Part shown: in pieces, positions 1-64,000 of the stretch
How the letters are laid out: the number at the start of each line of letters is the position of its first letter
Numbering within the stretch: position 1 is the stretch's first letter
Source of the DNA: a virus
Reading direction: 5' to 3' (one strand)
DNA: 64,000 bases
IMG/VR virus record: IMGVR_UViG_3300005998_000005
Location: 940-64,939 of that record
Position numbers and translations under genes: made by a program
The notes under the pieces: model-generated
What the model was told of the DNA's origin: nothing
The model's database searches: none
Seen by the model: the letters and a program-made list of their open reading frames with translations, nothing else

Positions 1-91
1 TTGTCTCGGCTTCGCCTCCCGGGCCTTGTCTAAAATTTGATCTATGCAGATCAATCAAAAGCTGCATTTGTAAGTCGTCCATAGTTCCTCC

Positions 92-1036
92 TCAATCAAT
101 ATCGCTAATCAGCCTCTCTGCCAGCTCCAACACATCCACCGGCCAGAAGCATTCCGGGCGTGGATGGCGTATTTGCGGATGTCCGGCCTCTGGGCGGCAG
201 TTTTGCAGGCAGTCGAGCCACTGGGCCGGAATAGCCTCCCGACCGCACACAGCGCCTAACAGTGCCCCACAAATGGCCGCGTTGGTATCGGTGTCACCTC
301 CGCGCATAATGGTATCGACAACACCGTCCTCAAGGCTCGGGGCGTGGAACAGCTGATACAGGGCATTCTGAAAAGCGATCAACACCCAGCCCTGCTGGTG
401 AACATAGTCCACTGGCGGCTCTTTGGCAGCCTTGTCGATGGTATCCAGCAAAGCGGGTTCAACGGGCATGTCTGCAGCCCACTGCCGGATGTGCTGGTAC
501 AGCTTTTTGCGGTCACAGCCGGATTGAATGGCGTGGGCAATTCCCATGGCAAACAGCGCGTTCGCCTGTTGGCAGATCAGGTTGGGATGTGTGAGTGCCG
601 CATCCTGCATCGCCCATTCGGCCACATGATTCAGTTCAAATCCGGCTCCGAAAATCCCGAGCGGGCTGATCCGCATCATGGCTCCATTGGCCTGACTGTC
701 CGGGTTTGGATTTCCACGCAGCCCGGCAGAAATGGTCATGCCGCAATCAAACGGATCGGAACTCAGCCAGTATTGATATTCCTTGCGTGCCGCCTCTGGG
801 TCATACGAACGGGTTTTCACCAGTAGCCGGGCAAGGAGCAGAGCCATCTCGGAATCATCGGTCGGCTGACCGGCAATGGTATTCCATGTGCCGCCATCCG
901 CCAGCTCCCGGACGCCATCAGGGTAGCCGCGCCGGATATCATCCGGGGACTGAAACTCAACCAGACTCCCCAGTGCATCACCGGCAAGCTGGCCAAGCAG
1001 GCATCCTTGGGCTCTGGATGTTCTGTCTATGCCCAT
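92..1036 (-). CDS. ADP-ribosylglycohydrolase (DraG/ARH family)
   Basis: Motifs GDALG, TDDSEM, NGAMMRISP and GGDTDTNAAICGALLGA; start overlaps the mcrC stop by 10 nt. Confidence 0.92.
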   Translation of the reverse strand: MGIDRTSRAQGCLLGQLAGDALGSLVEFQSPDDIRRGYPDGVRELADGGTWNTIAGQPTDDSEMALLLARLLVKTRSYDPEAARKEYQYWLSSDPFDCGMTISAGLRGNPNPDSQANGAMMRISPLGIFGAGFELNHVAEWAMQDAALTHPNLICQQANALFAMGIAHAIQSGCDRKKLYQHIRQWAADMPVEPALLDTIDKAAKEPPVDYVHQQGWVLIAFQNALYQLFHAPSLEDGVVDTIMRGGDTDTNAAICGALLGAVCGREAIPAQWLDCLQNCRPEAGHPQIRHPRPECFWPVDVLELAERLISDID

Positions 1037-2475
1037 ACAGCAATCTTCTCCTTAATCAGTATTTTCGAATGGATAGTATCAATGAACATACGACACTGTT
1101 CGCTCATGAGCCTGTTAAAATCAAGAGATGTATTGTCAGGGATTTTCAGAAAAAGAACATGAAACGGGATATCTTGCCCCTGCTGGCGAATAACATCGGA
1201 AATCAGCCCCTGCGTTTTATCCAGATTGAGTGCAATCCATCTCTCTTCAGATATCGGGTAAACAAAGCCACACCCCTTTATAGACGCTCCATTCCCATAC
1301 TGCCCTATGTATGTGTGCAGCTGGAAAAGATCCTCACGCTTGACCCCGAATTGTGGGTCAAAGGCTTTATACTTCACATCAAAGACGTACAGGCCGCCAT
1401 CACTCTCAAAAACAAGGTCCGGTTCAAGTTTGCGCATGTAGCTGCCAAGAGCACCTGCCGGTATTTCATAGCGTTGCTCGAACTTGCTTAACAGTCGGAC
1501 CCCATCTCGTTTGATGAGTTTCCGGATGAAATATTCGAAAAGCATCGATATATCGAAAAAGAAGGCGCTCGAATCATGCTGGGAGTCAAAATCAGAACCT
1601 TGCTGGCTGATGACTTGCTTCGACAGATCTATCAGCACGTTATAGTCGTTGTAGAAGGGATTGGTGAAATACGGTGTTCTCAAAATTTCCTGACGGGATC
1701 TTTTCACACCCTGATTAGCGGTAAGAAACGCATTGTAGACATTCCTTGTACGCTGGCAAAAAGAGTAGTGCTCAACCGACTCATAGGCTTTGATGAAAAG
1801 TGAGGTCGCGGGGCAGTCGTAGCTGTGCTCTCGATAGGAGCACAAATATTTTCCAGAGGTTTTATTTCGGAAGTAGTCAACCGCATTGATTGTTCCACGC
1901 ACACGGGAAATCCGATCATTCTTTGTAATGTAGGTCTTGGGAAGCCCCAGCCGGTAAGCTCTCTTGAATTTGATATTCCAAAGATATGCAAGAAGCCACT
2001 CATATCCATCACCGTGGCTTTCGCCGCCAATGTTTTCCAGTTCGAGAAACCCGTCGGCATCGGCAATGATGTACTGAAGGAAAGCATCACCAAACCGAGA
2101 GCTGATCTTCAGGGAATAATCGCCACGTTTGACAAACCCAATCAGATTGCCTGTGGTGAGATTGAAGTTTCTGGCATCCGTACCGGTTACACCGATAAAG
2201 CCGCCGTCGGTATTGTGTTCGTAATCTTCATCATTGAAGAGGATTAGGGCATCGGCAATATTGTCATTCAGCGTTTTTTCGACATCACGAGAAACCGAAT
2301 TCAAAAAATGCCAAATAGCAGACTCGTCGTTATGAGGATAGGTCCACTGGCCTTTTGATTTGGTGCTGAGGGTAATCGATTCACCCAAACGCCTATTGGT
2401 CAAGATGCCTTGGTTGACCAAATAAGACTGGTTATCGACCAGAGTCCCGTTCTTTATGATATCGAACAGCCACAC
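1027..2475 (-). CDS. mcrC: McrC-family restriction subunit (PD-(D/E)xK nuclease)
   Basis: C-terminal LEPDLVF...FDVKYK and DLFQLHTY motifs; 3 nt downstream of mcrB. Confidence 0.85.
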   Translation of the reverse strand: MWLFDIIKNGTLVDNQSYLVNQGILTNRRLGESITLSTKSKGQWTYPHNDESAIWHFLNSVSRDVEKTLNDNIADALILFNDEDYEHNTDGGFIGVTGTDARNFNLTTGNLIGFVKRGDYSLKISSRFGDAFLQYIIADADGFLELENIGGESHGDGYEWLLAYLWNIKFKRAYRLGLPKTYITKNDRISRVRGTINAVDYFRNKTSGKYLCSYREHSYDCPATSLFIKAYESVEHYSFCQRTRNVYNAFLTANQGVKRSRQEILRTPYFTNPFYNDYNVLIDLSKQVISQQGSDFDSQHDSSAFFFDISMLFEYFIRKLIKRDGVRLLSKFEQRYEIPAGALGSYMRKLEPDLVFESDGGLYVFDVKYKAFDPQFGVKREDLFQLHTYIGQYGNGASIKGCGFVYPISEERWIALNLDKTQGLISDVIRQQGQDIPFHVLFLKIPDNTSLDFNRLMSEQCRMFIDTIHSKILIKEKIAVWA

Positions 2476-2478
2476 GAT

Positions 2479-4122
2479 TTAAACCCCGAATGCCTTTCCG
2501 AAAGAACCGATGAGCTCAGCCTCCTTGCCGGTACCGCGTAGGTATTCCTGCAGCAAAGGCCGGATGCAATCATCCCAGACACGCTCTCTTACTTCCGCAA
2601 CCGTAAGGCTGGTGGCATACTTCAAGTTCATCAAATAGGCATGCCCGATTTGGTAATCATGGCCCAGCAAAGGTTCCTTGGCTATCTGGGTGTTCAGCCG
2701 TTCAAGGTTATCCGCCAGAGGGACCCAGGTTTTGCAGAACTGGTTCAGATGGTATCTCAACAGCCCTGTATCCGGCGTTACTTCTTCCCAGCGGAATCTG
2801 CGTCGGAGAGCGAAATCAAAGCTTTCCACACTCCGGTCAATGGTATTCATCGTTCCGATCAGATAGATGTTTGTCGGGATGAAAAACAGGTATCCTTGAT
2901 CGGTCTGAAGCATGCCGGTGTGTTCGTTATTCAGGTTGGCATATTGGGTTTTGACGCTGCCTTTAATGCCTCGATATTCCAGGCAATACATCAGCTCACC
3001 AAAAACCCGAGACAACTCAGCCCGGTTCACTTCATCAATTATAAAGAAGAATGGAGGCACAGCATCGGATACCAGCTTGGATGAGTCTGATATTTCGAAA
3101 ATGTACTGCCAATAATCACCTGATAATTTTTCTCTATGGGGACGAAGCTCATCGATCGTGATTGATTCCCAGTCCCTATCGAGACCAAGGCTGCGAACAT
3201 CAATTTCCCACTTTCCGGCGTTTCGGCAAAACTCTTTGAAAACACCATTCTGCAATGTCAGCTGCGCAGTTCCGTTACCATCCAAAACGGGGCGTAATCC
3301 TTCCATGAAGTCTTCGTAACTGAAAGAAGGATGGAATTGCACCAGCTCAATCTGACTTCCATGTGTGAGACTGCTGTTCGGAGCAAACTCTTCTTTCCAG
3401 ATATCAAATAACAGAGAGGTCTGCTGGCGTGCTTGGTATGTCTTCCCAGTTCCGGGAGCACCATATTTAACGATCTGCTTTTTCAGGCTGAATGGATTGG
3501 ACAGATTCTCATAGAGCACCCAAACAAACTGACTCAGATAAAACTCGTCCGTTTTATTGTCCCGAAGCTCATCGCTGAACTCATCTTTGATGATCTTCAG
3601 CAGGAAAATGTTTTTTGAATACCAATCTTGATCCTCTTCGGCCGGATATGCCGGGATAATTCCTTCACGTATAAGCCAGCTGAAGACCTGATTAAACTTA
3701 CCAGAATCGACTGTTGTGGAAACTTCGAGCGTGCAAGCGGCTGCAACACGATTGACGAGAACTGGATTGTTGGACTTGCCTTGGGCAGACCACGCTTCGT
3801 CAAATTTCCTGAAGCCATCTTTGTTGGGAGTCAGGATGAATTGTTCCAACGCGGATATGAATTCCTTGTTTTTGATGAATGACTGGAAGTTGTCATTACT
3901 CAAAACAGACTGGCCGCGAGAAGCGATTCCGTTACTTTTTTCATAGAGGAGCTGCTTCAGGAAAGCCTCGTCACTTTGAGACAAACCCTCTCCTGATTTG
4001 ATGCGTTCACGGATTTGCCCGACCTGACCGTAAAAATCACGATAGGCATCATGCCAGCCTTTGACTTCGTGTTTCCGGTTTTCAATCAGGTATTTGTAAA
4101 GATTTTTCAGTCTGCTTTTCAT
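2479..4122 (-). CDS. mcrB: McrB-family AAA+ GTPase
   Basis: Walker A YGAPGTGKT, VQFHPSFSYEDF, Walker B IIDEVNR, signature MNTIDRS, FALRRRF. Confidence 0.92.
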   Translation of the reverse strand: MKSRLKNLYKYLIENRKHEVKGWHDAYRDFYGQVGQIRERIKSGEGLSQSDEAFLKQLLYEKSNGIASRGQSVLSNDNFQSFIKNKEFISALEQFILTPNKDGFRKFDEAWSAQGKSNNPVLVNRVAAACTLEVSTTVDSGKFNQVFSWLIREGIIPAYPAEEDQDWYSKNIFLLKIIKDEFSDELRDNKTDEFYLSQFVWVLYENLSNPFSLKKQIVKYGAPGTGKTYQARQQTSLLFDIWKEEFAPNSSLTHGSQIELVQFHPSFSYEDFMEGLRPVLDGNGTAQLTLQNGVFKEFCRNAGKWEIDVRSLGLDRDWESITIDELRPHREKLSGDYWQYIFEISDSSKLVSDAVPPFFFIIDEVNRAELSRVFGELMYCLEYRGIKGSVKTQYANLNNEHTGMLQTDQGYLFFIPTNIYLIGTMNTIDRSVESFDFALRRRFRWEEVTPDTGLLRYHLNQFCKTWVPLADNLERLNTQIAKEPLLGHDYQIGHAYLMNLKYATSLTVAEVRERVWDDCIRPLLQEYLRGTGKEAELIGSFGKAFGV

Positions 4123-5180
4123 TTCAGCCCCTTATTTTCTAAATCGTTCTCTTTTTCAGCGATCGGCAGTTCCTCCAGCTCGAAAAGATCGTGTGACATG
4201 CGGCGGACACCGATGTTGTATTCCATCAGCAGTGTGACCAGCTGTTCGCCATTCATGAGGCCCACGGGTGTTTTATCCGGCTGATTGGCTTCCTTGATGG
4301 CCCCGGTGCTGAAGTCGCTGGTGGTAATGATCAATCCCTGTTCATGGGCACCAAGACTGCCGCGCACCTGTTGAACGGTCGGGCTTTGGATATTGCCTTT
4401 CCATCGTTCTGCCTGAACAGCCATCTTTATCCGGACCACATCGCTGATCAGCAGCGTGCCCCGGACATCAGTACCGCCATCGCCGCCGTACTTGGTAACC
4501 TCGATGCTTTCAAAACCCATCTCAGCCAGCAGCTGTCCAACCAGCTCCTCAAATTGAGCTGGACTCAAGTCCATCAGCTGGGACAGCAGCTTTTTCCGGA
4601 TCTCTCGATTGTGCTTGGAAATCTGATACGGCAGGCCGGTTCCCATCCATTTGACGAGGCTGTAATACCCGGGTGATGTGCGAACAAAACGGCCGGGCTC
4701 ACCGCTGGCCTTTGCCCGTTTGAGTTTAGTCACCAATTGGGCGTTCATAGTTGCTTCGGGAGTCTTGCCGGAGGTATTCAACCACCCCTGATTCAGGGCC
4801 TTGTCAGTGATGTCCCGGTAATGCATGGAGTTCCGGTTACCAAACTGATCCAGCACCTTTTCTGCAGCATCCAGAAATGAGAATGTCTCTTTCGACTTAA
4901 CCGAAGAGCTCGCGGCACTTCGCTCCGGCTCCTTGGCATCGCAAACAGCAACAAGCTGCGTATCCCGAAGAAAGAACGTCTGAGGCGCAACCTTCACAAA
5001 GGTCGACTGGTCCCTATGCTTTTTAATATCCGAGTAAAGGCGGGCACTGACAGTGGCCTCCGGCGTTTTGCCTTTTGCTACCCACAAGCCCGCTTCAATG
5101 ATCCGCTCGGCAATCTCTTTTGCATGGAGAGGCTTTCCAGCGTCCTTCAATATCTGAATGGCTGCGTCTTGAACGTTCAT
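4119..5180 (-). CDS. Tandem HARE-HTH domains plus Mrr-type restriction endonuclease domain
   Basis: Two repeats of the form LxxxGxxxHxxxIxxxxxxxG...GKTPEAT; C-terminal FEELVGQLLAEMGF, GGDGGTDV, VQAERW, GLIITTSDF. Confidence 0.85.
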   Translation of the reverse strand: MNVQDAAIQILKDAGKPLHAKEIAERIIEAGLWVAKGKTPEATVSARLYSDIKKHRDQSTFVKVAPQTFFLRDTQLVAVCDAKEPERSAASSSVKSKETFSFLDAAEKVLDQFGNRNSMHYRDITDKALNQGWLNTSGKTPEATMNAQLVTKLKRAKASGEPGRFVRTSPGYYSLVKWMGTGLPYQISKHNREIRKKLLSQLMDLSPAQFEELVGQLLAEMGFESIEVTKYGGDGGTDVRGTLLISDVVRIKMAVQAERWKGNIQSPTVQQVRGSLGAHEQGLIITTSDFSTGAIKEANQPDKTPVGLMNGEQLVTLLMEYNIGVRRMSHDLFELEELPIAEKENDLENKGLK

Positions 5181-5191
5181 ATTATTTGCCT

Positions 5192-5386
5192 TTATCCAAG
5201 TTTACGTCTTTCCTCTCGTGCTATTTCGGCAATTCCGTCAAGGGCCTCGTCGTCCAGATCGAGATCCACAAGCTCGTTGCGGAGCTCATCCTTTAAGTTC
5301 GTTGCTGCAGTTTCAGCGAATTCAAGTATGTATGCCAAGTCAGTGCTTGAGACGTTAACCGTTGTTTCGATCAGGTTGGCTGACAT
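5192..5386 (-). CDS. Small acidic hypothetical protein (64 aa)
   Basis: ATG at 5386, 11-nt gaps to both neighbours; function unknown. Confidence 0.55.
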   Translation of the reverse strand: MSANLIETTVNVSSTDLAYILEFAETAATNLKDELRNELVDLDLDDEALDGIAEIAREERRKLG

Positions 5387-5397
5387 TTTTCGTACCT

Positions 5398-7388
5398 TCA
5401 GTTTTGTTGTTCCTGTTGCAGAAGGTCCTTCCAACCTTCATAAATCATGACCATTGCCATGGTATCCAATTCGCAATATTTGAGCAGAGCCTTCCGGATC
5501 TCCTCACGTTCATATTCCGACATTTCTTCAAACTGCATCCGGGCATAAGCGGTCAGGGCTGCACCACCATCTCGCAGCTCATCATCGTCACTCAAGATGC
5601 CCATATCTTTGTCTGAAATATCCTGAAACATCTTCGGCAGCATTTTGTATGGGTCGGCAACTTTTCCGTCCTTGATTTTGATCCACTGCCAGTCTTTGAA
5701 GTTGATACTCGGGATTCCATCAGTTGCGCCGTAGATGGGCTTTGAATATTTATCCTGCAGAAAGGCCGAACTGTTCAGGATTGCCGGTAGCACCTGTTTG
5801 ATTGAGTTGGAGCCATTGGTGACTGGGTCGTAATAGTAGCGCTTAACAATTTCCCACATGTCGACCATGTTGCGCTCGCCGGTCCACTGCTCAACAGAGT
5901 CCTTCACGGCTTGGGTGATAGACCTGATGAACGCGCACAATTCCTCCCGGTCTTCAATTTCCCGCTGATCAGCCTGAAGCTGGCGGTAAATCATGTTGAG
6001 GAACGTGTTTTCATGGTTGGAGTAGCGGAAGATGCTGCCGTTGTCATTTTCAAGTTGAGCCTTCAGGGCTCTCACAAATTCATAATTTGGAAACGCTCCC
6101 TGTTCCGTATTCAAATACTCACCGAAATGCTCCACTGTGCCATCCTCGTGAACGATATGATGGAAAACTGAAACGCGATCCCCTCGTAAGGTCTGCGACC
6201 TGCATTAAACGGTATGGCCACCATGGTGGTTTCAAAGTCAATGAAATGGAGCGGAAACACCCAGCTGCTCAACTCGCTCTGCAGGGTTTCCTGATCCAGC
6301 CAGATCGAAGTGTCACCGTTCTGGAATTTCTCAATCTGAAGCCACTGGCGTTCGCTGGCAGAGATACCCGGCTTTTTGTCGGGCTTAGGAACCACATCCT
6401 CCTCGGTAAGGTCGGACATTTTGATGCAGCCAGCCTCAATGAGCTTGGCCTTTTTTCTGAAGTTCCAGACATCGAGCACGGTTGGACTCTCGAAATCCTC
6501 GTCCTTCCAGCCCAGATTGGCTTTCCAGCATTCTTTCTTTCCGCTCAACAAGCCGGACTGCTCTTCGCCATCCTTTGTATAGAACTCGCAGCCGGAGCAG
6601 TTGGTTGAAACAGGTGACGGTATTTTGATATCCGAAGCATAGTGCTCTGCAAACAGATCAACTCGCTGTGTAAAGCTGAGGGACTGATCACTGCCGCCAT
6701 CTGTACCGGCATAAATCTGCTCGCATTCGGTATCAACATTTACCTTGCAGAGAATCGGCGGTGTCAGATCCGCATCGGTCAGTGTTTCTGATGCCGATAC
6801 AGACTTTCGTCCATTGGCGTCCTTCACCAACCGAAACTTCTGGTTAAGTCCATCGGTTGGGCAGGTCGCAGATTTATCGGCCATCATGAGGTGGGCGGAG
6901 ACGGTATATTGAGGCAGCGCCTGATTGATCACATATTTCTGAAAGGCCACATCGTAGAGGTAAGATTTCCATCCTGATTTGATCGTCCCGTTTTTATTAG
7001 CAAACGGGTCTTCAGCGTCGGGATCAAAGGATTTGGCTTTCACTTCATAGAGGCTGAGACGATTACCGTTTTTAACCAGAATATCCGCACGGATGAATAG
7101 TGTGTTGGTCGCTATTGCCGCTTCGTAAATGGTTACCTGATCCAGTTGCAGGAGTCTGTTGGTTTCAGCGAGAGCCTCGTCGTAATCCAGTGTTTTGATA
7201 TCATGACCACCGGGGAAGTAACATTTAGCCAGGTCGCCCACCTGAAAGCCGCCATCAGCCAGTGCAAGAAGGAAGCTATCATCAAGGTTCTGGTTGGCGT
7301 ACTCGCTTTTTCCGGTGTAGAAGAGCTTGGTCGGGCATTCAGTTGCCAGCTTGAATCTGGATTTTGTCAGGTATCTCCTTTTTGCCAT
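5398..7388 (-). pseudogene. DUF2779-like nuclease (Cas4/RecB-like N-terminus plus DEDD/RNase H-like C-terminus), 1-bp frameshift near 6162
   Basis: LTKSRF...CPTKL, IRADILV...YEVKAKS, HFIDFETT, YCELDT; adding one C at TTTTCC(C)ATCAT restores FQFSHHIVHEDGTVEHFG and joins ORFs 6111-7388 and 5398-6135. Confidence 0.8.
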
Positions 7389-7403
7389 CAGTATCTCTCC
7401 CTG

Positions 7404-10400
7404 TTATTCACTTTTAACCACCTTTGTACATCCCGGGCCGGACAGCGAGCTGCGGCCACCGGAGACTGGTGTGATATTTATCTGGGTGCTGATTCTTTCT
7501 TTCAGTGCAGATACATGGGAGATGATTCCGATCAGCTTGCCGTCCTGCTGCAGACCGGATAAGGTTTCCAGAGCGGTCTCCAGAGCGGTCTCCAGAGCTT
7601 CTTCATCCAAGGTGCCGAAGCCTTCATCGAGAAACAGGGAATCCACCCTTACTTTCCGGCTGGCCATTTTCGACAGCCCCAACGCCAGCGTCAGGCTGAC
7701 GATAAAGCTTTCACCGCCTGACAGGTTCTTGGTCGAGCGGATTTCACCGGCCTGATAGTTATCGACGACATTCAGTTCCAGCGGCTGCTTATCGGCGCTT
7801 CGGATCACCAGCAGATTCTTAAAAACAACGTTTTTAAAGAAGATGTCTGGTGAATCAGGTTTGTTCGCCCGCCTGCGGGCGGATAAAGCGAATTGAAATC
7901 CGAAGCGCCGTTCCTGCCGACCGCAGGGCGGGAGGAACATCACGGATCAGCAGATAGCGGTCGGTCATTTTTTCCAGCTGCCGGTTGGCATGGGAAACCA
8001 TCAACTCAAAGGTCAATCCCTGAGCAAAGTTGCGGTACTTTTTCCCGTCGGCTGAACCGATGAGGCCATGCAGTTTTTCCCAGCGATGGCACTCTTTTTT
8101 CTGAGCCTCGATGGCGGACTGCTTTTCCTTTATCCGTTCTTTGGCAGCCGTATTTTCACTCAGCTTGTGCTTGAGACCGGCAACGGCATCGCGCAATTCT
8201 TTCAGGGACTCTTCAAATTCTTTGAACTGCGGTTCCAGTTCCTCAAGCGTCTTATCCGTAAGCTTTTTAGCAATCTCTGTGGCCAGACGCGTCTCCCGGT
8301 CTTTCTGTTTAGCTTTGAGCTCCGTTCCCGCGTCATCGAGCTCCTTTGCCCGGGAAGATAAAGATTCCCGATCTTCCTGTGACAGTCTGGCTTCGAGGAA
8401 GGCTTTCTCATCTGCAAAGCCTGCCGGAATCAGAGCGGCTGAGAAGTCGGTTTCCGCTTTTTGCAGTTCAGGTGTTCTTTGTTCAATGCGTTTCTTCAGG
8501 GAGTCAATATGGGTCTTGGCCGTTGTCAGTTTCTGCTGCAGCTCGGTGTTCAGGTCTCTGGCTTTCTTCTCGGCCTTTTCGGCATCGGCAATGACTTTGT
8601 TCAGTCGGCCTTCTTCGTCATCAGGCTTTTTGTCGCCATACAATTGCTTCCGCTCTTCCGTTCCGTCGGCCAGTTACTTTTTGAGTCGTTCCAGAGTTTC
8701 CTGTTTTTCAGTCAGAGCCTTGACCTGCGTATCAATCACGGCATCCAGACGCTTCACTTCGCTGTCGATGTCGGCAATCTGTTTTTCGATGTCGGTTTTT
8801 TGTTTTACCTGTTCCTGCCATGCCTTCAGTCTTGATTTAAGGGATTCGAGCAGTGACTCGACCTCTGCCTCCGGTATTTCAGAAATGCCAAGTGGCTGGA
8901 GTTTCCCGGAAACCACCAGCTTGATCTCATCAAAGCCGGTCCGAAGCTTCACGAGGGTGTCCTTCAATTCAGCGAGCGTTTTTTCTGCGGCCTTCTTGTC
9001 ATTGGCCGCTTCGGTTTCCAGCTTCTCAGTGTCATTCAGGTTTTTACGGGCAGCGGTTTCCGCCTGTTCCAGCTTTTTGATGGCGGCTTCCTGTTCGTCA
9101 GCCTTGTCGATCAGCTTGGTCAGCGATTCGATCTTTTGCTCGATTTCATCGGGAACCGGAACATTGCACTCGGCAAAGGGATGGTCGTTCGAGCCGCAGA
9201 GCGGACAGGGCCTGCCGTCTTCCAGCTTGGCCCGATGGTCTTCAAGCTCCTCAATTTTCCTGATAAAGGCCATTTCACGAAGAAGGGTATCCTTCTCGGT
9301 GCGATATTCCCGGAGCAGTTTGTCGCCCAGCAAGGCGCTAAGGGCATCCTTGCCTTGCTGAAGATTTTTAGCGGCTGACTCCAGCTCCTGTTTTTTGAGG
9401 AAGCATTGTTTGGAGGCTTCCTCAAGTTTCTTTGCGGCACCTGTTAGGGCCGTATCGGCATTTTTGAGATCAGTTTCTTTCTGCGTGAGTTCCTGTTGTT
9501 TGGCGAGCAGGCTGCCGAATTGTTCTTTAACTCCGGCCAGTCCACTGATCAGCCATTCATCCCGCACATTCTCTTTGAGGTACAGTTCTGCAGCCTCCAA
9601 CGTTTTCTCTGCGGCAGTCCGTTTTTCCAGTTCCTTCACCCGGGACTGCTTGTCGGTCTCAATCTTTCCGGCTTCCTTGGTACAAGCATCAGCGCCTTCC
9701 GATACCGCCTTTGTCTGTTCGGCAATTTTTTGATCAAGTGACCGGATTTTCTGGATCAAAGGGGCTGCCGTTTTCAGTTCCTCTTTGGCTTTCAGGGTGA
9801 GCTGTTCAGCAGATTTGAGAGCCTCTGTTTGTGTGTTTGCAGATGATTCAAGCTCAGGAAGTGCGGCTTGATCCGTTTTTAAAGCAGCCTGATCGTCGGC
9901 TTGCTGCTTGCGTAGGGATGTTACGCTCACGTATGTTCCGTCCAGAGACGCGGCTTTGGTGGCAAGTTCAAGCTTGGCTCGTTCCGGCTTGAACACCTCG
10001 GTGTCGACCTTCAGTTTGGCGGCTTCATCTGTTAGGTTGAGGATCTCTTTTTTCAGGTCTTCAATGGTGGTCAGCCATGTAATGGCTTTGCCTGTTTCAG
10101 TTGATTTACCGGCAAGCTCAGCCTCCTGTTTCAACTTGGCCGTGAGCTCGTCCTGAATTTCCTTTTCCTGTTCGGGCTCGAGAATCACAATGCCGGATGT
10201 TTCGGCGTTCAGGATGTTGAGCTTTTCCCGCTCATCACGCTGGCGCTCATGAACACGCCGTGAGATTTCTGAATAGATTTCGGTGCCGGTGATCTGCTCG
10301 AGGATCTTGGACTTCTGTTCAACATCAGCCTTAAGGAAGGTATCGAAGCCGCCTTGCGCCAGCAGAATGGAGCGGGTGAAACGATCGAAGTCCATCCCGT

Positions 10401-10818
10401 TTTTTTCTTCAATGACACCGCCAACAAGACTCTTCTTGGTTTCTATAGGCTTGCCCGTAGCATCGTCTGCAATCTGGTGTTCCTGATCCTGCAGGTTGCC
10501 TTCAGCCTTTTTCCGTGCCCGGCGCTGTTCCCAGTGACAGCGGAATCGACCAGCCTGGGATTCAAACAAGACCTCAGCGTAGCATTCACCGGTCTGGCGG
10601 GACATTATTTCATTCCCGCTCTTGGTGATTTTCCCAAGGCGTGGCGTGGCTCCATACAGGGCCAGACAGATGGCATCAAGAATTGTCGACTTGCCCGCAC
10701 CGGTCGGACCGGTCAGAGCAAAGATGCCGTTGGATACGTATTCGGGATCAGTGAAGTCTATGACCCATTCACCGTAGAGGGAGTTGAGGTTCTTAAATCT
10801 GAGTTCAAGTATCTTCAT
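7404..10818 (-). pseudogene. sbcC: SbcC/Rad50-like SMC ATPase with an in-frame TAA (8674-8676) and a 145-bp insertion (7794-7938)
   Basis: Walker A GPTGAGKS, coiled coil, zinc hook CPLCGS, signature LSGGESF, Walker B LFLDEGFGTLD; fragments rejoin in frame when the lesions are removed. Confidence 0.9.
7794..7938. mobile_element. 145-bp structured non-coding insertion (MITE/REP-like) in sbcC
   Basis: Flanked by GAT codons; 12-bp inverted repeat GGCGCTTCGGAT/ATCCGAAGCGCC plus several internal hairpins; removal restores YLLIRDDKQPLELNVV. Confidence 0.8.
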
Positions 10819-10829
10819 AATCAGCCTCT

Positions 10830-12068
10830 CTATTCCGCGTTGACGTCTTCTTCATGGAGAGACTTGATTATTTCGTTGTAGGAGACCGTCAGTTCCTCAC
10901 GGTCTTCATCGGGCACATCAAAAGCATCCAGACAGCGGGTGAAAACATCTCCGGCATCCAGATCATCGAGGGTTTCATCCTCCGCGACCGTACTGATCAC
11001 CCGGTCCATGACACGCCGGTTTTTGATCCGGCGGATTTCCATGGTTGAATCGGCCATAGCTTCGTCGAGCATCTCGCGCAGGTTGCCGATGATGTCGCTG
11101 CCGGTGTATTCGATCTCAAGCCATGCAGCGCTTTCTACCTTTTTGAGATCCTCCAGCTTGGCGTGGATATCATCCAGCGATCCAACAATGCGAATCAGCT
11201 CCTGAAAACACGGTACAGAGAGTTCTTGGATATCTGGCGTGGTGCTGTTGAACTCTATTAGCACGACCTTCTTTTCCTGAGTCGCTTCGCCATAGCCCAT
11301 TGGGATGGGCGAACCACAATAGCGGATGTGCTCCGCACTGCCGACCGCCTGAGGAACATGCAGATGGCCAAGGGCAAGATAATCGATTGACGAAGGGAAC
11401 ACCTCCTCACCGACATGTGCCAGTGATCCCACATAGAGTTCCCGGACACCATCACCATCAACGGTCTTACCGCCTGCAGTAAAGAGGTGGCCCATGGCAA
11501 CGATGGGAATGTCATCATGCCCGGCGCTTTTGAATTCGGCTCGTTTCTGTTCCGCAATCGCACAAACATCCGCGTAATGGTTTTTCAATCCTTCAACGAG
11601 CTTGGCGTTTTTATCGTTGATCGTTTCTCCCGGTTCGACTGTGCGGATGTCCTTGTCCCGCAAATAAGGCACAGCGCAGACAATAGCCTCCGGCTTATCA
11701 TCTGCGTGAAGAACAAAGACTTCGTCCTCCAAGGCTTCGGTCATCGAGCCAACCACATACACATTGAGCGCCCGAAGCAGCTCCTTCGGGGCATTCAGAA
11801 ATGACGGTGAATCATGGTTTCCGGCAACGACCACAACATGACGGCAGCAGGATGCGGCCACTCGGCAGAAGAAACGATAGTAGAGCTCCTGCGCCCGGTT
11901 GCTGGGTGTGCTGGTATCGAACACATCACCGGCGACAAGCAGGGCATCGATCTTTTCATCTTCGATAGTCTTAACCAGCCAATCCAGAAACGCAGAGAAC
12001 TCCTCATAGCGTTTCCGGCCGTAAAGGGAGCGGCCTAAATGCCAGTCTGATGTGTGGAGGATTTTCAT
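10830..12068 (-). CDS. sbcD: SbcD/Mre11-like metallophosphoesterase nuclease
   Basis: HTSDWHLG, AGDVFD, AGNHDS, MGHLF, LGHLH, YCGSP; ATGA overlap with herA. Confidence 0.93.
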   Translation of the reverse strand: MKILHTSDWHLGRSLYGRKRYEEFSAFLDWLVKTIEDEKIDALLVAGDVFDTSTPSNRAQELYYRFFCRVAASCCRHVVVVAGNHDSPSFLNAPKELLRALNVYVVGSMTEALEDEVFVLHADDKPEAIVCAVPYLRDKDIRTVEPGETINDKNAKLVEGLKNHYADVCAIAEQKRAEFKSAGHDDIPIVAMGHLFTAGGKTVDGDGVRELYVGSLAHVGEEVFPSSIDYLALGHLHVPQAVGSAEHIRYCGSPIPMGYGEATQEKKVVLIEFNSTTPDIQELSVPCFQELIRIVGSLDDIHAKLEDLKKVESAAWLEIEYTGSDIIGNLREMLDEAMADSTMEIRRIKNRRVMDRVISTVAEDETLDDLDAGDVFTRCLDAFDVPDEDREELTVSYNEIIKSLHEEDVNAE

Positions 12069-14266
12069 TCAGAAACCTCGACTTCTTCATCTCCCTTATC
12101 GACGTTATTTTCCCATTTGGCACAGATCTTTTCGATATCAGGTGTCTTACTATCGGTGGACCAGCTTTTAAAAAACTGAGGATTTTTGCTTCGAGGAGCC
12201 GGGTCAACTTCCCTCATTTCAACCAATGCGGGAGCCTGCACACATTCTCCAAGCACAAGAGCGCTTCGTGGAGCCAGTGCCGGTAACTGCTCAAGTAATT
12301 GCCCATATATCCCGGGGACAATTTCTCGAAAGTACCGAAGGTCTTCAGGATTCTGCAGTCGATGCACCACGAAGGAGTTGCATTGCGAAAGCACCGTTTT
12401 AGACATCTCACTTGGTCTTTGAGAAGCAACAACTAATCCCAATCCAAATTTACGTCCCTCGCGTGCTATCCGTTCAAATACTTGCTTCGAGATGGAGTCG
12501 TCTTCATTCTTTTTGCCTTCTCGGATATAGTTCTGGGCCTCTTCAAGAACAAGCACAACAGGGAATTCGCCACGGCCTATACCACTTTCTGGGAAGCTCA
12601 GGCGTTGCATAAATTCGTGTATCAAACGTCCAATAAGAGCTGTAACGTTTTCCAGAACCTCTGAGGCTAAGAGGCTGAGATCGACAATAACGACATTGGA
12701 TCTTGAGGAACCCTTTCTCTGCCTATCGTAAAACGGCAGAAGGTTATCTTGAAGGCTCTCTGAACCGGATAAATCTCTATCCGGATTGCTTTCTAAGCCG
12801 AGCAAATCCCGTAAAAAGGCGGCAAGTGAATGCTTTATCTGGGGCCATTCTTTTGTTGATGGACCGAAAAGAAACTCAAACCTTGAATCCTCAAGAAGCC
12901 TGAAAATTCGCATGAGCATGGTAGAGCAATTATCCCTTGCTCTGCTTGAGCTTCCATCATCTCTGGACATGGCCTCTTCAATGTGTCGATAGCGGAAATC
13001 AGTGCGACTAAAATAAGATGGGCAATCAGCAGTAGCCACGGAGAGAGACTCATCACCATCAGGCAGGCGCGACAGAGTAGATAACAAAGGGTTAATTTGT
13101 TCTTTGATTCGGGTTTGTTTTCCGAGGTCGATTTGAGCGTATGACTCGTATTTTTGCCCTTCCGAAGATATTCCCTCCCTGGCAATGTCACAGACGGTGC
13201 TAAAAATGCTTTTTAACCCGTCAAGGGTGACTGAAGGATATGCTTGGCCTATCAGTGTAATAGCGTCTGCATTGGCAGGATTGTCCAGATAGCCCACAAG
13301 GCCATCACATAACTGGCGTATAGCCTTTGCATCACCTTTATCACCACCAGAGCAATAACCTAAAACACGATTACATTCTTTGATTATATCTTCGCGCAAT
13401 TGAAGCCATGCACTCCCGGTACTGGAGCTGTTACGTGCAGAGGAAAGCGCATTAAGCAAGACTGGCCTTTGCACACCGGGTGAGGCCCGGAAAATCCGTA
13501 CAAAGTCATCAGAATCCATAAACCAGTATGGGATCGCCAGCTTTTCTTTCTCGTTAGGATCTGTTGGAATGTATAAAGATTTAAATGCAGGTTTTGCATC
13601 GCTCCATTGGCTTCCATTCACTTTCTGAAAAGCGGATCGATACTCGCCGTTCGTGTCCAAGATGACAAATCGTGTTTGCTTTACCTGTGGATGCTCAATC
13701 ACGGACTGCAAAATGGTTGCTATTGAGCAGGATTTCCCAGATCCGGTACTCCCAATAATTGCAGCGTGCTTGCCGAAGAACGTGTCGGGGTCAATTATGA
13801 TATCATAATCTGGGAAAACCGCAGATCGCCCCACAGGGATGCAGTATCCCGGGTCATCAGAATCATATTCGCAGGCACATTTTTTGCCGAAAATAGCATC
13901 CAGATCTTCACGCTTTGTGATCAATACCGGTGAGTCCAGTACAGGGAAAAGATTAATCCCTTGCTTGAATTCATTTTCGTCAATCGTACCAATCATCGTT
14001 GCTTTCATCAGACGTCGAGATGAAGGCAAGGACACCATTGTTTTATCTGCCTTGAGCTCACTTTCTTCTGTGAGGACAACGCGTGTCACCATGGCAACAA
14101 TTCTTCGGGGACCGACAGGTATAATCACATAGGAGTTGATCGACCCGACCTCTATGGTTCCTTCATATGTTGAGCGGGTGAGAGCTTTCAGATCTCGATT
14201 CAGCTCTATGGTCACTTGAGCTGTGTCAACAGCAACGACACGCCCGATTTCATGATCATTCGACAT
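12065..14266 (-). CDS. herA: HerA/DUF87 family ATPase
   Basis: N-terminal HAS-barrel-like region, Walker A GSTGSGKS, Walker B LVLEEAQNY, IAREGRKFG, ASQRPSE. Confidence 0.9.
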   Translation of the reverse strand: MSNDHEIGRVVAVDTAQVTIELNRDLKALTRSTYEGTIEVGSINSYVIIPVGPRRIVAMVTRVVLTEESELKADKTMVSLPSSRRLMKATMIGTIDENEFKQGINLFPVLDSPVLITKREDLDAIFGKKCACEYDSDDPGYCIPVGRSAVFPDYDIIIDPDTFFGKHAAIIGSTGSGKSCSIATILQSVIEHPQVKQTRFVILDTNGEYRSAFQKVNGSQWSDAKPAFKSLYIPTDPNEKEKLAIPYWFMDSDDFVRIFRASPGVQRPVLLNALSSARNSSSTGSAWLQLREDIIKECNRVLGYCSGGDKGDAKAIRQLCDGLVGYLDNPANADAITLIGQAYPSVTLDGLKSIFSTVCDIAREGISSEGQKYESYAQIDLGKQTRIKEQINPLLSTLSRLPDGDESLSVATADCPSYFSRTDFRYRHIEEAMSRDDGSSSRARDNCSTMLMRIFRLLEDSRFEFLFGPSTKEWPQIKHSLAAFLRDLLGLESNPDRDLSGSESLQDNLLPFYDRQRKGSSRSNVVIVDLSLLASEVLENVTALIGRLIHEFMQRLSFPESGIGRGEFPVVLVLEEAQNYIREGKKNEDDSISKQVFERIAREGRKFGLGLVVASQRPSEMSKTVLSQCNSFVVHRLQNPEDLRYFREIVPGIYGQLLEQLPALAPRSALVLGECVQAPALVEMREVDPAPRSKNPQFFKSWSTDSKTPDIEKICAKWENNVDKGDEEVEVSE

Positions 14267-15668
14267 CTTCGACCTCCGGCTGGGCTTCTTTATAGGCGAG
14301 AGCCTTAAAGGTCTTCATGACTTTTGCATCAATTTCCTCTTCTCTGAGATCAGGAAGCAGCTGCTTAACAAAGTTGCCGAATGTACCGATATCCCATCCT
14401 GAAACGATCCAAACCCGTTCGTCGCCAATTTTCTGTAGTTCCTTCACAAAATCACTGCTCGGGTTTGGGTCCACGACAATCAATGTAAAGCTCGGTATTG
14501 CTAACGCCTGTCGAATAATCGCATTTACATGCTCATCGCCAAACCCATATCCAATGGTGAAGAGAACCGATTGGGGCTGGACAACTGCATTTCCGAATCG
14601 GCGGAACAATTCAGAATAAGGCAACCCAAGCGCCTGCCCATATTTTAGCGGTGATGGATATATCAGAACGTCATCATCTTTGCATTGCTGGTTGAAATAA
14701 GTTGCATACAGACCATACGGGTTTTCCCAGCCTTGATCGGTTCTATGCCATGTGATTGACCCGTGAAGCTTGTATAGATGTAAAGCTCTGTCAAAACGAT
14801 GGACTCGGCCTTCAGTAGTCTGTGCCGGAAAATAAAAATCAAGGTCGTATGATTCAGGTCGAAACACTCGCTTCATATTGCCGACAAAACCATCAACCAA
14901 TACCGCGCCTTCAGCATCAGCTCCCTGTTCAATCAGGGTATCGTAATTGAGCGTGAAGAGGTTGGCCCGTCGAAGATTCAATGGTCTGGTCAATATCTTC
15001 TTTATGAATTTTCTATGGACCCCTAATTCACTTTCCTTACCTGCTGCCGGGAGATTTATAAGATCCGTTAAGCATCCTGTAACTTTCCGGATCAGCGCCT
15101 CCAGGTTTCCCTTTTCCAGTATCAGGTCGTCAACTCCGGTACGACCAATTTTGATTGTATCCGTAAAATTACCGATACCTGATCGCCACATATGAAGATG
15201 ACTCAGGTAATCTTCAAGGTTTATACAAATAGCCTCGGTTTCCTTGTCATCAGCCAATGGGCATTTTTCTTTGCGGTCATCGAATGAATAACTTTTCCCT
15301 GATATGAGGGAGGCTGTTTCATAAAAACAGTGTACCCATTCAGGCGCACCCGATTCTGTTTTTTCGCTCTCGGCCATTGCAAGCAAAGCATCTTCAAGAG
15401 GCTTCGGGATGTTCGCTAATGAAACCCCGCAGCAGATTATTGATGCACCAGCGCCAATCAGGAAGGAAACATTGTCCGTTTTTAACAACGTTCCCATGCG
15501 TACCCGAGTTTCTTTCAATACCTCGAGCAATTTCTTTTTGGCCTTGGAGAAGTCAGCACCCCCAGCATCCTGATCTTCAGCGATAAGCGGGAGAACCTTA
15601 GATTCAATCAGGTCCTCTGTGCCGATTTGAATTTTATACTCTGAAAACTCGGTCTTATCATTGCTCAT
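14256..15668 (-). CDS. SIR2-like (SIR2_2) NADase, partner of HerA (Sir2-HerA defence system)
   Basis: FLIGAGAS, FTLNYDTLIE, LYKLHGS, IGYGFGDEHVN; overlaps herA by 11 nt. Confidence 0.88.
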   Translation of the reverse strand: MSNDKTEFSEYKIQIGTEDLIESKVLPLIAEDQDAGGADFSKAKKKLLEVLKETRVRMGTLLKTDNVSFLIGAGASIICCGVSLANIPKPLEDALLAMAESEKTESGAPEWVHCFYETASLISGKSYSFDDRKEKCPLADDKETEAICINLEDYLSHLHMWRSGIGNFTDTIKIGRTGVDDLILEKGNLEALIRKVTGCLTDLINLPAAGKESELGVHRKFIKKILTRPLNLRRANLFTLNYDTLIEQGADAEGAVLVDGFVGNMKRVFRPESYDLDFYFPAQTTEGRVHRFDRALHLYKLHGSITWHRTDQGWENPYGLYATYFNQQCKDDDVLIYPSPLKYGQALGLPYSELFRRFGNAVVQPQSVLFTIGYGFGDEHVNAIIRQALAIPSFTLIVVDPNPSSDFVKELQKIGDERVWIVSGWDIGTFGNFVKQLLPDLREEEIDAKVMKTFKALAYKEAQPEVEDVE

Positions 15669-15704
15669 AAAATTTATCCTTATTTATGCCATCATCCGAC
15701 TACC

Positions 15705-18700
15705 TCAAATCAAACCGAAGAAACGCTCGAAAAACATGCTCAGCTTATCCAGCACAGTTTGTTTCTTCACGGCATGACTATTGTTTCTATTGAATCTGGA
15801 AACCGGAGGGAGAATATTTGTGATGGCGGTTCCGGTGACGGGAATCGCTCCGTCTCGGAATGCATTCTCAATGAATAGCTTTGTTTCATCAGCGTTGAGT
15901 CTTTCCTCCGCAATAATCCGGTCCAGTTCCTTCACCTTTTTAGCCGCAATGTAAGCAGCCCACTGGGCATCAACTTTGGAATTTGTGGAAACAGAGTCCA
16001 CGAACTGTTCGATAAGGTCTTTCTTGTTGCGCAGACTGGGACTGGAGTTGATCGCACGCTCGATGGCCGCCCGGATTTCCTTATCTTCGCCCGTACCTTT
16101 CTTCTTCAGGTATTTTTCAACCAGCATCAGGATGTAATCTACATTGATCTCAACCTGCTTGATCAGCTCAATCTCGAAGACCACATCATCGTTGATCGAT
16201 TCTTTTTCGGCCTCGGATGTGCTGCGAAATTCGGCGAACAGATTCAGATACAGACTCTGATAATCCTGAAAATCCCGGTCGCTGAGAATTGCGTTCCCTG
16301 TAAAATCATCAAATGCCGTAAGAATGTTCTTCAAACGCAGGATAGAACCAAAGAGCTTAATAAACGCCTTCTGAGCCGCTTCGCCAATGATGGATTCATT
16401 GAGAGGGAACTTTTCCGTCAATTCTTCAACCCGTTTTTCGTATTCCTTGTAATAGTCGGCATAGGGTTTCAAGAGCACAATGCCCTTGGCATCTTTGTTC
16501 CCGAACAGAGCGAGAGCATCGTTAGTTTCCTTCTCTAAATTACGGAAGGAAATAATATTGCCGTAAGTTTTGACGGAGTTGAGAATGCGATTTGTACGGG
16601 AGAATGCCTGAATCAGACCATGGGCACGCAGATTTTTATCCACCCACAAAGTGTTGAGGGTGGTCGCATCGAAACCGGTCAGGAACATATTGACAACAAT
16701 CACCAAATCGAGCTCGCGGTTTTTCAGGCGTTGCGATAAATCCTTGTAGTAGTTCTGAAACTTGTCTGCAGAGGTGTCATAGCTGGTGCCGAACTGGGCA
16801 TTATAGTCCTTGATCGCAGCATCCAGAAAATCCCGCGAACTTTGATCCAATCCTTCAACTTCGAATTCCTCTTCACTTAGCAACCCGTCAGGTTCTTCCT
16901 CATTGGCGGCAAAGCTGTAGATCAGGCCCACTTTGAGACGCTGTGTTGGCGGCAGACCTTTTTGCTGGGCGGCGAGTTCGGCATAATAGCGCTTTGCGGC
17001 ATCGATGGAGGCCGTAGCGAATAGTGAATTGAACCCGTTGGTTCGCTGAGTTGCCTTACTTGCTTCGATCTTATTCTTGCTGGAAATCACCTCAGTCACA
17101 TTCGTGACAACCGAATGCCAATAATTGCTGGAACGTTTGGTTTTTTGGGTGAAGTGTTCCCGAATGTAACTCACCACCTGCGTGATACGTTTTGGGTCGA
17201 GCAATGCCCGCTCTGTATCAATAGCCGACACTTTTTTATCTTTGACTCTTGGGGATTCCTTAATCGTGTTAATGTAATCGATGCGGAAAGGCAGTACGTT
17301 TTTATCGGTAATGGCATCGACAATAGTATAGGTGTGCAGTTTGTCACCAAAAGCCTGTTCAGTAGTACGCCGCAGCGGATTACCGTGACTTCCTGCGTTA
17401 TCTGCAAAGATCGGAGTGCCGGTAAAACCGAACAAGTGATAGCGCTTGAAGGATTTGGTAATTTCAGTGTGCATATCGCCAAACTGACTGCGATGGCACT
17501 CATCAAAAATGACCACGACATGCGCATCATAGACCGGATGCTTCTTGTTTTGAGCCACAAAACGGCTGAGCTTTTGAATAGTCGTAATGATGATGCGGGC
17601 ATTTGGATCTTCAAGCTGCCGTTTTAACACCGTCGTCGACGTGTTTGAGTTGGCCGCTCCTTTCTCAAAACGTTCGTACTCGCGCATGGTCTGGTAATCC
17701 AGGTCTTTACGGTCTACAACAAACAGTACCTTGTCTATTTCTGACAAGCCTCTCGCAAGTTGAGCCGCCTTGAAACTGGTTAAGGTCTTGCCGCTGCCAG
17801 TGGTATGCCAGACATAACCACCCGCTGCCGTTTTACCTAGTTGCTTATGGTTTGTACCGGTGGCGATGCGTTGCAGAATCTGCTCGGCCGCCGCAATCTG
17901 ATAGGGCCTCATCACCAGCAGCTTACGATCCACGTCAAACACACAATATCGGGTCAGGATATTCAACAATGTATGCCGGGCAAAAAAAGTTTTGGCAAAA
18001 CCACGCAGCTCAGTAATAGGGTGATTTCTCGCATCGGCCCACCAGCTCGTGAATGAAAAACTGTTGGAGGTTTTACGGCGCGAGCGTTTGCTGCGCTGTT
18101 CGGCCAGATGGCTGTCGCGCACTGTGTTGCTGTAATACTTGGTCAGGGTGCCGTTGCTGATCACAAATAACTGTACATACTCAAACAGGCCGGAACCTGC
18201 CCAGAAACTGTCGCGCTGATAGCGATTGATCTGATTGAACGCCTCACGAATATCAACGCCCCGGCGCTTGAGTTCCACATGCACCATCGGGAGACCGTTA
18301 ACAAGTACCGTCACGTCATAACGGTTGGCTCGCGCACCTTCCACTTCGTATTGGTTGATAACCTGAAGACTGTTGTTGTGAATATGCTGTTTATCAATCA
18401 GGTAGATGTTTTTGACCGTGCCATCATCACGGCTGAGCACCTGAATATGATCTTCCTAATACGAGTTGTCTTTTCGACAATGCCATCATTCGCTCCGGAA
18501 ATGCAGGTGCTGAAAAATCGCTCCCATTCCGCATTAGAAAAGGTGATCTTGTTGAGTTTCTCCAGTTGCTTGCGCAGATTGGCAATCAGGTCGGCTTCGG
18601 AGGTAATAGGCAGGTAGTCATAAGCCTGCAGTTCCAATTGCTTGATAAATGCCTTTTCAAGTGAGTCCTCCGACTGATAGGCGGTTTCCCGCACCTCGCT

Positions 18701-18781
18701 AACCATATATTCGGCGACAACGGTGCTTTCATCAGAAAGCGCAATCGGTTCAATGCCATAGCGTACAGGTTCTTCGCTCAT
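15705..18781 (-). pseudogene. hsdR: Type I restriction subunit HsdR, 1-bp deletion near 18457
   Basis: RYDVTVLVNGLPMVHVELKR, HTTGSGKT, DECHRS, FTGTP, MFLTGFD; ATT(C)AG restores TTRIQEDHIQ. Confidence 0.9.
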
Positions 18782-19316
18782 GCCGCCTCCTTGAATGTTA
18801 ACAGTTTGTCCCGGTAATACTCATACTGCTGGCGGCGTGCTTTGATTTCAGCGGGCAGCCCGGAGGAGAGATCGTTCACCAGCGCATCGAACTTATCGAG
18901 AATGGCAACAATGCGTTCCTGTTCTTCCATTGGGGGAACTGGAACCGGCATTTTAAGAAACATTGGCTTCCGCAGTGATGTTACTGAAGAATGAACAGAC
19001 GTTTTCTGCACGTAATCATAAAACCTGGCAGCAAGATAATGATAGATATAGCGGGAGTCGACTTCATCACTCGGAACGATCCTGTAAGCTCGCTGATGAA
19101 GTGCATATTTACCTTCAGCCCAATGAAAAACCTTTCCGACACCAACACCGTCGCCTGCCGTGATAATGGCGGTTTCGTCAAAGTCGTATGAATTTAGATT
19201 CAACGGCTCACGACCTCTTGCATAAAACACGTAATCACCATCCTCAATAGCATCTTTTGTATCGTGACTGCCTGTTCCTATAGTTGCTATTTCACCCAAT
19301 GTCGTCCACCTTATCC

Positions 19317-19332
19317 TTGCTTGCTTGCTTGC
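19317..19332 (-). repeat. (GCAA)4 tetranucleotide tract in the hsdS inter-TRD linker
   Basis: TTGC x4 on the plus strand; currently in frame (ASKQAR). Confidence 0.75.
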
Positions 19333-19401
19333 GCTCGCTACGCTCGCGTCATCAAAACTCAGTAGTTCGTCGCGGTAATATTGATACTGGCGACGGCGTG
19401 C

Positions 19402-19437
19402 TTCTAGCTCCGCTTCTAGCTCCGCTTATAGCTCCGT
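19402..19437 (-). repeat. Three 12-bp tandem units (AELE-type spacer repeats) in hsdS
   Basis: TTCTAGCTCCGC x2 plus TTATAGCTCCGT; the 5'-most unit carries TAA where the others have GAA. Confidence 0.85.
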
Positions 19438-19960
19438 GAAATTGTCAAGTACCTTGACAATTTCACGCTGCACTTCTAAGGGCGGGATGGGTACAGAAAA
19501 TTTTTCCATGCTTTTGCCGGAAACGCGTCGTACTTTGGCTCCGGTAATGTGGCGCGTTTTTTGTGACCGGAAATGTTCTGACTGAAAGAAGTAAGCGATA
19601 TATTTGGGGTCAAGTGAGTGGCTATAAATGTATGCATCACCGCTAACCGCAATTTCGCCTTGGCCTATCCATGCAACCGCTTTGCAAACATCCTCTTCAT
19701 TCTCGCTCGTGGTAGCAATAACGAGATCACCACACTTTGCCTTCCGTAGACGATTGGCAAGTTTAGGTGATACAAATGACTTTGTTTCAGCTGTCCAAAT
19801 CCCATAATGCGTGTAGAGCTGGCCGTAGTGGATTGCGCCTATTCCAGAATCGGCAAGATCCTTTTTCTGAAGGCCATTGCCTCGAATAAACGTTCCGACA
19901 TCTCCCAAGGTTTTATATTCCACTCCTTCAGGGCAGAGCTTCGCAATTAATTTTTCAATT

Positions 19961-20794
19961 CTATTCATCGCTATCGCCCTCCAGCTTCTTAATGTTGTTA
20001 TCTTTCGTCAGTAGACGCATCTGCTGGATGGCCGTCTGGTTCAGCAGTCCAAGCCTTTCGGACGGCTCCATCTCCTGCTGAATCAAATGGGCATTCAGGG
20101 TTTCAAGGTTCGCGAGGCAGACCAGTTGCGAGACATTGGCATAGTCCCGAATATTGCCCTTTTTATCCGGGTTCTCATCCCGCCACTGTTTGGCTGTTTT
20201 GCCGAAGAGCGCCGCGTTCAACAAGTCGGCCTCCGAAGCATAAACAAAACTCATCTGCTGCTTCGTCAGCTCCGGTGGGATGAGATTCTCTTTGATGGCA
20301 TCGGTGTGAATGCGGTAATTGATTTTGGTAAGCTGGCGTTTGACATCCCAGCCAAGTTGTTTTTGCTCCTGTTCTTTGAGTCGCTGGAATTCTTTGATGA
20401 GGTAGAGCTTGAATTCAACCGACACCCAGGACGCAAATTCAAAGGCAATGTCCTTATGACCGTATGTTCCGCCATAGCGCCCGGCTTTGGAACTTAGACC
20501 AATGGCTCCAGTTAAGGATATCCATCGCTTTGGAGTAAGCGTGAAACTGTTTAGACCGGCCTGTTTTCTAATCCCGTCGAATTCGACGGGGTTAAAATCC
20601 GGATTGTGGAGCTGCTCCCAGATCCCGAGAAGCTCCAGTGTATTGCGATTTCTGAGCCAGTTTCTAATCAAATCGTCGGGATGTTCCGGGTTTTTGGATT
20701 TTGCAATATCCGTCAGGCAAATAAAGTCACTTTGGTCGATTGATTTAATTTTCACCTCGGTGCTTAGCACCTTTATCGTATCGTTCTTAGCCAT
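19961..20794 (-). CDS. KilA-N domain DNA-binding protein
   Basis: [48 protein letters not shown]; likely start MAKNDT overlapping the hsdM stop. Confidence 0.82.
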
Positions 20795-22370
20795 TTTCAC
20801 ATCCCTCCAAATCTGCCACGATGGCATCAATCTGCGTTCGCAGTTCCGATTGTCGGGCGACGATTCCGGCAATTTCTGTATTGAGTACGATGATATCAAT
20901 TTCTTCGCGTTCATCCTTTTGTTCGACGTAGGAGGAGACGGCGATGTTATAGTCGTTTTCACCAATCTCTTCGTTGGGCACCAGTTTGGCAAAATGCTCC
21001 ATCTCCTCGCGGACGGTGAAGGCATCAAGAATCTTCTTTCGATGGCTTTCAGTCAGCTTGTTTTTATTTCCGTTACGAGTAAACTCGGCAGAGGCATCGA
21101 TGAACAAGGTGGCGTTGTCATGTTTCGACTTTTTCAGAACGATAATGCAGGTGGCGATGGTGGTGCCGAAAAAGAGATCAGGCGGTAGCTGGATCACCGT
21201 GTCGATATAGTTGTTGTCGATCAGGTACTTCCTGATTTTCTGTTCAGCGCCCCCGCGATAGAGCACGCCCGGAAATTCAACAATGGCCGCTGTGCCGTTC
21301 ACCGCCAGCCAGCTCAGGATGTGCATGGTGAATGCAAGGTCGGCCTTACTCTTAGGAGCAAGCACGCCTGCCGGGGCATAACGTGGGTCATTGATAAGTA
21401 AAGGGTTGTCCTTACCCGCCCATTTAATGGAGTACGGCGGATTGGAGACGATGGCCTCAAAAGGCTCATCATCCCAATGAGCCGGATCGGTGAGCGTATC
21501 ACCATGAGCGATGTCGAACTTTTCATAGTTGATATCATGCAGAAACATGTTAATCCGGCAGAGGTTGTAGGTGGTCAGGTTGACCTCCTGGCCAAAGAAA
21601 CCTTGGCGAACCTTGCCATGGCCCAGTACCTTGGCGAACTTGAGCAATAACGAGCCGGAGCCGCATGCCGGGTCATACACCTTGTTGACCTCGCTCTTAC
21701 CCACTACAGTAATTTCAGCAAGCAGCTCAGAGACTTCCTGCGGGGTAAAAAACTCACCACCCGACTTTCCAGCGGTGGAGGCATACATCGTCATCAGATA
21801 TTCGTAGGCATCACCAAACAGGTCAATGGTGTTTTCCGAGAAACCACCCGATCCGTTGTTAAGTGGCAGGTCGCCGATGGCATCAAGCAGTTTTACCAGT
21901 TTTTCATTACGCTTGATAACGGTGGGTCCTAGTTTGCTGCTGTTAACATCAAGGTCGTCAAACAACCCCTTAAAATCCTCTTCACTGTCACTACCCAATG
22001 CTGACCCTTCGATGTCTTTAAAAACTCTGGAAAGGGTTTCATTAAGATCCTGATCGTGCCGTGCCTGCGCCCGTACGTTGACAAAGAGATCGGAGGGAAG
22101 GATATAGAAGCCTTTTTCTTTGACCGTCTCAGTACGTCCGAATTCAGCGTCTTCATCACTCAGTCCGGCATAATCAAAATCCGGGCTTCCTGCCTTGCGC
22201 TCCAGCTCGTTCAAATAACCAGTCAGGTTTTCGGAAATGAAGCGGTAGAACAGCATCCCAAGCACATAGCTTTTGAAGTCCCAACCGTCGACACTTCCTC
22301 GTAAATCATTGGCTATGCGCCATATGGTTTTGTGGAGCTCCGCGCGTTCTGTTTCTTTATTCTTACTCAT
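20787..22370 (-). CDS. hsdM: Type I restriction-modification methyltransferase HsdM
   Basis: [40 protein letters not shown]. Confidence 0.95.
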
Positions 22371-22567
22371 TCAGCTTTGTCCTGTCTCGGGTTATCAGTT
22401 GCGCCGCCAGCTCGTACCCACTCGTCGATCTCGTCTTTCTTGAATTTCCAAAGACGACCGATTTTGTGAGCGGGCATGCCTTTTTCGCTTATCCACTTAT
22501 AGACGGTATCTCGCTTGATCCCGAGATAGTCTCCAATTTCATCTACGGACAACCATCTGTCTTCCAT
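22367..22567 (-). CDS. Excisionase (Xis)-family HTH DNA-binding protein
   Basis: [22 protein letters not shown]...[19 protein letters not shown]; ATGA overlap with hsdM. Confidence 0.88.
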
Positions 22568-22616
22568 TTTCGACTCCATCATTCTTTGAGGGCCGTCCAA
22601 ACGGCTCGTCAAGTTG

Positions 22617-22735
22617 TTTAACCGGACGGCATCCCATAGGGGCACAATCCGGCTACATTAGGTTAAACAGGGTTAAAGATATATAGATGAAATGAAAAAA
22701 TCAAGTTTTCTTTCCGGATTTAACCGAGTTTAGCC
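22617..22735 (-). promoter_or_regulatory. Sigma70-type promoter of the defence island with phased operator-like repeats
   Basis: TTGATT (22699-22704)-N17-TATCTT (22676-22681); GGTTAAA at 22661 and 22671, TTTAACC/TTTAGCC at 22719 and 22729, TTTAACC at 22617. Confidence 0.65.
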
Positions 22736-22801
22736 GAATTTCTTGCCATGCCAGTACCCATCGGGAAGGCTCAAACTGCCTTGGAGGATATGGTCGAGGC
22801 T

Positions 22802-22843
22802 AAAAAGAAACGCCCCGGAAGCGTGCGGGCTCTCCGGGGCGTT
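22802..22843 (-). terminator. Intrinsic terminator ending the phage tail operon
   Basis: 11-bp stem AACGCCCCGGA/TCCGGGGCGTT followed by a U-rich tract on the minus strand. Confidence 0.7.
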
Positions 22844-22869
22844 GGCTGTTTTTTGTGGATGGGATGGGA

Positions 22870-23127
22870 TCAGGTATCCGGGCTGCTACCGGTAATCAGG
22901 CTGGTGTGAATCTCCTTATTCAGGGATTCATCCAGCTTCATTTTATCCAGAAAGGCGGTGCAGGCTTCGGCCTCATGGAGCGGCAATCCCAGTTCTTCCT
23001 CCAACCGGTTCAACCTGTGGTGCAGGTTTTCGATCAGATTGAAGGAGTGATCCCGGACCAGTCCTTCCCGTTTTTCCTGTGGAGACGGGATGTATTCGGT
23101 CATCCCGCCACGGCGTTTAACAATCAT
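22870..23127 (-). CDS. Small phage hypothetical protein
   Basis: Last ORF of the tail operon, before the terminator. Confidence 0.55.
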   Translation of the reverse strand: MIVKRRGGMTEYIPSPQEKREGLVRDHSFNLIENLHHRLNRLEEELGLPLHEAEACTAFLDKMKLDESLNKEIHTSLITGSSPDT

Positions 23128-23140
23128 CTCGGGTCCTCCA

Positions 23141-26100
23141 TCAGCTCAGGGTTGCACCGAGGGTGTGAATCCTCGGATAAGTCAATACGGTTCCGGTCAG
23201 CTCAGCCTTGTAGCGAACCTTGTTACCCTGCGGATCGCTGAAGGTTCGGACCAGCGTGTATTCGGTCCAGTCTTCATCGATGGGTCGGGTATCGTCGATG
23301 GTCATGGTTTCCCATGTTTCACCGCCGTCATTGGAGGCGAACCACTGGACACTGGTGCCGCTGGGGATATCCATCTGGGTGTAGACCTTGGTGGATTCCA
23401 CGCCCTGCGTCAGTTCATTCTCACGGGTCAGATAGGTTCCTGCGGTGTTGTTGAGGTAGCCGATCAGATTGACATCCCGGAAGTTGAGCGCCGGAGTGTC
23501 GTTGCCCATGCCGGTGCTGAAGCGCACCCGGACCAAGACGCCATTGGCCAGATTGGGCAGACGCTCTTCCTCGGCCGGAACGACCGCATCCCATGTCACG
23601 CCGCCATCGGTGGAGTATTCCCAGATCAGATGGGTGCCTTCCGGGATAGCTGAATATTCATCGATATTCAGATCGGAGAACTGCACACCGCTGACCGGCT
23701 TAAACTGGACCGTGCCTTCGTTCTCGAACTCATAGCCATAGAGTTTCATGGTGAGGTCGGAGCCGTTGAGCGGAGTCCAGGTCTCGGCATTGGAGCTTTC
23801 CAGAAGCACACCTTCGGCATAGGTCTGGCGAGTGATAATGCCCTGACGGCTGGTCTTGCCGAGGGTGGCCGTGCGCACCTTGTAGTTGGTGCTGTTGGTC
23901 AGCAGGACCACCGCATAGCTGGTATTGGCTTCGGCGTAAAACGGATCATCGAAGCTAATCTTGGTTTCACCGCCGAGATTGATTTCCGAAGGAGCGATTA
24001 CCTTTTCGGCAAAGATGGTGTCGTTGGGCAATCCGGTGGTAACGCCTCGAATCTGAACCGTTACCGGAATGGAGGCATCCCGCTCGGTAAACTGAATGCC
24101 CACAGCCGAGAGCACCCGGTTTTCGGTAAAGCTGAATGTCTGCGCCAACGGATCACGGCGGACGAAGATGGTGCGGGTTCTCCAGACGGTACGCACAACC
24201 GGCACACGAACGATGCGGGTGATGATGTTGGTCTGGATAAATCGCTGGATACGGGTGATCACCAGCGGATCATTGATTGGCTGGCCCGGGCGGTGTACCG
24301 ACCATCCGCCATTTCCACGATACGGTTGCCGTTGCGGGCTTCCGTCGGCACCGTGAAGGAAGCGGTCACACGTCCGGCATCATCACTCACCAGATTGCTG
24401 GCCATGACCCGGCCGTCACAGCGCAGGACAATCCCGGAGCGATCCGGCGTGAAGTGATGCCCGTTACCGCAATGCCGGTCTGGCCACGACGGCCGATATT
24501 GGGCGTGACCTGCAGCATGGCAGGCGGCTTTTCAAAGACCGCATACGGGTTGATATTGCGTTCCTCGGACCAGTCGCTCTGTTCGAGCACCACCTGTTCC
24601 GAGCCCGGCAACAGCGCCAGACTGCCGAAGAAGCTGGTATCGCTGGCTCCGAGATCCACATCGAGCGGATTGGAAATGGCCGAGCGATCGGGAGAGGCAA
24701 ACTTGCCCAGTTCATTGACCCGGGCGTCCCACTCGGCGTGATAAATATCCGACTGCGCCGTATTGGAGAAGTCATCCGAATAGATGCCTTTCTTGGACTG
24801 AGCGTCGCGGTTCTGCAGCTCGTTGTTCATCTGGTACTGGGCATCGTTGTATTTCAGATCCTCCACATCTTTGATGATGTCATGGATCTGATCCATGGTG
24901 ATGCGGGTGAGCCCGAAATTGCGGATGGTCATATCGGTGGAGTTGGGCGGGCAGTCGATGCTGCACAGACCCAAGGTATCCTCCGGAACGATCGGCAGCT
25001 TGGGAAAGTCCGCCGGAGCGCCTTCGAGTCTTTTGATCTCCCGGGTGGTGGCGTAGATGATGTCCTTGCGGCCGAGATAATAATCATAATCGATACTGCA
25101 GTTGGAGCCGTTGACCGGTTCATCGCCAAGTGCTCCGCGACCGAAGTTGACCACATTGAGATTGCCCAACTCGATCTGGGTCGTGGACATGGAAACCGCC
25201 GCCGAACTGCTGGCCGGTGGATTGGATGCCACGGGCTCATCCACCGCGTCATCGATATAGGAGATGGCTTCGCTGCCCAGCTCCTTGATGCGCTGAAAGT
25301 CGGTTCTGGAGCCATTGGTCGTGGCCCGGTAAACCCGGTAGCCGGTGGCACCGTTGACCGGCAGCCATGAAAGACGGTTCATCTCTCCGGCCAATGTCAT
25401 TCTCGAAAGAACACTGCCGGAGTTGAATGCGGTTTCACCGGAACCGTCGAAAGCCGTCACCACATAATGATAGGTTCCAGCCGTCGGATGGGCAGTGATG
25501 CCAAACCAGCCGCCATCCACATAATCCTCGCCTTTGATCATCTGCTTGGTGTAGGTCCAGCGCACGGTATAGGTGGTTCCGATGGCCGGTTCATTGCCGG
25601 AGCCGATCCAGTCCACATGGTTACCGGACTGCTGCCAGTCGATGCCTTCCTGAAAAATGGTGGCTCCCTGACTGACCTCCAGAATATCGACGACCGGATT
25701 GGGATCGAGCAGATCCTCACCGCCGCCGACCGAACCACGGGTCACATTGGCGGTCATCTCCACAATAGCTTCCACCTGCGTGGTTTCTTTGAGCGGCGTG
25801 GAGTTGACTGGGTAACGGCGCTGGCTGATGTTGTAGGTCTTTTGTTCACCACGCACCGACTTGATGGCCACCGACTTGGGAATCAGCGTGGAGGTAGGCA
25901 GATCTCGCTGATGACGGAAACCCTGAATGTAGGCCCGGCCCGCGTTGGTGATCACCTCGACATCGGTATCATCCACCGAACCGATAAAGCTGTCGAATCC
26001 GCTGACCAGATAGCTGCCCGCCTGATCGAAGGTACGCTCGGCAAGGTTCTGCAAAAGCGAATTGAGTCCTTCGGCAGCAGCAAAAGAGAGCTGATCTTCG

Positions 26101-26696
26101 GTAATGGAAGAAACCGTAATCCGGCTGCCGGGAAGCGTGCCCAGCAGGTCGCGCAGATACAGATTAGATTTTTCCTGCACCGTCGCTGTAACATCCCCGG
26201 TCTCCCGGTCGAATTTGTAAAAGGGTACCACCTTGCGCTCGGTCACGTTGTTGGGAAGCGTCAGGCCGGTGGTGTCGGTGGTCTTCAGCGCCAGCACCCA
26301 TTTCTCGCGCTCAGCGGTGGGTTCTCCAGTGGCCGGGTTGATCAGCGACGGGTCCTGTGTGTAGCCGTAATTGTATTTGAGCAGCTCGGCATAGACATAA
26401 TCCGCTCCACTGGTGGTGGCGGGATCATAGGTCAAGGTGGCTCCGGCGACCGCTTCCACATGGCCGTCGATGTAGACCATGCCCGGCGTAAGCGTGAGCA
26501 CGTTATCCTGTACCGTGACATCGAGGCCGCTCAGAATCGATCCCTCCTTGAAAAGGATATCGGCAATCTTGCGGCGCTCGAGGTTGATTAGTTCCTGCTG
26601 TTCGTTCAGTTCCGAATCAAGCAGATCCCGGTCCTGATTATAGCGGATGCGTTTGTAGTTCTTGGCGGGATCGAATGTATCTCTTGAAATACTCAT
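23141..26696 (-). pseudogene. DUF4815-like large baseplate/tail protein, frameshifts near 24455 and 24278
   Basis: N-terminal FDPAKNYKRIRYNQDRDLLDSELNEQQ, IKDVEDLKY; the reading GINFTPDRSG...DGRVMASNL...INDPLVITRIQ can be rebuilt across two frameshifts. Confidence 0.72.
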
Positions 26697-26711
26697 CTCT
26701 TTTACCTCCGG

Positions 26712-27245
26712 TTATATTTTGATGATCCCGACCAGCTCCACGCGGGTATCGGAAATCTTGTTGAAATCTGGAATGTTCTTCACTTCGTACAGGTAGCCCG
26801 GAAGTAGCACCTCTCCGACGGGGTTGGTGTCCTGATGAAACACACCGCCCATGGCCAGATCACCGCTCACGCTGGCCACATATTCGACGTCGCCGCCGAA
26901 AAAGCCGTATTCCCTGATGGTGATGCCGTTGGCCTCGGCCTCATCAAAACGAAAGAAGATGCCGATGGTGTTGGTCTCTTCTCCGGTTTCCAGATAGCGG
27001 ACTCCGTTGACCACCAGCGCACCTTCGCCATCCTCCTTGAGGAAGGTACGTTTGTAGAACCGCTTTCTGGCCCGCTCGTTTTTGAGGGCCGTCTGCTCGA
27101 TATCCGGCGCAGGCGGATTCTGCGGTTCGGTGAATGTTTCATCTCCATCCCCGATGGCGCAGTGGGTTATACCTTCCACTGCCTGTCCCATCAGGAGCTT
27201 TGCCGTCAATACACGGCCTGATTTGACTATGAGTCCCAATGCCAT
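26712..27245 (-). CDS. Phage baseplate/tail-fibre attachment protein
   Basis: ITHCAIGDG...TALKNE, EANGITIREYGFFGG, typical of tail-collar proteins. Confidence 0.6.
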   Translation of the reverse strand: MALGLIVKSGRVLTAKLLMGQAVEGITHCAIGDGDETFTEPQNPPAPDIEQTALKNERARKRFYKRTFLKEDGEGALVVNGVRYLETGEETNTIGIFFRFDEAEANGITIREYGFFGGDVEYVASVSGDLAMGGVFHQDTNPVGEVLLPGYLYEVKNIPDFNKISDTRVELVGIIKI

Positions 27246-27255
27246 GGTCTTCTCC

Positions 27256-27717
27256 TTATGTTTGAATCTCGTGTTCTTCGTTGATAATCACATTGAAAAT
27301 GGTCAGCCCCGTGTCGGCGGAACGGCCAAATTGCTGCTCCAGATGCTGGGCGGTATCGGCCGTCAATGCCCGGAAGCCGCTGATCCTGAGAGCGGTATCC
27401 AGCATCGCCTGCCGGGGATGCGTCACCCGGACGGCAGCAAAAGCCAGCTGTTCAAATGCCTGCGGAATGATCAGCCAGGTGTCGGAATCCCGCTGGATAT
27501 TGCCCGCCACAATGGCCTGACTGTCGGCCATCATTGAACGCTGGTTCGAAGCTCGGACAGAGGCATCCGCCTGAATCACGATGGTCCGTCTTTGATCCCG
27601 GGGACCGAACAGGTCGAAAAAGGCTCCCTGCACAGGCGGCAGGTTGACTTGAAATTCGGGTCTGCGAGTGCCTCGGATAATGGCAGGTCGAATGATTGCT
27701 CCCTTATGCGCGGCCAC
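27256..27717 (-). CDS. Phage hypothetical protein
   Basis: 153 aa, coupled within the tail operon. Confidence 0.55.
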   Translation of the reverse strand: MAAHKGAIIRPAIIRGTRRPEFQVNLPPVQGAFFDLFGPRDQRRTIVIQADASVRASNQRSMMADSQAIVAGNIQRDSDTWLIIPQAFEQLAFAAVRVTHPRQAMLDTALRISGFRALTADTAQHLEQQFGRSADTGLTIFNVIINEEHEIQT

Positions 27718-27840
27718 GACGAATCCTCCCGGTCATCTTGAAAGCCATTCCCTTGTTGAAATTGGCCAACGGTTGCGGAACACGCCGACCTTTCACTTGG
27801 GTTATGGTTTTGATTTGTCCTTTAACAACAGCCATGAGCC

Positions 27841-28830
27841 TTACTCCTTAATCGCACACCAGCCACCGCCGGAGAGGTTGAATACCCGATAAGAATCCGA
27901 GCCGATTTCGACGGTGTCCTCGGAGGCCACGTTGGCTCCGCCGGTGGCATAGATTTCGATGAGTTCCCCGCGCAGCTCCTGATAGCTGTCAGCGCCGTTC
28001 ATGCTGACCAGCCATGGGAAAAGAATGGTGGTGTCGTAGCGGCGTTCCGGATCGGTATCGCTTTGCAGGTTGCCGTGTGCTGCACCGCAACGGCCACGCT
28101 GACCGCTGGCAGAATTCCAGCCGTCGAACTTGTTCAAGGCATAAAAAGTGTTCGGCATGTTGTAGTAACCGGTGATGACCGGCTGAGGGTCCTCGCCGAT
28201 TTTGGCTCCGGCCGCATAATCGCTGACGAGTGTTTCGATGGTCACGGTATTGGGCGTGGCAACCGTATCGATGGCGGTAATTTTGACCCGCTCGATATTG
28301 GCGTCGTCTTTGATGATGTAATGCTGATCGGGTGTGAAGATCGAGACGTCGTTGACCTGTGCCACCACGGCGCTGCCGTTGACAATCGCTGCCTGAGTGA
28401 TGGCAACCGCCGAGGACCAGAACCGTTTGATGGAACCGCTGTAATGGCCGTAATAGGTCGAGACAATCTTGCTGACGACGAATACATGGTCGAGGTCGGC
28501 ATACAGCCAATAAATGAAATCGGCGTTGTCCTCCGCTCGGAGATAGGTGTACGAGCTGTAGAACGCTTCGCCTGCACCGGTCTGGGTGGTGTTGTCCCAA
28601 TACTGGAAGGCGGCCACTTCAATGCGGCCGGAGCTCTGTCCGATCTGGAAGCGCAGATAGATATCCTCCGCTCCGGATTCCCCGACAGATTTAAATACGT
28701 AGTACGGCCGGGCATCGGCGGACTGATCGTCATGCAGTGTCCAGCCAACGGTGGTGACCAGAAAATCTTTGATCTTGTTCAGCAGGTCCAATCGGCCGCT
28801 GGCGGTTCCCTGAATACTTTGATAAGCCAT
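27841..28830 (-). CDS. Putative virion structural protein
   Basis: 329 aa, beta-rich, RBS GGAG; MAYQSIQGTA...LLNKIKDFLVTTVGWT-type start. Confidence 0.6.
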   Translation of the reverse strand: MAYQSIQGTASGRLDLLNKIKDFLVTTVGWTLHDDQSADARPYYVFKSVGESGAEDIYLRFQIGQSSGRIEVAAFQYWDNTTQTGAGEAFYSSYTYLRAEDNADFIYWLYADLDHVFVVSKIVSTYYGHYSGSIKRFWSSAVAITQAAIVNGSAVVAQVNDVSIFTPDQHYIIKDDANIERVKITAIDTVATPNTVTIETLVSDYAAGAKIGEDPQPVITGYYNMPNTFYALNKFDGWNSASGQRGRCGAAHGNLQSDTDPERRYDTTILFPWLVSMNGADSYQELRGELIEIYATGGANVASEDTVEIGSDSYRVFNLSGGGWCAIKE

Positions 28831-28840
28831 GGTTTACTCC

Positions 28841-29434
28841 TTATAAAACGGGGTTCTCTGTTCCGGTGAGGCGCAGCTTGATATCGATCTTGTTCTGGAC
28901 GGGTGTGCCCGAAAGCACCGTGCAGCGACGCCAGAAAGAGATGGTCTGATTGTGGGCCTTGGCTCCGAGGTTGAGCGGGGCACTCTGAGTGGCGGCATCG
29001 AGTTCGGCCTGCGTGAGGGCGAGCTTGTACCAGACCGATTCATCGGTTTCGAACTCGTCGATCGGGTCCACCACCAGCCCTGTATAGTCGTATCCGGAAT
29101 AGACCGGCGCATCGGCCGCGTGAGATGCTGCCACGGTGTTGGCCACGGCACGTCTTACGGTCAGATTGATGGTTCCGCCGCCGGAAAGGATCTGCATCTG
29201 CTCGGTGCCGACCACAATGTATTCCGCATCGGCAAAGCGCGGTTCAGTCAGTTCTATGTCGGTCTGGATGTCATCGATCGGTGCGGCGAGCGTGGTCTGT
29301 TCATTGGCCACGAAAATCTGCCGGTCTTTGATTTCTCCATCCGTGCCGTTGTAGTTGTCCGCATCCGGATTGCTGAAATCGCCTTCCGAAATCTGCTGGG
29401 TCAACTGTTCATCGAGGTATAAATGAATTGCCAT
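28841..29434 (-). CDS. Putative tail protein
   Basis: Contains TVRRAVANTVAASHAADAPV, a motif common in tail proteins. Confidence 0.55.
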   Translation of the reverse strand: MAIHLYLDEQLTQQISEGDFSNPDADNYNGTDGEIKDRQIFVANEQTTLAAPIDDIQTDIELTEPRFADAEYIVVGTEQMQILSGGGTINLTVRRAVANTVAASHAADAPVYSGYDYTGLVVDPIDEFETDESVWYKLALTQAELDAATQSAPLNLGAKAHNQTISFWRRCTVLSGTPVQNKIDIKLRLTGTENPVL

Positions 29435-29443
29435 AATCTCTCC

Positions 29444-31018
29444 TTAAACAGGCCATTGGGTTACTTGGTATTTATTCACGGCGCTCTCTGTCGCGGCTTC
29501 CTGCGCCTCACTGAAATCCTGCTGACGGAACAGCCAGCGGTAGGACGGCTCGGTGAACCGGAAACCCGCCTGATTGAGTTTCATCCGGCCGATGCGGAGC
29601 GGTCGGGTCCGATCCACGGAGAGGCGTAAAGAGGTCGTGTTGAGAGCGCGTTGGTTGAGGCTCAAAGGCACAATCCGTGGGCGTTGGAGAGAACCTGTAT
29701 CCACATAGACTTCAAGCGATGCCCGTTCTCCGGTGAGGTTCGCATTGGTCAAAGTCCGGTTGTTGAGGACATTCGCGTTAAGCTTGAATACAGGCCCTCT
29801 CCGATGCCAGCGGTTGATCAGATCGGATGCTTCGGTTACACCGGCTTTGCATCCGGCGGCGGCCACCAGCAGCGCACTGCTGTGTCCACCCTGAATGGCA
29901 TTGATGACCACATCCCCGTTGAGCGGTGAGCGGCCCAGCTGGAAGCATTGCCGGTTTCTCGCTTCGATGTTTAAGCCGAAGGTCTGTCTGTTTTGCAGGG
30001 CTTCCGAAGCCTCTGCCTGCAGAGTTGAAAAGAGGTCTTTCTGCCTGAAGCAGCAAAGGGTTTCCGCATCGGCAAAGGACAGTTTGCGGCGGTTGAGATG
30101 ATCAGCTGACAGGTTGAAGCCAGACTCGACAATATCGGCGAGGTAATCTCTGCCGGTATAGATCGGGTTGCAGAAAGACAGCCTGTCCTCGCGGATGGAG
30201 GTGTTCACCAGCCGTCTTTCGTTAAGCGGCCTGTGATTGAGGCGCATCCTGTTTTGACGGCCATGAAAGCGGGAGACCTTGTTGGCGGCCCTATCGATTT
30301 CCGGAACCATCTCCACCGTGCTGGTCAGCTGCAGGTAATCGTATATCCGCTGCTTGTTGGTCAGATGGCGACAGGAGCCAAGACGGCTTCTTCCCAGCAC
30401 GAAAGTTTCATCGAGAAAAGCCAGAACCACGCTGCGGACATGGGCGGCATTCTGAAATTCCAGATCAGACCCGATCTCCAGAAAAGTGGCCAGCCACTGT
30501 AGAAAAAACGCCCGGGTGCCTGCCGGGTGATGAAATGACAATGCATCCCGTACACCTTCAGCCAGGTTGAGACTGTGAACCCGATACACTCCGAGGCTGA
30601 ACACATTGCCGGGGAGTTTTGCCGAGCTCAAACGGGAGCGGGAGTTCAAACGGAGGGCGCTGCGGAAGGTTTCTTCGATCTGTCCCTCCCAGCCAATTGA
30701 CGCAAGACTACGATCGATGGCCGGAATGGTCCCTTTGCGACGGTAGATTTCGACCGTCTCACGAATCAGACGACGCTGGTTTTCCGGCGTGTCCGTGCCG
30801 TCATAGCGATGACCGACCAGATTCGCGAGCAAGGGCAGAAAACGCTCGTCACAGCGCTCCACATCAAAAATGTCGGGGAACCTGTCGATGGCGTCCTTGA
30901 TTTCATCGAGCGTACCTGCCGGGAGTGAAAGCAGAGAGCGAAGGTCGCCGCTTTCATCCTTGTGTTCATACAGCGGCGGCAGCAGATCGATGAGATTGTT
31001 CTGGAACCAGTCCGCCAC
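29444..31018 (-). CDS. Baseplate protein, P2 gpI-like N-terminus with a repeat-rich extension
   Basis: LIDLLPPLY...CDERFLPLLANLVG...YRRKGTIPAI; follows baseplate J. Confidence 0.72.
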   Translation of the reverse strand: MADWFQNNLIDLLPPLYEHKDESGDLRSLLSLPAGTLDEIKDAIDRFPDIFDVERCDERFLPLLANLVGHRYDGTDTPENQRRLIRETVEIYRRKGTIPAIDRSLASIGWEGQIEETFRSALRLNSRSRLSSAKLPGNVFSLGVYRVHSLNLAEGVRDALSFHHPAGTRAFFLQWLATFLEIGSDLEFQNAAHVRSVVLAFLDETFVLGRSRLGSCRHLTNKQRIYDYLQLTSTVEMVPEIDRAANKVSRFHGRQNRMRLNHRPLNERRLVNTSIREDRLSFCNPIYTGRDYLADIVESGFNLSADHLNRRKLSFADAETLCCFRQKDLFSTLQAEASEALQNRQTFGLNIEARNRQCFQLGRSPLNGDVVINAIQGGHSSALLVAAAGCKAGVTEASDLINRWHRRGPVFKLNANVLNNRTLTNANLTGERASLEVYVDTGSLQRPRIVPLSLNQRALNTTSLRLSVDRTRPLRIGRMKLNQAGFRFTEPSYRWLFRQQDFSEAQEAATESAVNKYQVTQWPV

Positions 31019-32427
31019 TATTCGGCCCTCCGCATGTCGAGATTGACCGAGCCGAGAACCGGTATTTCACCGCGCCCGAGTTCCACGTCCAGCTGGGGCG
31101 TGTAAAGATGAATGTGGCTAACTCCCCGAACACCATCGATCAGGGCAATGAGATCAGAAGAATGGATGGTCTGTCCGAAGCTCACCTGATCGAAAGCAAA
31201 GAAACCCGCCAGCGCCGATTCAATTCGACTGCGCACATTTTCGAGCGCTTCGCCCGGCCATGCATAGACTTCACAATCGATATGGATGGACCGGTACACC
31301 GGATCGAACAGATTCACCTCAACGGTGATCACCTTGCGACGTTCAAGATATTCAGCCAGATCACGCTTGAGAAGCCCGGACGGCATGCCGCCACCATTGG
31401 GCGCGATGGCCAGATGGACGTTGTAATAACGGATGTTCTGGCAGTCGTTGGTATCGAGCACCTTGGCCTTGGCGACACCGGGATAGCCCTCGGCAAGCGC
31501 CTTGTAGTCCTGAAGGGTTACCGCCTTCCAGAGACTGCGCAGTTCCGCCGGGGCCTGATTGCGGGCATGCTGAATGGTTTCCCGGGATGAGCCACCTGTG
31601 GCAGCCACCGGATTGGAGATGGTCAGCGGGATTTGAGCGCCGTCTTGGTAAATGGCTGAAAGAAGCTGTGTGATGTGGCCCGGCCCGATATTTCCCTTGG
31701 CTCCGAGGCTTTCGAGCCAGCTCACGGAAATGGTCTTTCCGGCAGCAGGAACCGCTCCGGCTTGGCCGTCACCAAAGAGAATGGAGGTAATATCCAAGGC
31801 ATCCGTGTCGGCCATAAAGTGAAGGCTGTCGCCATCGCTTTCCTGAAAATGGCGGACCTCACTCCAGGTATCATCATCGAGAAGAACACGGATGGTCGCC
31901 TGCGCGATGGAAACACCGCTCAAGTGAAAACGCTGCCACGGCTTTCCAGTAGCTTCCAGATCCTCAGATTTGCGGATTCCCTGCCGGGCGTAAATGTCGA
32001 CGGAGAGTTCACCACGGGGAATGAAGGCATCCTCCACGGTTTCAAAGTCGGCCTTGCCATCTTCAAGCAGTGCCCGGCACTGAGTTCCCGCCGGAATCGG
32101 CAGATCAGAATCGAGCGGAGCGGCCAGTGAAAAACGGATTGTGGTTGTGGAAGAGACCGGCGTATCGAGCTGATAGCCGATGAGCTTGCAGAGGTTGATC
32201 ACGTTCTGACGCTGGCGTGCTGTGGGCAGAAATGCCTCGGCAGCCTGCGCATCGAGGTAATAGGCCAGCATGTCACCGACACCACAGAACAGTTCCAGCA
32301 GAACAACTCCAAGGTCGGAGTGATTGAAATCGGTCCAGCGGTCTGTCAGCTGCGGCACTTTGGCCAGCAGCTCCTGCCGGATCGATTCATAATCCTTGTT
32401 GATATATTCAATGCTTGCGCGGCCCAT
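31018..32427 (-). CDS. Baseplate J-like wedge protein
   Basis: YINKDYESIRQEL, WTDFNHSDLGVVLLE, FGDGQAGAVP, KAVTLQDY; RBS GGAGG. Confidence 0.88.
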   Translation of the reverse strand: MGRASIEYINKDYESIRQELLAKVPQLTDRWTDFNHSDLGVVLLELFCGVGDMLAYYLDAQAAEAFLPTARQRQNVINLCKLIGYQLDTPVSSTTTIRFSLAAPLDSDLPIPAGTQCRALLEDGKADFETVEDAFIPRGELSVDIYARQGIRKSEDLEATGKPWQRFHLSGVSIAQATIRVLLDDDTWSEVRHFQESDGDSLHFMADTDALDITSILFGDGQAGAVPAAGKTISVSWLESLGAKGNIGPGHITQLLSAIYQDGAQIPLTISNPVAATGGSSRETIQHARNQAPAELRSLWKAVTLQDYKALAEGYPGVAKAKVLDTNDCQNIRYYNVHLAIAPNGGGMPSGLLKRDLAEYLERRKVITVEVNLFDPVYRSIHIDCEVYAWPGEALENVRSRIESALAGFFAFDQVSFGQTIHSSDLIALIDGVRGVSHIHLYTPQLDVELGRGEIPVLGSVNLDMRRAE

Positions 32428-32485
32428 TGTGCCTCCGGTTCGTTCGTCGTTTTTAAAGCGGAGCGATAAACTCCGCACACGCCGA

Positions 32486-32516
32486 TTACTTACCGGAAGC
32501 AGTCTGGAAGTGTCGG
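32486..32516 (-). promoter_or_regulatory. Bipartite late-promoter-like motif, copy upstream of baseplate J
   Basis: Plus strand TTACTTACCGGA-N14-GTCGG. Confidence 0.75.
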
Positions 32517-32520
32517 AGGT

Positions 32521-32935
32521 CTAAGGAAGTTCCCGGAAGAACGGGTAAACGAGGTTTCCTTCGACCTGAGTCTGGATGACCCTATAGGAAATGATGACAG
32601 GCAGTTGATTGAGGTCTTTATTGCGGGCGGAATCGTCGAAGGACACGTCCGTAATGACCACCCGTTTTTCCCAGCGACGGATCGCGTCGATGACATGATG
32701 GCGGATGAGACCTTTGAGCACTTCATCATTCTGTTCGAACACGAGGTCTTTCAGCTTTGAGCCGAATTCCGGATTCATGAACCGCTCGCCGGGCCTTGTC
32801 CCGAGAATCTGGATGATGCTTTCCCGAATATGTTCATGCTCCCGGGAGGTCGATGTGGAGACTTCGGCTCCGCCAGATATGGATTGAAAGTTTAGAGGGA
32901 ATTTTCAGCCCTGTACCGAGAAAATCGTAGTTCAT
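32521..32935 (-). pseudogene. gp25/GPW baseplate wedge protein, +1 frameshift in an A-run near 32903
   Basis: Removing one A gives MNYDFLGTGLKFPL...HIRESIIQILGTRPGERFMNPEFGS...IRRWEKRV. Confidence 0.82.
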
Positions 32936-33822
32936 AGGTCACGCTCCTCGCATTCAAGGTTGCAGAGTCCCTGACAGCCGGTGGTCCCGTCATTTGCACC
33001 CGATCCGTCACTCGGGAAACGAACAATCAAACTGGTGCCGCTTTTCATGGACAGATGTATGGTGCCGCCGCTTTCGATCAGGCCGCCATGCCCACTCTCT
33101 TCACAGGAGAAACCCTTGGCTCCATCGGCCAGAATGCGGACGGTGATGGTCTCGCCGACACCTTCAATTCGGGCAATGCCAAGGATATCGATGCTGCCTG
33201 AAGGATTGATGACGGACAGTGTTTTCAGTTGCTGGTCAAGCAGCAGCCTGTATGGGGCAAGCTCAATGCTGAAGCGATGTTCGGTCAATTGATCCACTTG
33301 GGCAGAGATCGGGAGTCCCTCGATTCCGGCCTGTTCCAGCGTAGTTTCGATCCATTCGGGCACCAGTTCATAGATGCGGCCGGGACTGACCTCCACGGAG
33401 CTTGCCGGTCCCGGAGTAACGACATGCGGCTCGCCATCGACAATGACCGATATGGTGTGATCATCGTTGGTTTTGAGGATCATGCCGTCAGACAGGGTAA
33501 ACAGACGATTGCCGTCCGGCAGGTCTTTTACTTGGCATCCTTCGGGGAGCGACACGAAGGGATAGAAATCCGGTGGCGGCTCGGTCGTGACCTGATCCAT
33601 ATAATCCTGTGTGTTCTGAATGTGTGCTTCCAGCGCCTCCTGTGCCTGCTGTTTCAATTCTTCCGATGCATTGTGAGAGGCTTCGATAATAGCCTTCATG
33701 CCTGCGATTTCGGTTTTGATCCCCGCAAGCTGCAGCGCCAGATCTCTGAGGATGAAATGGTTTTCTCCGGAATCGGTCTGTTCGACCACGGCACCGGCCT
33801 GAGGTTCTTCTATGGATATCAT
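32932..33822 (-). CDS. Phage hypothetical protein (baseplate region)
   Basis: 296 aa, ATGA overlap with gp25. Confidence 0.6.
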   Translation of the reverse strand: MISIEEPQAGAVVEQTDSGENHFILRDLALQLAGIKTEIAGMKAIIEASHNASEELKQQAQEALEAHIQNTQDYMDQVTTEPPPDFYPFVSLPEGCQVKDLPDGNRLFTLSDGMILKTNDDHTISVIVDGEPHVVTPGPASSVEVSPGRIYELVPEWIETTLEQAGIEGLPISAQVDQLTEHRFSIELAPYRLLLDQQLKTLSVINPSGSIDILGIARIEGVGETITVRILADGAKGFSCEESGHGGLIESGGTIHLSMKSGTSLIVRFPSDGSGANDGTTGCQGLCNLECEERDL

Positions 33823-33832
33823 GAGCGTTCTC

Positions 33833-34849
33833 CTAAATTCCTACGTTGCCCGGATTCGACTCAAACTCCATCTGGTTGAGGGCCGTGATCGCTCCGGTGG
33901 TTCCGTTGATTTCAAATACATTCCAGACGGTGCCGGGTTGGTTGGGCACATTGAAGGTGTATTCCCGGCCGTCGTAATAAAACACTTTCACGGTCGCGCC
34001 TGATCCGGCCAGCCCCGTGCTGGTGCTCGAGTTGCGGTTGGTGTAGTCGTGAACACTGTAGCGATAGGTTCCGGCCACCAGCCGATGCATGGTGATGGTC
34101 TCCGGCCCATAAGATGAGGTGTCATCCACATCCAATTCGCCACAATCCTGCACATAATCCGTCGAATAATAGACGTGAAATGTGCCGCCACCCGGACGGG
34201 GTCCACGCAGATGAGAATCGAGATCCCGAGGATTGAGTCCCCACTGCAAAACGATGCGTGCCACCTGTCCGTTGAGTTCCGGAGAGAGCACAATGTTCTG
34301 ACCGGAGCTTCCGGATTCAAGGACGTTCAGCAGACCATGGGCATCGATATAGTTGGGTGTACTCGCCTCGTAGACATAGAGTCCTTCAAACAGCTCCATT
34401 TCATATTGCCCGGATGAATCAGTGATCTGCTGAGCCACGATCGGGCCTTCCTCACTGCGCCGTATGGTTACCAAAACGCCAGCAAGCGGCCGGGCATTGA
34501 GGGCATCCACTACAGAGCCGACAAGATGAACACTGGTGCCCAGATCGAGCAGGAAGTCGGGATGGTTGGCGAACCACGAGGGATCACGGACCTTGACATT
34601 TAAATGACGTAGGCTCTGCCGGGCATCGGAATCCCAGGCCATAATCATGGCGTTGCCAATCTGCATTCCGCTAATCAGAAAACCCTCATCATCCACATAG
34701 GCCACGGCCGGATTGGATGACATGAACTGCGGGTTCAACCCACTGCCACGAACAGAGAGCGGGATGCGCTGCTCGAAATAGGATAGCGAGAGTCGGACGC
34801 TCTGAGGGTAGATCTCCCAATAAGCCGGAATGTCGAGTTGATCGGTCAT
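33833..34849 (-). CDS. Ig-like (Big_2) + carboxypeptidase-regulatory-like + YfaP/DUF2135-like protein
   Basis: SSNPAVAYVD; GSVVDALNARPLAGVLV...TDSSGQY; RIVLQWGLNPRDLDSH, LDVDDTSSYGPETIT. Confidence 0.72.
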   Translation of the reverse strand: MTDQLDIPAYWEIYPQSVRLSLSYFEQRIPLSVRGSGLNPQFMSSNPAVAYVDDEGFLISGMQIGNAMIMAWDSDARQSLRHLNVKVRDPSWFANHPDFLLDLGTSVHLVGSVVDALNARPLAGVLVTIRRSEEGPIVAQQITDSSGQYEMELFEGLYVYEASTPNYIDAHGLLNVLESGSSGQNIVLSPELNGQVARIVLQWGLNPRDLDSHLRGPRPGGGTFHVYYSTDYVQDCGELDVDDTSSYGPETITMHRLVAGTYRYSVHDYTNRNSSTSTGLAGSGATVKVFYYDGREYTFNVPNQPGTVWNVFEINGTTGAITALNQMEFESNPGNVGI

Positions 34850-35151
34850 GAGGGCATTTCTCCTCCGCCCATTGGCGTGCCGTACACTTCAACCTGAACA
34901 TGGCGAACACTCAGGTGATCATCTGAATGCCAGACCATGACAACGGCAGCGCCGGGCTGCATACCGCAGATCACATTTCCCGCTTCATCCACCTCGGCGA
35001 CGTCGCTGTTGGACGATTCAAACACCGGTGATTCAACGGAGCCCCGAATCGAAAGCGGAATGGCTTGCGGCCATTCGGAGGTCGAAACGCGGATCAGCTT
35101 GGGGAAGACGTCCCAGTATGGATGTGTCGGTATGGTTGATTCTTCCGGCAT
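34846..35151 (-). CDS. Small Ig-like (Big_2) protein, paralogue of the neighbour's N-terminus
   Basis: YWDVFP..IPLSIRGS...SSNSDVAEVDEAG..GMQPG aligns by eye with the neighbour. Confidence 0.65.
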   Translation of the reverse strand: MPEESTIPTHPYWDVFPKLIRVSTSEWPQAIPLSIRGSVESPVFESSNSDVAEVDEAGNVICGMQPGAAVVMVWHSDDHLSVRHVQVEVYGTPMGGGEMPS

Positions 35152-35161
35152 GCAAAGCTCC

Positions 35162-35428
35162 TCAGTTGTCTATGGTGTTCGGGCTGCCAGCCACAATCAC
35201 CGCACCGCAGGCGGCAATGTCGCCGATTCTGACGTTGGGGCTGCCTTCGGTAATGGTGGTTATGCTCCCGGTCACTATGGGGGTAACGCCGTGCCCGGGG
35301 ATGGGACAGACGTGCAGGTCGCCCATGCGAGCCACCGGAATGCCGTTGACCATGGTTCGAACGGCCGATGTGATGATCACACCGCCGTGGCTGCTGACAT
35401 CTCCGAGACGTGCCTGTGGTCCGCTCAT
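35162..35428 (-). CDS. PAAR-domain spike tip protein
   Basis: QARLGDVSSHGG, PVARMGDLHVCPIPGHG, VRIGDIAACGAVI. Confidence 0.88.
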   Translation of the reverse strand: MSGPQARLGDVSSHGGVIITSAVRTMVNGIPVARMGDLHVCPIPGHGVTPIVTGSITTITEGSPNVRIGDIAACGAVIVAGSPNTIDN

Positions 35429-35793
35429 GGTTTAAGCCTCAAGGTTAAATTGATCAGATAGCCGATCAGCCCGCCGACAGCGGTGCCGACTCCCAGTGTC
35501 AGCCCGATAATTTTCCACATGGTCTCCGTGCCCACCTTTTCACTGACCCGGGTGTGAAGCCGGTCAATCTCTTCGGCATGGCGGTGCAGATCGGAATTGA
35601 TGCCGCGAACCAGCACCTCGACATTCTCCTTGTCGGATTTCTTTTCGATTTCCCGTTCGATCTTTTCCAGCCGGTCCTGAATTTCACGGCGGTGGTTTTC
35701 CAGAATCCCTCGAAATTCCTTACGCCATGTGTCGAAGGTTCTGGCGAGCATCTCTTCGGATGCAGTTAGCCCGGGTTGATTTGAATCACTCAT
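35425..35793 (-). CDS. Coiled-coil protein with a C-terminal TM helix (holin/XhlA-like candidate)
   Basis: Hydrophobic C-terminus IIGLTLGVGTAVGGLIGYLI. Confidence 0.5.
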   Translation of the reverse strand: MSDSNQPGLTASEEMLARTFDTWRKEFRGILENHRREIQDRLEKIEREIEKKSDKENVEVLVRGINSDLHRHAEEIDRLHTRVSEKVGTETMWKIIGLTLGVGTAVGGLIGYLINLTLRLKP

Positions 35794-35804
35794 GCAATGT
35801 TCCC

Positions 35805-36854
35805 TTATGTGTTAATCAATACTTGGTTTGTAGATTTGATGATGATGTTGCCGACAACACCATCCATGAAAATGAGGTTTCCCGCCTTGTCGGTTGCGCT
35901 GATGCTTTCCGTTCCCGGAGCCGCGTTCATTCTGACCACCTGTCCGGCTTTGTCGGTCAGACGGATCTGTTCAGCGCCCTTGGTGGAGTCGATCAGGATT
36001 TCCTGCGTGCCGTTGAGACCCCAGATGTGAACCTTTTCCCGGCCTTTGGTGGTATCGATCAGAATCTTTTGCCAGCGGGAGCGACCTTTGTCGCAGGAGA
36101 GGATGTGAATCTTTTCCTTGTCCTGCCATGCCTCCAGAAGCACCTGCTGACGGCACAGGTCGGTGAGCTGGACCCGGGCTTTCGATCCGACGATCTGTGA
36201 CGCAATATCCAGCTGGTCGCCTTTTTCAGCATCCTTGGTGCCGCGTCTGAGAGCGTTGCCACTCTGCATTTCCGGTTTGACCTTGGCCTCCATGGTGAGG
36301 ATCTGACCGGCCCGGTCGATCAGGCGCATCAGTTCATCGCCGTCACGGTCATCGGCCAGAATGGTGTGCCCGGTTTCCGTCTTCATCAGGACCCTGAAAC
36401 GCGGACAGTAATATTCCGGGTGGCCGTGGTATTTTTGGTGTTCGAGATTGTCGTGGGGATTGCTTTGGTGCTCCAGCTTGTCCTCGCAGTCATGGCAAAA
36501 AGCATTACCGCAGGTGCGCTTGGATTCCTCCGGCTGTTCCCCGGGATTACTTCCCGCGAGCCAGACTCCGGTCCAGATCGGATATTGAACAATGCCACCT
36601 TCAAACTCGGCCCAGACCGAAGCGCCTTCTTCAGGCACAAGGAACATGCCGCAATCATCATTGCCGCCATACGAAAAACAGGGAGCTGCCCAGTCCGACC
36701 AGTTTTCACGGCCCGTACCCAGTACAGCGAGGATTTCGAGCCGAACCCTACCGAGGCGTTCCGGGTCGTTGTTGTCCCGGACAAAAGCCCGGTATTTGCC
36801 GTACCAGCGATTGCGATAGCGTTCTTCGGTCTGTTTATCGGAGGTTTCAAGCAT
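35805..36854 (-). CDS. Baseplate spike (gpV/VgrG OB-fold) protein
   Basis: YGKYRAFVRDNNDPERLGRVRL, WAAPC, FLVPEEGASVWAEFEGG, followed by beta-repeat region. Confidence 0.85.
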   Translation of the reverse strand: MLETSDKQTEERYRNRWYGKYRAFVRDNNDPERLGRVRLEILAVLGTGRENWSDWAAPCFSYGGNDDCGMFLVPEEGASVWAEFEGGIVQYPIWTGVWLAGSNPGEQPEESKRTCGNAFCHDCEDKLEHQSNPHDNLEHQKYHGHPEYYCPRFRVLMKTETGHTILADDRDGDELMRLIDRAGQILTMEAKVKPEMQSGNALRRGTKDAEKGDQLDIASQIVGSKARVQLTDLCRQQVLLEAWQDKEKIHILSCDKGRSRWQKILIDTTKGREKVHIWGLNGTQEILIDSTKGAEQIRLTDKAGQVVRMNAAPGTESISATDKAGNLIFMDGVVGNIIIKSTNQVLINT

Positions 36855-37266
36855 GGCTGCTTTCCCTCCGACGACTGTCATTCCAGGCCTTCCACCCACC
36901 CACGCGGACGGCCCAATACATCAGTCGGCGTTTCCATGCCGGAACACCGAGCTTGGTCATCAGTTCGAGAAAGATGCGGTCGGCTTCTGCCCGGGTCACG
37001 ATTCCGGTGTGATAGAGAAAATCATGCACAACAGCAGCCGGTGAATAGCGTCCCCATGGGGGCACAATTCGCCAGAACAGGCGCGGCACCGAGGCAAAGT
37101 CCGTTTCAAATCCGGCGGGCACGGTAATGGTGCGGCTGCCAGCAATCCTGACCTTGTAGTCTTTGATCAGACGGGCGCTGCGGCCATTGGGCAGCAGCTC
37201 AAACTGTAAAGGCCCGTTCAGCCCAATTCCCGAGCCGACGGTGGCGGTTTTCTGAAACTCAGTCAT
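36847..37266 (-). CDS. DUF1353 domain protein
   Basis: ITVPAGFETDFASVPR, AAVVHDFLY, ADRIFLELM. Confidence 0.85.
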   Translation of the reverse strand: MTEFQKTATVGSGIGLNGPLQFELLPNGRSARLIKDYKVRIAGSRTITVPAGFETDFASVPRLFWRIVPPWGRYSPAAVVHDFLYHTGIVTRAEADRIFLELMTKLGVPAWKRRLMYWAVRVGGWKAWNDSRRRESSHA

Positions 37267-37636
37267 TACGCCACCTCGCTTTCCCGGTTGTCCGGACATC
37301 GAGATGGACCCATGACGGATAGATTCCGATGCCACCTTGTTGAAAGGCAGCTATGGCTTCCGCCGCCTGAGCCAGGTCTTTGGCTGTCATTCCATCCGGG
37401 CAGGCTACATCGGCCGCCATGCCCAAGGTGTGAAAACTCAGGGTAGCACCGCCAACAGACTCATTGTGCCGGTTGCAGCGAAAACCGCTGGTAATGCTCA
37501 GTGGCAGGTTCAGTTGATTGCGCAGAGCCTGAAGCGCCGATATCAGATCAGGCTGCACCGGAGCCGAATGCCCGCAGCAGTTGGTTCCTTTGCAGGCAAA
37601 TTCGGAACGACTGAAATTTTTACTCAGATCTCCCAT
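37259..37636 (-). CDS. Peptidase M15 family endolysin
   Basis: SKNFSRSEF, ITSGFRC..HN..VGG..SFHTLGMAADV, WVHLDVR. Confidence 0.88.
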   Translation of the reverse strand: MGDLSKNFSRSEFACKGTNCCGHSAPVQPDLISALQALRNQLNLPLSITSGFRCNRHNESVGGATLSFHTLGMAADVACPDGMTAKDLAQAAEAIAAFQQGGIGIYPSWVHLDVRTTGKARWRND

Positions 37637-37644
37637 GGTTCCTC

Positions 37645-38910
37645 CTAAGAAACTGCACCGGAATCCGCATTGATGGTCACCATGGCCGGTGGCTCATTCT
37701 GCGAGGTTGCCGGTGCTTCTTTATCGTTTGGTTTTCCCTTGGTCTGGGCAGACTTGTCGCCAGCCCCTTTGCCAAGGGCGTTCTTTTTAAGTTTGATTTC
37801 ACAGGAATAGCCGGATGAGCCGATGCTGTGGCGAACCGAGTGGCAGTAGTAAATGCCGGAAAACTTCCGGCCCACACCTTTCACTTCGAGGTTCTTCTTG
37901 GCCCTCAATGACGGAATGCCGATGGTGACGGCGGTGGCCTCCTCCTGTTTGAGCTCGGCCTCTCTGAATTTGCCTTCGGCTGTATCCTGAGCAGGCTCCT
38001 GTGCCGGTTCTTCATGAAAGGCTTCGGAACGTTCATAAGCGGGAACGACCTGACCGGTCTCCTGTTCTTTGAAGCTGCCTTCACCTGTGTTGCCATCCAC
38101 CAGATAAGTCTGCTTGCCCAGCGAGGTCCGTTCGGGGGTCGTGTCGTTGTTGGCTTTGTGTTCCACCACATCCTTTTTGCGAGGATCGACACCGACTGAT
38201 TTGGTTTCGACACCGGCACCTTTGGCTCCCTGTGATTGGGTCGATGGTCTGAAAGAGCGCAGAACGCCTTTTCGGTCGGTGAAATATTCCAGCGTCAAAA
38301 GCGGAGCCTGTTCCAGTTCCCGTGGATGGAAATGGAGTTCATCATCCTGAATGAAAAAGGAGTAACCGCTGACGCCCTGACCATCACGGTCACGGGCTTT
38401 GGTTGCCAGCTCTTTGAGGAAGACGGCATCGGATTGATTGCTCTGGGTAACGCGAAGATGATGGCCTTTGGTGGCCGTCACGACCGGTTTGAGGCCATTG
38501 GCCGAAGCGATCTGTTCGGCAATTTCAGAATAGAGAATGCCCGGCGCGGGTTTCTGCCAGACCTTCTGGTTTTCCTTTCCGGCCAGTTTGAAGCCTTTGT
38601 CATAGGCTTTGATACGGATGGTGGGGTCGCCGTTTTCAGGAAAGTCGTAATCGATATCCTTGATGACGGCCTTTTTACAGGGCGAGAGATTGCCCACATA
38701 ACCGAACCGGGCAATGATCTCGTTGCCTTCCTGAAAAAGCGGATCGTCCACAAACTGCAGGTTGCGGTTGGTGATGGACAGCTCGAGAACATCCAGTTCC
38801 TCTTCATTGTCGGTGAAGACAAATGAAGTGATTTCCTGAGTGATATCCTTGGAGAGCGATTTGCCCTCTATCTGAATCAGAAATGTCGGTTTGAATGTAT
38901 CGAGTTCCAT
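37645..38910 (-). CDS. Phage late control D / baseplate hub-like protein
   Basis: FVFTDNEEELDVLELSI, QSNQSDAVFLKELA, IGIPSLRA..GVGRKFSGIYY..VRH. Confidence 0.78.
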   Translation of the reverse strand: MELDTFKPTFLIQIEGKSLSKDITQEITSFVFTDNEEELDVLELSITNRNLQFVDDPLFQEGNEIIARFGYVGNLSPCKKAVIKDIDYDFPENGDPTIRIKAYDKGFKLAGKENQKVWQKPAPGILYSEIAEQIASANGLKPVVTATKGHHLRVTQSNQSDAVFLKELATKARDRDGQGVSGYSFFIQDDELHFHPRELEQAPLLTLEYFTDRKGVLRSFRPSTQSQGAKGAGVETKSVGVDPRKKDVVEHKANNDTTPERTSLGKQTYLVDGNTGEGSFKEQETGQVVPAYERSEAFHEEPAQEPAQDTAEGKFREAELKQEEATAVTIGIPSLRAKKNLEVKGVGRKFSGIYYCHSVRHSIGSSGYSCEIKLKKNALGKGAGDKSAQTKGKPNDKEAPATSQNEPPAMVTINADSGAVS

Positions 38911-38940
38911 GCACGTCTCCGGCTGTTCGCAGTCCACTGC

Positions 38941-38971
38941 TTACATACCGGAAGAGCCGCTGGAGTGTCGG
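38941..38971 (-). promoter_or_regulatory. Bipartite late-promoter-like motif, copy upstream of the hub/lysis block
   Basis: TTACATACCGGA-N14-GTCGG. Confidence 0.72.
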
Positions 38972-38974
38972 CGC

Positions 38975-39265
38975 TCAGTCGAGAATGTGCATGCTGACGT
39001 GATCCATGGAAGGGATGCGAAGCACCGTGCCCGGCGTCAGTTCAAGAGGAAAGAAGATGTCGTTGTAGTCACAGATGATCCACCAGAGCTTTGCCTCTCC
39101 CAGATACCTGTGGGCCAGAAGATCCAGCCGGTCACCGTCGGTCACGGTATGAAAGCGGTCATCAAATCGCGGTGATGGATCGATCGGAAACCGCATGCCA
39201 AGGGAATCACCGTCACTGTCTCTATACCGGAGACACTTTGCGTATCTGGAATCCTTGTCGATCAT
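38975..39265 (-). CDS. LysM/tail-X-like protein
   Basis: HTVTDGDRLDLLAHRYLGEAKLWWIICDYN..LTPGTVLRIP. Confidence 0.82.
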   Translation of the reverse strand: MIDKDSRYAKCLRYRDSDGDSLGMRFPIDPSPRFDDRFHTVTDGDRLDLLAHRYLGEAKLWWIICDYNDIFFPLELTPGTVLRIPSMDHVSMHILD

Positions 39266-39735
39266 GAGCGTACCTCCGACCAGTTGACCGATTGATCGAC
39301 GTATTCTTCGAGGGATATATCCACCTCGGCCCGCTGTGGAGCGAGATTGGTCTGGTCGAAAAGGCCGAAAAAGCGGGCCTTCACCTGTCTGACAATGCAT
39401 GTAACGCCCGGATAGAGATCACCGAAAATGAGAATGACCCGGTGCGGCGCGTTTTTGAGCATGCTGCCAGCGTGTTCCGGGTATTGCAGAGACCGCAGCT
39501 AGTCGACCTTTTGTTTGACCGGTCCTTTGAAGAATTCGATCTTGAAAACAATCCGGCGAGGTTCACCGGCCACGTACTGATAACGAGGATGGCTCATGCC
39601 GGGAATCTTGATGGCGGCATAGCTGGTCGATTTTTCATCGCTGATGTTGTTGGGATTGTATTGGAATTCCAGTCGCTCACCAGTGTCGGCATCGACCAGA
39701 TATCCCTTTATCGGTTGCCGGTCCCAAGCCATCAT
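39262..39735 (-). pseudogene. Tube-initiator (gpU/CIS tube-like) protein, in-frame TAG at 39499-39501
   Basis: LEFQYNPNNISDEK..IPGMSHPRYQYVAG..KVD*LRSLQYP; both halves in the same frame. Confidence 0.75.
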
Positions 39736-40058
39736 TCGACCTCGTGGACTTCAACGATCGTCTTGCCGATCTCTCTGGCATGGGAGAGCTCCTGCTGCAT
39801 CCCTTTGGAGATGCCGTTTCCGGTAAACGCCCAGACTCCAGAGCAGGTCTCCATGTAAGCAAGCCCGCAGCCGATACCGGCGGAACGCTCTTGCGGATCG
39901 TGGTCATCGACAAAGCGGGGATACAAGAGGTGCGGCGCGAATGGCGCATAGCCTTGGTCCATGGCCATGCGGCACAGCTTTTTAGCCACTTCAACGTTTC
40001 TTTCAATGTCCCCGGCAAAGGGGCTGCAAATAAATACTCTTTTCATCGGTTGCCTCAC
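39732..40058 (-). CDS. DUF4406/DUF7768-like protein
   Basis: VFICSPFAGD, PFAPHLLY, ISKGMQQE. Confidence 0.7.
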   Translation of the reverse strand: MRQPMKRVFICSPFAGDIERNVEVAKKLCRMAMDQGYAPFAPHLLYPRFVDDHDPQERSAGIGCGLAYMETCSGVWAFTGNGISKGMQQELSHAREIGKTIVEVHEVE

Positions 40059-43000
40059 AGGGTTTCATAGTTTCTTATTTTTCGTTCCCGGAGGTCCTTG
40101 TAGACCGCCTCAGCCACCTGACGGCCATCGATATGCGTGGCCACGGAAACCTCCACCGGCCGTTCCGAAAGCGCATCGAGCTTGTTCAACAGTGCCCCCA
40201 GAAGGCTGGCCATATCGGGGCCTTCCTGCTGGCCTGCAGGCGGTGACACAAACGAATTCGTTCTTGCCGCTGCCAGCTTTTCAGGCGGATGCAGTTCCGG
40301 TTGCATTACCGGAGCGGCATTGACCTCCTGCAACATGCCGGTCCCGGCCGTATCCACCGAAGCTCTGACATCAGCCGGAATATTCAACGCGGGAATCATC
40401 CCCATTGACGGGGCGATCTGCCCGGCAATGGTCACCGGCGGAACCGAAGGAGCCGCAATGGCATCCGTGAACTGATAAGGCTTACTTACCGGAATTTTCG
40501 GTGTAATGTCGGTTGCTCCGGCTGGCCCTGCATTCACGACCGGCATTGCCGAAGCCATGACAGGCGAAAGCATCAGCACGGCGGAGAACACCGTCGGGAT
40601 TAGCTTTTTATCGAGACTTGGAATCAAAGCGAATCGTCCGGCGCTTTGCTGCACAACAGCAGGTTTGGCGGAGGCGGTCTGCAATCTGGGGGCAGCTTTG
40701 GCTTCAGGTGCCGGTGAAGAGGAAAACAAGGACTTGATACCGGTCCACGCACCGCTGAGCAGTCCGGATGCGTTCTGTTTCACCGACTGAATGACGCCGC
40801 CCACTCCGGACTTAACCTGGCTCCAGAGTGCAGTTCCTTTTTCGGCTACTGCAGAGATCCCTGAGCCAATGATGTTTTTCAGCCCGCTGAAGGTGGAGAT
40901 GAACGTCTGTTTAACCGCCGTGGCACCGGCAGTCAGCTTATTCCAAACGCCGCTCCATGAATCCGGCAAAGACAGTTCCGGGATGAGATTACTTAACGCG
41001 CCTTTGATCAGCCCACCGACTTTGGATACCATCGACCCGGCACCATCAACCAGTGAACCCCAGAGATTGCCTGCCGTTCTGAAAGGAGCAGCTAGCAGAT
41101 TCATCGCGGTCTGGCCCGCTGATTTGAGCCCGTTCCAGACACCAGACAGTGCAGACAGAACTCCACGAGCCGCAAAGGAGAACACTTTTGCAGGCAATGC
41201 CAGTGTGGAAAGCATTCCATCCGCCAGAGTTGTGAGCAGTGCTTTACCTGATGCTGTCAGGGTCGATAGCGGACCTTCCTTGGCATCGGAGAACGGCAGC
41301 AGGCTTCGCAGCTTGCCAAGCGCACTCTTCAACATGCGGAATGGATAGGTAACCGCCGACCAGATGCCTTCACCCAGTGTGACGAGCATCTTTTTCCCGG
41401 CCTCGAAAAAAGTCATGTCGCCTGAGAAGAAGCTTCTCACTGTGGCGAACAGATTCCACAACGTGCTGACGAGCGGCAGGTTCATGAAGACACTGACGAT
41501 ACGCTCACCGGCCGCCACAAAGAACCATCCCGTCGAAAACCGAGGTAATGAAGTTCCAGACGCCGCTGATGACATCACGTGCCCATCTGAATGGAGTTGC
41601 CAGAAAATCAAAGACCGCTCCGCCAATGGCCTTCAAACCATCCAGCAGGGAGACATCTCCGGTCAGTATCTGCCAGACGGAATAGATAATCTTCCCGGCG
41701 GCCACAAACGCCTGAGCAATCAGCCGGACCGGAAGCAGAAATTTGTAGATGAACTTGGTGGCATAGATCAGTGAGCCGACAATCACCTTGCCGACCCAGA
41801 CGACGCTTCGCACCACAATGGCGAGCGCTTTGACAACCATCGTGATATTCCAGACCACGATGCGGAGTGCATAGGCAAGTCCCTGCAGCAGAACACCGGC
41901 AACCGTTCCGACCACGGAACCGAACTTCCGCCACGCCGATCCGTCCACTGAATTGGCAGAGACACCAAATATTTCCACCACCGAGAAGATGGCTTTGTAG
42001 AGGGTGGCATAGGCTGAAGTCATCGCCTTTACGGCTGGTTCGAGAATGGCCCGGATTCGACCGAAGGCATGTGAGAAGGCTTCCCACAGCCCGGACAGGT
42101 ATTCCCGCACCCGGTAATAGACCTTGAAGACGGTCACGACAAAACCGAGGAGTCCGGCCGACTTGAGCCGGTTGGCAAGCTCGGCCGACATCTGGCCGGT
42201 GGAGCCGCTCAAAGATGAGATGAGCGTCTTCACGCCCTCGAAGACCAGTTTGATCTTGTTCCACGTCCCGAGTACCACATCCTGGATTCCTCCGAAGTTT
42301 GTCTCCCATGCCCGTTTCAGCAGATAGACCGCCAGAACCACACCGGCGATGGCGGCGGTGACCGGCAGAAAATATGTGGCAATGGCAGAGCCGACACCTG
42401 CGGCCGCTGCGCTGATGGCGACGAACCCGGCCTTGATTGCCGGAAGCATGAGTCCGACCAGTCCGACGGCCGAAGTAACCGCTCCGGCAACGACCAGCAC
42501 CGCTCCAAGAGCCATGGAAAGTGTCAAGACTACCCGGGTGACTCCGGGCATGGATTTGGCCAGTTTCTGCAGGAACAGAATGAAGCGGGAAATACCGTTC
42601 ATCACAGGGGTGACGACCGGTAGTAACGTGCGACCCAGTATTTCGGTCAGGTTGGACATCTGCTGCCGGATCAATCCAAACTGAGCTCCGATATCCTGAT
42701 TCATGGCACTGGCCATCTGATTGGTGACAGCTGTTCCCGTTTTCATGGCTGCACCGACCGACTTGATATTGCCCTCCAACGATTCCATTCCGGCGGACAT
42801 CTGCAGCAGGAACTTGACCGCCTCGTCGGAGCCGAAGGCTTTCTTCAGCTTCACCTGAGCTGCTGCCTGAGACATATCCGGAAACTGCTGTTTGATTTCC
42901 TGCAGAATGGGAATGACGCCTTTGAGACGGCCGGTTGTATCGGTGAACGAGAGCCCGAGCTGGTCACCGGCCTCGGCCGCTTTCATGATAAATGCCTTGT

Positions 43001-43718
43001 AAAGTGTTCCGGCTTCTGAACCCGGCATGGTGGTCTGTAGCTGACCAAGGATTGCCAGCTGTTCCTGTAGAGGAATATTGTTGGCGGCAGCAACGGCACC
43101 GATGTTTTTGATTGCATCGGCCATCTGAGTTCCGTTGGTTTTGAACGACGCCACGGTTTGGGCCATGGCTCCAGAAAAGGCGGTAGCCCATTCCATATCG
43201 GTCATATCCGCCATGATGGGCTTGAAGATGCCGTAAGCTGTGGTGAAAGTCCCAACCATCTCCTGTGTGGTCGCTTTGGTGGCTTTGGCTGTGAGACCAG
43301 CCATGTTGGTGAAGACGCCGACCGCCTCATCGCTAAGATTGGATAGCGCCGATTTCACATCGTAAGTGGCCGTGATGAAGGCTGCCTTGTTGGCTCCCGA
43401 CCACTGGTTTGTGAACGATTCTGCGGCATCTTCAATTGCTCCGAGATCTTTGACACCCAATGAGGCCAATTCCCCGAGGGCTTTTTGAGTGGCAGCGGTG
43501 GATGCGACCAAGGCAACGGGCGCGGCCATGAGCGCAAGACCGGCACCAACCATCATGGTGCCTTTCTGGATACGATCCAGATTTCTGGTCATGCGTTCAC
43601 TGGCGGCCGCGACGGTTCCGTCAAGGCTTGTCATCGAACTTTCAATGCGCTGGGCGTTCTGCGAGAACGCATCCTTCATCGATACGACAATGCCCAGTCC
43701 AAGGTCGTTATTCATCAT
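40055..43718 (-). pseudogene. Tail tape measure protein, frameshift near 41524
   Basis: LGLGIVVSMKDAFS start, Ala/Gly-rich helical repeats; two ORFs meet near FDGMV/FFVAAG. Confidence 0.82.
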
Positions 43719-44535
43719 CGCTTATCCATTTGCTCCCGTTCAAAATCAATCTGCCGCTCCAAGGCTTCCACAAACTGCTGTCGAAGCTTGAGCGGCAGTG
43801 ATCGGATTTCCTGATAACTCCAGTGGAGCCCGCCATAGGCGAGAAAGAAGCTGTCGCTTACAAGCGAACTCCTGGAAATAAAAAAGCCGGTTCGGCCTCG
43901 AGACGTGTTCTGATCCGGGTGCAGCAGCCATCGCAGTCGACTTCGACCGTTGTATCGATACCGGCATCCACCCGAGCCATTTCCTGTCGCAGGGCACTGC
44001 GGTCACGCATGGACATTTCAGCGAGGGATTTCTTGCTGGGTGCCTTTCCGTCAATCTCGATAAGTCGAATCATCATGGCCGATGAAATGTTCGGCTCGCG
44101 CAAGGCGGCCAGCCGTTTCTCCTTATGTCCGTCAAGCAGACCAAAACGGACCGCTTTCTTGGAGCCGGGCAGCTTGAATTCGAACTCACGCTCCTCGGTG
44201 TAAGGAGTGAGTTTGAGATCCTCCAGACTGACCGTCACATAGTTGGTCATGCGACACGAGGCATTGGGGCACGTCAGTTCCAGTTCCACTTCGTCTCCGA
44301 GGGAAATCTGGCGCAGCTTTACCAATGCAAAAAGGCGGTCGCCCGAGAGCAGATCGAGAATATCTTTCACCGCTGGCTTTTCATTCTCGCCAAGGCGGAC
44401 GGTACAGTTTCTGAGCACCTGATTGATCGCCTCTCCATTGCGGATCAGGCGTTGATTGGTCAGGAGCTCTTCTTCGGCACCGGTCATCTCCTTGAGTTCG
44501 ATCTCGATGCCACTGGGTAATTCGTAGGTATACAT
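43715..44535 (-). CDS. Tail assembly chaperone (43858-44535) with a predicted -1 frameshift extension to 43715
   Basis: CPNASC..CDGCC motifs; slippery T TTT TTA at 43879-43885; -1 frame reads FLAYGGLHWSYQEIRSLPL and stops with an ATGA overlap on the TMP start. Confidence 0.78.
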
Positions 44536-44553
44536 TGCTTCACTCCTTGTTTA

Positions 44554-45015
44554 TCAGGTCCAGTACTGGTAGCAGATGGTCAGTTTCTCTATGGTGTTTT
44601 CGGTATTGCCGCCTTCGAGCTCGTCGTATTCCAAGGTCTTGATCCATGCGCCATGCAGCGTCCAGCGTCTGGTCTCATTCCCGCTGCGGTCATAGCGCAC
44701 CACATCGATGTCCTTCAGATAATCGGCAGGCAGACCGCCGGTCACCGCATTGACATCAACCTGTTTTTTCACCCATTCCCGGGCCGCCTCGTCAGAGCCG
44801 TCCTGAAGGATTCCTTTTTCAAGGGTGATGTCCTCAAACTTCACGCGTCCGGCCACCTTCTGGTCGAACATGGAACCAGCAGGCGCAAAGGCCACTTCCT
44901 CGAATTCCGTTTTCGGCTCCTGTCCCTTGTGAAACAGGGCCACGTCAAAACCGTTCACCTCGATGGCAAACTGCCAGTTCTGGTAAAGGCTCTTGGGCAT
45001 ATTTCCACTTCTCAT
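44554..45015 (-). CDS. Tail tube protein (T4 gp19/eCIS-like)
   Basis: KVAGRVKFEDITLEKG, ETRRWTLHGAWIK, NTIEKLTICY. Confidence 0.85.
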   Translation of the reverse strand: MRSGNMPKSLYQNWQFAIEVNGFDVALFHKGQEPKTEFEEVAFAPAGSMFDQKVAGRVKFEDITLEKGILQDGSDEAAREWVKKQVDVNAVTGGLPADYLKDIDVVRYDRSGNETRRWTLHGAWIKTLEYDELEGGNTENTIEKLTICYQYWT

Positions 45016-45030
45016 GGTTTTCTCTCCTGA

Positions 45031-46560
45031 TTAAATGATTTCACTGAAGTCCGCGCCGGTGCCGGTCAGGATGAAATTCAGCTCGATGAATTCCGCTGTC
45101 TTGGTCGGCTTGACGAACACCCGGGCAATCATTTCATTGCGATCGATAACCGCCGGAGTGTTGGTTTCCTCATCACACTGGAAGGCGTAGCCATAGAGAC
45201 CGCCTTTCTCCTTGATGTCCTGCAGGAAGGGATTGATCAGACGACCGAGCGCCCGCCATGTCTGCGGATTGTTCGGCTCGAACACCACAAAACGGGATGA
45301 CTCGGAGATGGCTTCCTCCATGTACATCATCAGGCGACGGACATTGATTCGGTCCACCGCTGAAGGCTGACTCTGGAGTGTTTTCTGGCCCCAGATGTTG
45401 ATACCGGTGTCCGGGAAAACGGCAATGACATTGACCCCTTCGGGATAGAGCACATCGCGTTCGCCACGGCTGGTTTTGTAGGCGACCGATACCGCGTTGA
45501 AAATGCGGCCACGGTCGATTCCGGCCGGAGCCCACCAGACGTAGGTCTTCTGGTCTCTTCGGGCACAGCACCCGGCTACAGCGCCACAGGGTGGGATGTA
45601 TTTCTTGCGGGCGGTGATGGGATCGCTGCTTTCCAGCCATGGATAATAAAGAGCTGCGTAAGACGAGTTGAATGCCGCGTGGGTGTAGGTTCCCTGGCCC
45701 TTTCTGAAGTCAACGACCTCCAGCGGTTCAAGCATGAACGGCGTATCGGCAATGAATAGCAGGTCCTTGCGGTTCTCCGCATAGGTGATTCCGGCATTGA
45801 TAACCGGGACGATTGTAACACCGGGGACCATGAGCAGATTCAGTGCATCGATCTCATCGAAGGCATAGAGCCCTGTATGCTGGGACGGGTCGCCGATATA
45901 ATCCGAATCGGTCACACCGGTGAGGCCGTTATCGCCGCCGATAAGCTGATAGGTGCCTGCAACGGGCCTGTCTTCAGCTGTTCCGGTGCTCGGAGAAAGG
46001 TCGCTGACAGTGATGTAATCCGAGACCTCATTGATCATGAGTTCCACATGATTGGCCGACGTCTCATCCATGGAGAGGTCTTTGAATACCTCGACGATGT
46101 TGTCTTTGTATTTGACAACAAGATTGAAGGTGTTGGCCGGGTCCAGTGAACCGTCCTCGACCGTCACGGAAATACGGTCGCCCCATGTCCCGGGGTTGGC
46201 CGCATTGACCTGAAGGGCCGGTGCCGGTGTCGCATTGCGATTGGCAATGGTCATGTTTGAGTTCAATGCCGTCAGCGTGCTCTTGTCGGTGATATCGGTA
46301 TAGTGGGCAACACGGCAGACATAGAGGATCGAACCGCCATTGTCGAAAAAGGCTCTGGCCGCATAAGCCAGGTGTCCTTCATTGATGTAGGAGCCGAATT
46401 TATTGATGAACTGCTCCCAGCTCGTTACCAGCACCGGTTTGTTGACCGGGCCTTTTTCGGTGATACCCACCATGGCCACCGCCGAGGTGGAGATCTGCTT
46501 TACATAAAAAATGAAGTCTGTTTCCCGGGTGTAAATGCCGGGAGATAGATAGGCAGGCAT
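45031..46560 (-). CDS. Contractile tail sheath protein
   Basis: YLSPGIYTRE, AFFDNGG, WWAPAG, IWGQKTL, INVRRL, FEPNN..W, KPTKTAEFI. Confidence 0.95.
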   Translation of the reverse strand: MPAYLSPGIYTRETDFIFYVKQISTSAVAMVGITEKGPVNKPVLVTSWEQFINKFGSYINEGHLAYAARAFFDNGGSILYVCRVAHYTDITDKSTLTALNSNMTIANRNATPAPALQVNAANPGTWGDRISVTVEDGSLDPANTFNLVVKYKDNIVEVFKDLSMDETSANHVELMINEVSDYITVSDLSPSTGTAEDRPVAGTYQLIGGDNGLTGVTDSDYIGDPSQHTGLYAFDEIDALNLLMVPGVTIVPVINAGITYAENRKDLLFIADTPFMLEPLEVVDFRKGQGTYTHAAFNSSYAALYYPWLESSDPITARKKYIPPCGAVAGCCARRDQKTYVWWAPAGIDRGRIFNAVSVAYKTSRGERDVLYPEGVNVIAVFPDTGINIWGQKTLQSQPSAVDRINVRRLMMYMEEAISESSRFVVFEPNNPQTWRALGRLINPFLQDIKEKGGLYGYAFQCDEETNTPAVIDRNEMIARVFVKPTKTAEFIELNFILTGTGADFSEII

Positions 46561-46562
46561 CG

Positions 46563-46802
46563 TTATTTCCTCCGTTTCGTGGTTTTGGGTTCAGTGGTTT
46601 CAGCCGTCTCATCTGAAACGGAGGGCTTTTTCTCTTCCGGTTTTGAAAGGCCCACCAAGCCGCGTTTTTCAGCAAGCAAGATTTCTGGTGAGATATCCTT
46701 TTGCGGAATCGAGGTGCGCTCACGCGGGCCGAGATGCAATGTTCTGTCTCCGGCCAGATTGAAGGTGAGCAGTTGAAACTGAAGGTTTCTGATTTCAATC
46801 AC
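46563..46802 (-). CDS. Small phage hypothetical protein
   Basis: 79 aa, coupled between neighbours. Confidence 0.55.
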   Translation of the reverse strand: MIEIRNLQFQLLTFNLAGDRTLHLGPRERTSIPQKDISPEILLAEKRGLVGLSKPEEKKPSVSDETAETTEPKTTKRRK

Positions 46803-47362
46803 TGTTCATCTCCTTTGGGTTCATAGGTTCGTTCTTCATTCACGCTGCCGTGAAACTGGAAAGTTCGGTCCTTGATCAGATGGCCGTTTCTGATTTCGCC
46901 ATTGTAAACAGGACAATCTTCAATGCGGATGCGTCCGGAGCTTTGCTTCAGATTGGAAAGGTTGACCCGGTTGAGGCCGCCCAGCGGAGCGATCTCCGTC
47001 AGGTTGAGTTGGCCCTGATCCGTGATGGTCAAAACGGGATTGCGCTGGATAAAGCGGGAGACCGACTCCTGGAATTCAAGGAGTTCGACCTCACGGTCCA
47101 CAGTCACAATCAGGTCAAAGTCGAGATGATAGAGACGCGGAAAAGAACACTCCTCGAATGACAGAGCGTCCACGTCCTTTTCAATCAGGCGGCTTTGGCT
47201 GCGGCGCAGTTTGTTTTCGCTGACTCGCGGCCCCTGCAGAATGATGCTGGGCGTGCGCTGAACTTCAAAAACATCATCAGGCAGAACCAGCACGGCATCC
47301 GGGTGGATGTCGGCTTTGACCTGCCTGATCAGTGTTTCTGTAACGGTTCGTATTGTGCTCAC
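46799..47362 (-). CDS. Putative tail terminator/completion protein
   Basis: First gene of the tail module; GTG start with GGAGG RBS; call based on position. Confidence 0.5.
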   Translation of the reverse strand: MSTIRTVTETLIRQVKADIHPDAVLVLPDDVFEVQRTPSIILQGPRVSENKLRRSQSRLIEKDVDALSFEECSFPRLYHLDFDLIVTVDREVELLEFQESVSRFIQRNPVLTITDQGQLNLTEIAPLGGLNRVNLSNLKQSSGRIRIEDCPVYNGEIRNGHLIKDRTFQFHGSVNEERTYEPKGDEQ

Positions 47363-47388
47363 GGTAGCCTCCGGATGTTTCTGCCAGA

Positions 47389-47419
47389 TTACTTACCGGA
47401 AGCGCAGCGGATGTGTCGG
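47389..47419 (-). promoter_or_regulatory. Bipartite late-promoter-like motif, copy upstream of the tail module
   Basis: TTACTTACCGGA-N14-GTCGG. Confidence 0.75.
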
Positions 47420-47531
47420 GGAGTTGTTGAGATTGAAAGTTGTTTGAAGGGAGGGAATAGAAAAGTAGAATAGCCCCATTCAATATAGGGCTGATTCTCC
47501 TTTTGATTATTTCGGACCGGGAACCCGGATA

Positions 47532-48494
47532 TCAGGTCTGATTACACTCGCATAATTGATCCGAGCAATTGTGTATCTCAATCGTTGTATGTTTCAGTTT
47601 GGAAATTTCAGAGAGACGGGAGCAATAATCTGATGGTGTTCGACTTTCTTTTGTGACGACTGTGATCGTCGCTGCAAAATCGTTTGAATTTAGAGGCCAG
47701 ATGTGAAGGTCTCCAACCACACTGTCTCCGTCAGATTGAATAGCATTAACTACAGCCTCGTGGACATCTTTGTTGCCATTCCCGTCAAGTAGTATGAAAG
47801 CGCTGCTTCGAAGCAAACCCCACGCCCATTTTGCGATTAATACTCCACCAACGATCCCCATGACCGGGTCGAGGAACACCCAGCCAAAAAACTTTCCGGT
47901 CACAAGAGCCACAATTGCCAGAACCGAAGTCAACGCATCCGCGACTACATGTAAATAGGCAGCCCGAAGATTGTGGTCGTGATCGTGGTGGTGATGATCA
48001 TGATGATGGCTATGGTCGTGATCGTGGTGGTGATGTTCCCCTTTTCCGTGAAGCAACCATATGCTTAGAACATTTACCGCAAGTCCCACAATTGCGACGA
48101 GAATAGCCTCATCAAAAGCGATGGGCACTGGATGAATAAAACGTCCGACCGACTCGACCATCATGTAAATTGCAGTGCCACCCAAAAACAATGCGCTGGT
48201 GTAGGCAGAGAGAATTCCAACTTTTCCGGTACCGAAACCAAACTTTGAAGAATTGGAAAACTTCCTCGCCATTACATATGCAAAATAGGTTATCCCCAGC
48301 GCAAAAGCGTGGGTTCCCATGTGCCATCCGTCTGCCAAAAGAGCCATTGATCCGGTAAGAACTCCGGCAATAATTTCACCGAACATTGTGAGTCCGGTTA
48401 GGATTATCACTTGCAGTGTTTTCTTTTCATTTTCCTGAGTAACGCCATCGAAATCATGTTCATGACGTATCTGTTTCAAAGTTTCCTCATGCAT
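47532..48494 (-). CDS. dmeF: CDF-family Co/Ni efflux transporter, DmeF-like
   Basis: GSMALLADGWHMGTH, His-rich loop, HNLRAAYLHVVADALTS, DLHIW. Confidence 0.88.
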   Translation of the reverse strand: MHEETLKQIRHEHDFDGVTQENEKKTLQVIILTGLTMFGEIIAGVLTGSMALLADGWHMGTHAFALGITYFAYVMARKFSNSSKFGFGTGKVGILSAYTSALFLGGTAIYMMVESVGRFIHPVPIAFDEAILVAIVGLAVNVLSIWLLHGKGEHHHHDHDHSHHHDHHHHDHDHNLRAAYLHVVADALTSVLAIVALVTGKFFGWVFLDPVMGIVGGVLIAKWAWGLLRSSAFILLDGNGNKDVHEAVVNAIQSDGDSVVGDLHIWPLNSNDFAATITVVTKESRTPSDYCSRLSEISKLKHTTIEIHNCSDQLCECNQT

Positions 48495-48530
48495 AAAACA
48501 ACATCCTTAAATTTGTTATAAATCTTCACG

Positions 48531-48809
48531 TCATCTGATTTTTCCAAGGTGATCGACCAATTCATCGATGAGCTGATCACTGTTGCCATCCTGAATGCTT
48601 GCATTTTGTATGCAGCCTTTAATGTGGTCACCCACGATTTGTGTCCAGACACCTCTAATAGCACCTGAAACGGAAACCACCTGCCGGAGGACCTCAATGC
48701 AATCACGGTCATTTTCGATCATACCGGACAATCCCCGGATTTGACCTTCAATACGATTCAGCCGCTTAATCAAACGTTCTTTATCCTGATCTGTTCCGCA
48801 AAGAGCCAT
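48531..48809 (-). CDS. CsoR/RcnR-family metal-sensing repressor (DmeR-like)
   Basis: RLNRIEGQIRG, DCIEVLRQ, HIKGC; RBS GAGGA. Confidence 0.88.
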   Translation of the reverse strand: MALCGTDQDKERLIKRLNRIEGQIRGLSGMIENDRDCIEVLRQVVSVSGAIRGVWTQIVGDHIKGCIQNASIQDGNSDQLIDELVDHLGKIR

Positions 48810-48843
48810 CTGTTATTCCTCTTGATAGTTAATGTATAGTATA

Positions 48844-49969
48844 TAGTCGTCCCTGAAAAAGCCTTTTTTGAGACGAGTTAATAAACTTTCATAAGTTTTA
48901 GTTTTTTATTTTCTGATATTTTGGCATGAAAGACTAGAAAAATAACGGGCCCAAAAATGGAATTCATCCATTTTTTCATGTTATAGGCAGCAGCAGCGAG
49001 CAAAACATTGATTTGATCTCCAATGATGCCTTTCAAAAAGTTTCTTTTCATTCGATGATCAGACTTTAAACGCCCAATTATCGGTTCTATTCCTGCTCGT
49101 TTTCTAAATCGCTTTTTTTGTTTTTGCCGCTTGTAAGGACTATCTGTTTTTCGTAATACCGAAGTCGTTCTTCAGGAAGATTTCTTTGTAAATCACGAAG
49201 AAGCGAACCTGCAATAGTCTTTAACCTGCGTGCCGCTTTAAGGGCTGCTTTACGACGTTTGGGGTGGGAACGATTATGCTGAGCGTTAGTAAGTTTCGGT
49301 AAAGTTCTTTTGTAGGTTCTGCGCAACTTCACCTGTTCAATAAAAGCAATTTTTATGCACTGATCTGCTATTTTACGATGCAGCTTACTGTCTGTTGGAT
49401 AAGTTATGTTCTTTTCCTGAACAGTTGTGTCAATATGGATTTCTTTTTCCACAGCTTTTTGACCATGAAGATTAACTGAAACGTGAAGGATTTTTTCACG
49501 GCCTTGTTTGCCTATGCGTTTACGAAAATAAACCAGCTCACTTGGATCAATTGAAAACTCCACTGAAATTCAATTTCTCCACAAAAGTATTGATAGTAAG
49601 GGTTTTGAACCCAACGTTCAACTACTACTTCATCGGATAGGGTTTCAATTTGTTTTAACAGTAGAAGACCAACCATCAAACGGATTGGTTTGGCAGGACG
49701 ACCTTCATCAGAGTACAAACTTAAGAAGCTTTCTTCAAACTCGTCCCAGGGAATACGATTGGCGAGTTTATAAAGTTTATCTGATGGATTTAAAAGGTTT
49801 TCTAAACTCTGATGAAGAAAGCTATGATGACTGGAATGTGACGATTTTGGTTTCATTAATTTGACCGTTTTTTTAGTGTAAAGTTAATAATCATGGTCAA
49901 AAAATAACACAAAAAAGAAATTCTGTATATTCTATAGCAAAGACTTAAGTTGTTTTTCAGGGACGACTA
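48844..49969 (-). mobile_element. IS5-family element, non-autonomous (frameshift plus internal deletion), probable TATA target duplication
   Basis: Perfect inverted ends TAGTCGTCCCTGAAAAA/TTTTTCAGGGACGACTA with TATA on both sides; transposase fragments GRPAKPIRLMVGLLLLK, IDTTVQEKNITYPTD, RAGIEPIIGRLK; AT-rich. Confidence 0.88.
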
Positions 49970-49994
49970 TATAGGGGTATACCCTATGTTTCAA
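49970..49994 (-). promoter_or_regulatory. Upstream half of the csoR-dmeF promoter/operator, separated from its -10 by the IS
   Basis: The empty site reconstructs as TTGAAA-N17-TACTAT containing ATAGGGTATACCCCTATACTAT. Confidence 0.65.
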
Positions 49995-50034
49995 ACATAT
50001 GAAAGCGCTGATTGATGTCAAACGGTTTTTCTCT

Positions 50035-50520
50035 TTATGAAAGAAATTTCAGGGCCTGCCTGTAATTTTGCTCAATCTCTTTGCGGTATTTCTGCATAAC
50101 GGGATGAAGAAAAGGTCTGGCCGGGATGATAATGGTCGCCCCGTTCGGATGGTTGATGGAGGCTCCGTATTCCATGACAGCGCCGATATTCTCCATGCTT
50201 TCACCGTCCTTGTTGACGGTTCCCCGGAGCAGACCGACAAATGCTTTGTCCGCCATGATCTTCTGGGTGATGGAATTGATCAGAAAACCGGTGTCGATAA
50301 GCGCCTTGCTGGAGCCCTTGCGGGCGATGGTGCTATCGGCCAGCTTGGCAAAAGCCTGTCCGCCGGGGGCCTGATTGCGGATACCCCTTTGAATCTCCCG
50401 AACAAGAAACAGGGCATTGCGGATGGTGGCCTGCTGGAGAGCCATGGCGATCCGGGGTCCAAGAGTGCCATTCAGTTTGGCTTTGGCCTTGTTCCAGTCA
50501 CCGGTCCGTTTAACGCCCAT
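50035..50520 (-). CDS. Neck/virion morphogenesis protein
   Basis: KALIDTGFLINSI, MEYGA, IPARPFLHP. Confidence 0.78.
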   Translation of the reverse strand: MGVKRTGDWNKAKAKLNGTLGPRIAMALQQATIRNALFLVREIQRGIRNQAPGGQAFAKLADSTIARKGSSKALIDTGFLINSITQKIMADKAFVGLLRGTVNKDGESMENIGAVMEYGASINHPNGATIIIPARPFLHPVMQKYRKEIEQNYRQALKFLS

Positions 50521-50869
50521 GAATTGTCACCAGCTTGATGGATTGGTGGGTAATGACTCCAAAGAAGTGTTCTTCTTCAAGGGTCTGTATTCTGTATGTG
50601 ACTGTCTCTATCTGGAGCCTGTCCTCCGGGAGCACGTCAGCTTCCGGTAGAACGGAGACGGTGGCATCGATTTTTCCGGCGAGGTCTTCCGGAGGTGTGT
50701 GGACTATTTCAACGGGGATCGCGCTGACTGGGGTATATTCCTGATCGTCACTTCCGTACAGATTTTCACCGGGAACAATGCGCAGCACCGTGGCGGTGAT
50801 GCCGGAGGAGACAATCAGTTCTCTGACATCCTTCACGGCCTGTTCTTTTTCCCGATCTGTCAAAAGCAT
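50510..50869 (-). CDS. Head-closure-like protein
   Basis: Position and size; LPEDRLQIETVTYRI pattern. Confidence 0.55.
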   Translation of the reverse strand: MLLTDREKEQAVKDVRELIVSSGITATVLRIVPGENLYGSDDQEYTPVSAIPVEIVHTPPEDLAGKIDATVSVLPEADVLPEDRLQIETVTYRIQTLEEEHFFGVITHQSIKLVTIHGR

Positions 50870-51348
50870 CAGCAGTCCTCTTCAAGGCAGATTCCCTGTT
50901 CGTAAATCACCGGCTTAAGACCGCCGGGAGTAATGATGTAGCCATCCTCGTTGACCTCGGTTCCGGGCTTCAATGCGGCAAGCCTTTTGCGGTATTCATC
51001 CAGCAGATCTACTTCGAGCTTGGCCCAATGTTCAGGCTGTTTGGATTTGTCGACCCGTTTGTCGCCGCTGGAAAACGAGAAGGCATTAGCGGTGGCAGAG
51101 CGCATCACCTGACAGGCATGTATCTGCCCGAGCAGCAGAAGCAGCTCTCTGAGTTCACCGCTGATGTCCGGCAGAATCTGCTCGCCCTCGATGATCAGAG
51201 TAATCTCCGCATCCCGGGACAGCTTAAAAACAGCCTTCCGGACGCATCTCTCCAGTGTTGAATCCACAAAGAGAGACGCATCTGGATCGGACAGGTCGAT
51301 ACGCAGGTCGGCTATGAGCTCAGGAAGCGTCAACGTCAACCTCCGCAA
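50869..51348 (-). CDS. Head-tail adaptor-like protein
   Basis: Position after the capsid gene; FSFSSGDKRVDKS pattern. Confidence 0.55.
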   Translation of the reverse strand: MRRLTLTLPELIADLRIDLSDPDASLFVDSTLERCVRKAVFKLSRDAEITLIIEGEQILPDISGELRELLLLLGQIHACQVMRSATANAFSFSSGDKRVDKSKQPEHWAKLEVDLLDEYRKRLAALKPGTEVNEDGYIITPGGLKPVIYEQGICLEEDC

Positions 51349-51700
51349 GACGGTTCTTCAACGCGTCGATCACGGTTCTACGTTTTTCGCCTTCCATATA
51401 GCCTTTGAGTTTGGCCGGATCGGCTTCTTCATTGACCTTAGATATGGCATCGGTCGCATTGAGCTTGCTCAGATCACCATCCTGATCCTGCTTGCCCTGA
51501 GAGGAAGCATTGCCTGCTTTCTCCTTGTCGACCTGTATCACCACTCCGGTTTGCAGGCAGTGTTTGATCTGGTCTGTCTGCTCTTCAACAGGCGCAACCT
51601 CTCCGGGAAACAACTTAAGCCCGGCATCCGGGATGATGAGAATGCCGGGACGGACATTTTTTATCGCCAACATGATTCCTCCTTCGGCATTAAACACCAA
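51320..51700 (-). CDS. Phage hypothetical protein
   Basis: 126 aa following the major capsid gene. Confidence 0.55.
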   Translation of the reverse strand: MVFNAEGGIMLAIKNVRPGILIIPDAGLKLFPGEVAPVEEQTDQIKHCLQTGVVIQVDKEKAGNASSQGKQDQDGDLSKLNATDAISKVNEEADPAKLKGYMEGEKRRTVIDALKNRLAEVDVDAS

Positions 51701-52553
51701 GTTTCACTCGGGCCAGAACGTCCGGGCGGGTGATGCCCTGACCGATTTCAGACCATACCAGCCAGCCGGTTTTAAAGCGGGTCTTCTGGTCGATGGATTC
51801 GGCTTTGAGCTTCTCACGGACCGGCATTTTGCCCACTTCTTCATCCGGAATGATCAGGATTTCATCGAGGGGCATGGATGCCGTCAGCAGAATGCCGCCG
51901 GTGCCGTAGTTTTTAACCACGCCTTTCTGACGCAGCTCCAGCTTGGTCTGAGGATCGAGATCCCAGCCGCGCAGATCATTGAAGCGGCGACCACGCATGA
52001 CGATATACTTCACCGACAACTCGAGGTCCTCGATGATGGAGATCGCCTCGTTAAGGGCTTCCTCGGTCAGTGTGTTTCCGGCCACTTCAACGGTATTGGC
52101 AGTCGGAACCGCAGCCGACAACACAGAGATGGTTCTGCGGTCCATCTCTTTTCGAATGGCATCCGAGGCACTGGTCTGGATATCCATCAGCGTGCCGATG
52201 TTGCCGTTCTTGAGAACGGAGATATCCACCATCGGATTGGAATGGATGCGGTTGGTCGGAAACTCGACTTCATCCTTGCCGATCTCCTGTTCCTGTGCTT
52301 CACCGTCCTTGCTGATCCAGTGGGCTTTGACGGTCGGCTTTTTCTGGTAAAGCGGACGTTCCCCCTTGGGCAGCGTGTGTTTGGTCAGCAGCAGCGAGGA
52401 GATTTCCTTGCGCCGGATTTCCTGTTCAATCGGAGCGGCAATTGCAGCAGCCAACGCCTGCATCCCTTCCGGGGACTCAAGAGCTTCACTCATGAGCCTT
52501 GCCATGGTCTCCATGTATTCCTGGCTGTGAATGTTCATTGGGTTGTTCTTCAT
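51690..52553 (-). CDS. Major capsid protein (HK97-fold inferred)
   Basis: Size and position after protease and decoration genes; EVEFPTNRIHSNPMVDI pattern. Confidence 0.75.
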   Translation of the reverse strand: MKNNPMNIHSQEYMETMARLMSEALESPEGMQALAAAIAAPIEQEIRRKEISSLLLTKHTLPKGERPLYQKKPTVKAHWISKDGEAQEQEIGKDEVEFPTNRIHSNPMVDISVLKNGNIGTLMDIQTSASDAIRKEMDRRTISVLSAAVPTANTVEVAGNTLTEEALNEAISIIEDLELSVKYIVMRGRRFNDLRGWDLDPQTKLELRQKGVVKNYGTGGILLTASMPLDEILIIPDEEVGKMPVREKLKAESIDQKTRFKTGWLVWSEIGQGITRPDVLARVKLGV

Positions 52554-52570
52554 GTGTACAGTTCCTGTGG

Positions 52571-52936
52571 TTAAATAAGCAGTTTGAATTTCAAAACGCC
52601 GCTCTGGACGGAAATGGCCTGAGCGATGACATGCTGCCGGTTTGTAATGCTTCCGCCTTCAAGTTTGCCGGTGGCCGAAACCTTCAGATCGTCCCCGGGA
52701 TTGATTGTCCCTTCGAAGACATCTGTTTCGTACACCCCGCCGTTGCAGTAGATGCCGGGCATTTCAGCGCCTGCGTAATCCTTGATCAGGATGCCGAAAG
52801 AACGGACCTCCGGATCGGTGTTGACTGAAAACAGATCGTTTCCTGCCAGACTCACCAGATGGCCAAGCTGGCCATCGCCTTGCATATAGCCGTCACCGTA
52901 AGCGAGGCCCCTGTGACATGGATTGATAAAAGACAT
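52571..52936 (-). CDS. Capsid decoration/cement-like protein
   Basis: 121 aa, Gly-rich, beta-type, between protease and capsid genes. Confidence 0.6.
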   Translation of the reverse strand: MSFINPCHRGLAYGDGYMQGDGQLGHLVSLAGNDLFSVNTDPEVRSFGILIKDYAGAEMPGIYCNGGVYETDVFEGTINPGDDLKVSATGKLEGGSITNRQHVIAQAISVQSGVLKFKLLI

Positions 52937-52950
52937 AGCTCTTCTCCTTG

Positions 52951-55310
52951 TTAGTTGATTTCCACGGTTTCGTTCGATTCGTTACCGACACGGTTGTTGT
53001 AGGCAGCCATGAAGCCGCTGCGCAGGCGATCCTCGAGGGAGAGCTTGCGATCATCCACATCGTGCGGTCTCATTCCGGCGGAACTGCGCATGGGTGTTTC
53101 GCTCGATGCTTTGGACTTCTGCTTTTCAGGCTCTTTTTCCGGTTCCGGCTGAGCCTTGGCATCCGCCTTGGAGCTTTTGGCCATCTTTTCATAGGCGGCC
53201 TCGGTGGCGGCAAAGGCGTCGTCCGACAGCTCCGCCAAACGCTTGAGTTCCGTGTCGCGATCTTCGCCGAAATCCATGCCTTGCTTTTCGAGCTTTGAAA
53301 TCAACTTGTGAGCGCGGGCTTTCGAAGCGGCAGCCTTTTGTTCGGCCTCCAGCTCCTGAATGCGTTTCTGAAGTTCGGCCACCTGAGCTTTCAGCTGGCG
53401 GTTTTCCTTTTCCAGCTCGCCTCCGGGAGCCGGGTTGTCTTCCTGCCGTTCCTGTTTTTTCTTAGCGGCGTCGGCGGACGACTCATCTGGTTTCTCGGTT
53501 TTTTCGTCCATAGTTGGATCTCCTTTGGGTTGGTGTTCAACAGATGGTTCCTGAACCGACGCCACCTGCAGAATGCGGGCATTTTCATCTGCCCCTTTGC
53601 GGTCCAGCAGGCCCAGGCCCGTAAAAGTCACGCCGTGAAGAATCTCGAAGACGGGTTTCCCATCGAGTTCACGGCCCTTAAATTTTCTGAGGTGAGTGCA
53701 GTAATCGGCTTTGCTCTTGAAGCGCTTGTGGCAGACGGAGCATTCACCTTCTTCGTAATCACACTCCATCGATACCTGCGTGATGATGCCTCGCTTCATG
53801 AGCTTGTAGGCCAGCTGGGCATTGGGCGTGTCTCCGGTATAGAGTTCACCCACGCATTCGACCCGGCCGCCACAATCCCGCCGACGATGTCGACAAACTC
53901 CTGCGAGTGCTGCAGGTCGACTTTCTTGTTGATGACGGTCATGTGCCTCGTGGCCAACTCTTCAGCGGTGAAATGGTCACCATTCCGATTGGTGCCGGTT
54001 CGACAGAGGATGAAGGTAAACTGGGGATCACCCGGCAGACCTCCGCTCATCGCTTCGGTGTTCAGTCCCGCATTTTCATTGAGGCAGAGTTCCACCGGGA
54101 TGGATGTATGGATATTGGCGGCGGCAGCCATCGGTACAGGCTTTGCCGCCTGCTCGGTATCCGCATGGGACTGGTTATCTTTCAGGCAAACGAAAAGACG
54201 CTCCTTGGCACTGGAAGCCTCGCCATGCTTGGAGGTGATCGAGTATTTATGGTCCTTGGTTTTCATCCGGCTCTGACGCCCCAGACCGCCGATGATCTTT
54301 TTCATCTGCTGTTCGTTCGGATAGGCATGATCTCGGTATGAAATAAGCCAGTGCGGGATATGGGTGGCGTTGCCGAGAAACTCCTGAAAGAAGTCGGAGG
54401 CGTTGCCCTTGGTGACCGTCACATGGCTGGTTTCGTAGTTTTTGACCTTGGTATCCGCCTTAATGGTCAGGCCGTCCCAATACGTCATCAGCCCTTCGAC
54501 AAAGTGATAGGCTTTTTCGTAATTGGTGGTCGAAAACTCGGTGGCATACGGCGGATCAAAGTAAGCGAGGTCAGCCTTCACCTTGGGAAGGATCTCGTTA
54601 ACATCCCCGCGATAGGCTTTGTTTTCCTTGCCGTTATCGAATATCAGGGCGTTGATCCGCTCGATATTCGCTTTCAGGCGTTTTTTGAATTCGTCAGGGG
54701 TGTCCTGACGCTTGCCGTAATCGGTGGAAGACGAAAAGTGGCCGAATCCGCCTTTGCCGCTCATGCAGGTTTTACCGAGGGCAAACAGCGCGATGTCCTT
54801 TTTGTATCCGGACAGATCGTCACAATTGGCTCTCAACGAGTCGATGAGTGCATGGACACCTTTGGCAAAGAAAATCCCTTTGAAATTGTCCTTAACAAAG
54901 GTTTTGGCTTTGGGATTGTCCGCCAGCAGCTTCTCGATCTCTGCCTCGGACAGCTTCGTCGAGCTGTTTTCGATAATGGCTCTGGCTGCGTGGTGACTGT
55001 AGCGAAGACGGTCATTGGCAAAAACCCGCAGCCCTTTGGATTTGTACATGTAAGCAACAACGGCCGAGCCGGAAAAGGCATCCAGAACGGAGGAAACTCT
55101 GTCCGGGGTGTTACGCCAGATCCAGTCGACCAGTTTCTGTTTGCTGCCGATGTAGTTGGTGATGTACTTGGGGCGTTTCTCCGGGGGCTGCTCTTCAGGA
55201 GCCTTCTGTTCGGCTGCATCGGTCCCGAGCTCGTCGGGATCGATTGCGAGCGCCGCATCTGCCTCAAGGAGGAACGCCAGCCTTTCCAGGTCAGTGGCAA
55301 ACATTTCCAT
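52951..55310 (-). pseudogene. Fusion of D12-class DNA adenine methyltransferase, prohead protease and scaffold; frameshift near 53870
   Basis: YIGSKQKLVDWI, VLDAFSGS and YFDPPY, then without a stop VDLQHSQEF.DIVG; the next ORF continues with RGIITQVSMEC, CSVC..YCTH and a coiled-coil tail. Confidence 0.78.
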
Positions 55311-55376
55311 CAAATTCTCCGGTTCAATCACTGTTATTTGCCCCGATCGCACCGGGCGAGCGGGAGGTTTCAGCGA

Positions 55377-55407
55377 TTACTTACCGGAAGGCTTTGAAAT
55401 GTGTCGG
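55377..55407 (-). promoter_or_regulatory. Bipartite late-promoter-like motif, copy upstream of the MTase-protease/capsid block
   Basis: TTACTTACCGGA-N14-GTCGG. Confidence 0.75.
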
Positions 55408-55416
55408 AAAGGCGTC

Positions 55417-56280
55417 TCAAATATTTTTCAGTTTGATATCACTCAACACAGGAAGGTTGGTGCATCTGCAAAATGGATGTGCCGGTTGCCCCGGGAATTT
55501 ATCAATCGGGAAGGTTTTACCATTGAGCGGACCACAGACCGGACAGGTTCGCTCGTCACCCATGGTCATCCATTCCAGCTTTTTAATTCCGACATGCTGG
55601 TGGAACTTGATTCGCCCCATGTTGTGCGCCCGCAACACCTCGGTCCGGGCGATCATTTCCATACGGTACTGCGCCTTGCTGAAGACTTTTGTTCCGGCCT
55701 GCTTGAAGGAGTCTTTGTAGATGACAACCCGTCCGAGGTCCCGGACAATTTCATCCGTACCTTTTCCTTCTATGATGCCCTGCATGATCACGCGCTTTAT
55801 ACCGTCAGCCAGTTCCCGATTTACATCACCGGCAAGCGTCAAGTTGTATTGCGTCATGAAGTCGAGGGCATTGGTGTCGACGATGGAGAACACTTTGGTG
55901 GCCAGTTTGTCGATACCATCTGGCTTGAGGTCGGCATAGAATGGCAGTGATGCGGATGTCAGCTCGGTAATACCCTGAGCGATGCCGCCCTTGAAAGCAT
56001 CCTTGGTGCTCTTGCGGAAAACAAGTGTCTGGTCCCGCTTCAACTGGCTCTGTATCTCGTTCAACTCGCCCTGTAATTTCTCCAGACCTTTCAACGCAGC
56101 CAGCTTGTTGTCCGGCAGAGATCCAAGGCTACGGTATTTCAAAATGGCTTGAGCCACTTCCTGCTCAGCCTTGTTGAGGGACTGAGTCAGTTGGGCGGCA
56201 ATGGAATCATTGTAACGGTTGCGGGATTTCAGGCTCTTGAGTATTGCCGCCTGAATGCGTTCTTTAAGGTCGGAAGGCAT
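55417..56280 (-). CDS. Minor head morphogenesis protein (SPP1 gp7/MuF family)
   Basis: MIARTEVLRAHN, EWMTMGDERTCPVC, PAHPFCRC. Confidence 0.88.
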   Translation of the reverse strand: MPSDLKERIQAAILKSLKSRNRYNDSIAAQLTQSLNKAEQEVAQAILKYRSLGSLPDNKLAALKGLEKLQGELNEIQSQLKRDQTLVFRKSTKDAFKGGIAQGITELTSASLPFYADLKPDGIDKLATKVFSIVDTNALDFMTQYNLTLAGDVNRELADGIKRVIMQGIIEGKGTDEIVRDLGRVVIYKDSFKQAGTKVFSKAQYRMEMIARTEVLRAHNMGRIKFHQHVGIKKLEWMTMGDERTCPVCGPLNGKTFPIDKFPGQPAHPFCRCTNLPVLSDIKLKNI

Positions 56281-56282
56281 GG

Positions 56283-57788
56283 TCAGGACTCTCGGCGATC
56301 AATAAACCTGCAGGCCGGGGAATCGAAGGTGCGCTCGGTGTTGTGTACCCGGCAGCGATTGGACTCGGGGTTGAAGTGGCTGCACTCATCACACAGGGAA
56401 GTTGCCGCCGTTGCTTCCAGCTCCGCTGAACAGTGATAGTGTGCCTCGGTATCGAGATCATTGCCGTCAGCAGGAATACCGAGCATCTTTCTTGCGCTGG
56501 GCAGACTCATTATTCCGGAAACCACCATATCAACGACCGGCTTCACCTGTTTTTCATCCATCAGGTCGATGTTCTTGCGCTCAGTCTCGCGGTTGGCAGC
56601 CTCGATATCCGGGTCCAGATCCATCTTGAGCTGCAGGCTGGAGCGGCTGATCAATTTGCGGTCATACAGCTCGATGAGCAGCTTCTTGAAGTCGACGGCA
56701 TCACTTGGGTCGAGGTCATTGAAGATGAATTGCAGGGATTTGTCGGCGTGGCCTTTCAGTTCCATCCAGTCATCGAAGACCCAGTCGAGTAGTTTGCGGG
56801 CGGCCTGTTTGATCTCCCGGATCATGACCATCATTTTCTGCATACTAACAGAAGCCGTGGCAAAGTTGGGACCGTCGCCGGTTACCAAGGACCGGGAAAG
56901 GCCCAGCGCCACCACAATGTCTTCTTTGACCTCCTTGACCTTGTCTTCGACGTTGAGCACCTGGCCATCGGTGCCGTGAGTTTCCACATTCACATAGAAC
57001 GGGACCACAAGGCCGCTTTTCATATCCATCTTGTTGACCATGTCACGGACCTGTTCCAGCATCCGCTGGTCGGGCATCACCATTTTTTGTCCGAAGGCTC
57101 CGCCCACTTTGAGCAAGCGAAACGGAGTGGCCCAGCGCTTGGCAATAGCCTGTTCGGCTCGGCGGTAGTCACGCAGCAGTTCGATGGCCTGAAAGGCGGG
57201 CAAAACAAGTGAGTTGCCTCTTGGTGAAAAGCCCGGGGCATCCCATTTCAAGTGGATGACCTGATCCACCGGAAGGTCGATGGGGTCGCTTGCAGATCCT
57301 GAATCTTCGGCGTATTGCTTGGCTTCAATGAGATCGCCTTGGGCATACTTTACCTTCACCGAAACCGGATTGACGCATACCACTTCCTCGATGTCCTAAC
57401 CGGAAGTTGCATAGCGCTTGAACCCAACGGCATCGCCTTTGACGAGCAGCTGAAGGATCATGTCCTTTATGAATTCCGAGACGTTAAGTCGCCATGCGGT
57501 GCTGACCGCATCGTCTTTCAGCGTCTCGTCATCACTGGTGATTTTGATCTCATCCCCGACTGCAAAGGTGCGCCATGAATTGACGCAGTTCTTTACCAGC
57601 GGCTCTTCGACATAGTATTCCCAAGCCTTTCTGGCTCGCTCTTCCCATGTGGCCGGAACCGCGTCCGACGCGTTTACCTTGCTGAAGGCAGATGCATCGA
57701 GGGCTGCCGCTGCAGCCATGGGCACAATGGCATATCCATTGGATTCGTTGTCAGGCTGCTCGGTATCTGGCTGGGCGTTTGTATCCAC
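56283..57788 (-). pseudogene. Portal protein, in-frame TAG at 57396-57398
   Basis: YYVEEPLVKNC, VIHLKW..RGNSLVLPAF, QFIFNDLD; both halves in the same frame; lies between terL and gp7. Confidence 0.78.
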
Positions 57789-57863
57789 GTAATCCTCTCG
57801 GGTTATTTCCGGTTTAACGGCCGCACATCTCCCCGCTGTGGGGCGATCACGGCAACACTGGGG

Positions 57864-57894
57864 TTACTTACCGGATGGAGAGGAAAAACGTCGG
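57864..57894 (-). promoter_or_regulatory. Bipartite late-promoter-like motif, copy upstream of the portal
   Basis: TTACTTACCGGA-N14-GTCGG. Confidence 0.75.
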
Positions 57895-57916
57895 AAAGGC
57901 GGTGGGTGCTTGTTGT

Positions 57917-57952
57917 AAATTTAAGAAGATGGCGAACAATCTTCTTAAATTT
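57917..57952. repeat. Perfect 14-bp inverted repeat with an 8-bp spacer
   Basis: AAATTTAAGAAGAT-GGCGAACA-ATCTTCTTAAATTT. Confidence 0.8.
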
Positions 57953-57984
57953 GTAACATTGGGGAGAGTGATATGCACGCAGTC

Positions 57985-58029
57985 AAAAAAGACAAAACCT
58001 CTTCACTTATTCACAAGTGCAGAGGTTTT
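57985..58029 (-). terminator. Probable terminator of the abiE operon
   Basis: AAAACCTCT/AGAGGTTTT stem with inner CACTT/AAGTG pairing and a downstream U run. Confidence 0.5.
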
Positions 58030-58039
58030 ACAAAATTGA

Positions 58040-58930
58040 TCATGACCATGGGCCAGCCGGTTTCCAAGTGATATGATCGGATATACCTTTGATTACCGGC
58101 TCCAGAAACAGCTCGACCTCAGTCGCCATCTCTTGGAAGGATTCAGGAACATGATCCTGCTTTAATCGTTTACGGAAGGCTGCCCACATCGGTTGGCGTG
58201 ATGAAATAAAATCTGCTGAAAAGGCATCGATAGGCTCATTCAATTCCGTCCCGCGTTGCTTGAAGGTAAGCCTTACAGCCTCAGCAAGACTGCTTAATTC
58301 AAACTCAAACTGACGAGACAAAAGCCAGATGTCATAAAAATCCTTCATGCGGCTATTCAATTGTCCAAGCTTTATCATTGCCTCAAATTTCTCGGCAATG
58401 GCGCTTTCCCGGCTGTAGCAAAGAAGCGATGGTGCCGGAGAGTCCAACATGCAAGGTAGTTCTGCTTTCTCAGGTCCCGGATAAACGATGTCTCCAAATC
58501 CAATATCTATCTGCATGCTGATTCTGGTAGTGCCCAGAGCACCGCGAAACCTCACTCGGATTCCTTCATAGTCGGCATCTTCGGTGATTCGCTCCATCTG
58601 AATGGAATCGGAATCAAAGGTTAAACCGTCAGGCTCAATTTCCATGGCAAGTATATCCCGGATCTGCGCGGTAATATTTTCTTCTTCGTTTCCGGTCTTT
58701 CCCAGCATATCAATGTCCATAGTCGGCCTGAACTCTGGTGACTTCCAAGCCCGGAGCATGAGTGCTCCCTTGAGGATGTAATGCTGCGCGTGATCTGACA
58801 GAGACAGACGGTATAAGAACCGCTCCATGGCATAATACTGAAGCAGCTCATTGAATGAACGGTTGTCAGCTTTCGACCGATTGAGAAGCCGTTGTCTTAC
58901 CGAGGCGGAAACGTTCTGGGGCGATTTCAT
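58040..58930 (-). CDS. abiEii: AbiEii-family nucleotidyltransferase toxin (type IV TA)
   Basis: YAMERFLYRL, LKGALML, RPTMDIDML, EKFEAM, NSRMKDFYDI. Confidence 0.92.
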   Translation of the reverse strand: MKSPQNVSASVRQRLLNRSKADNRSFNELLQYYAMERFLYRLSLSDHAQHYILKGALMLRAWKSPEFRPTMDIDMLGKTGNEEENITAQIRDILAMEIEPDGLTFDSDSIQMERITEDADYEGIRVRFRGALGTTRISMQIDIGFGDIVYPGPEKAELPCMLDSPAPSLLCYSRESAIAEKFEAMIKLGQLNSRMKDFYDIWLLSRQFEFELSSLAEAVRLTFKQRGTELNEPIDAFSADFISSRQPMWAAFRKRLKQDHVPESFQEMATEVELFLEPVIKGISDHITWKPAGPWS

Positions 58931-59520
58931 ATGCTTGCCTCCAGATATGGGCGCACAATTTTATCAACCCGACAAATCTTGGCGTATTCCAGAATCTTTC
59001 TATGGTCAAACTTCTTCCTTCCCTTGTAAAGCTTCAGTGCCTCAAGGACGACATCCATCCCGATTTTGTTCCGGAACTTGAAGCAATCGGGCAGTGTCTT
59101 TTCCGGGCTATATACTTTTACGGTAACTCCATCAATTTGATGTTCCTCAATCCCTGCTTGGTAAGCCTGATCTGTAAATCGGTGAACAAGCAGTGGTGGA
59201 TATTCGAGTGATGGCGGATGGGAGTCCCGGGGGATGGCTATTGAAACCTCATGTGGTATTTGTGTGGTAATTTCATGAAACGAGAGTGCAGAGATTAGAC
59301 AGACGACGGCGTTGGGATATCGCAGGGCAACAGTAACCAGATCAGGATTACTGACAGGAGGCAGCTCAACCAGCCGATATACGCCTCTACTGATTTGCTC
59401 AATTATCCCTTTGTCTCGAAGCGAATAGAGCATGTAACGGGTAATGCCTTGTTCAATCGCCTCGCTCATGCGAAGCTGACCGCCGCATTTACGAAATATT
59501 TTAACCGGGTCTGTTTTCAC
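58927..59520 (-). CDS. abiEi: AbiEi-family antitoxin/transcriptional regulator
   Basis: IEQISRGVYRL, VCLISALSFHEITT, VYSPEKTLPDCFKFRNKIG; ATGA overlap with the toxin. Confidence 0.9.
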   Translation of the reverse strand: MKTDPVKIFRKCGGQLRMSEAIEQGITRYMLYSLRDKGIIEQISRGVYRLVELPPVSNPDLVTVALRYPNAVVCLISALSFHEITTQIPHEVSIAIPRDSHPPSLEYPPLLVHRFTDQAYQAGIEEHQIDGVTVKVYSPEKTLPDCFKFRNKIGMDVVLEALKLYKGRKKFDHRKILEYAKICRVDKIVRPYLEASI

Positions 59521-59536
59521 TTGCGTCTCCAGACAA

Positions 59537-59594
59537 ATAATCCACACATATAAACATCTGGTAAGAATATGTCTGATTATCGGCAAAAAATCAA
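59537..59594 (-). promoter_or_regulatory. abiE promoter with an imperfect inverted repeat (probable autoregulatory operator)
   Basis: TTGATT-N17-CATATT; arms ATAATCCACACATAT and ATATGTCTGATTAT. Confidence 0.55.
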
Positions 59595-59611
59595 GGTAAA
59601 TTCTTGAAATA

Positions 59612-61138
59612 TCAAAAAAAGACCGGCTCTGTCAGAACAGGCTTGAGCCAAACGGTCTCTTCACCAGCAAGGTCGAGGTTGCCTTGCTCCCGAATGAGCA
59701 TAGCACAGCGGACCGCGTCGATGATGTGGTCGTTGCCTTTGGAGTAGATAATCTTACCGTCCCGCAGGGTGTAAGTCTGGGTGGTGAACTGATCTTCAAT
59801 TTCCAGATCGTCTGACGGGAAGATGATCTGTTTGCGCTGGAGGGCACCGTTGATCAGGCTGGTCATCAGTTCCTTTGTCCGCTTTTTGATTTCCTTGCCG
59901 TCGCGGATGGTGAGCCGGGTCATGCCGCCGAAGTCAAAACCTTTCAGTCGGCCTTCCAGTTCCAGCTCTTTGTATTTGTCGAGGGTCAATAGTTCCTGCA
60001 CTACGGCCAGACCGTTGCCGCCATTATCCACGCCGATTCCCGCCGGAGTGAAATAGCGTTCGAGCAGTGCGATGGTCTGGGCAATATGCGGATACGATAC
60101 ATGCTCCATGTGTAGGCGCAGCACCAGTTTCAGGATACTGCGATCACCCACCTCGGCTTCCTGAAAGATAACCAGCTCGGTCGGGTCGTTTGTATATCCA
60201 AGGTCACCGCCAATCCAGAACAGTCCGGTTCGGGGCGTCAGGTTAAGCAGTAGTTCAAGCCGGTCATAGGCGGCTTCCTCCGTTTCACAATCTCGCAGCT
60301 CGGTATCGGTAATGGTGACCTTCTGATATTCCAGCAATTCCTGACGGCAGAGATTGAACTGCTCCACGTTGAACGTCCCGTAGGAAGGCTTTCCGTGTTC
60401 CCCGGCAACCTCATGCTGCCAGCCCGAGGTATCTTTGCCACCGTAGAACTCCAGCAGCTCCGACTCACGTTCAGCGGTCCAGAACGGATTGAGCCACGAT
60501 GCCCAGCGAAACACCCTGAACTGCTCCGACATAGTCAGTCGATAGTAGGTAGTGTTTCGCAGGCCGTTGGGCGTGGAATAGATTTTCAGACGGCCGCCTG
60601 TTTTTAGACATTGTCTGAGAGCCTTCCATGCGCGTTCGGAAAGCCACGCTCCTTCATCCACCCAGATCCGGCCGACATGAAGTGAGCGGAAAGCATCGCC
60701 ATAGGCACCGGCCGGGCGGAAATAAAGAACCGATCCATTGGTAAACTCCAAACGGAAATACGGCTTCCGGGTGATTTTCGGTTTGCCGTATTTCGAGAGT
60801 GCAATGCTGTTCATCAAGTCTTCATTGTGATCCAGCTGGTATTCGATTTCCTCGATGACCGTATCGAGATGTCCCTGATGAGGAGCGGCAATCAATCCCT
60901 GTCCGCCGCGAGTCGTGAAGGCATAGTGCAGTGCATCCGTCGAAAGCACGATCGACTTACCAACGTCACGGCCATCGAGGTGGATGATGTTTTTATGGGA
61001 GCAGCGGAGATCTTCCTTCTGATGGTCCCAATACGACCGTGCCGAACCGTCCCGGTTGTAGAGATATGCTTGTCCCCACAAAACCGGGTCACGGAGTGTT
61101 GCGGCCAGCCTGCGCTCCTTATCAGAGACACCCATCAA
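59612..61138 (-). CDS. terL: Terminase large subunit
   Basis: GRDVGKS Walker A variant, IWVDEG Walker B, IYSTPNG, IGGDLG and NDHIIDA nuclease motifs. Confidence 0.88.
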   Translation of the reverse strand: MMGVSDKERRLAATLRDPVLWGQAYLYNRDGSARSYWDHQKEDLRCSHKNIIHLDGRDVGKSIVLSTDALHYAFTTRGGQGLIAAPHQGHLDTVIEEIEYQLDHNEDLMNSIALSKYGKPKITRKPYFRLEFTNGSVLYFRPAGAYGDAFRSLHVGRIWVDEGAWLSERAWKALRQCLKTGGRLKIYSTPNGLRNTTYYRLTMSEQFRVFRWASWLNPFWTAERESELLEFYGGKDTSGWQHEVAGEHGKPSYGTFNVEQFNLCRQELLEYQKVTITDTELRDCETEEAAYDRLELLLNLTPRTGLFWIGGDLGYTNDPTELVIFQEAEVGDRSILKLVLRLHMEHVSYPHIAQTIALLERYFTPAGIGVDNGGNGLAVVQELLTLDKYKELELEGRLKGFDFGGMTRLTIRDGKEIKKRTKELMTSLINGALQRKQIIFPSDDLEIEDQFTTQTYTLRDGKIIYSKGNDHIIDAVRCAMLIREQGNLDLAGEETVWLKPVLTEPVFF

Positions 61139-61413
61139 TGCATTCCTTTGCGGATGGCAATTCCAAGAACCGATGAGATCAGCTCTGTGAGGATCTGCTG
61201 GACCGCCAATGTGTTCGTCCTGTTACTGACAGCCTCCTCGATATCCAGAATGGCCTGATCGAGTTCCTGCCATTCCACGTATTTCTGCCGGGCGGCTTCC
61301 ATACGTTCGAATGCGTCGTCTATGCGCCCGGCCGCCAGCTCGGAGCCGATATCGACCAGTGCCTGACCAGCCTCCCGGATCGCTTCGCTGTTTTGTTCGA
61401 GTATTTGTTTCAT
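61135..61413 (-). CDS. Phage hypothetical protein
   Basis: 92 aa, overlaps both neighbours by 4 nt. Confidence 0.6.
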   Translation of the reverse strand: MKQILEQNSEAIREAGQALVDIGSELAAGRIDDAFERMEAARQKYVEWQELDQAILDIEEAVSNRTNTLAVQQILTELISSVLGIAIRKGMH

Positions 61414-61682
61414 TGTTCACTGTCCTCCGGATTTGTGTTCGCCCAGCTATCCAGTGAATCAATGGCTTTCTGCAGACGCAGGCCGATTCCGACCAGACGT
61501 TCCGCATCCGGATGATTGGATTCAACCAGAGCCTTGTTTGCCTCCCGGACATATTCCGGGGTGTAGCGGTTCAGGGTGGATGTTGCCGACTGAATCTGCT
61601 CAGGCGGCCTGTACGTGGCGCAGCCAGCAATCATACCGGCCAGCGTCAATGGGATTACCCATTCGAGTGCTTTCTTTAACAT
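61410..61682 (-). CDS. Predicted lipoprotein (spanin-like candidate)
   Basis: Signal peptide with lipobox MIAG-C. Confidence 0.6.
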   Translation of the reverse strand: MLKKALEWVIPLTLAGMIAGCATYRPPEQIQSATSTLNRYTPEYVREANKALVESNHPDAERLVGIGLRLQKAIDSLDSWANTNPEDSEQ

Positions 61683-61822
61683 GTTGCGCTCCTTTGTTTT
61701 AGAGTTGTTGAATTAATGCAGAAGTATCTCTGCAAACACTTGATTTCCAAGGGGATATAAGCGCCATTGGACATGACGCGGGACGGTCCCGCAGAACCAT
61801 AAACCGAAGCAGGAGACGCCCC

Positions 61823-62017
61823 ATGAAACAGGTAAAAAACAGCGACGACGCCAGAACGGCCTACCAAAAGCGCCAGGACAACATTGCCGAGTACATCCAG
61901 CGGATTCAGCAGAAGCTGGCCGCAGATGCCGGGCAATCGAATATCAACTGGGTGCATGTCGGGTCGCTCGGGCATGTCGAAGAGCTGCTCCAGCAGATCG
62001 ATGAGTTTCTGGGCTAA
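61823..62017 (+). CDS. Small protein with an INWVHVGSL motif
   Basis: RBS GGAG; first gene of the plus-strand cassette. Confidence 0.65.
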   Translation: MKQVKNSDDARTAYQKRQDNIAEYIQRIQQKLAADAGQSNINWVHVGSLGHVEELLQQIDEFLG

Positions 62018-62050
62018 GCCACCGGCTTCAAAAACAAAGGAGTTAATGCC

Positions 62051-62422
62051 ATGACAGAAATGACCATTCATGAAACCACAGCCGCCTTCATCAACCATCT
62101 TCGGGAGAACGGCAAAAAGGCGCGGACGCTCTACACCTACCGGAAGGACCTCGATCTCATCGAGGGATACTTCGGCAAAGACAAGAAGCTTCAGGAGCTG
62201 CGTATCACTCAGGTTGGAAAGTTCCTCAAATGCGATGCGCTGCTGAAGCTCGGAAATGGCAATGCCCGGGCCGAGAGAACCGTCGCCAAGACCATCCGCG
62301 TGTTCCGGATGATGTTGGTCTGGGCCAAGGATACCGGACTTATCGATGAGCTCCCGCTGCCCAAGAGCACCCCGATGGGACACAGCAAGCAGACGGAGGT
62401 GACCGATGCCGAACAGCAGTGA
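62051..62422 (+). CDS. Stand-alone integrase N-terminal (SAM-like/core-binding) domain protein
   Basis: FINHLRENGKKARTLYTYRKDL...TIRVFRMMLVWA; no catalytic domain. Confidence 0.72.
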   Translation: MTEMTIHETTAAFINHLRENGKKARTLYTYRKDLDLIEGYFGKDKKLQELRITQVGKFLKCDALLKLGNGNARAERTVAKTIRVFRMMLVWAKDTGLIDELPLPKSTPMGHSKQTEVTDAEQQ

Positions 62423-63314
62423 TCGACTGGAAACGGCCATAGAGCGGTTCTGTGCCCACCTGTCGGCCGAAAACAAAGCGGCCGGGACGGTGACCGCATA
62501 CCGGCGGGATCTGCGACTGGTGGCCTGTGTGGCCGAATCCTTCCAGTCCGGACTCTGCTGCCAAGATGTGACTCCCGGTCTGCTGGATCGGGCTTTATCC
62601 TCGCCAGAGCTTTTGACCACAAACTCGGGAGCACGATCACCGGCATCGGTGCATCGGTTGAAGGCGGCGGTCCGCTCATTCTTCACATGGACAACCGATG
62701 CCGGGCTTACATCTGAAAACCCGGCCCGGTCGGTTCGTATGAAAAGGCTGGCGCAGAAGCCTCCGGTATTTCTTACGGCTTCAGAAAAGAAGGGATTGCT
62801 GAAAGAGGTAAAAGGCCGCACGGGCTTTGCCGGAATGCGGGACCGGGTCATGATCGAAGTCCTGCTTGGCACCGGTATCCGCATCGGTGAGCTTGAAGCG
62901 CTGGACACGGACGATATAGACCTCGATGCAAAGCATCTGAGAGTCAGAGCCAAAGGGAATGTGGTGCAGGTCAAATTCATAAAAACCGACCTCCGCATCC
63001 TGCTGAAAAGATATTTGAAAGAACGATCCCGGCAAAGCACAGCGCCATGCAGCGCACTGTTTCTGTCCAATAGAGGAACACGTCTTTGCCAGCGGCAGAT
63101 AGCCAACCGAATAGCCTTCTGGCTGAGGAAGGCCGGTATTGAAAAGAACCTGACTCCGCATGGTCTGCGGCATACGTTTGCAACCCACCTATACGGAGCC
63201 ACCAGTGACCTGCTTGTCGTGCAGAGGGCGCTGGGGCACCGGGATATTTCAACGACCCAGATCTACACCCACCTTGTCGATGGTCAGCTCGAGGATGCGC
63301 TCGAACGACTTTGA
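62406..63314 (+). CDS. XerC-like tyrosine recombinase
   Basis: Catalytic set intact: TGIRIGEL (R), AKG (K), HGLRH, LGH, TQIY. Confidence 0.93.
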   Translation: MPNSSDRLETAIERFCAHLSAENKAAGTVTAYRRDLRLVACVAESFQSGLCCQDVTPGLLDRALSSPELLTTNSGARSPASVHRLKAAVRSFFTWTTDAGLTSENPARSVRMKRLAQKPPVFLTASEKKGLLKEVKGRTGFAGMRDRVMIEVLLGTGIRIGELEALDTDDIDLDAKHLRVRAKGNVVQVKFIKTDLRILLKRYLKERSRQSTAPCSALFLSNRGTRLCQRQIANRIAFWLRKAGIEKNLTPHGLRHTFATHLYGATSDLLVVQRALGHRDISTTQIYTHLVDGQLEDALERL

Positions 63315-63371
63315 CCGCATCCTTGACCTGAACATTCGGAGCGGCTCCTGCTGCTCCTTTTTCGTTCCCGG

Positions 63372-63456
63372 GGCGCATATTAAAATTGCGCCGTATGCCG
63401 TTATGTGCGCATAAGCCAATAAAGTTGATTTTCTTGTGTATGGTCTTATGCGCATA
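63372..63456. repeat. Cluster of GCGCA(TA) palindromes downstream of the recombinase
   Basis: GGCGCA-N9-TGCGCC (63372-63392), TTATGTGCGCATAA (63401-63414), TATGCGCATA (63447-63456). Confidence 0.65.
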
Positions 63457-63580
63457 GGGTTGGAAGGAATTGATGCTGAACCAATGGTTTGCACCTTCCA
63501 TTCGAGAAATTTTATTTAACTGAAATTTCCGGGAACACGTCTTATCTGAAATTCCTGCCATCGTGAGCCTCCATAACTGC

Positions 63581-64000
63581 CTAATCCTTCGCGCTCTTTC
63601 TTTTTGAGGCTCTGGTGTTATCTGAACTTTTTTTCGGCTTTTTCACGGAAGTGGTCTTCTGGGCGGCGGCTTCACTCACTTTTTCAAGAAGAGCGGAGGC
63701 CCATTCGGCCGGTGACGTTTGCGGACCTTTCGGCTCCTCACCCTCGCGGGCAATCTTGGTGGTCTTGAGATCCTTCATGTGACAGCGAATCATCCGGTCG
63801 AGACTCTCGGCGGCCTGTGTGTTTCCTTCGATCTGAGCACGAACCAGCTTCACCGAGTAGATGCCCACCAGCTCGACCTGAAGGAAGTCGCTGGATTTAT
63901 TGAATTGAAAATCCTCATGCAGCTTTTCGATGATGCTGTCGAACATGACCTTCTCTTCCGGAGTCAGGCAGCGGTCGGCAAAGATGCCATGCTTGAGCGT
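63581..64000 (-). CDS. Probable terminase small subunit (5'-partial)
   Basis: Frame is open to the window edge and reads TLKHGIFADR, resembling the NxxKHG motif of TerS proteins; upstream of terL. Confidence 0.55.
   Translation of the reverse strand, partial: TLKHGIFADRCLTPEEKVMFDSIIEKLHEDFQFNKSSDFLQVELVGIYSVKLVRAQIEGNTQAAESLDRMIRCHMKDLKTTKIAREGEEPKGPQTSPAEWASALLEKVSEAAAQKTTSVKKPKKSSDNTRASKRKSAKD

Follow-up and report, generated by a model that had tools for sequence, protein, structure and literature searches.

The feature under study lies at 55310-52951 on the minus strand of the window, a stretch of 64,000 nt of viral DNA (positions 940 to 64,939 of IMG/VR record IMGVR_UViG_3300005998_000005). 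It is a single gene for a D12/Dam-family methyltransferase, a disordered linker, a prohead protease and a helical scaffold tail, which in this copy (52951..55310) is divided between two reading frames owing to a 28 nt deletion. The upstream open reading frame (55352/55310..53796, minus strand, 518 aa) starts either at the ATG at 55310 (MEMFATDL), the same start as in the relative P0002, or at an alternative GTG at 55352. It contains YIGSK (55154-55140), DAFSGS (55082-55065) and DPPY (54557-54546), and continues stop-free from the methylase into GTNRNGDHF, VDLQH (53921-53907) and IVGG; a preliminary description had proposed a single frame leading from a complete D12 set into a protease-like region, and the D12 motifs and VDLQH..IVG that it named are located in this frame. 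The downstream frame (53874..52951, minus strand) encodes GRVECVGELY, GIITQVSMEC, CSVC-x10-C-x-H and a helical tail, and ends at the stop codon at 52953-52951. Both frames match the same 798-position profile, phrog_27806, at positions 1-480 (E = 1.7e-243) and 494-797 (E = 1.1e-141), respectively.

The order of genes is portal, MuF, fusion gene, a 121 aa gene and major capsid protein, and no second protease or scaffold gene was recognised in the interval from MuF to the major capsid protein. A bipartite late-promoter-like motif, CCGACA-N12-CTTCCGGTAAGTAA, is found 66 nt upstream of the ATG (55377..55407, minus strand), where it reads CCGACA-N12-TTCCGGTAAGTAA from 55407 to 55377. The 14 nt core of this motif is found six times in the window, always on the minus strand, whereas chance alone would give 0.21; the bipartite form is present in all six, and the motif is conserved upstream of the fusion gene in relatives. 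Scanning upstream of the gene for sigma-70 promoters and terminators gave no match. The position originally assigned to the gene, in the protease slot and behind a late motif of its own, is therefore correct in both respects. Pfam detected no further domains in the long MuF of relatives or in the small neighbouring genes. The left part of the window contains a defence island (McrBC, Mrr and type I HsdR/HsdM). The fusion design is widespread and not special to this locus or island.

The N6-adenine DNA methyltransferase domain of the D12/Dam family (54174..55142, minus strand) has YIGSK just upstream and both DAFSGS and DPPY within it. Pfam PF02086 matches residues 67-327 of the window's reading frame at 87.7 bits (cut-off 22, E = 1.4e-24) and the intact relative P0001 at 86.1 bits; in the structure model of the latter, most of residues 64-386 have high pLDDT. 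Foldseek searches with the methylase returned Mcbe1 (1.6e-7), EcoDam (5.7e-6), T4 Dam (2e-5) and DpnM (3e-4), each with a probability of 1.00, while phmmer found no match to the methylase part among PDB sequences. No helicase or other Pfam domain accompanies the D12 methylase. The YxGxK, DxFxG (motif I, SAM-binding) and DPPY (motif IV, catalytic) motifs do not vary among 16 relatives that are 38-92% identical, and the domain of this copy is, judging from its motifs, an intact adenine methyltransferase of the D12/Dam type with predicted activity. Such invariance would be unexpected in a mere spacer, which makes it very improbable that the domain has a purely structural or regulatory part, for instance as a plug that would delay protease activation or set capsid filling, and that its enzymatic activity is irrelevant. 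This idea draws on the other N-terminal additions found on related proteases: P0130, P0139 and P0141 have extensions without a Pfam match, and some BFVD matches are fusions to Dps or ferritin.

In the structure model, each domain is flanked by disordered linkers. That between methyltransferase and protease (54033..54173, minus strand; residues 387-433 of P0001) has pLDDT values below 50, and contains the short motifs AAANIHTSIPV (54128-54093) and LNTEAM (54065-54048), which recur across 62 relatives. The density of [ST][ED][AG] is 1.6 per 100 aa in the linker against 0.07 in the methyltransferase core. LNTEAM is a candidate cleavage site.

The prohead serine protease domain (53572..54032, minus strand) is split by the deletion, leaving the His codon (53909-53907) in the upstream frame and the Ser codon (53772-53770) in the downstream frame. 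Its similarity to known sequence families is limited: Pfam S78 (PF04586) covers the His-to-Ser segment at 16-19.5 bits (E = 0.001-0.01), under the cut-off of 21, and the PHROG profile for head maturation proteases gives weak matches. The AlphaFold2 model of the protease, by contrast, has pLDDT values of 96-99 over residues 31-190, and aligning it with VIA-align identifies T4 gp21 (5jbl; Z = 11.8, rmsd 2.7 over 131 residues) and the herpesvirus assemblins (Z = 7.5-11.3, the highest being the VZV protease at 11.3). The top 36 entries are all gp21 or herpesvirus proteases, with unrelated entries at Z ≤ 6.8. Foldseek against the PDB recovered the correct family, although at E = 8e-3 or weaker, and BFVD yielded 221 viral structural matches at E ≤ 1e-3, many of them named prohead protease. 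According to the model, then, the C-terminal part is a prohead protease of the T4 gp21/herpesvirus assemblin fold. His71 and Ser126 (domain numbering), together with a glycine, are unchanged throughout 74 sequences that share 29-71% identity, as are His475 and Ser530 in full-length relatives of 38-92% identity; this conserved His followed by Ser is the predicted catalytic pair. Within the domain, after the Ser, there is an inserted Cys-x2-Cys-x10-Cys-x-His cluster (53692..53742, minus strand), of which the three cysteines are invariant and the histidine is present in at least 90% of the 74 sequences; in the full-length relatives of 38-92% identity all four residues are invariant. The protease alignment profile matched only C2H2 zinc fingers among PDB sequences, through this insert (E = 2.6e-6), and found no protease; Pfam zf-C2H2 also matches the cluster weakly. 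The insert hence looks like a zinc finger and is putatively metal-binding. Both the HK97-type pattern of His and Ser motifs and the cysteine cluster reported beforehand are upheld by these results.

Beyond the protease, the model of P0001 predicts a helical tail (helices at residues 646-692, 698-709, 713-732 and 775-791), in agreement with the coiled-coil scaffold originally suggested, and the tail is encoded next to the capsid gene. A weak match to Trimer_CC was detected in it, and no significant match to scaffold PHROG profiles; the role of the tail as a scaffold is accordingly inferred from its position and shape and by analogy, and its conserved C-terminal helix is presumed to be the capsid-binding end. 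An internal Shine-Dalgarno sequence, AAGGAG (53520..53525, minus strand), is located 8 nt upstream of an in-frame ATG at 53511, which opens a predicted nested scaffold reading frame of 186 aa (52951..53511, minus strand) that is intact here and comprises the long helices and the conserved C-terminal helix. A 6 nt core (AAGGAG or AGGAGG) precedes an in-frame ATG in 66 of 70 distinct relatives, at a spacing of 5-8 nt, which is 7 or 8 nt with one exception, and about 15-35 codons past the protease, compared with 34 of 845 (4%) other in-frame ATGs. As the site overlaps conserved residues (x-Gly-Asp/Glu/Gly), constraint at the protein level could explain part of this conservation; the Gly codon within it is nevertheless GGA in every sequence listed, despite a GC content of about 62% in these elements. 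The nested start thus predicts a free scaffold of about 190 aa in the relatives.

The preliminary description proposed checking whether intact homologues are full-length fusions. There are 426 homologues, and among the 120 matches listed all are single proteins, 119 of 792-803 aa and one of 667 aa. Intact relatives consist of a single reading frame of about 800 aa, or of about 1290 aa with two methylases, and are found in prophages; 98 occur in GTDB species genomes from more than ten phyla. Cultured strains among the candidate carriers of an intact copy are Desulfosarcina alkanivorans PL12, Desulfofustis glycolicus DSM 9705 and Ectothiorhodospira shaposhnikovii DSM 243. Of 20 representatives with about 50-71% protease identity, 17 have an N-terminal D12 methyltransferase, two of them twice, and these one or two modules are always N-terminal to the protease. 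Bacteria of different phyla carry integrated phages of this lineage that are nearly identical (96-97% nucleotide identity over 14 kb), and in Kiritimatiella the gene belongs to a prophage remnant that has neither terminase nor portal upstream of it. A match labelled Pasteurella multocida was rejected as evidence of host range because the contig has a GC content of 62%. Searching 50,697 phage records by tblastn with both halves revealed distant partial matches only and no close relative, the matches being the methylase of Erysipelothrix phage phi1605 (36%) and gp19 of Bacillus phage G (33%). By these comparisons the fusion is a genuine, widespread and conserved family, and not an artefact of this contig. 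Public databases label the relatives only as 'DNA adenine methylase', which leaves the head protease and scaffold of the whole phage group unannotated.

Comparison with a 95%-identical intact gene (L005) reveals one internal indel, a deletion of 28 nt at 53865/53866, flanked by GGCGGC repeats. It left the junction GGCGGCC (53865..53871, minus strand), shifted the frame and removed eight conserved residues, DYLEDEIG, which lie after the His motif and before the Ser motif. The frameshift placed near 53870 by the preliminary description is thereby explained, and its supposition of a microhomology collapse agrees with a frame break that is, from the sequence of the junction, a repeat-mediated deletion between the GGCGGC repeats. 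As the contig is a metagenome-assembled viral sequence with a CheckV completeness of 45%, the break might be taken for an assembly error, or alternatively for a programmed frameshift in a functional copy. An inspection of 53860-53880 had been suggested, and a second, independent assembly, a Logan contig from the likely source run (X1), has the same deletion at a depth of 82. This check was made on assembled contigs, and runs holding 37-50% of the gene's words were, bar two, left out as evidence of habitat. The contigs of X2 and X3 (sediment and seawater) retain the 28 nt, with which a loose end in X4 agrees. Furthermore, the loss is not a homopolymer slip, conserved residues have gone with it, there is no slippery site and the shift is absent from the relatives. 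In the same late operon, the portal gene (56283..57788, minus strand) is also interrupted, by an in-frame TAG at 57398-57396 where a relative has CAG. Recoding of TAG to Gln was rejected for this codon, since among the 15 late genes compared the portal gene is the only one with an internal stop. It is consequently extremely improbable that the break stems from faulty assembly or from programmed frameshifting.

With His and Ser in different frames, the methylase cut off from the targeting tail and the portal interrupted, this copy is defective and, on its sequence, cannot perform the capsid-loading role. The earlier expectation that the methylase would be co-assembled into procapsids thus fails for this particular copy, in which the protease is split and the methylase detached from the scaffold. 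The methylase part itself is free of lesions and 98% identical to intact P0001. This raises the alternative that the upstream frame left by the deletion, methylase plus half a protease, survives in a decaying prophage as a free orphan methyltransferase, which the host retains for its activity: its frame is open despite the stop in the portal and a MuF of 287 aa, compared with about 1525 aa. However, its expression hangs on a phage late motif and the deletion may simply be recent, making this a rather improbable account.

The reading favoured here, and thought fairly probable, is that the locus contains a damaged copy of a conserved late gene, whose intact form gives rise to two products and to a methylase that is loaded into the capsid, freed by the protease and probably injected. 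The first product of the single intact frame, of about 800 aa, would comprise the Dam-family methyltransferase, a flexible linker, the gp21/assemblin-fold protease with its Cys3His insert, and a scaffold with a capsid-binding end; the second, of about 190 aa, would be free scaffold translated from the internal ribosome-binding site. Because the scaffold C-terminus would be common to both, it is proposed that full-length chains, as the minority component, are built into the procapsid alongside free scaffold, as in lambda gpC/Nu3 and Mu gpI/gpZ, and the conserved nested start supports such co-assembly. Following formation of the shell, the protease would cut the linkers and the scaffold, and the small fragments would exit; the folded methyltransferase, at roughly 40 kDa, would be too large to do so and is hence proposed to stay with the DNA. 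It would then probably enter the next cell with the DNA and methylate adenines ahead of resident restriction enzymes.

Loading of the methylase into the capsid is the probable outcome of this design. An unlikely explanation is that the fusion is an economy of the polyprotein type, which couples the methyltransferase to late expression: replicated phage DNA would be methylated in the cytoplasm, either ahead of packaging or in the course of it, entry into the capsid would be passive, and the protease would destroy or discard the enzyme without functional injection. Orphan methylases of the Dam type in phages usually modify progeny DNA while it is in the cytoplasm, a late motif stands in front of the gene, and conservation of the catalytic motifs is equally expected on this account. 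A free methylase gene would serve just as well for this purpose, though, and the fusion has been kept down to about 50% protease identity and in more than ten phyla, the methylase always being N-terminal. Moreover, prohead proteases are normally inactive before assembly, such that the enzyme would be drawn into the shell regardless.

The fuller interpretation, in which a Dam-type methyltransferase is capsid cargo by virtue of covalent fusion, is released by the protease and is injected to methylate incoming DNA before restriction, with such portable self-protection perhaps being one reason for the spread across phyla, is put forward tentatively and seems somewhat doubtful. The methyltransferase might itself be digested by the protease, or cutting might precede assembly, and a Dam-type enzyme lacking a helicase partner might be short of SAM or methylate too slowly after injection. 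If the methylase does ride in the capsid, this would represent a simple, hard-wired delivery route for an anti-restriction enzyme in hundreds of prophages of many phyla, and would offer a natural model of how enzymes can be loaded into HK97-type shells when fused to a protease-scaffold.

The closest parallels in overall design are the nested protease/scaffold genes C/Nu3 of lambda and I/Z of Mu, where an internal in-frame start gives a free scaffold with a common C-terminus. The fusion resembles these in being one late gene between a portal-associated gene and the major capsid gene, with the protease N-terminal to the scaffold and a scaffold tail that would carry the protease into the procapsid; it differs in having a Dam-family methyltransferase ahead of the protease (two in the forms of roughly 1290 aa) and a Cys3His insert, and its short product is predicted. 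With T4 gp21, the herpesvirus assemblins (MEROPS clan SH) and the HK97-type proteases (PF04586, COG3740, XkdF) it shares the fold, the order of His and Ser, the genomic slot and a presumed role in head maturation. Unlike HK97-type members of PF04586, its protease scores under the family cut-off, is joined to extra N- and C-terminal modules and contains, past the Ser, an insert that resembles a zinc finger.

Enzymes as capsid cargo also have precedents. The methylase-containing DarB of P1 is loaded into the head and injected, shields the DNA in cis against type I restriction and has a helicase partner, and Alt and the internal proteins of T4, which are likewise packaged and injected, have a targeting sequence that is removed by the prohead protease. 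If the proposed mechanism is true, the fusion would differ from both, as the putative targeting is by covalent attachment to the protease-scaffold, rather than by the Dar pathway or a separate targeting peptide. The literature searched for methylase-prohead protease fusions, and for capsid or encapsulin cargo that is fused to a protease, contained no description of the architecture. The nearest published description is that of polyvalent proteins, and the fusion was not found named in the passages searched of that article (Iyer et al. 2017, PMC5512222). As set out there, these proteins combine several domains, have their genes among the late genes and are predicted to be enclosed in the head and to be delivered along with the DNA; their assemblin-like peptidases, where present, are C-terminal and probably process the protein during assembly, and the methylase most prevalent in them is of the EcoKI/TaqI type and is linked to an SF2 helicase and LPD36. 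To the extent of that account, the fusion is similar in its multidomain composition, its late/packaging context and its C-terminal assemblin-like peptidase, while its methylase is distinct in being D12/Dam-like, without a helicase, and fused to what is apparently the sole protease-scaffold of the phage.

The window is a piece of a 68-kb IMG/VR viral contig, in which the minus-strand gene at 55310-52951 is read as two open reading frames: ORF 1 (55352..53796, minus, 518 aa, with ATG 55310 the likely true start) and ORF 2 (53853..52951, minus, 300 aa). Both fall on the single PHROG profile phrog_27806 (798 positions), annotated only as 'DNA methyltransferase', with ORF 1 covering positions 1-480 (E 1.7e-243) and ORF 2 positions 494-797 (E 1.1e-141), and are therefore two pieces of one gene. 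Residues 67-327 of ORF 1 form a D12-class methyltransferase domain (Pfam PF02086, E 1.4e-24). As the preliminary description had it, the methylase motifs run into a protease-like region: YIGSK, DAFSGS and DPPY all lie in ORF 1, and no stop precedes GTNRNGDHF, VDLQH and IVGG. The second frame has GRVECVGELY 5' of the first start codon of ORF 2; beyond it come GIITQVSMEC and the Cys/His cluster (CSVC-x10-C-x-H), both as previously described, and then an extended helical part.

Compared with an intact gene of 95% identity found in a different metagenome (locus L005, encoding the 802-aa protein P0001), the sole internal indel is the absence from the window of 28 nt, GGCGGCTGACTATCTGGAAGATGAAATC in L005, sited between two GGCGGC repeats. 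The proposed microhomology collapse at GGCGGCCG is hence the correct reading. Between the His and Ser motifs the deletion takes out DYLEDEIG, and the reading frame changes, such that the methylase ORF stops 21 out-of-frame codons past the junction and the protease is split. The junction (53860-53880) was checked against contigs from metagenome runs. The best match to the sequence, an annelid metagenome (X1), has a Logan contig with the same deletion at a depth of 82; X1 is the likely source of the window sequence, so this contig is not independent of it, and an artefact of the IMG assembly is ruled out by it. The 28 nt are retained in contigs from a sediment and a seawater run (X2 and X3), and a loose contig end from activated sludge (X4) fits the undeleted version. 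The source population thus truly carries this deletion allele, which is private to it among the four runs compared.

Further differences are found in the neighbourhood. The portal gene (57788..56283, minus) is interrupted at 57398-57396 by an in-frame TAG, the codon being CAG in a relative. Among the 15 late genes compared it is the sole internal stop, and a nonsense mutation is more probable here than stop-codon recoding. The MuF gene (55417-56280, minus) encodes 287 aa, versus 1523-1529 aa in relatives (compared with L001:4455-9887), the 1250-aa C-terminal extension of the relatives, in which no Pfam domain is found, being absent. Two small genes (169 and 117 aa) that separate MuF from the methylase-protease gene in relatives are missing, and approximately 2.7 kb of extra DNA lies between neck and tail genes (47362-50047, between the matches to the relatives' genes p161 and p182), where relatives have about 60 nt. 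The window carries a pseudogene copy, and the element around it is decaying. The tail end of this element holds a defence island (1027-5180 and 15705-22370, minus) comprising an McrBC system (McrC-like, 1027-2475; AAA_5, 2479-4122), an Mrr-like nuclease with HARE-HTH (4119-5180) and type I HsdR (15705-18440) and HsdM (20787-22370), all on the minus strand; an ADP-ribosylglycohydrolase is found at 92-1036.

Elsewhere the fusion is intact. A search of 5.8 billion proteins returned 426 matches, and all 120 of the matches listed are single proteins (119 of 792-803 aa, one of 667 aa), in line with the fusion first described; one homologue clade is approximately 80% identical to the window. Among 20 more distant representatives scanned (protease identity of about 50-71%), 17 have an N-terminal D12 methyltransferase, which two of them carry twice. 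Stand-alone protease-scaffold forms of approximately 380-410 aa also exist, implying that the methylase is an added N-terminal module. In a 16-sequence full-length alignment no change is seen in the methylase motifs, in the His and Ser of the protease or in the Cys3His cluster, and such constancy at 38-92% identity argues that both enzymes would be active when fused. Among genomes sampled at one per GTDB species, 98 relatives turned up, with several copies in some genomes, under titles naming Desulfobacterota, Verrucomicrobiota, Hydrogenedentota, Armatimonadota, Myxococcota, Acidobacteriota, Chloroflexota, Nitrospirota, Planctomycetota, Zixibacteria and Gammaproteobacteria.

In relatives (loci L008, L012, L015, L016, L023 and L037), a 14.4-kb head module of about 62% GC shows 96-97% nucleotide identity among several isolates (Desulfosarcina alkanivorans, in its chromosome; Desulfofustis glycolicus; Desulfocarbo indianensis; Ectothiorhodospira shaposhnikovii) and one Verrucomicrobiota MAG; against the chromosome of Kiritimatiella glycovorans the identity is 95.8% over 8.7 kb. 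The temperate myovirus lineage concerned is nearly identical across phyla. A 'Pasteurella multocida' contig with the module, at 62% GC, was set aside as a probable contaminant. In the complete K. glycovorans chromosome (L008; CP010904.1, 809123-831531), the methylase-protease gene is preceded by the host genes LysR, MetE and SHMT and by a transposase, standing where terminase, portal and MuF are expected; the head-to-tail genes are still kept at 96% nucleotide identity, and this locus is a truncated or rearranged prophage.

In the intact protein P0001, a mostly disordered N-terminus with one conserved helix (residues 1-63) precedes the methyltransferase (64-386), for which structural matches are Mcbe1, EcoDam, T4 Dam and DpnM. 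There follow a disordered linker (387-433), the protease (434-600), a second disordered linker (601-645), long helices (646-732), a disordered stretch (733-774) and a C-terminal helix (775-791). The protease-like segment (P0001:405-625) has 922 relatives at E<=1e-3 among 1.84 billion representative proteins. In a 74-sequence alignment (29-71% identity), a single His, Gly and Ser and three Cys never vary, a further His is conserved in at least 90%, and the AlphaFold2 model built on this alignment has a pLDDT of 96-99 over residues 31-190. VIA-align places this model closest to T4 gp21 (Z 11.8, rmsd 2.7, 131 residues) and varicella-zoster protease (Z 11.3); the top 36 entries are all gp21 or herpesvirus proteases, and unrelated MCE-domain entries reach at most 6.8. 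Against viral models, Foldseek gives 221 matches at E<=1e-3, the best being Bacillus phage G gp19 (7e-18), and many are named prohead protease, COG3740 or XkdF. This fold and the invariant His and Ser uphold the assignment as a prohead protease. Matches to Pfam Peptidase_S78 are below cut-off only, so the domain is classified by fold and role and not under that family. The Cys3His cluster is a C2H2 zinc-finger-like insert. The same domain also occurs with Dps/ferritin domains (BFVD A0A6J5N5R9 and A0A6J5RFH1 among the entries), N-terminal extensions lacking a Pfam match and C-terminal extensions of 1500-1900 aa (P0130, P0139, P0141, P0219, P0230 and P0254 being listed with alternative fusions), which suggests a general theme of cargo on the prohead protease.

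Cleavage after Glu is the habit of T4 gp21 and phiKZ gp175. The motif [ST][ED][AG] has a density per 100 aa of 2.2 in the tail before the methylase, 1.6 in the methylase-protease linker and 0.07 in the methylase core of 62 relatives, whose kinship makes the counts non-independent. A candidate cleavage motif, L-x-(T/A/S)-(E/D)-A, has a conserved position approximately 15 residues ahead of the protease core; its window instances are LGTDAA (55229-55212, minus) and LNTEAM (54065-54048, minus).

About 20 codons past the protease is an in-frame ATG (53511 in the window) with AAGGAG 8 nt ahead, an arrangement shared by relatives of approximately 78% identity. Of 70 distinct relatives whose loci were analysed, 66 place a 6-nt Shine-Dalgarno core 5-8 nt before such an ATG, at a spacing of 7 or 8 nt with a single exception, versus a strong site before 34 of 845 other in-frame ATGs of the same genes. 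The nested start predicts a scaffold product of about 190 aa, the frame for which (53511..52951, minus, 186 aa) is intact in the window. As the residues at the site vary (K/E/Q-G-D/E/G) and the Gly is encoded by GGA in all the sequences listed despite the approximately 62% GC of the elements, selection on nucleotides is indicated, although part of this signal could reflect protein constraint. Phages lambda (C/Nu3) and Mu (I/Z) use a nested layout in which the protease enters the procapsid on a C-terminus common to the free scaffold, and the predicted internal start would give the same layout here.

Upstream of the gene is CCGACA-N12-CTTCCGGTAAGTAA (55407-55377, minus), kept in relatives at 64-98% protein identity. 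The window has six copies of the 14-nt core, always on the minus, late-gene strand (32486-32499, 38941-38954, 40482-40495, 47389-47402, within 55377-55407, and 57864-57877), against 0.21 copies expected by chance, and all six are bipartite, CCGACA-N12-TTCCGGTA(A/T)GTAA. Of these, one stands 76 nt ahead of the portal start and another 27 nt ahead of the p182 gene. The late-promoter motif originally attributed to the gene is thus a genuine repeated element; no sigma-70 promoter is predicted at any of the six copies, which are likely to be late promoters or activator sites.

The scaffold tail common to the free scaffold, the flexible linkers flanking the domains and a protease whose type is normally active within the shell support a protein built to take an attached, catalytically competent methylase into the procapsid. 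The full-length protein would ride in by its C-terminus; T4 internal proteins and P1 DarB are the analogues suggesting that the freed methylase might be retained and injected to pre-empt restriction. The main rival is that the methylase works in the cytoplasm and the fusion merely couples expression. The interpretation first offered, of a methylase co-assembled into procapsids, is partly supported. In the window copy the mechanism cannot operate, because the methylase ORF is ended, the protease split and the portal interrupted.

In full-text literature searches, one of them aimed at protease fusions that serve as cargo of capsids or encapsulins, no paper came up that describes a fusion of a methylase with a prohead protease. 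The closest relatives in concept are the polyvalent proteins packaged in phage heads, whose assemblin-like peptidases, according to Iyer et al. 2017 (PMC5512222), are always C-terminal if present and probably process the protein during assembly. The methylase prevalent among them, as that paper describes it, is EcoKI/TaqI-like with an SF2 helicase, whereas that of the present gene is of the D12 class. The gene is a variant of two known arrangements, the nested protease-scaffold genes and the polyvalent proteins.
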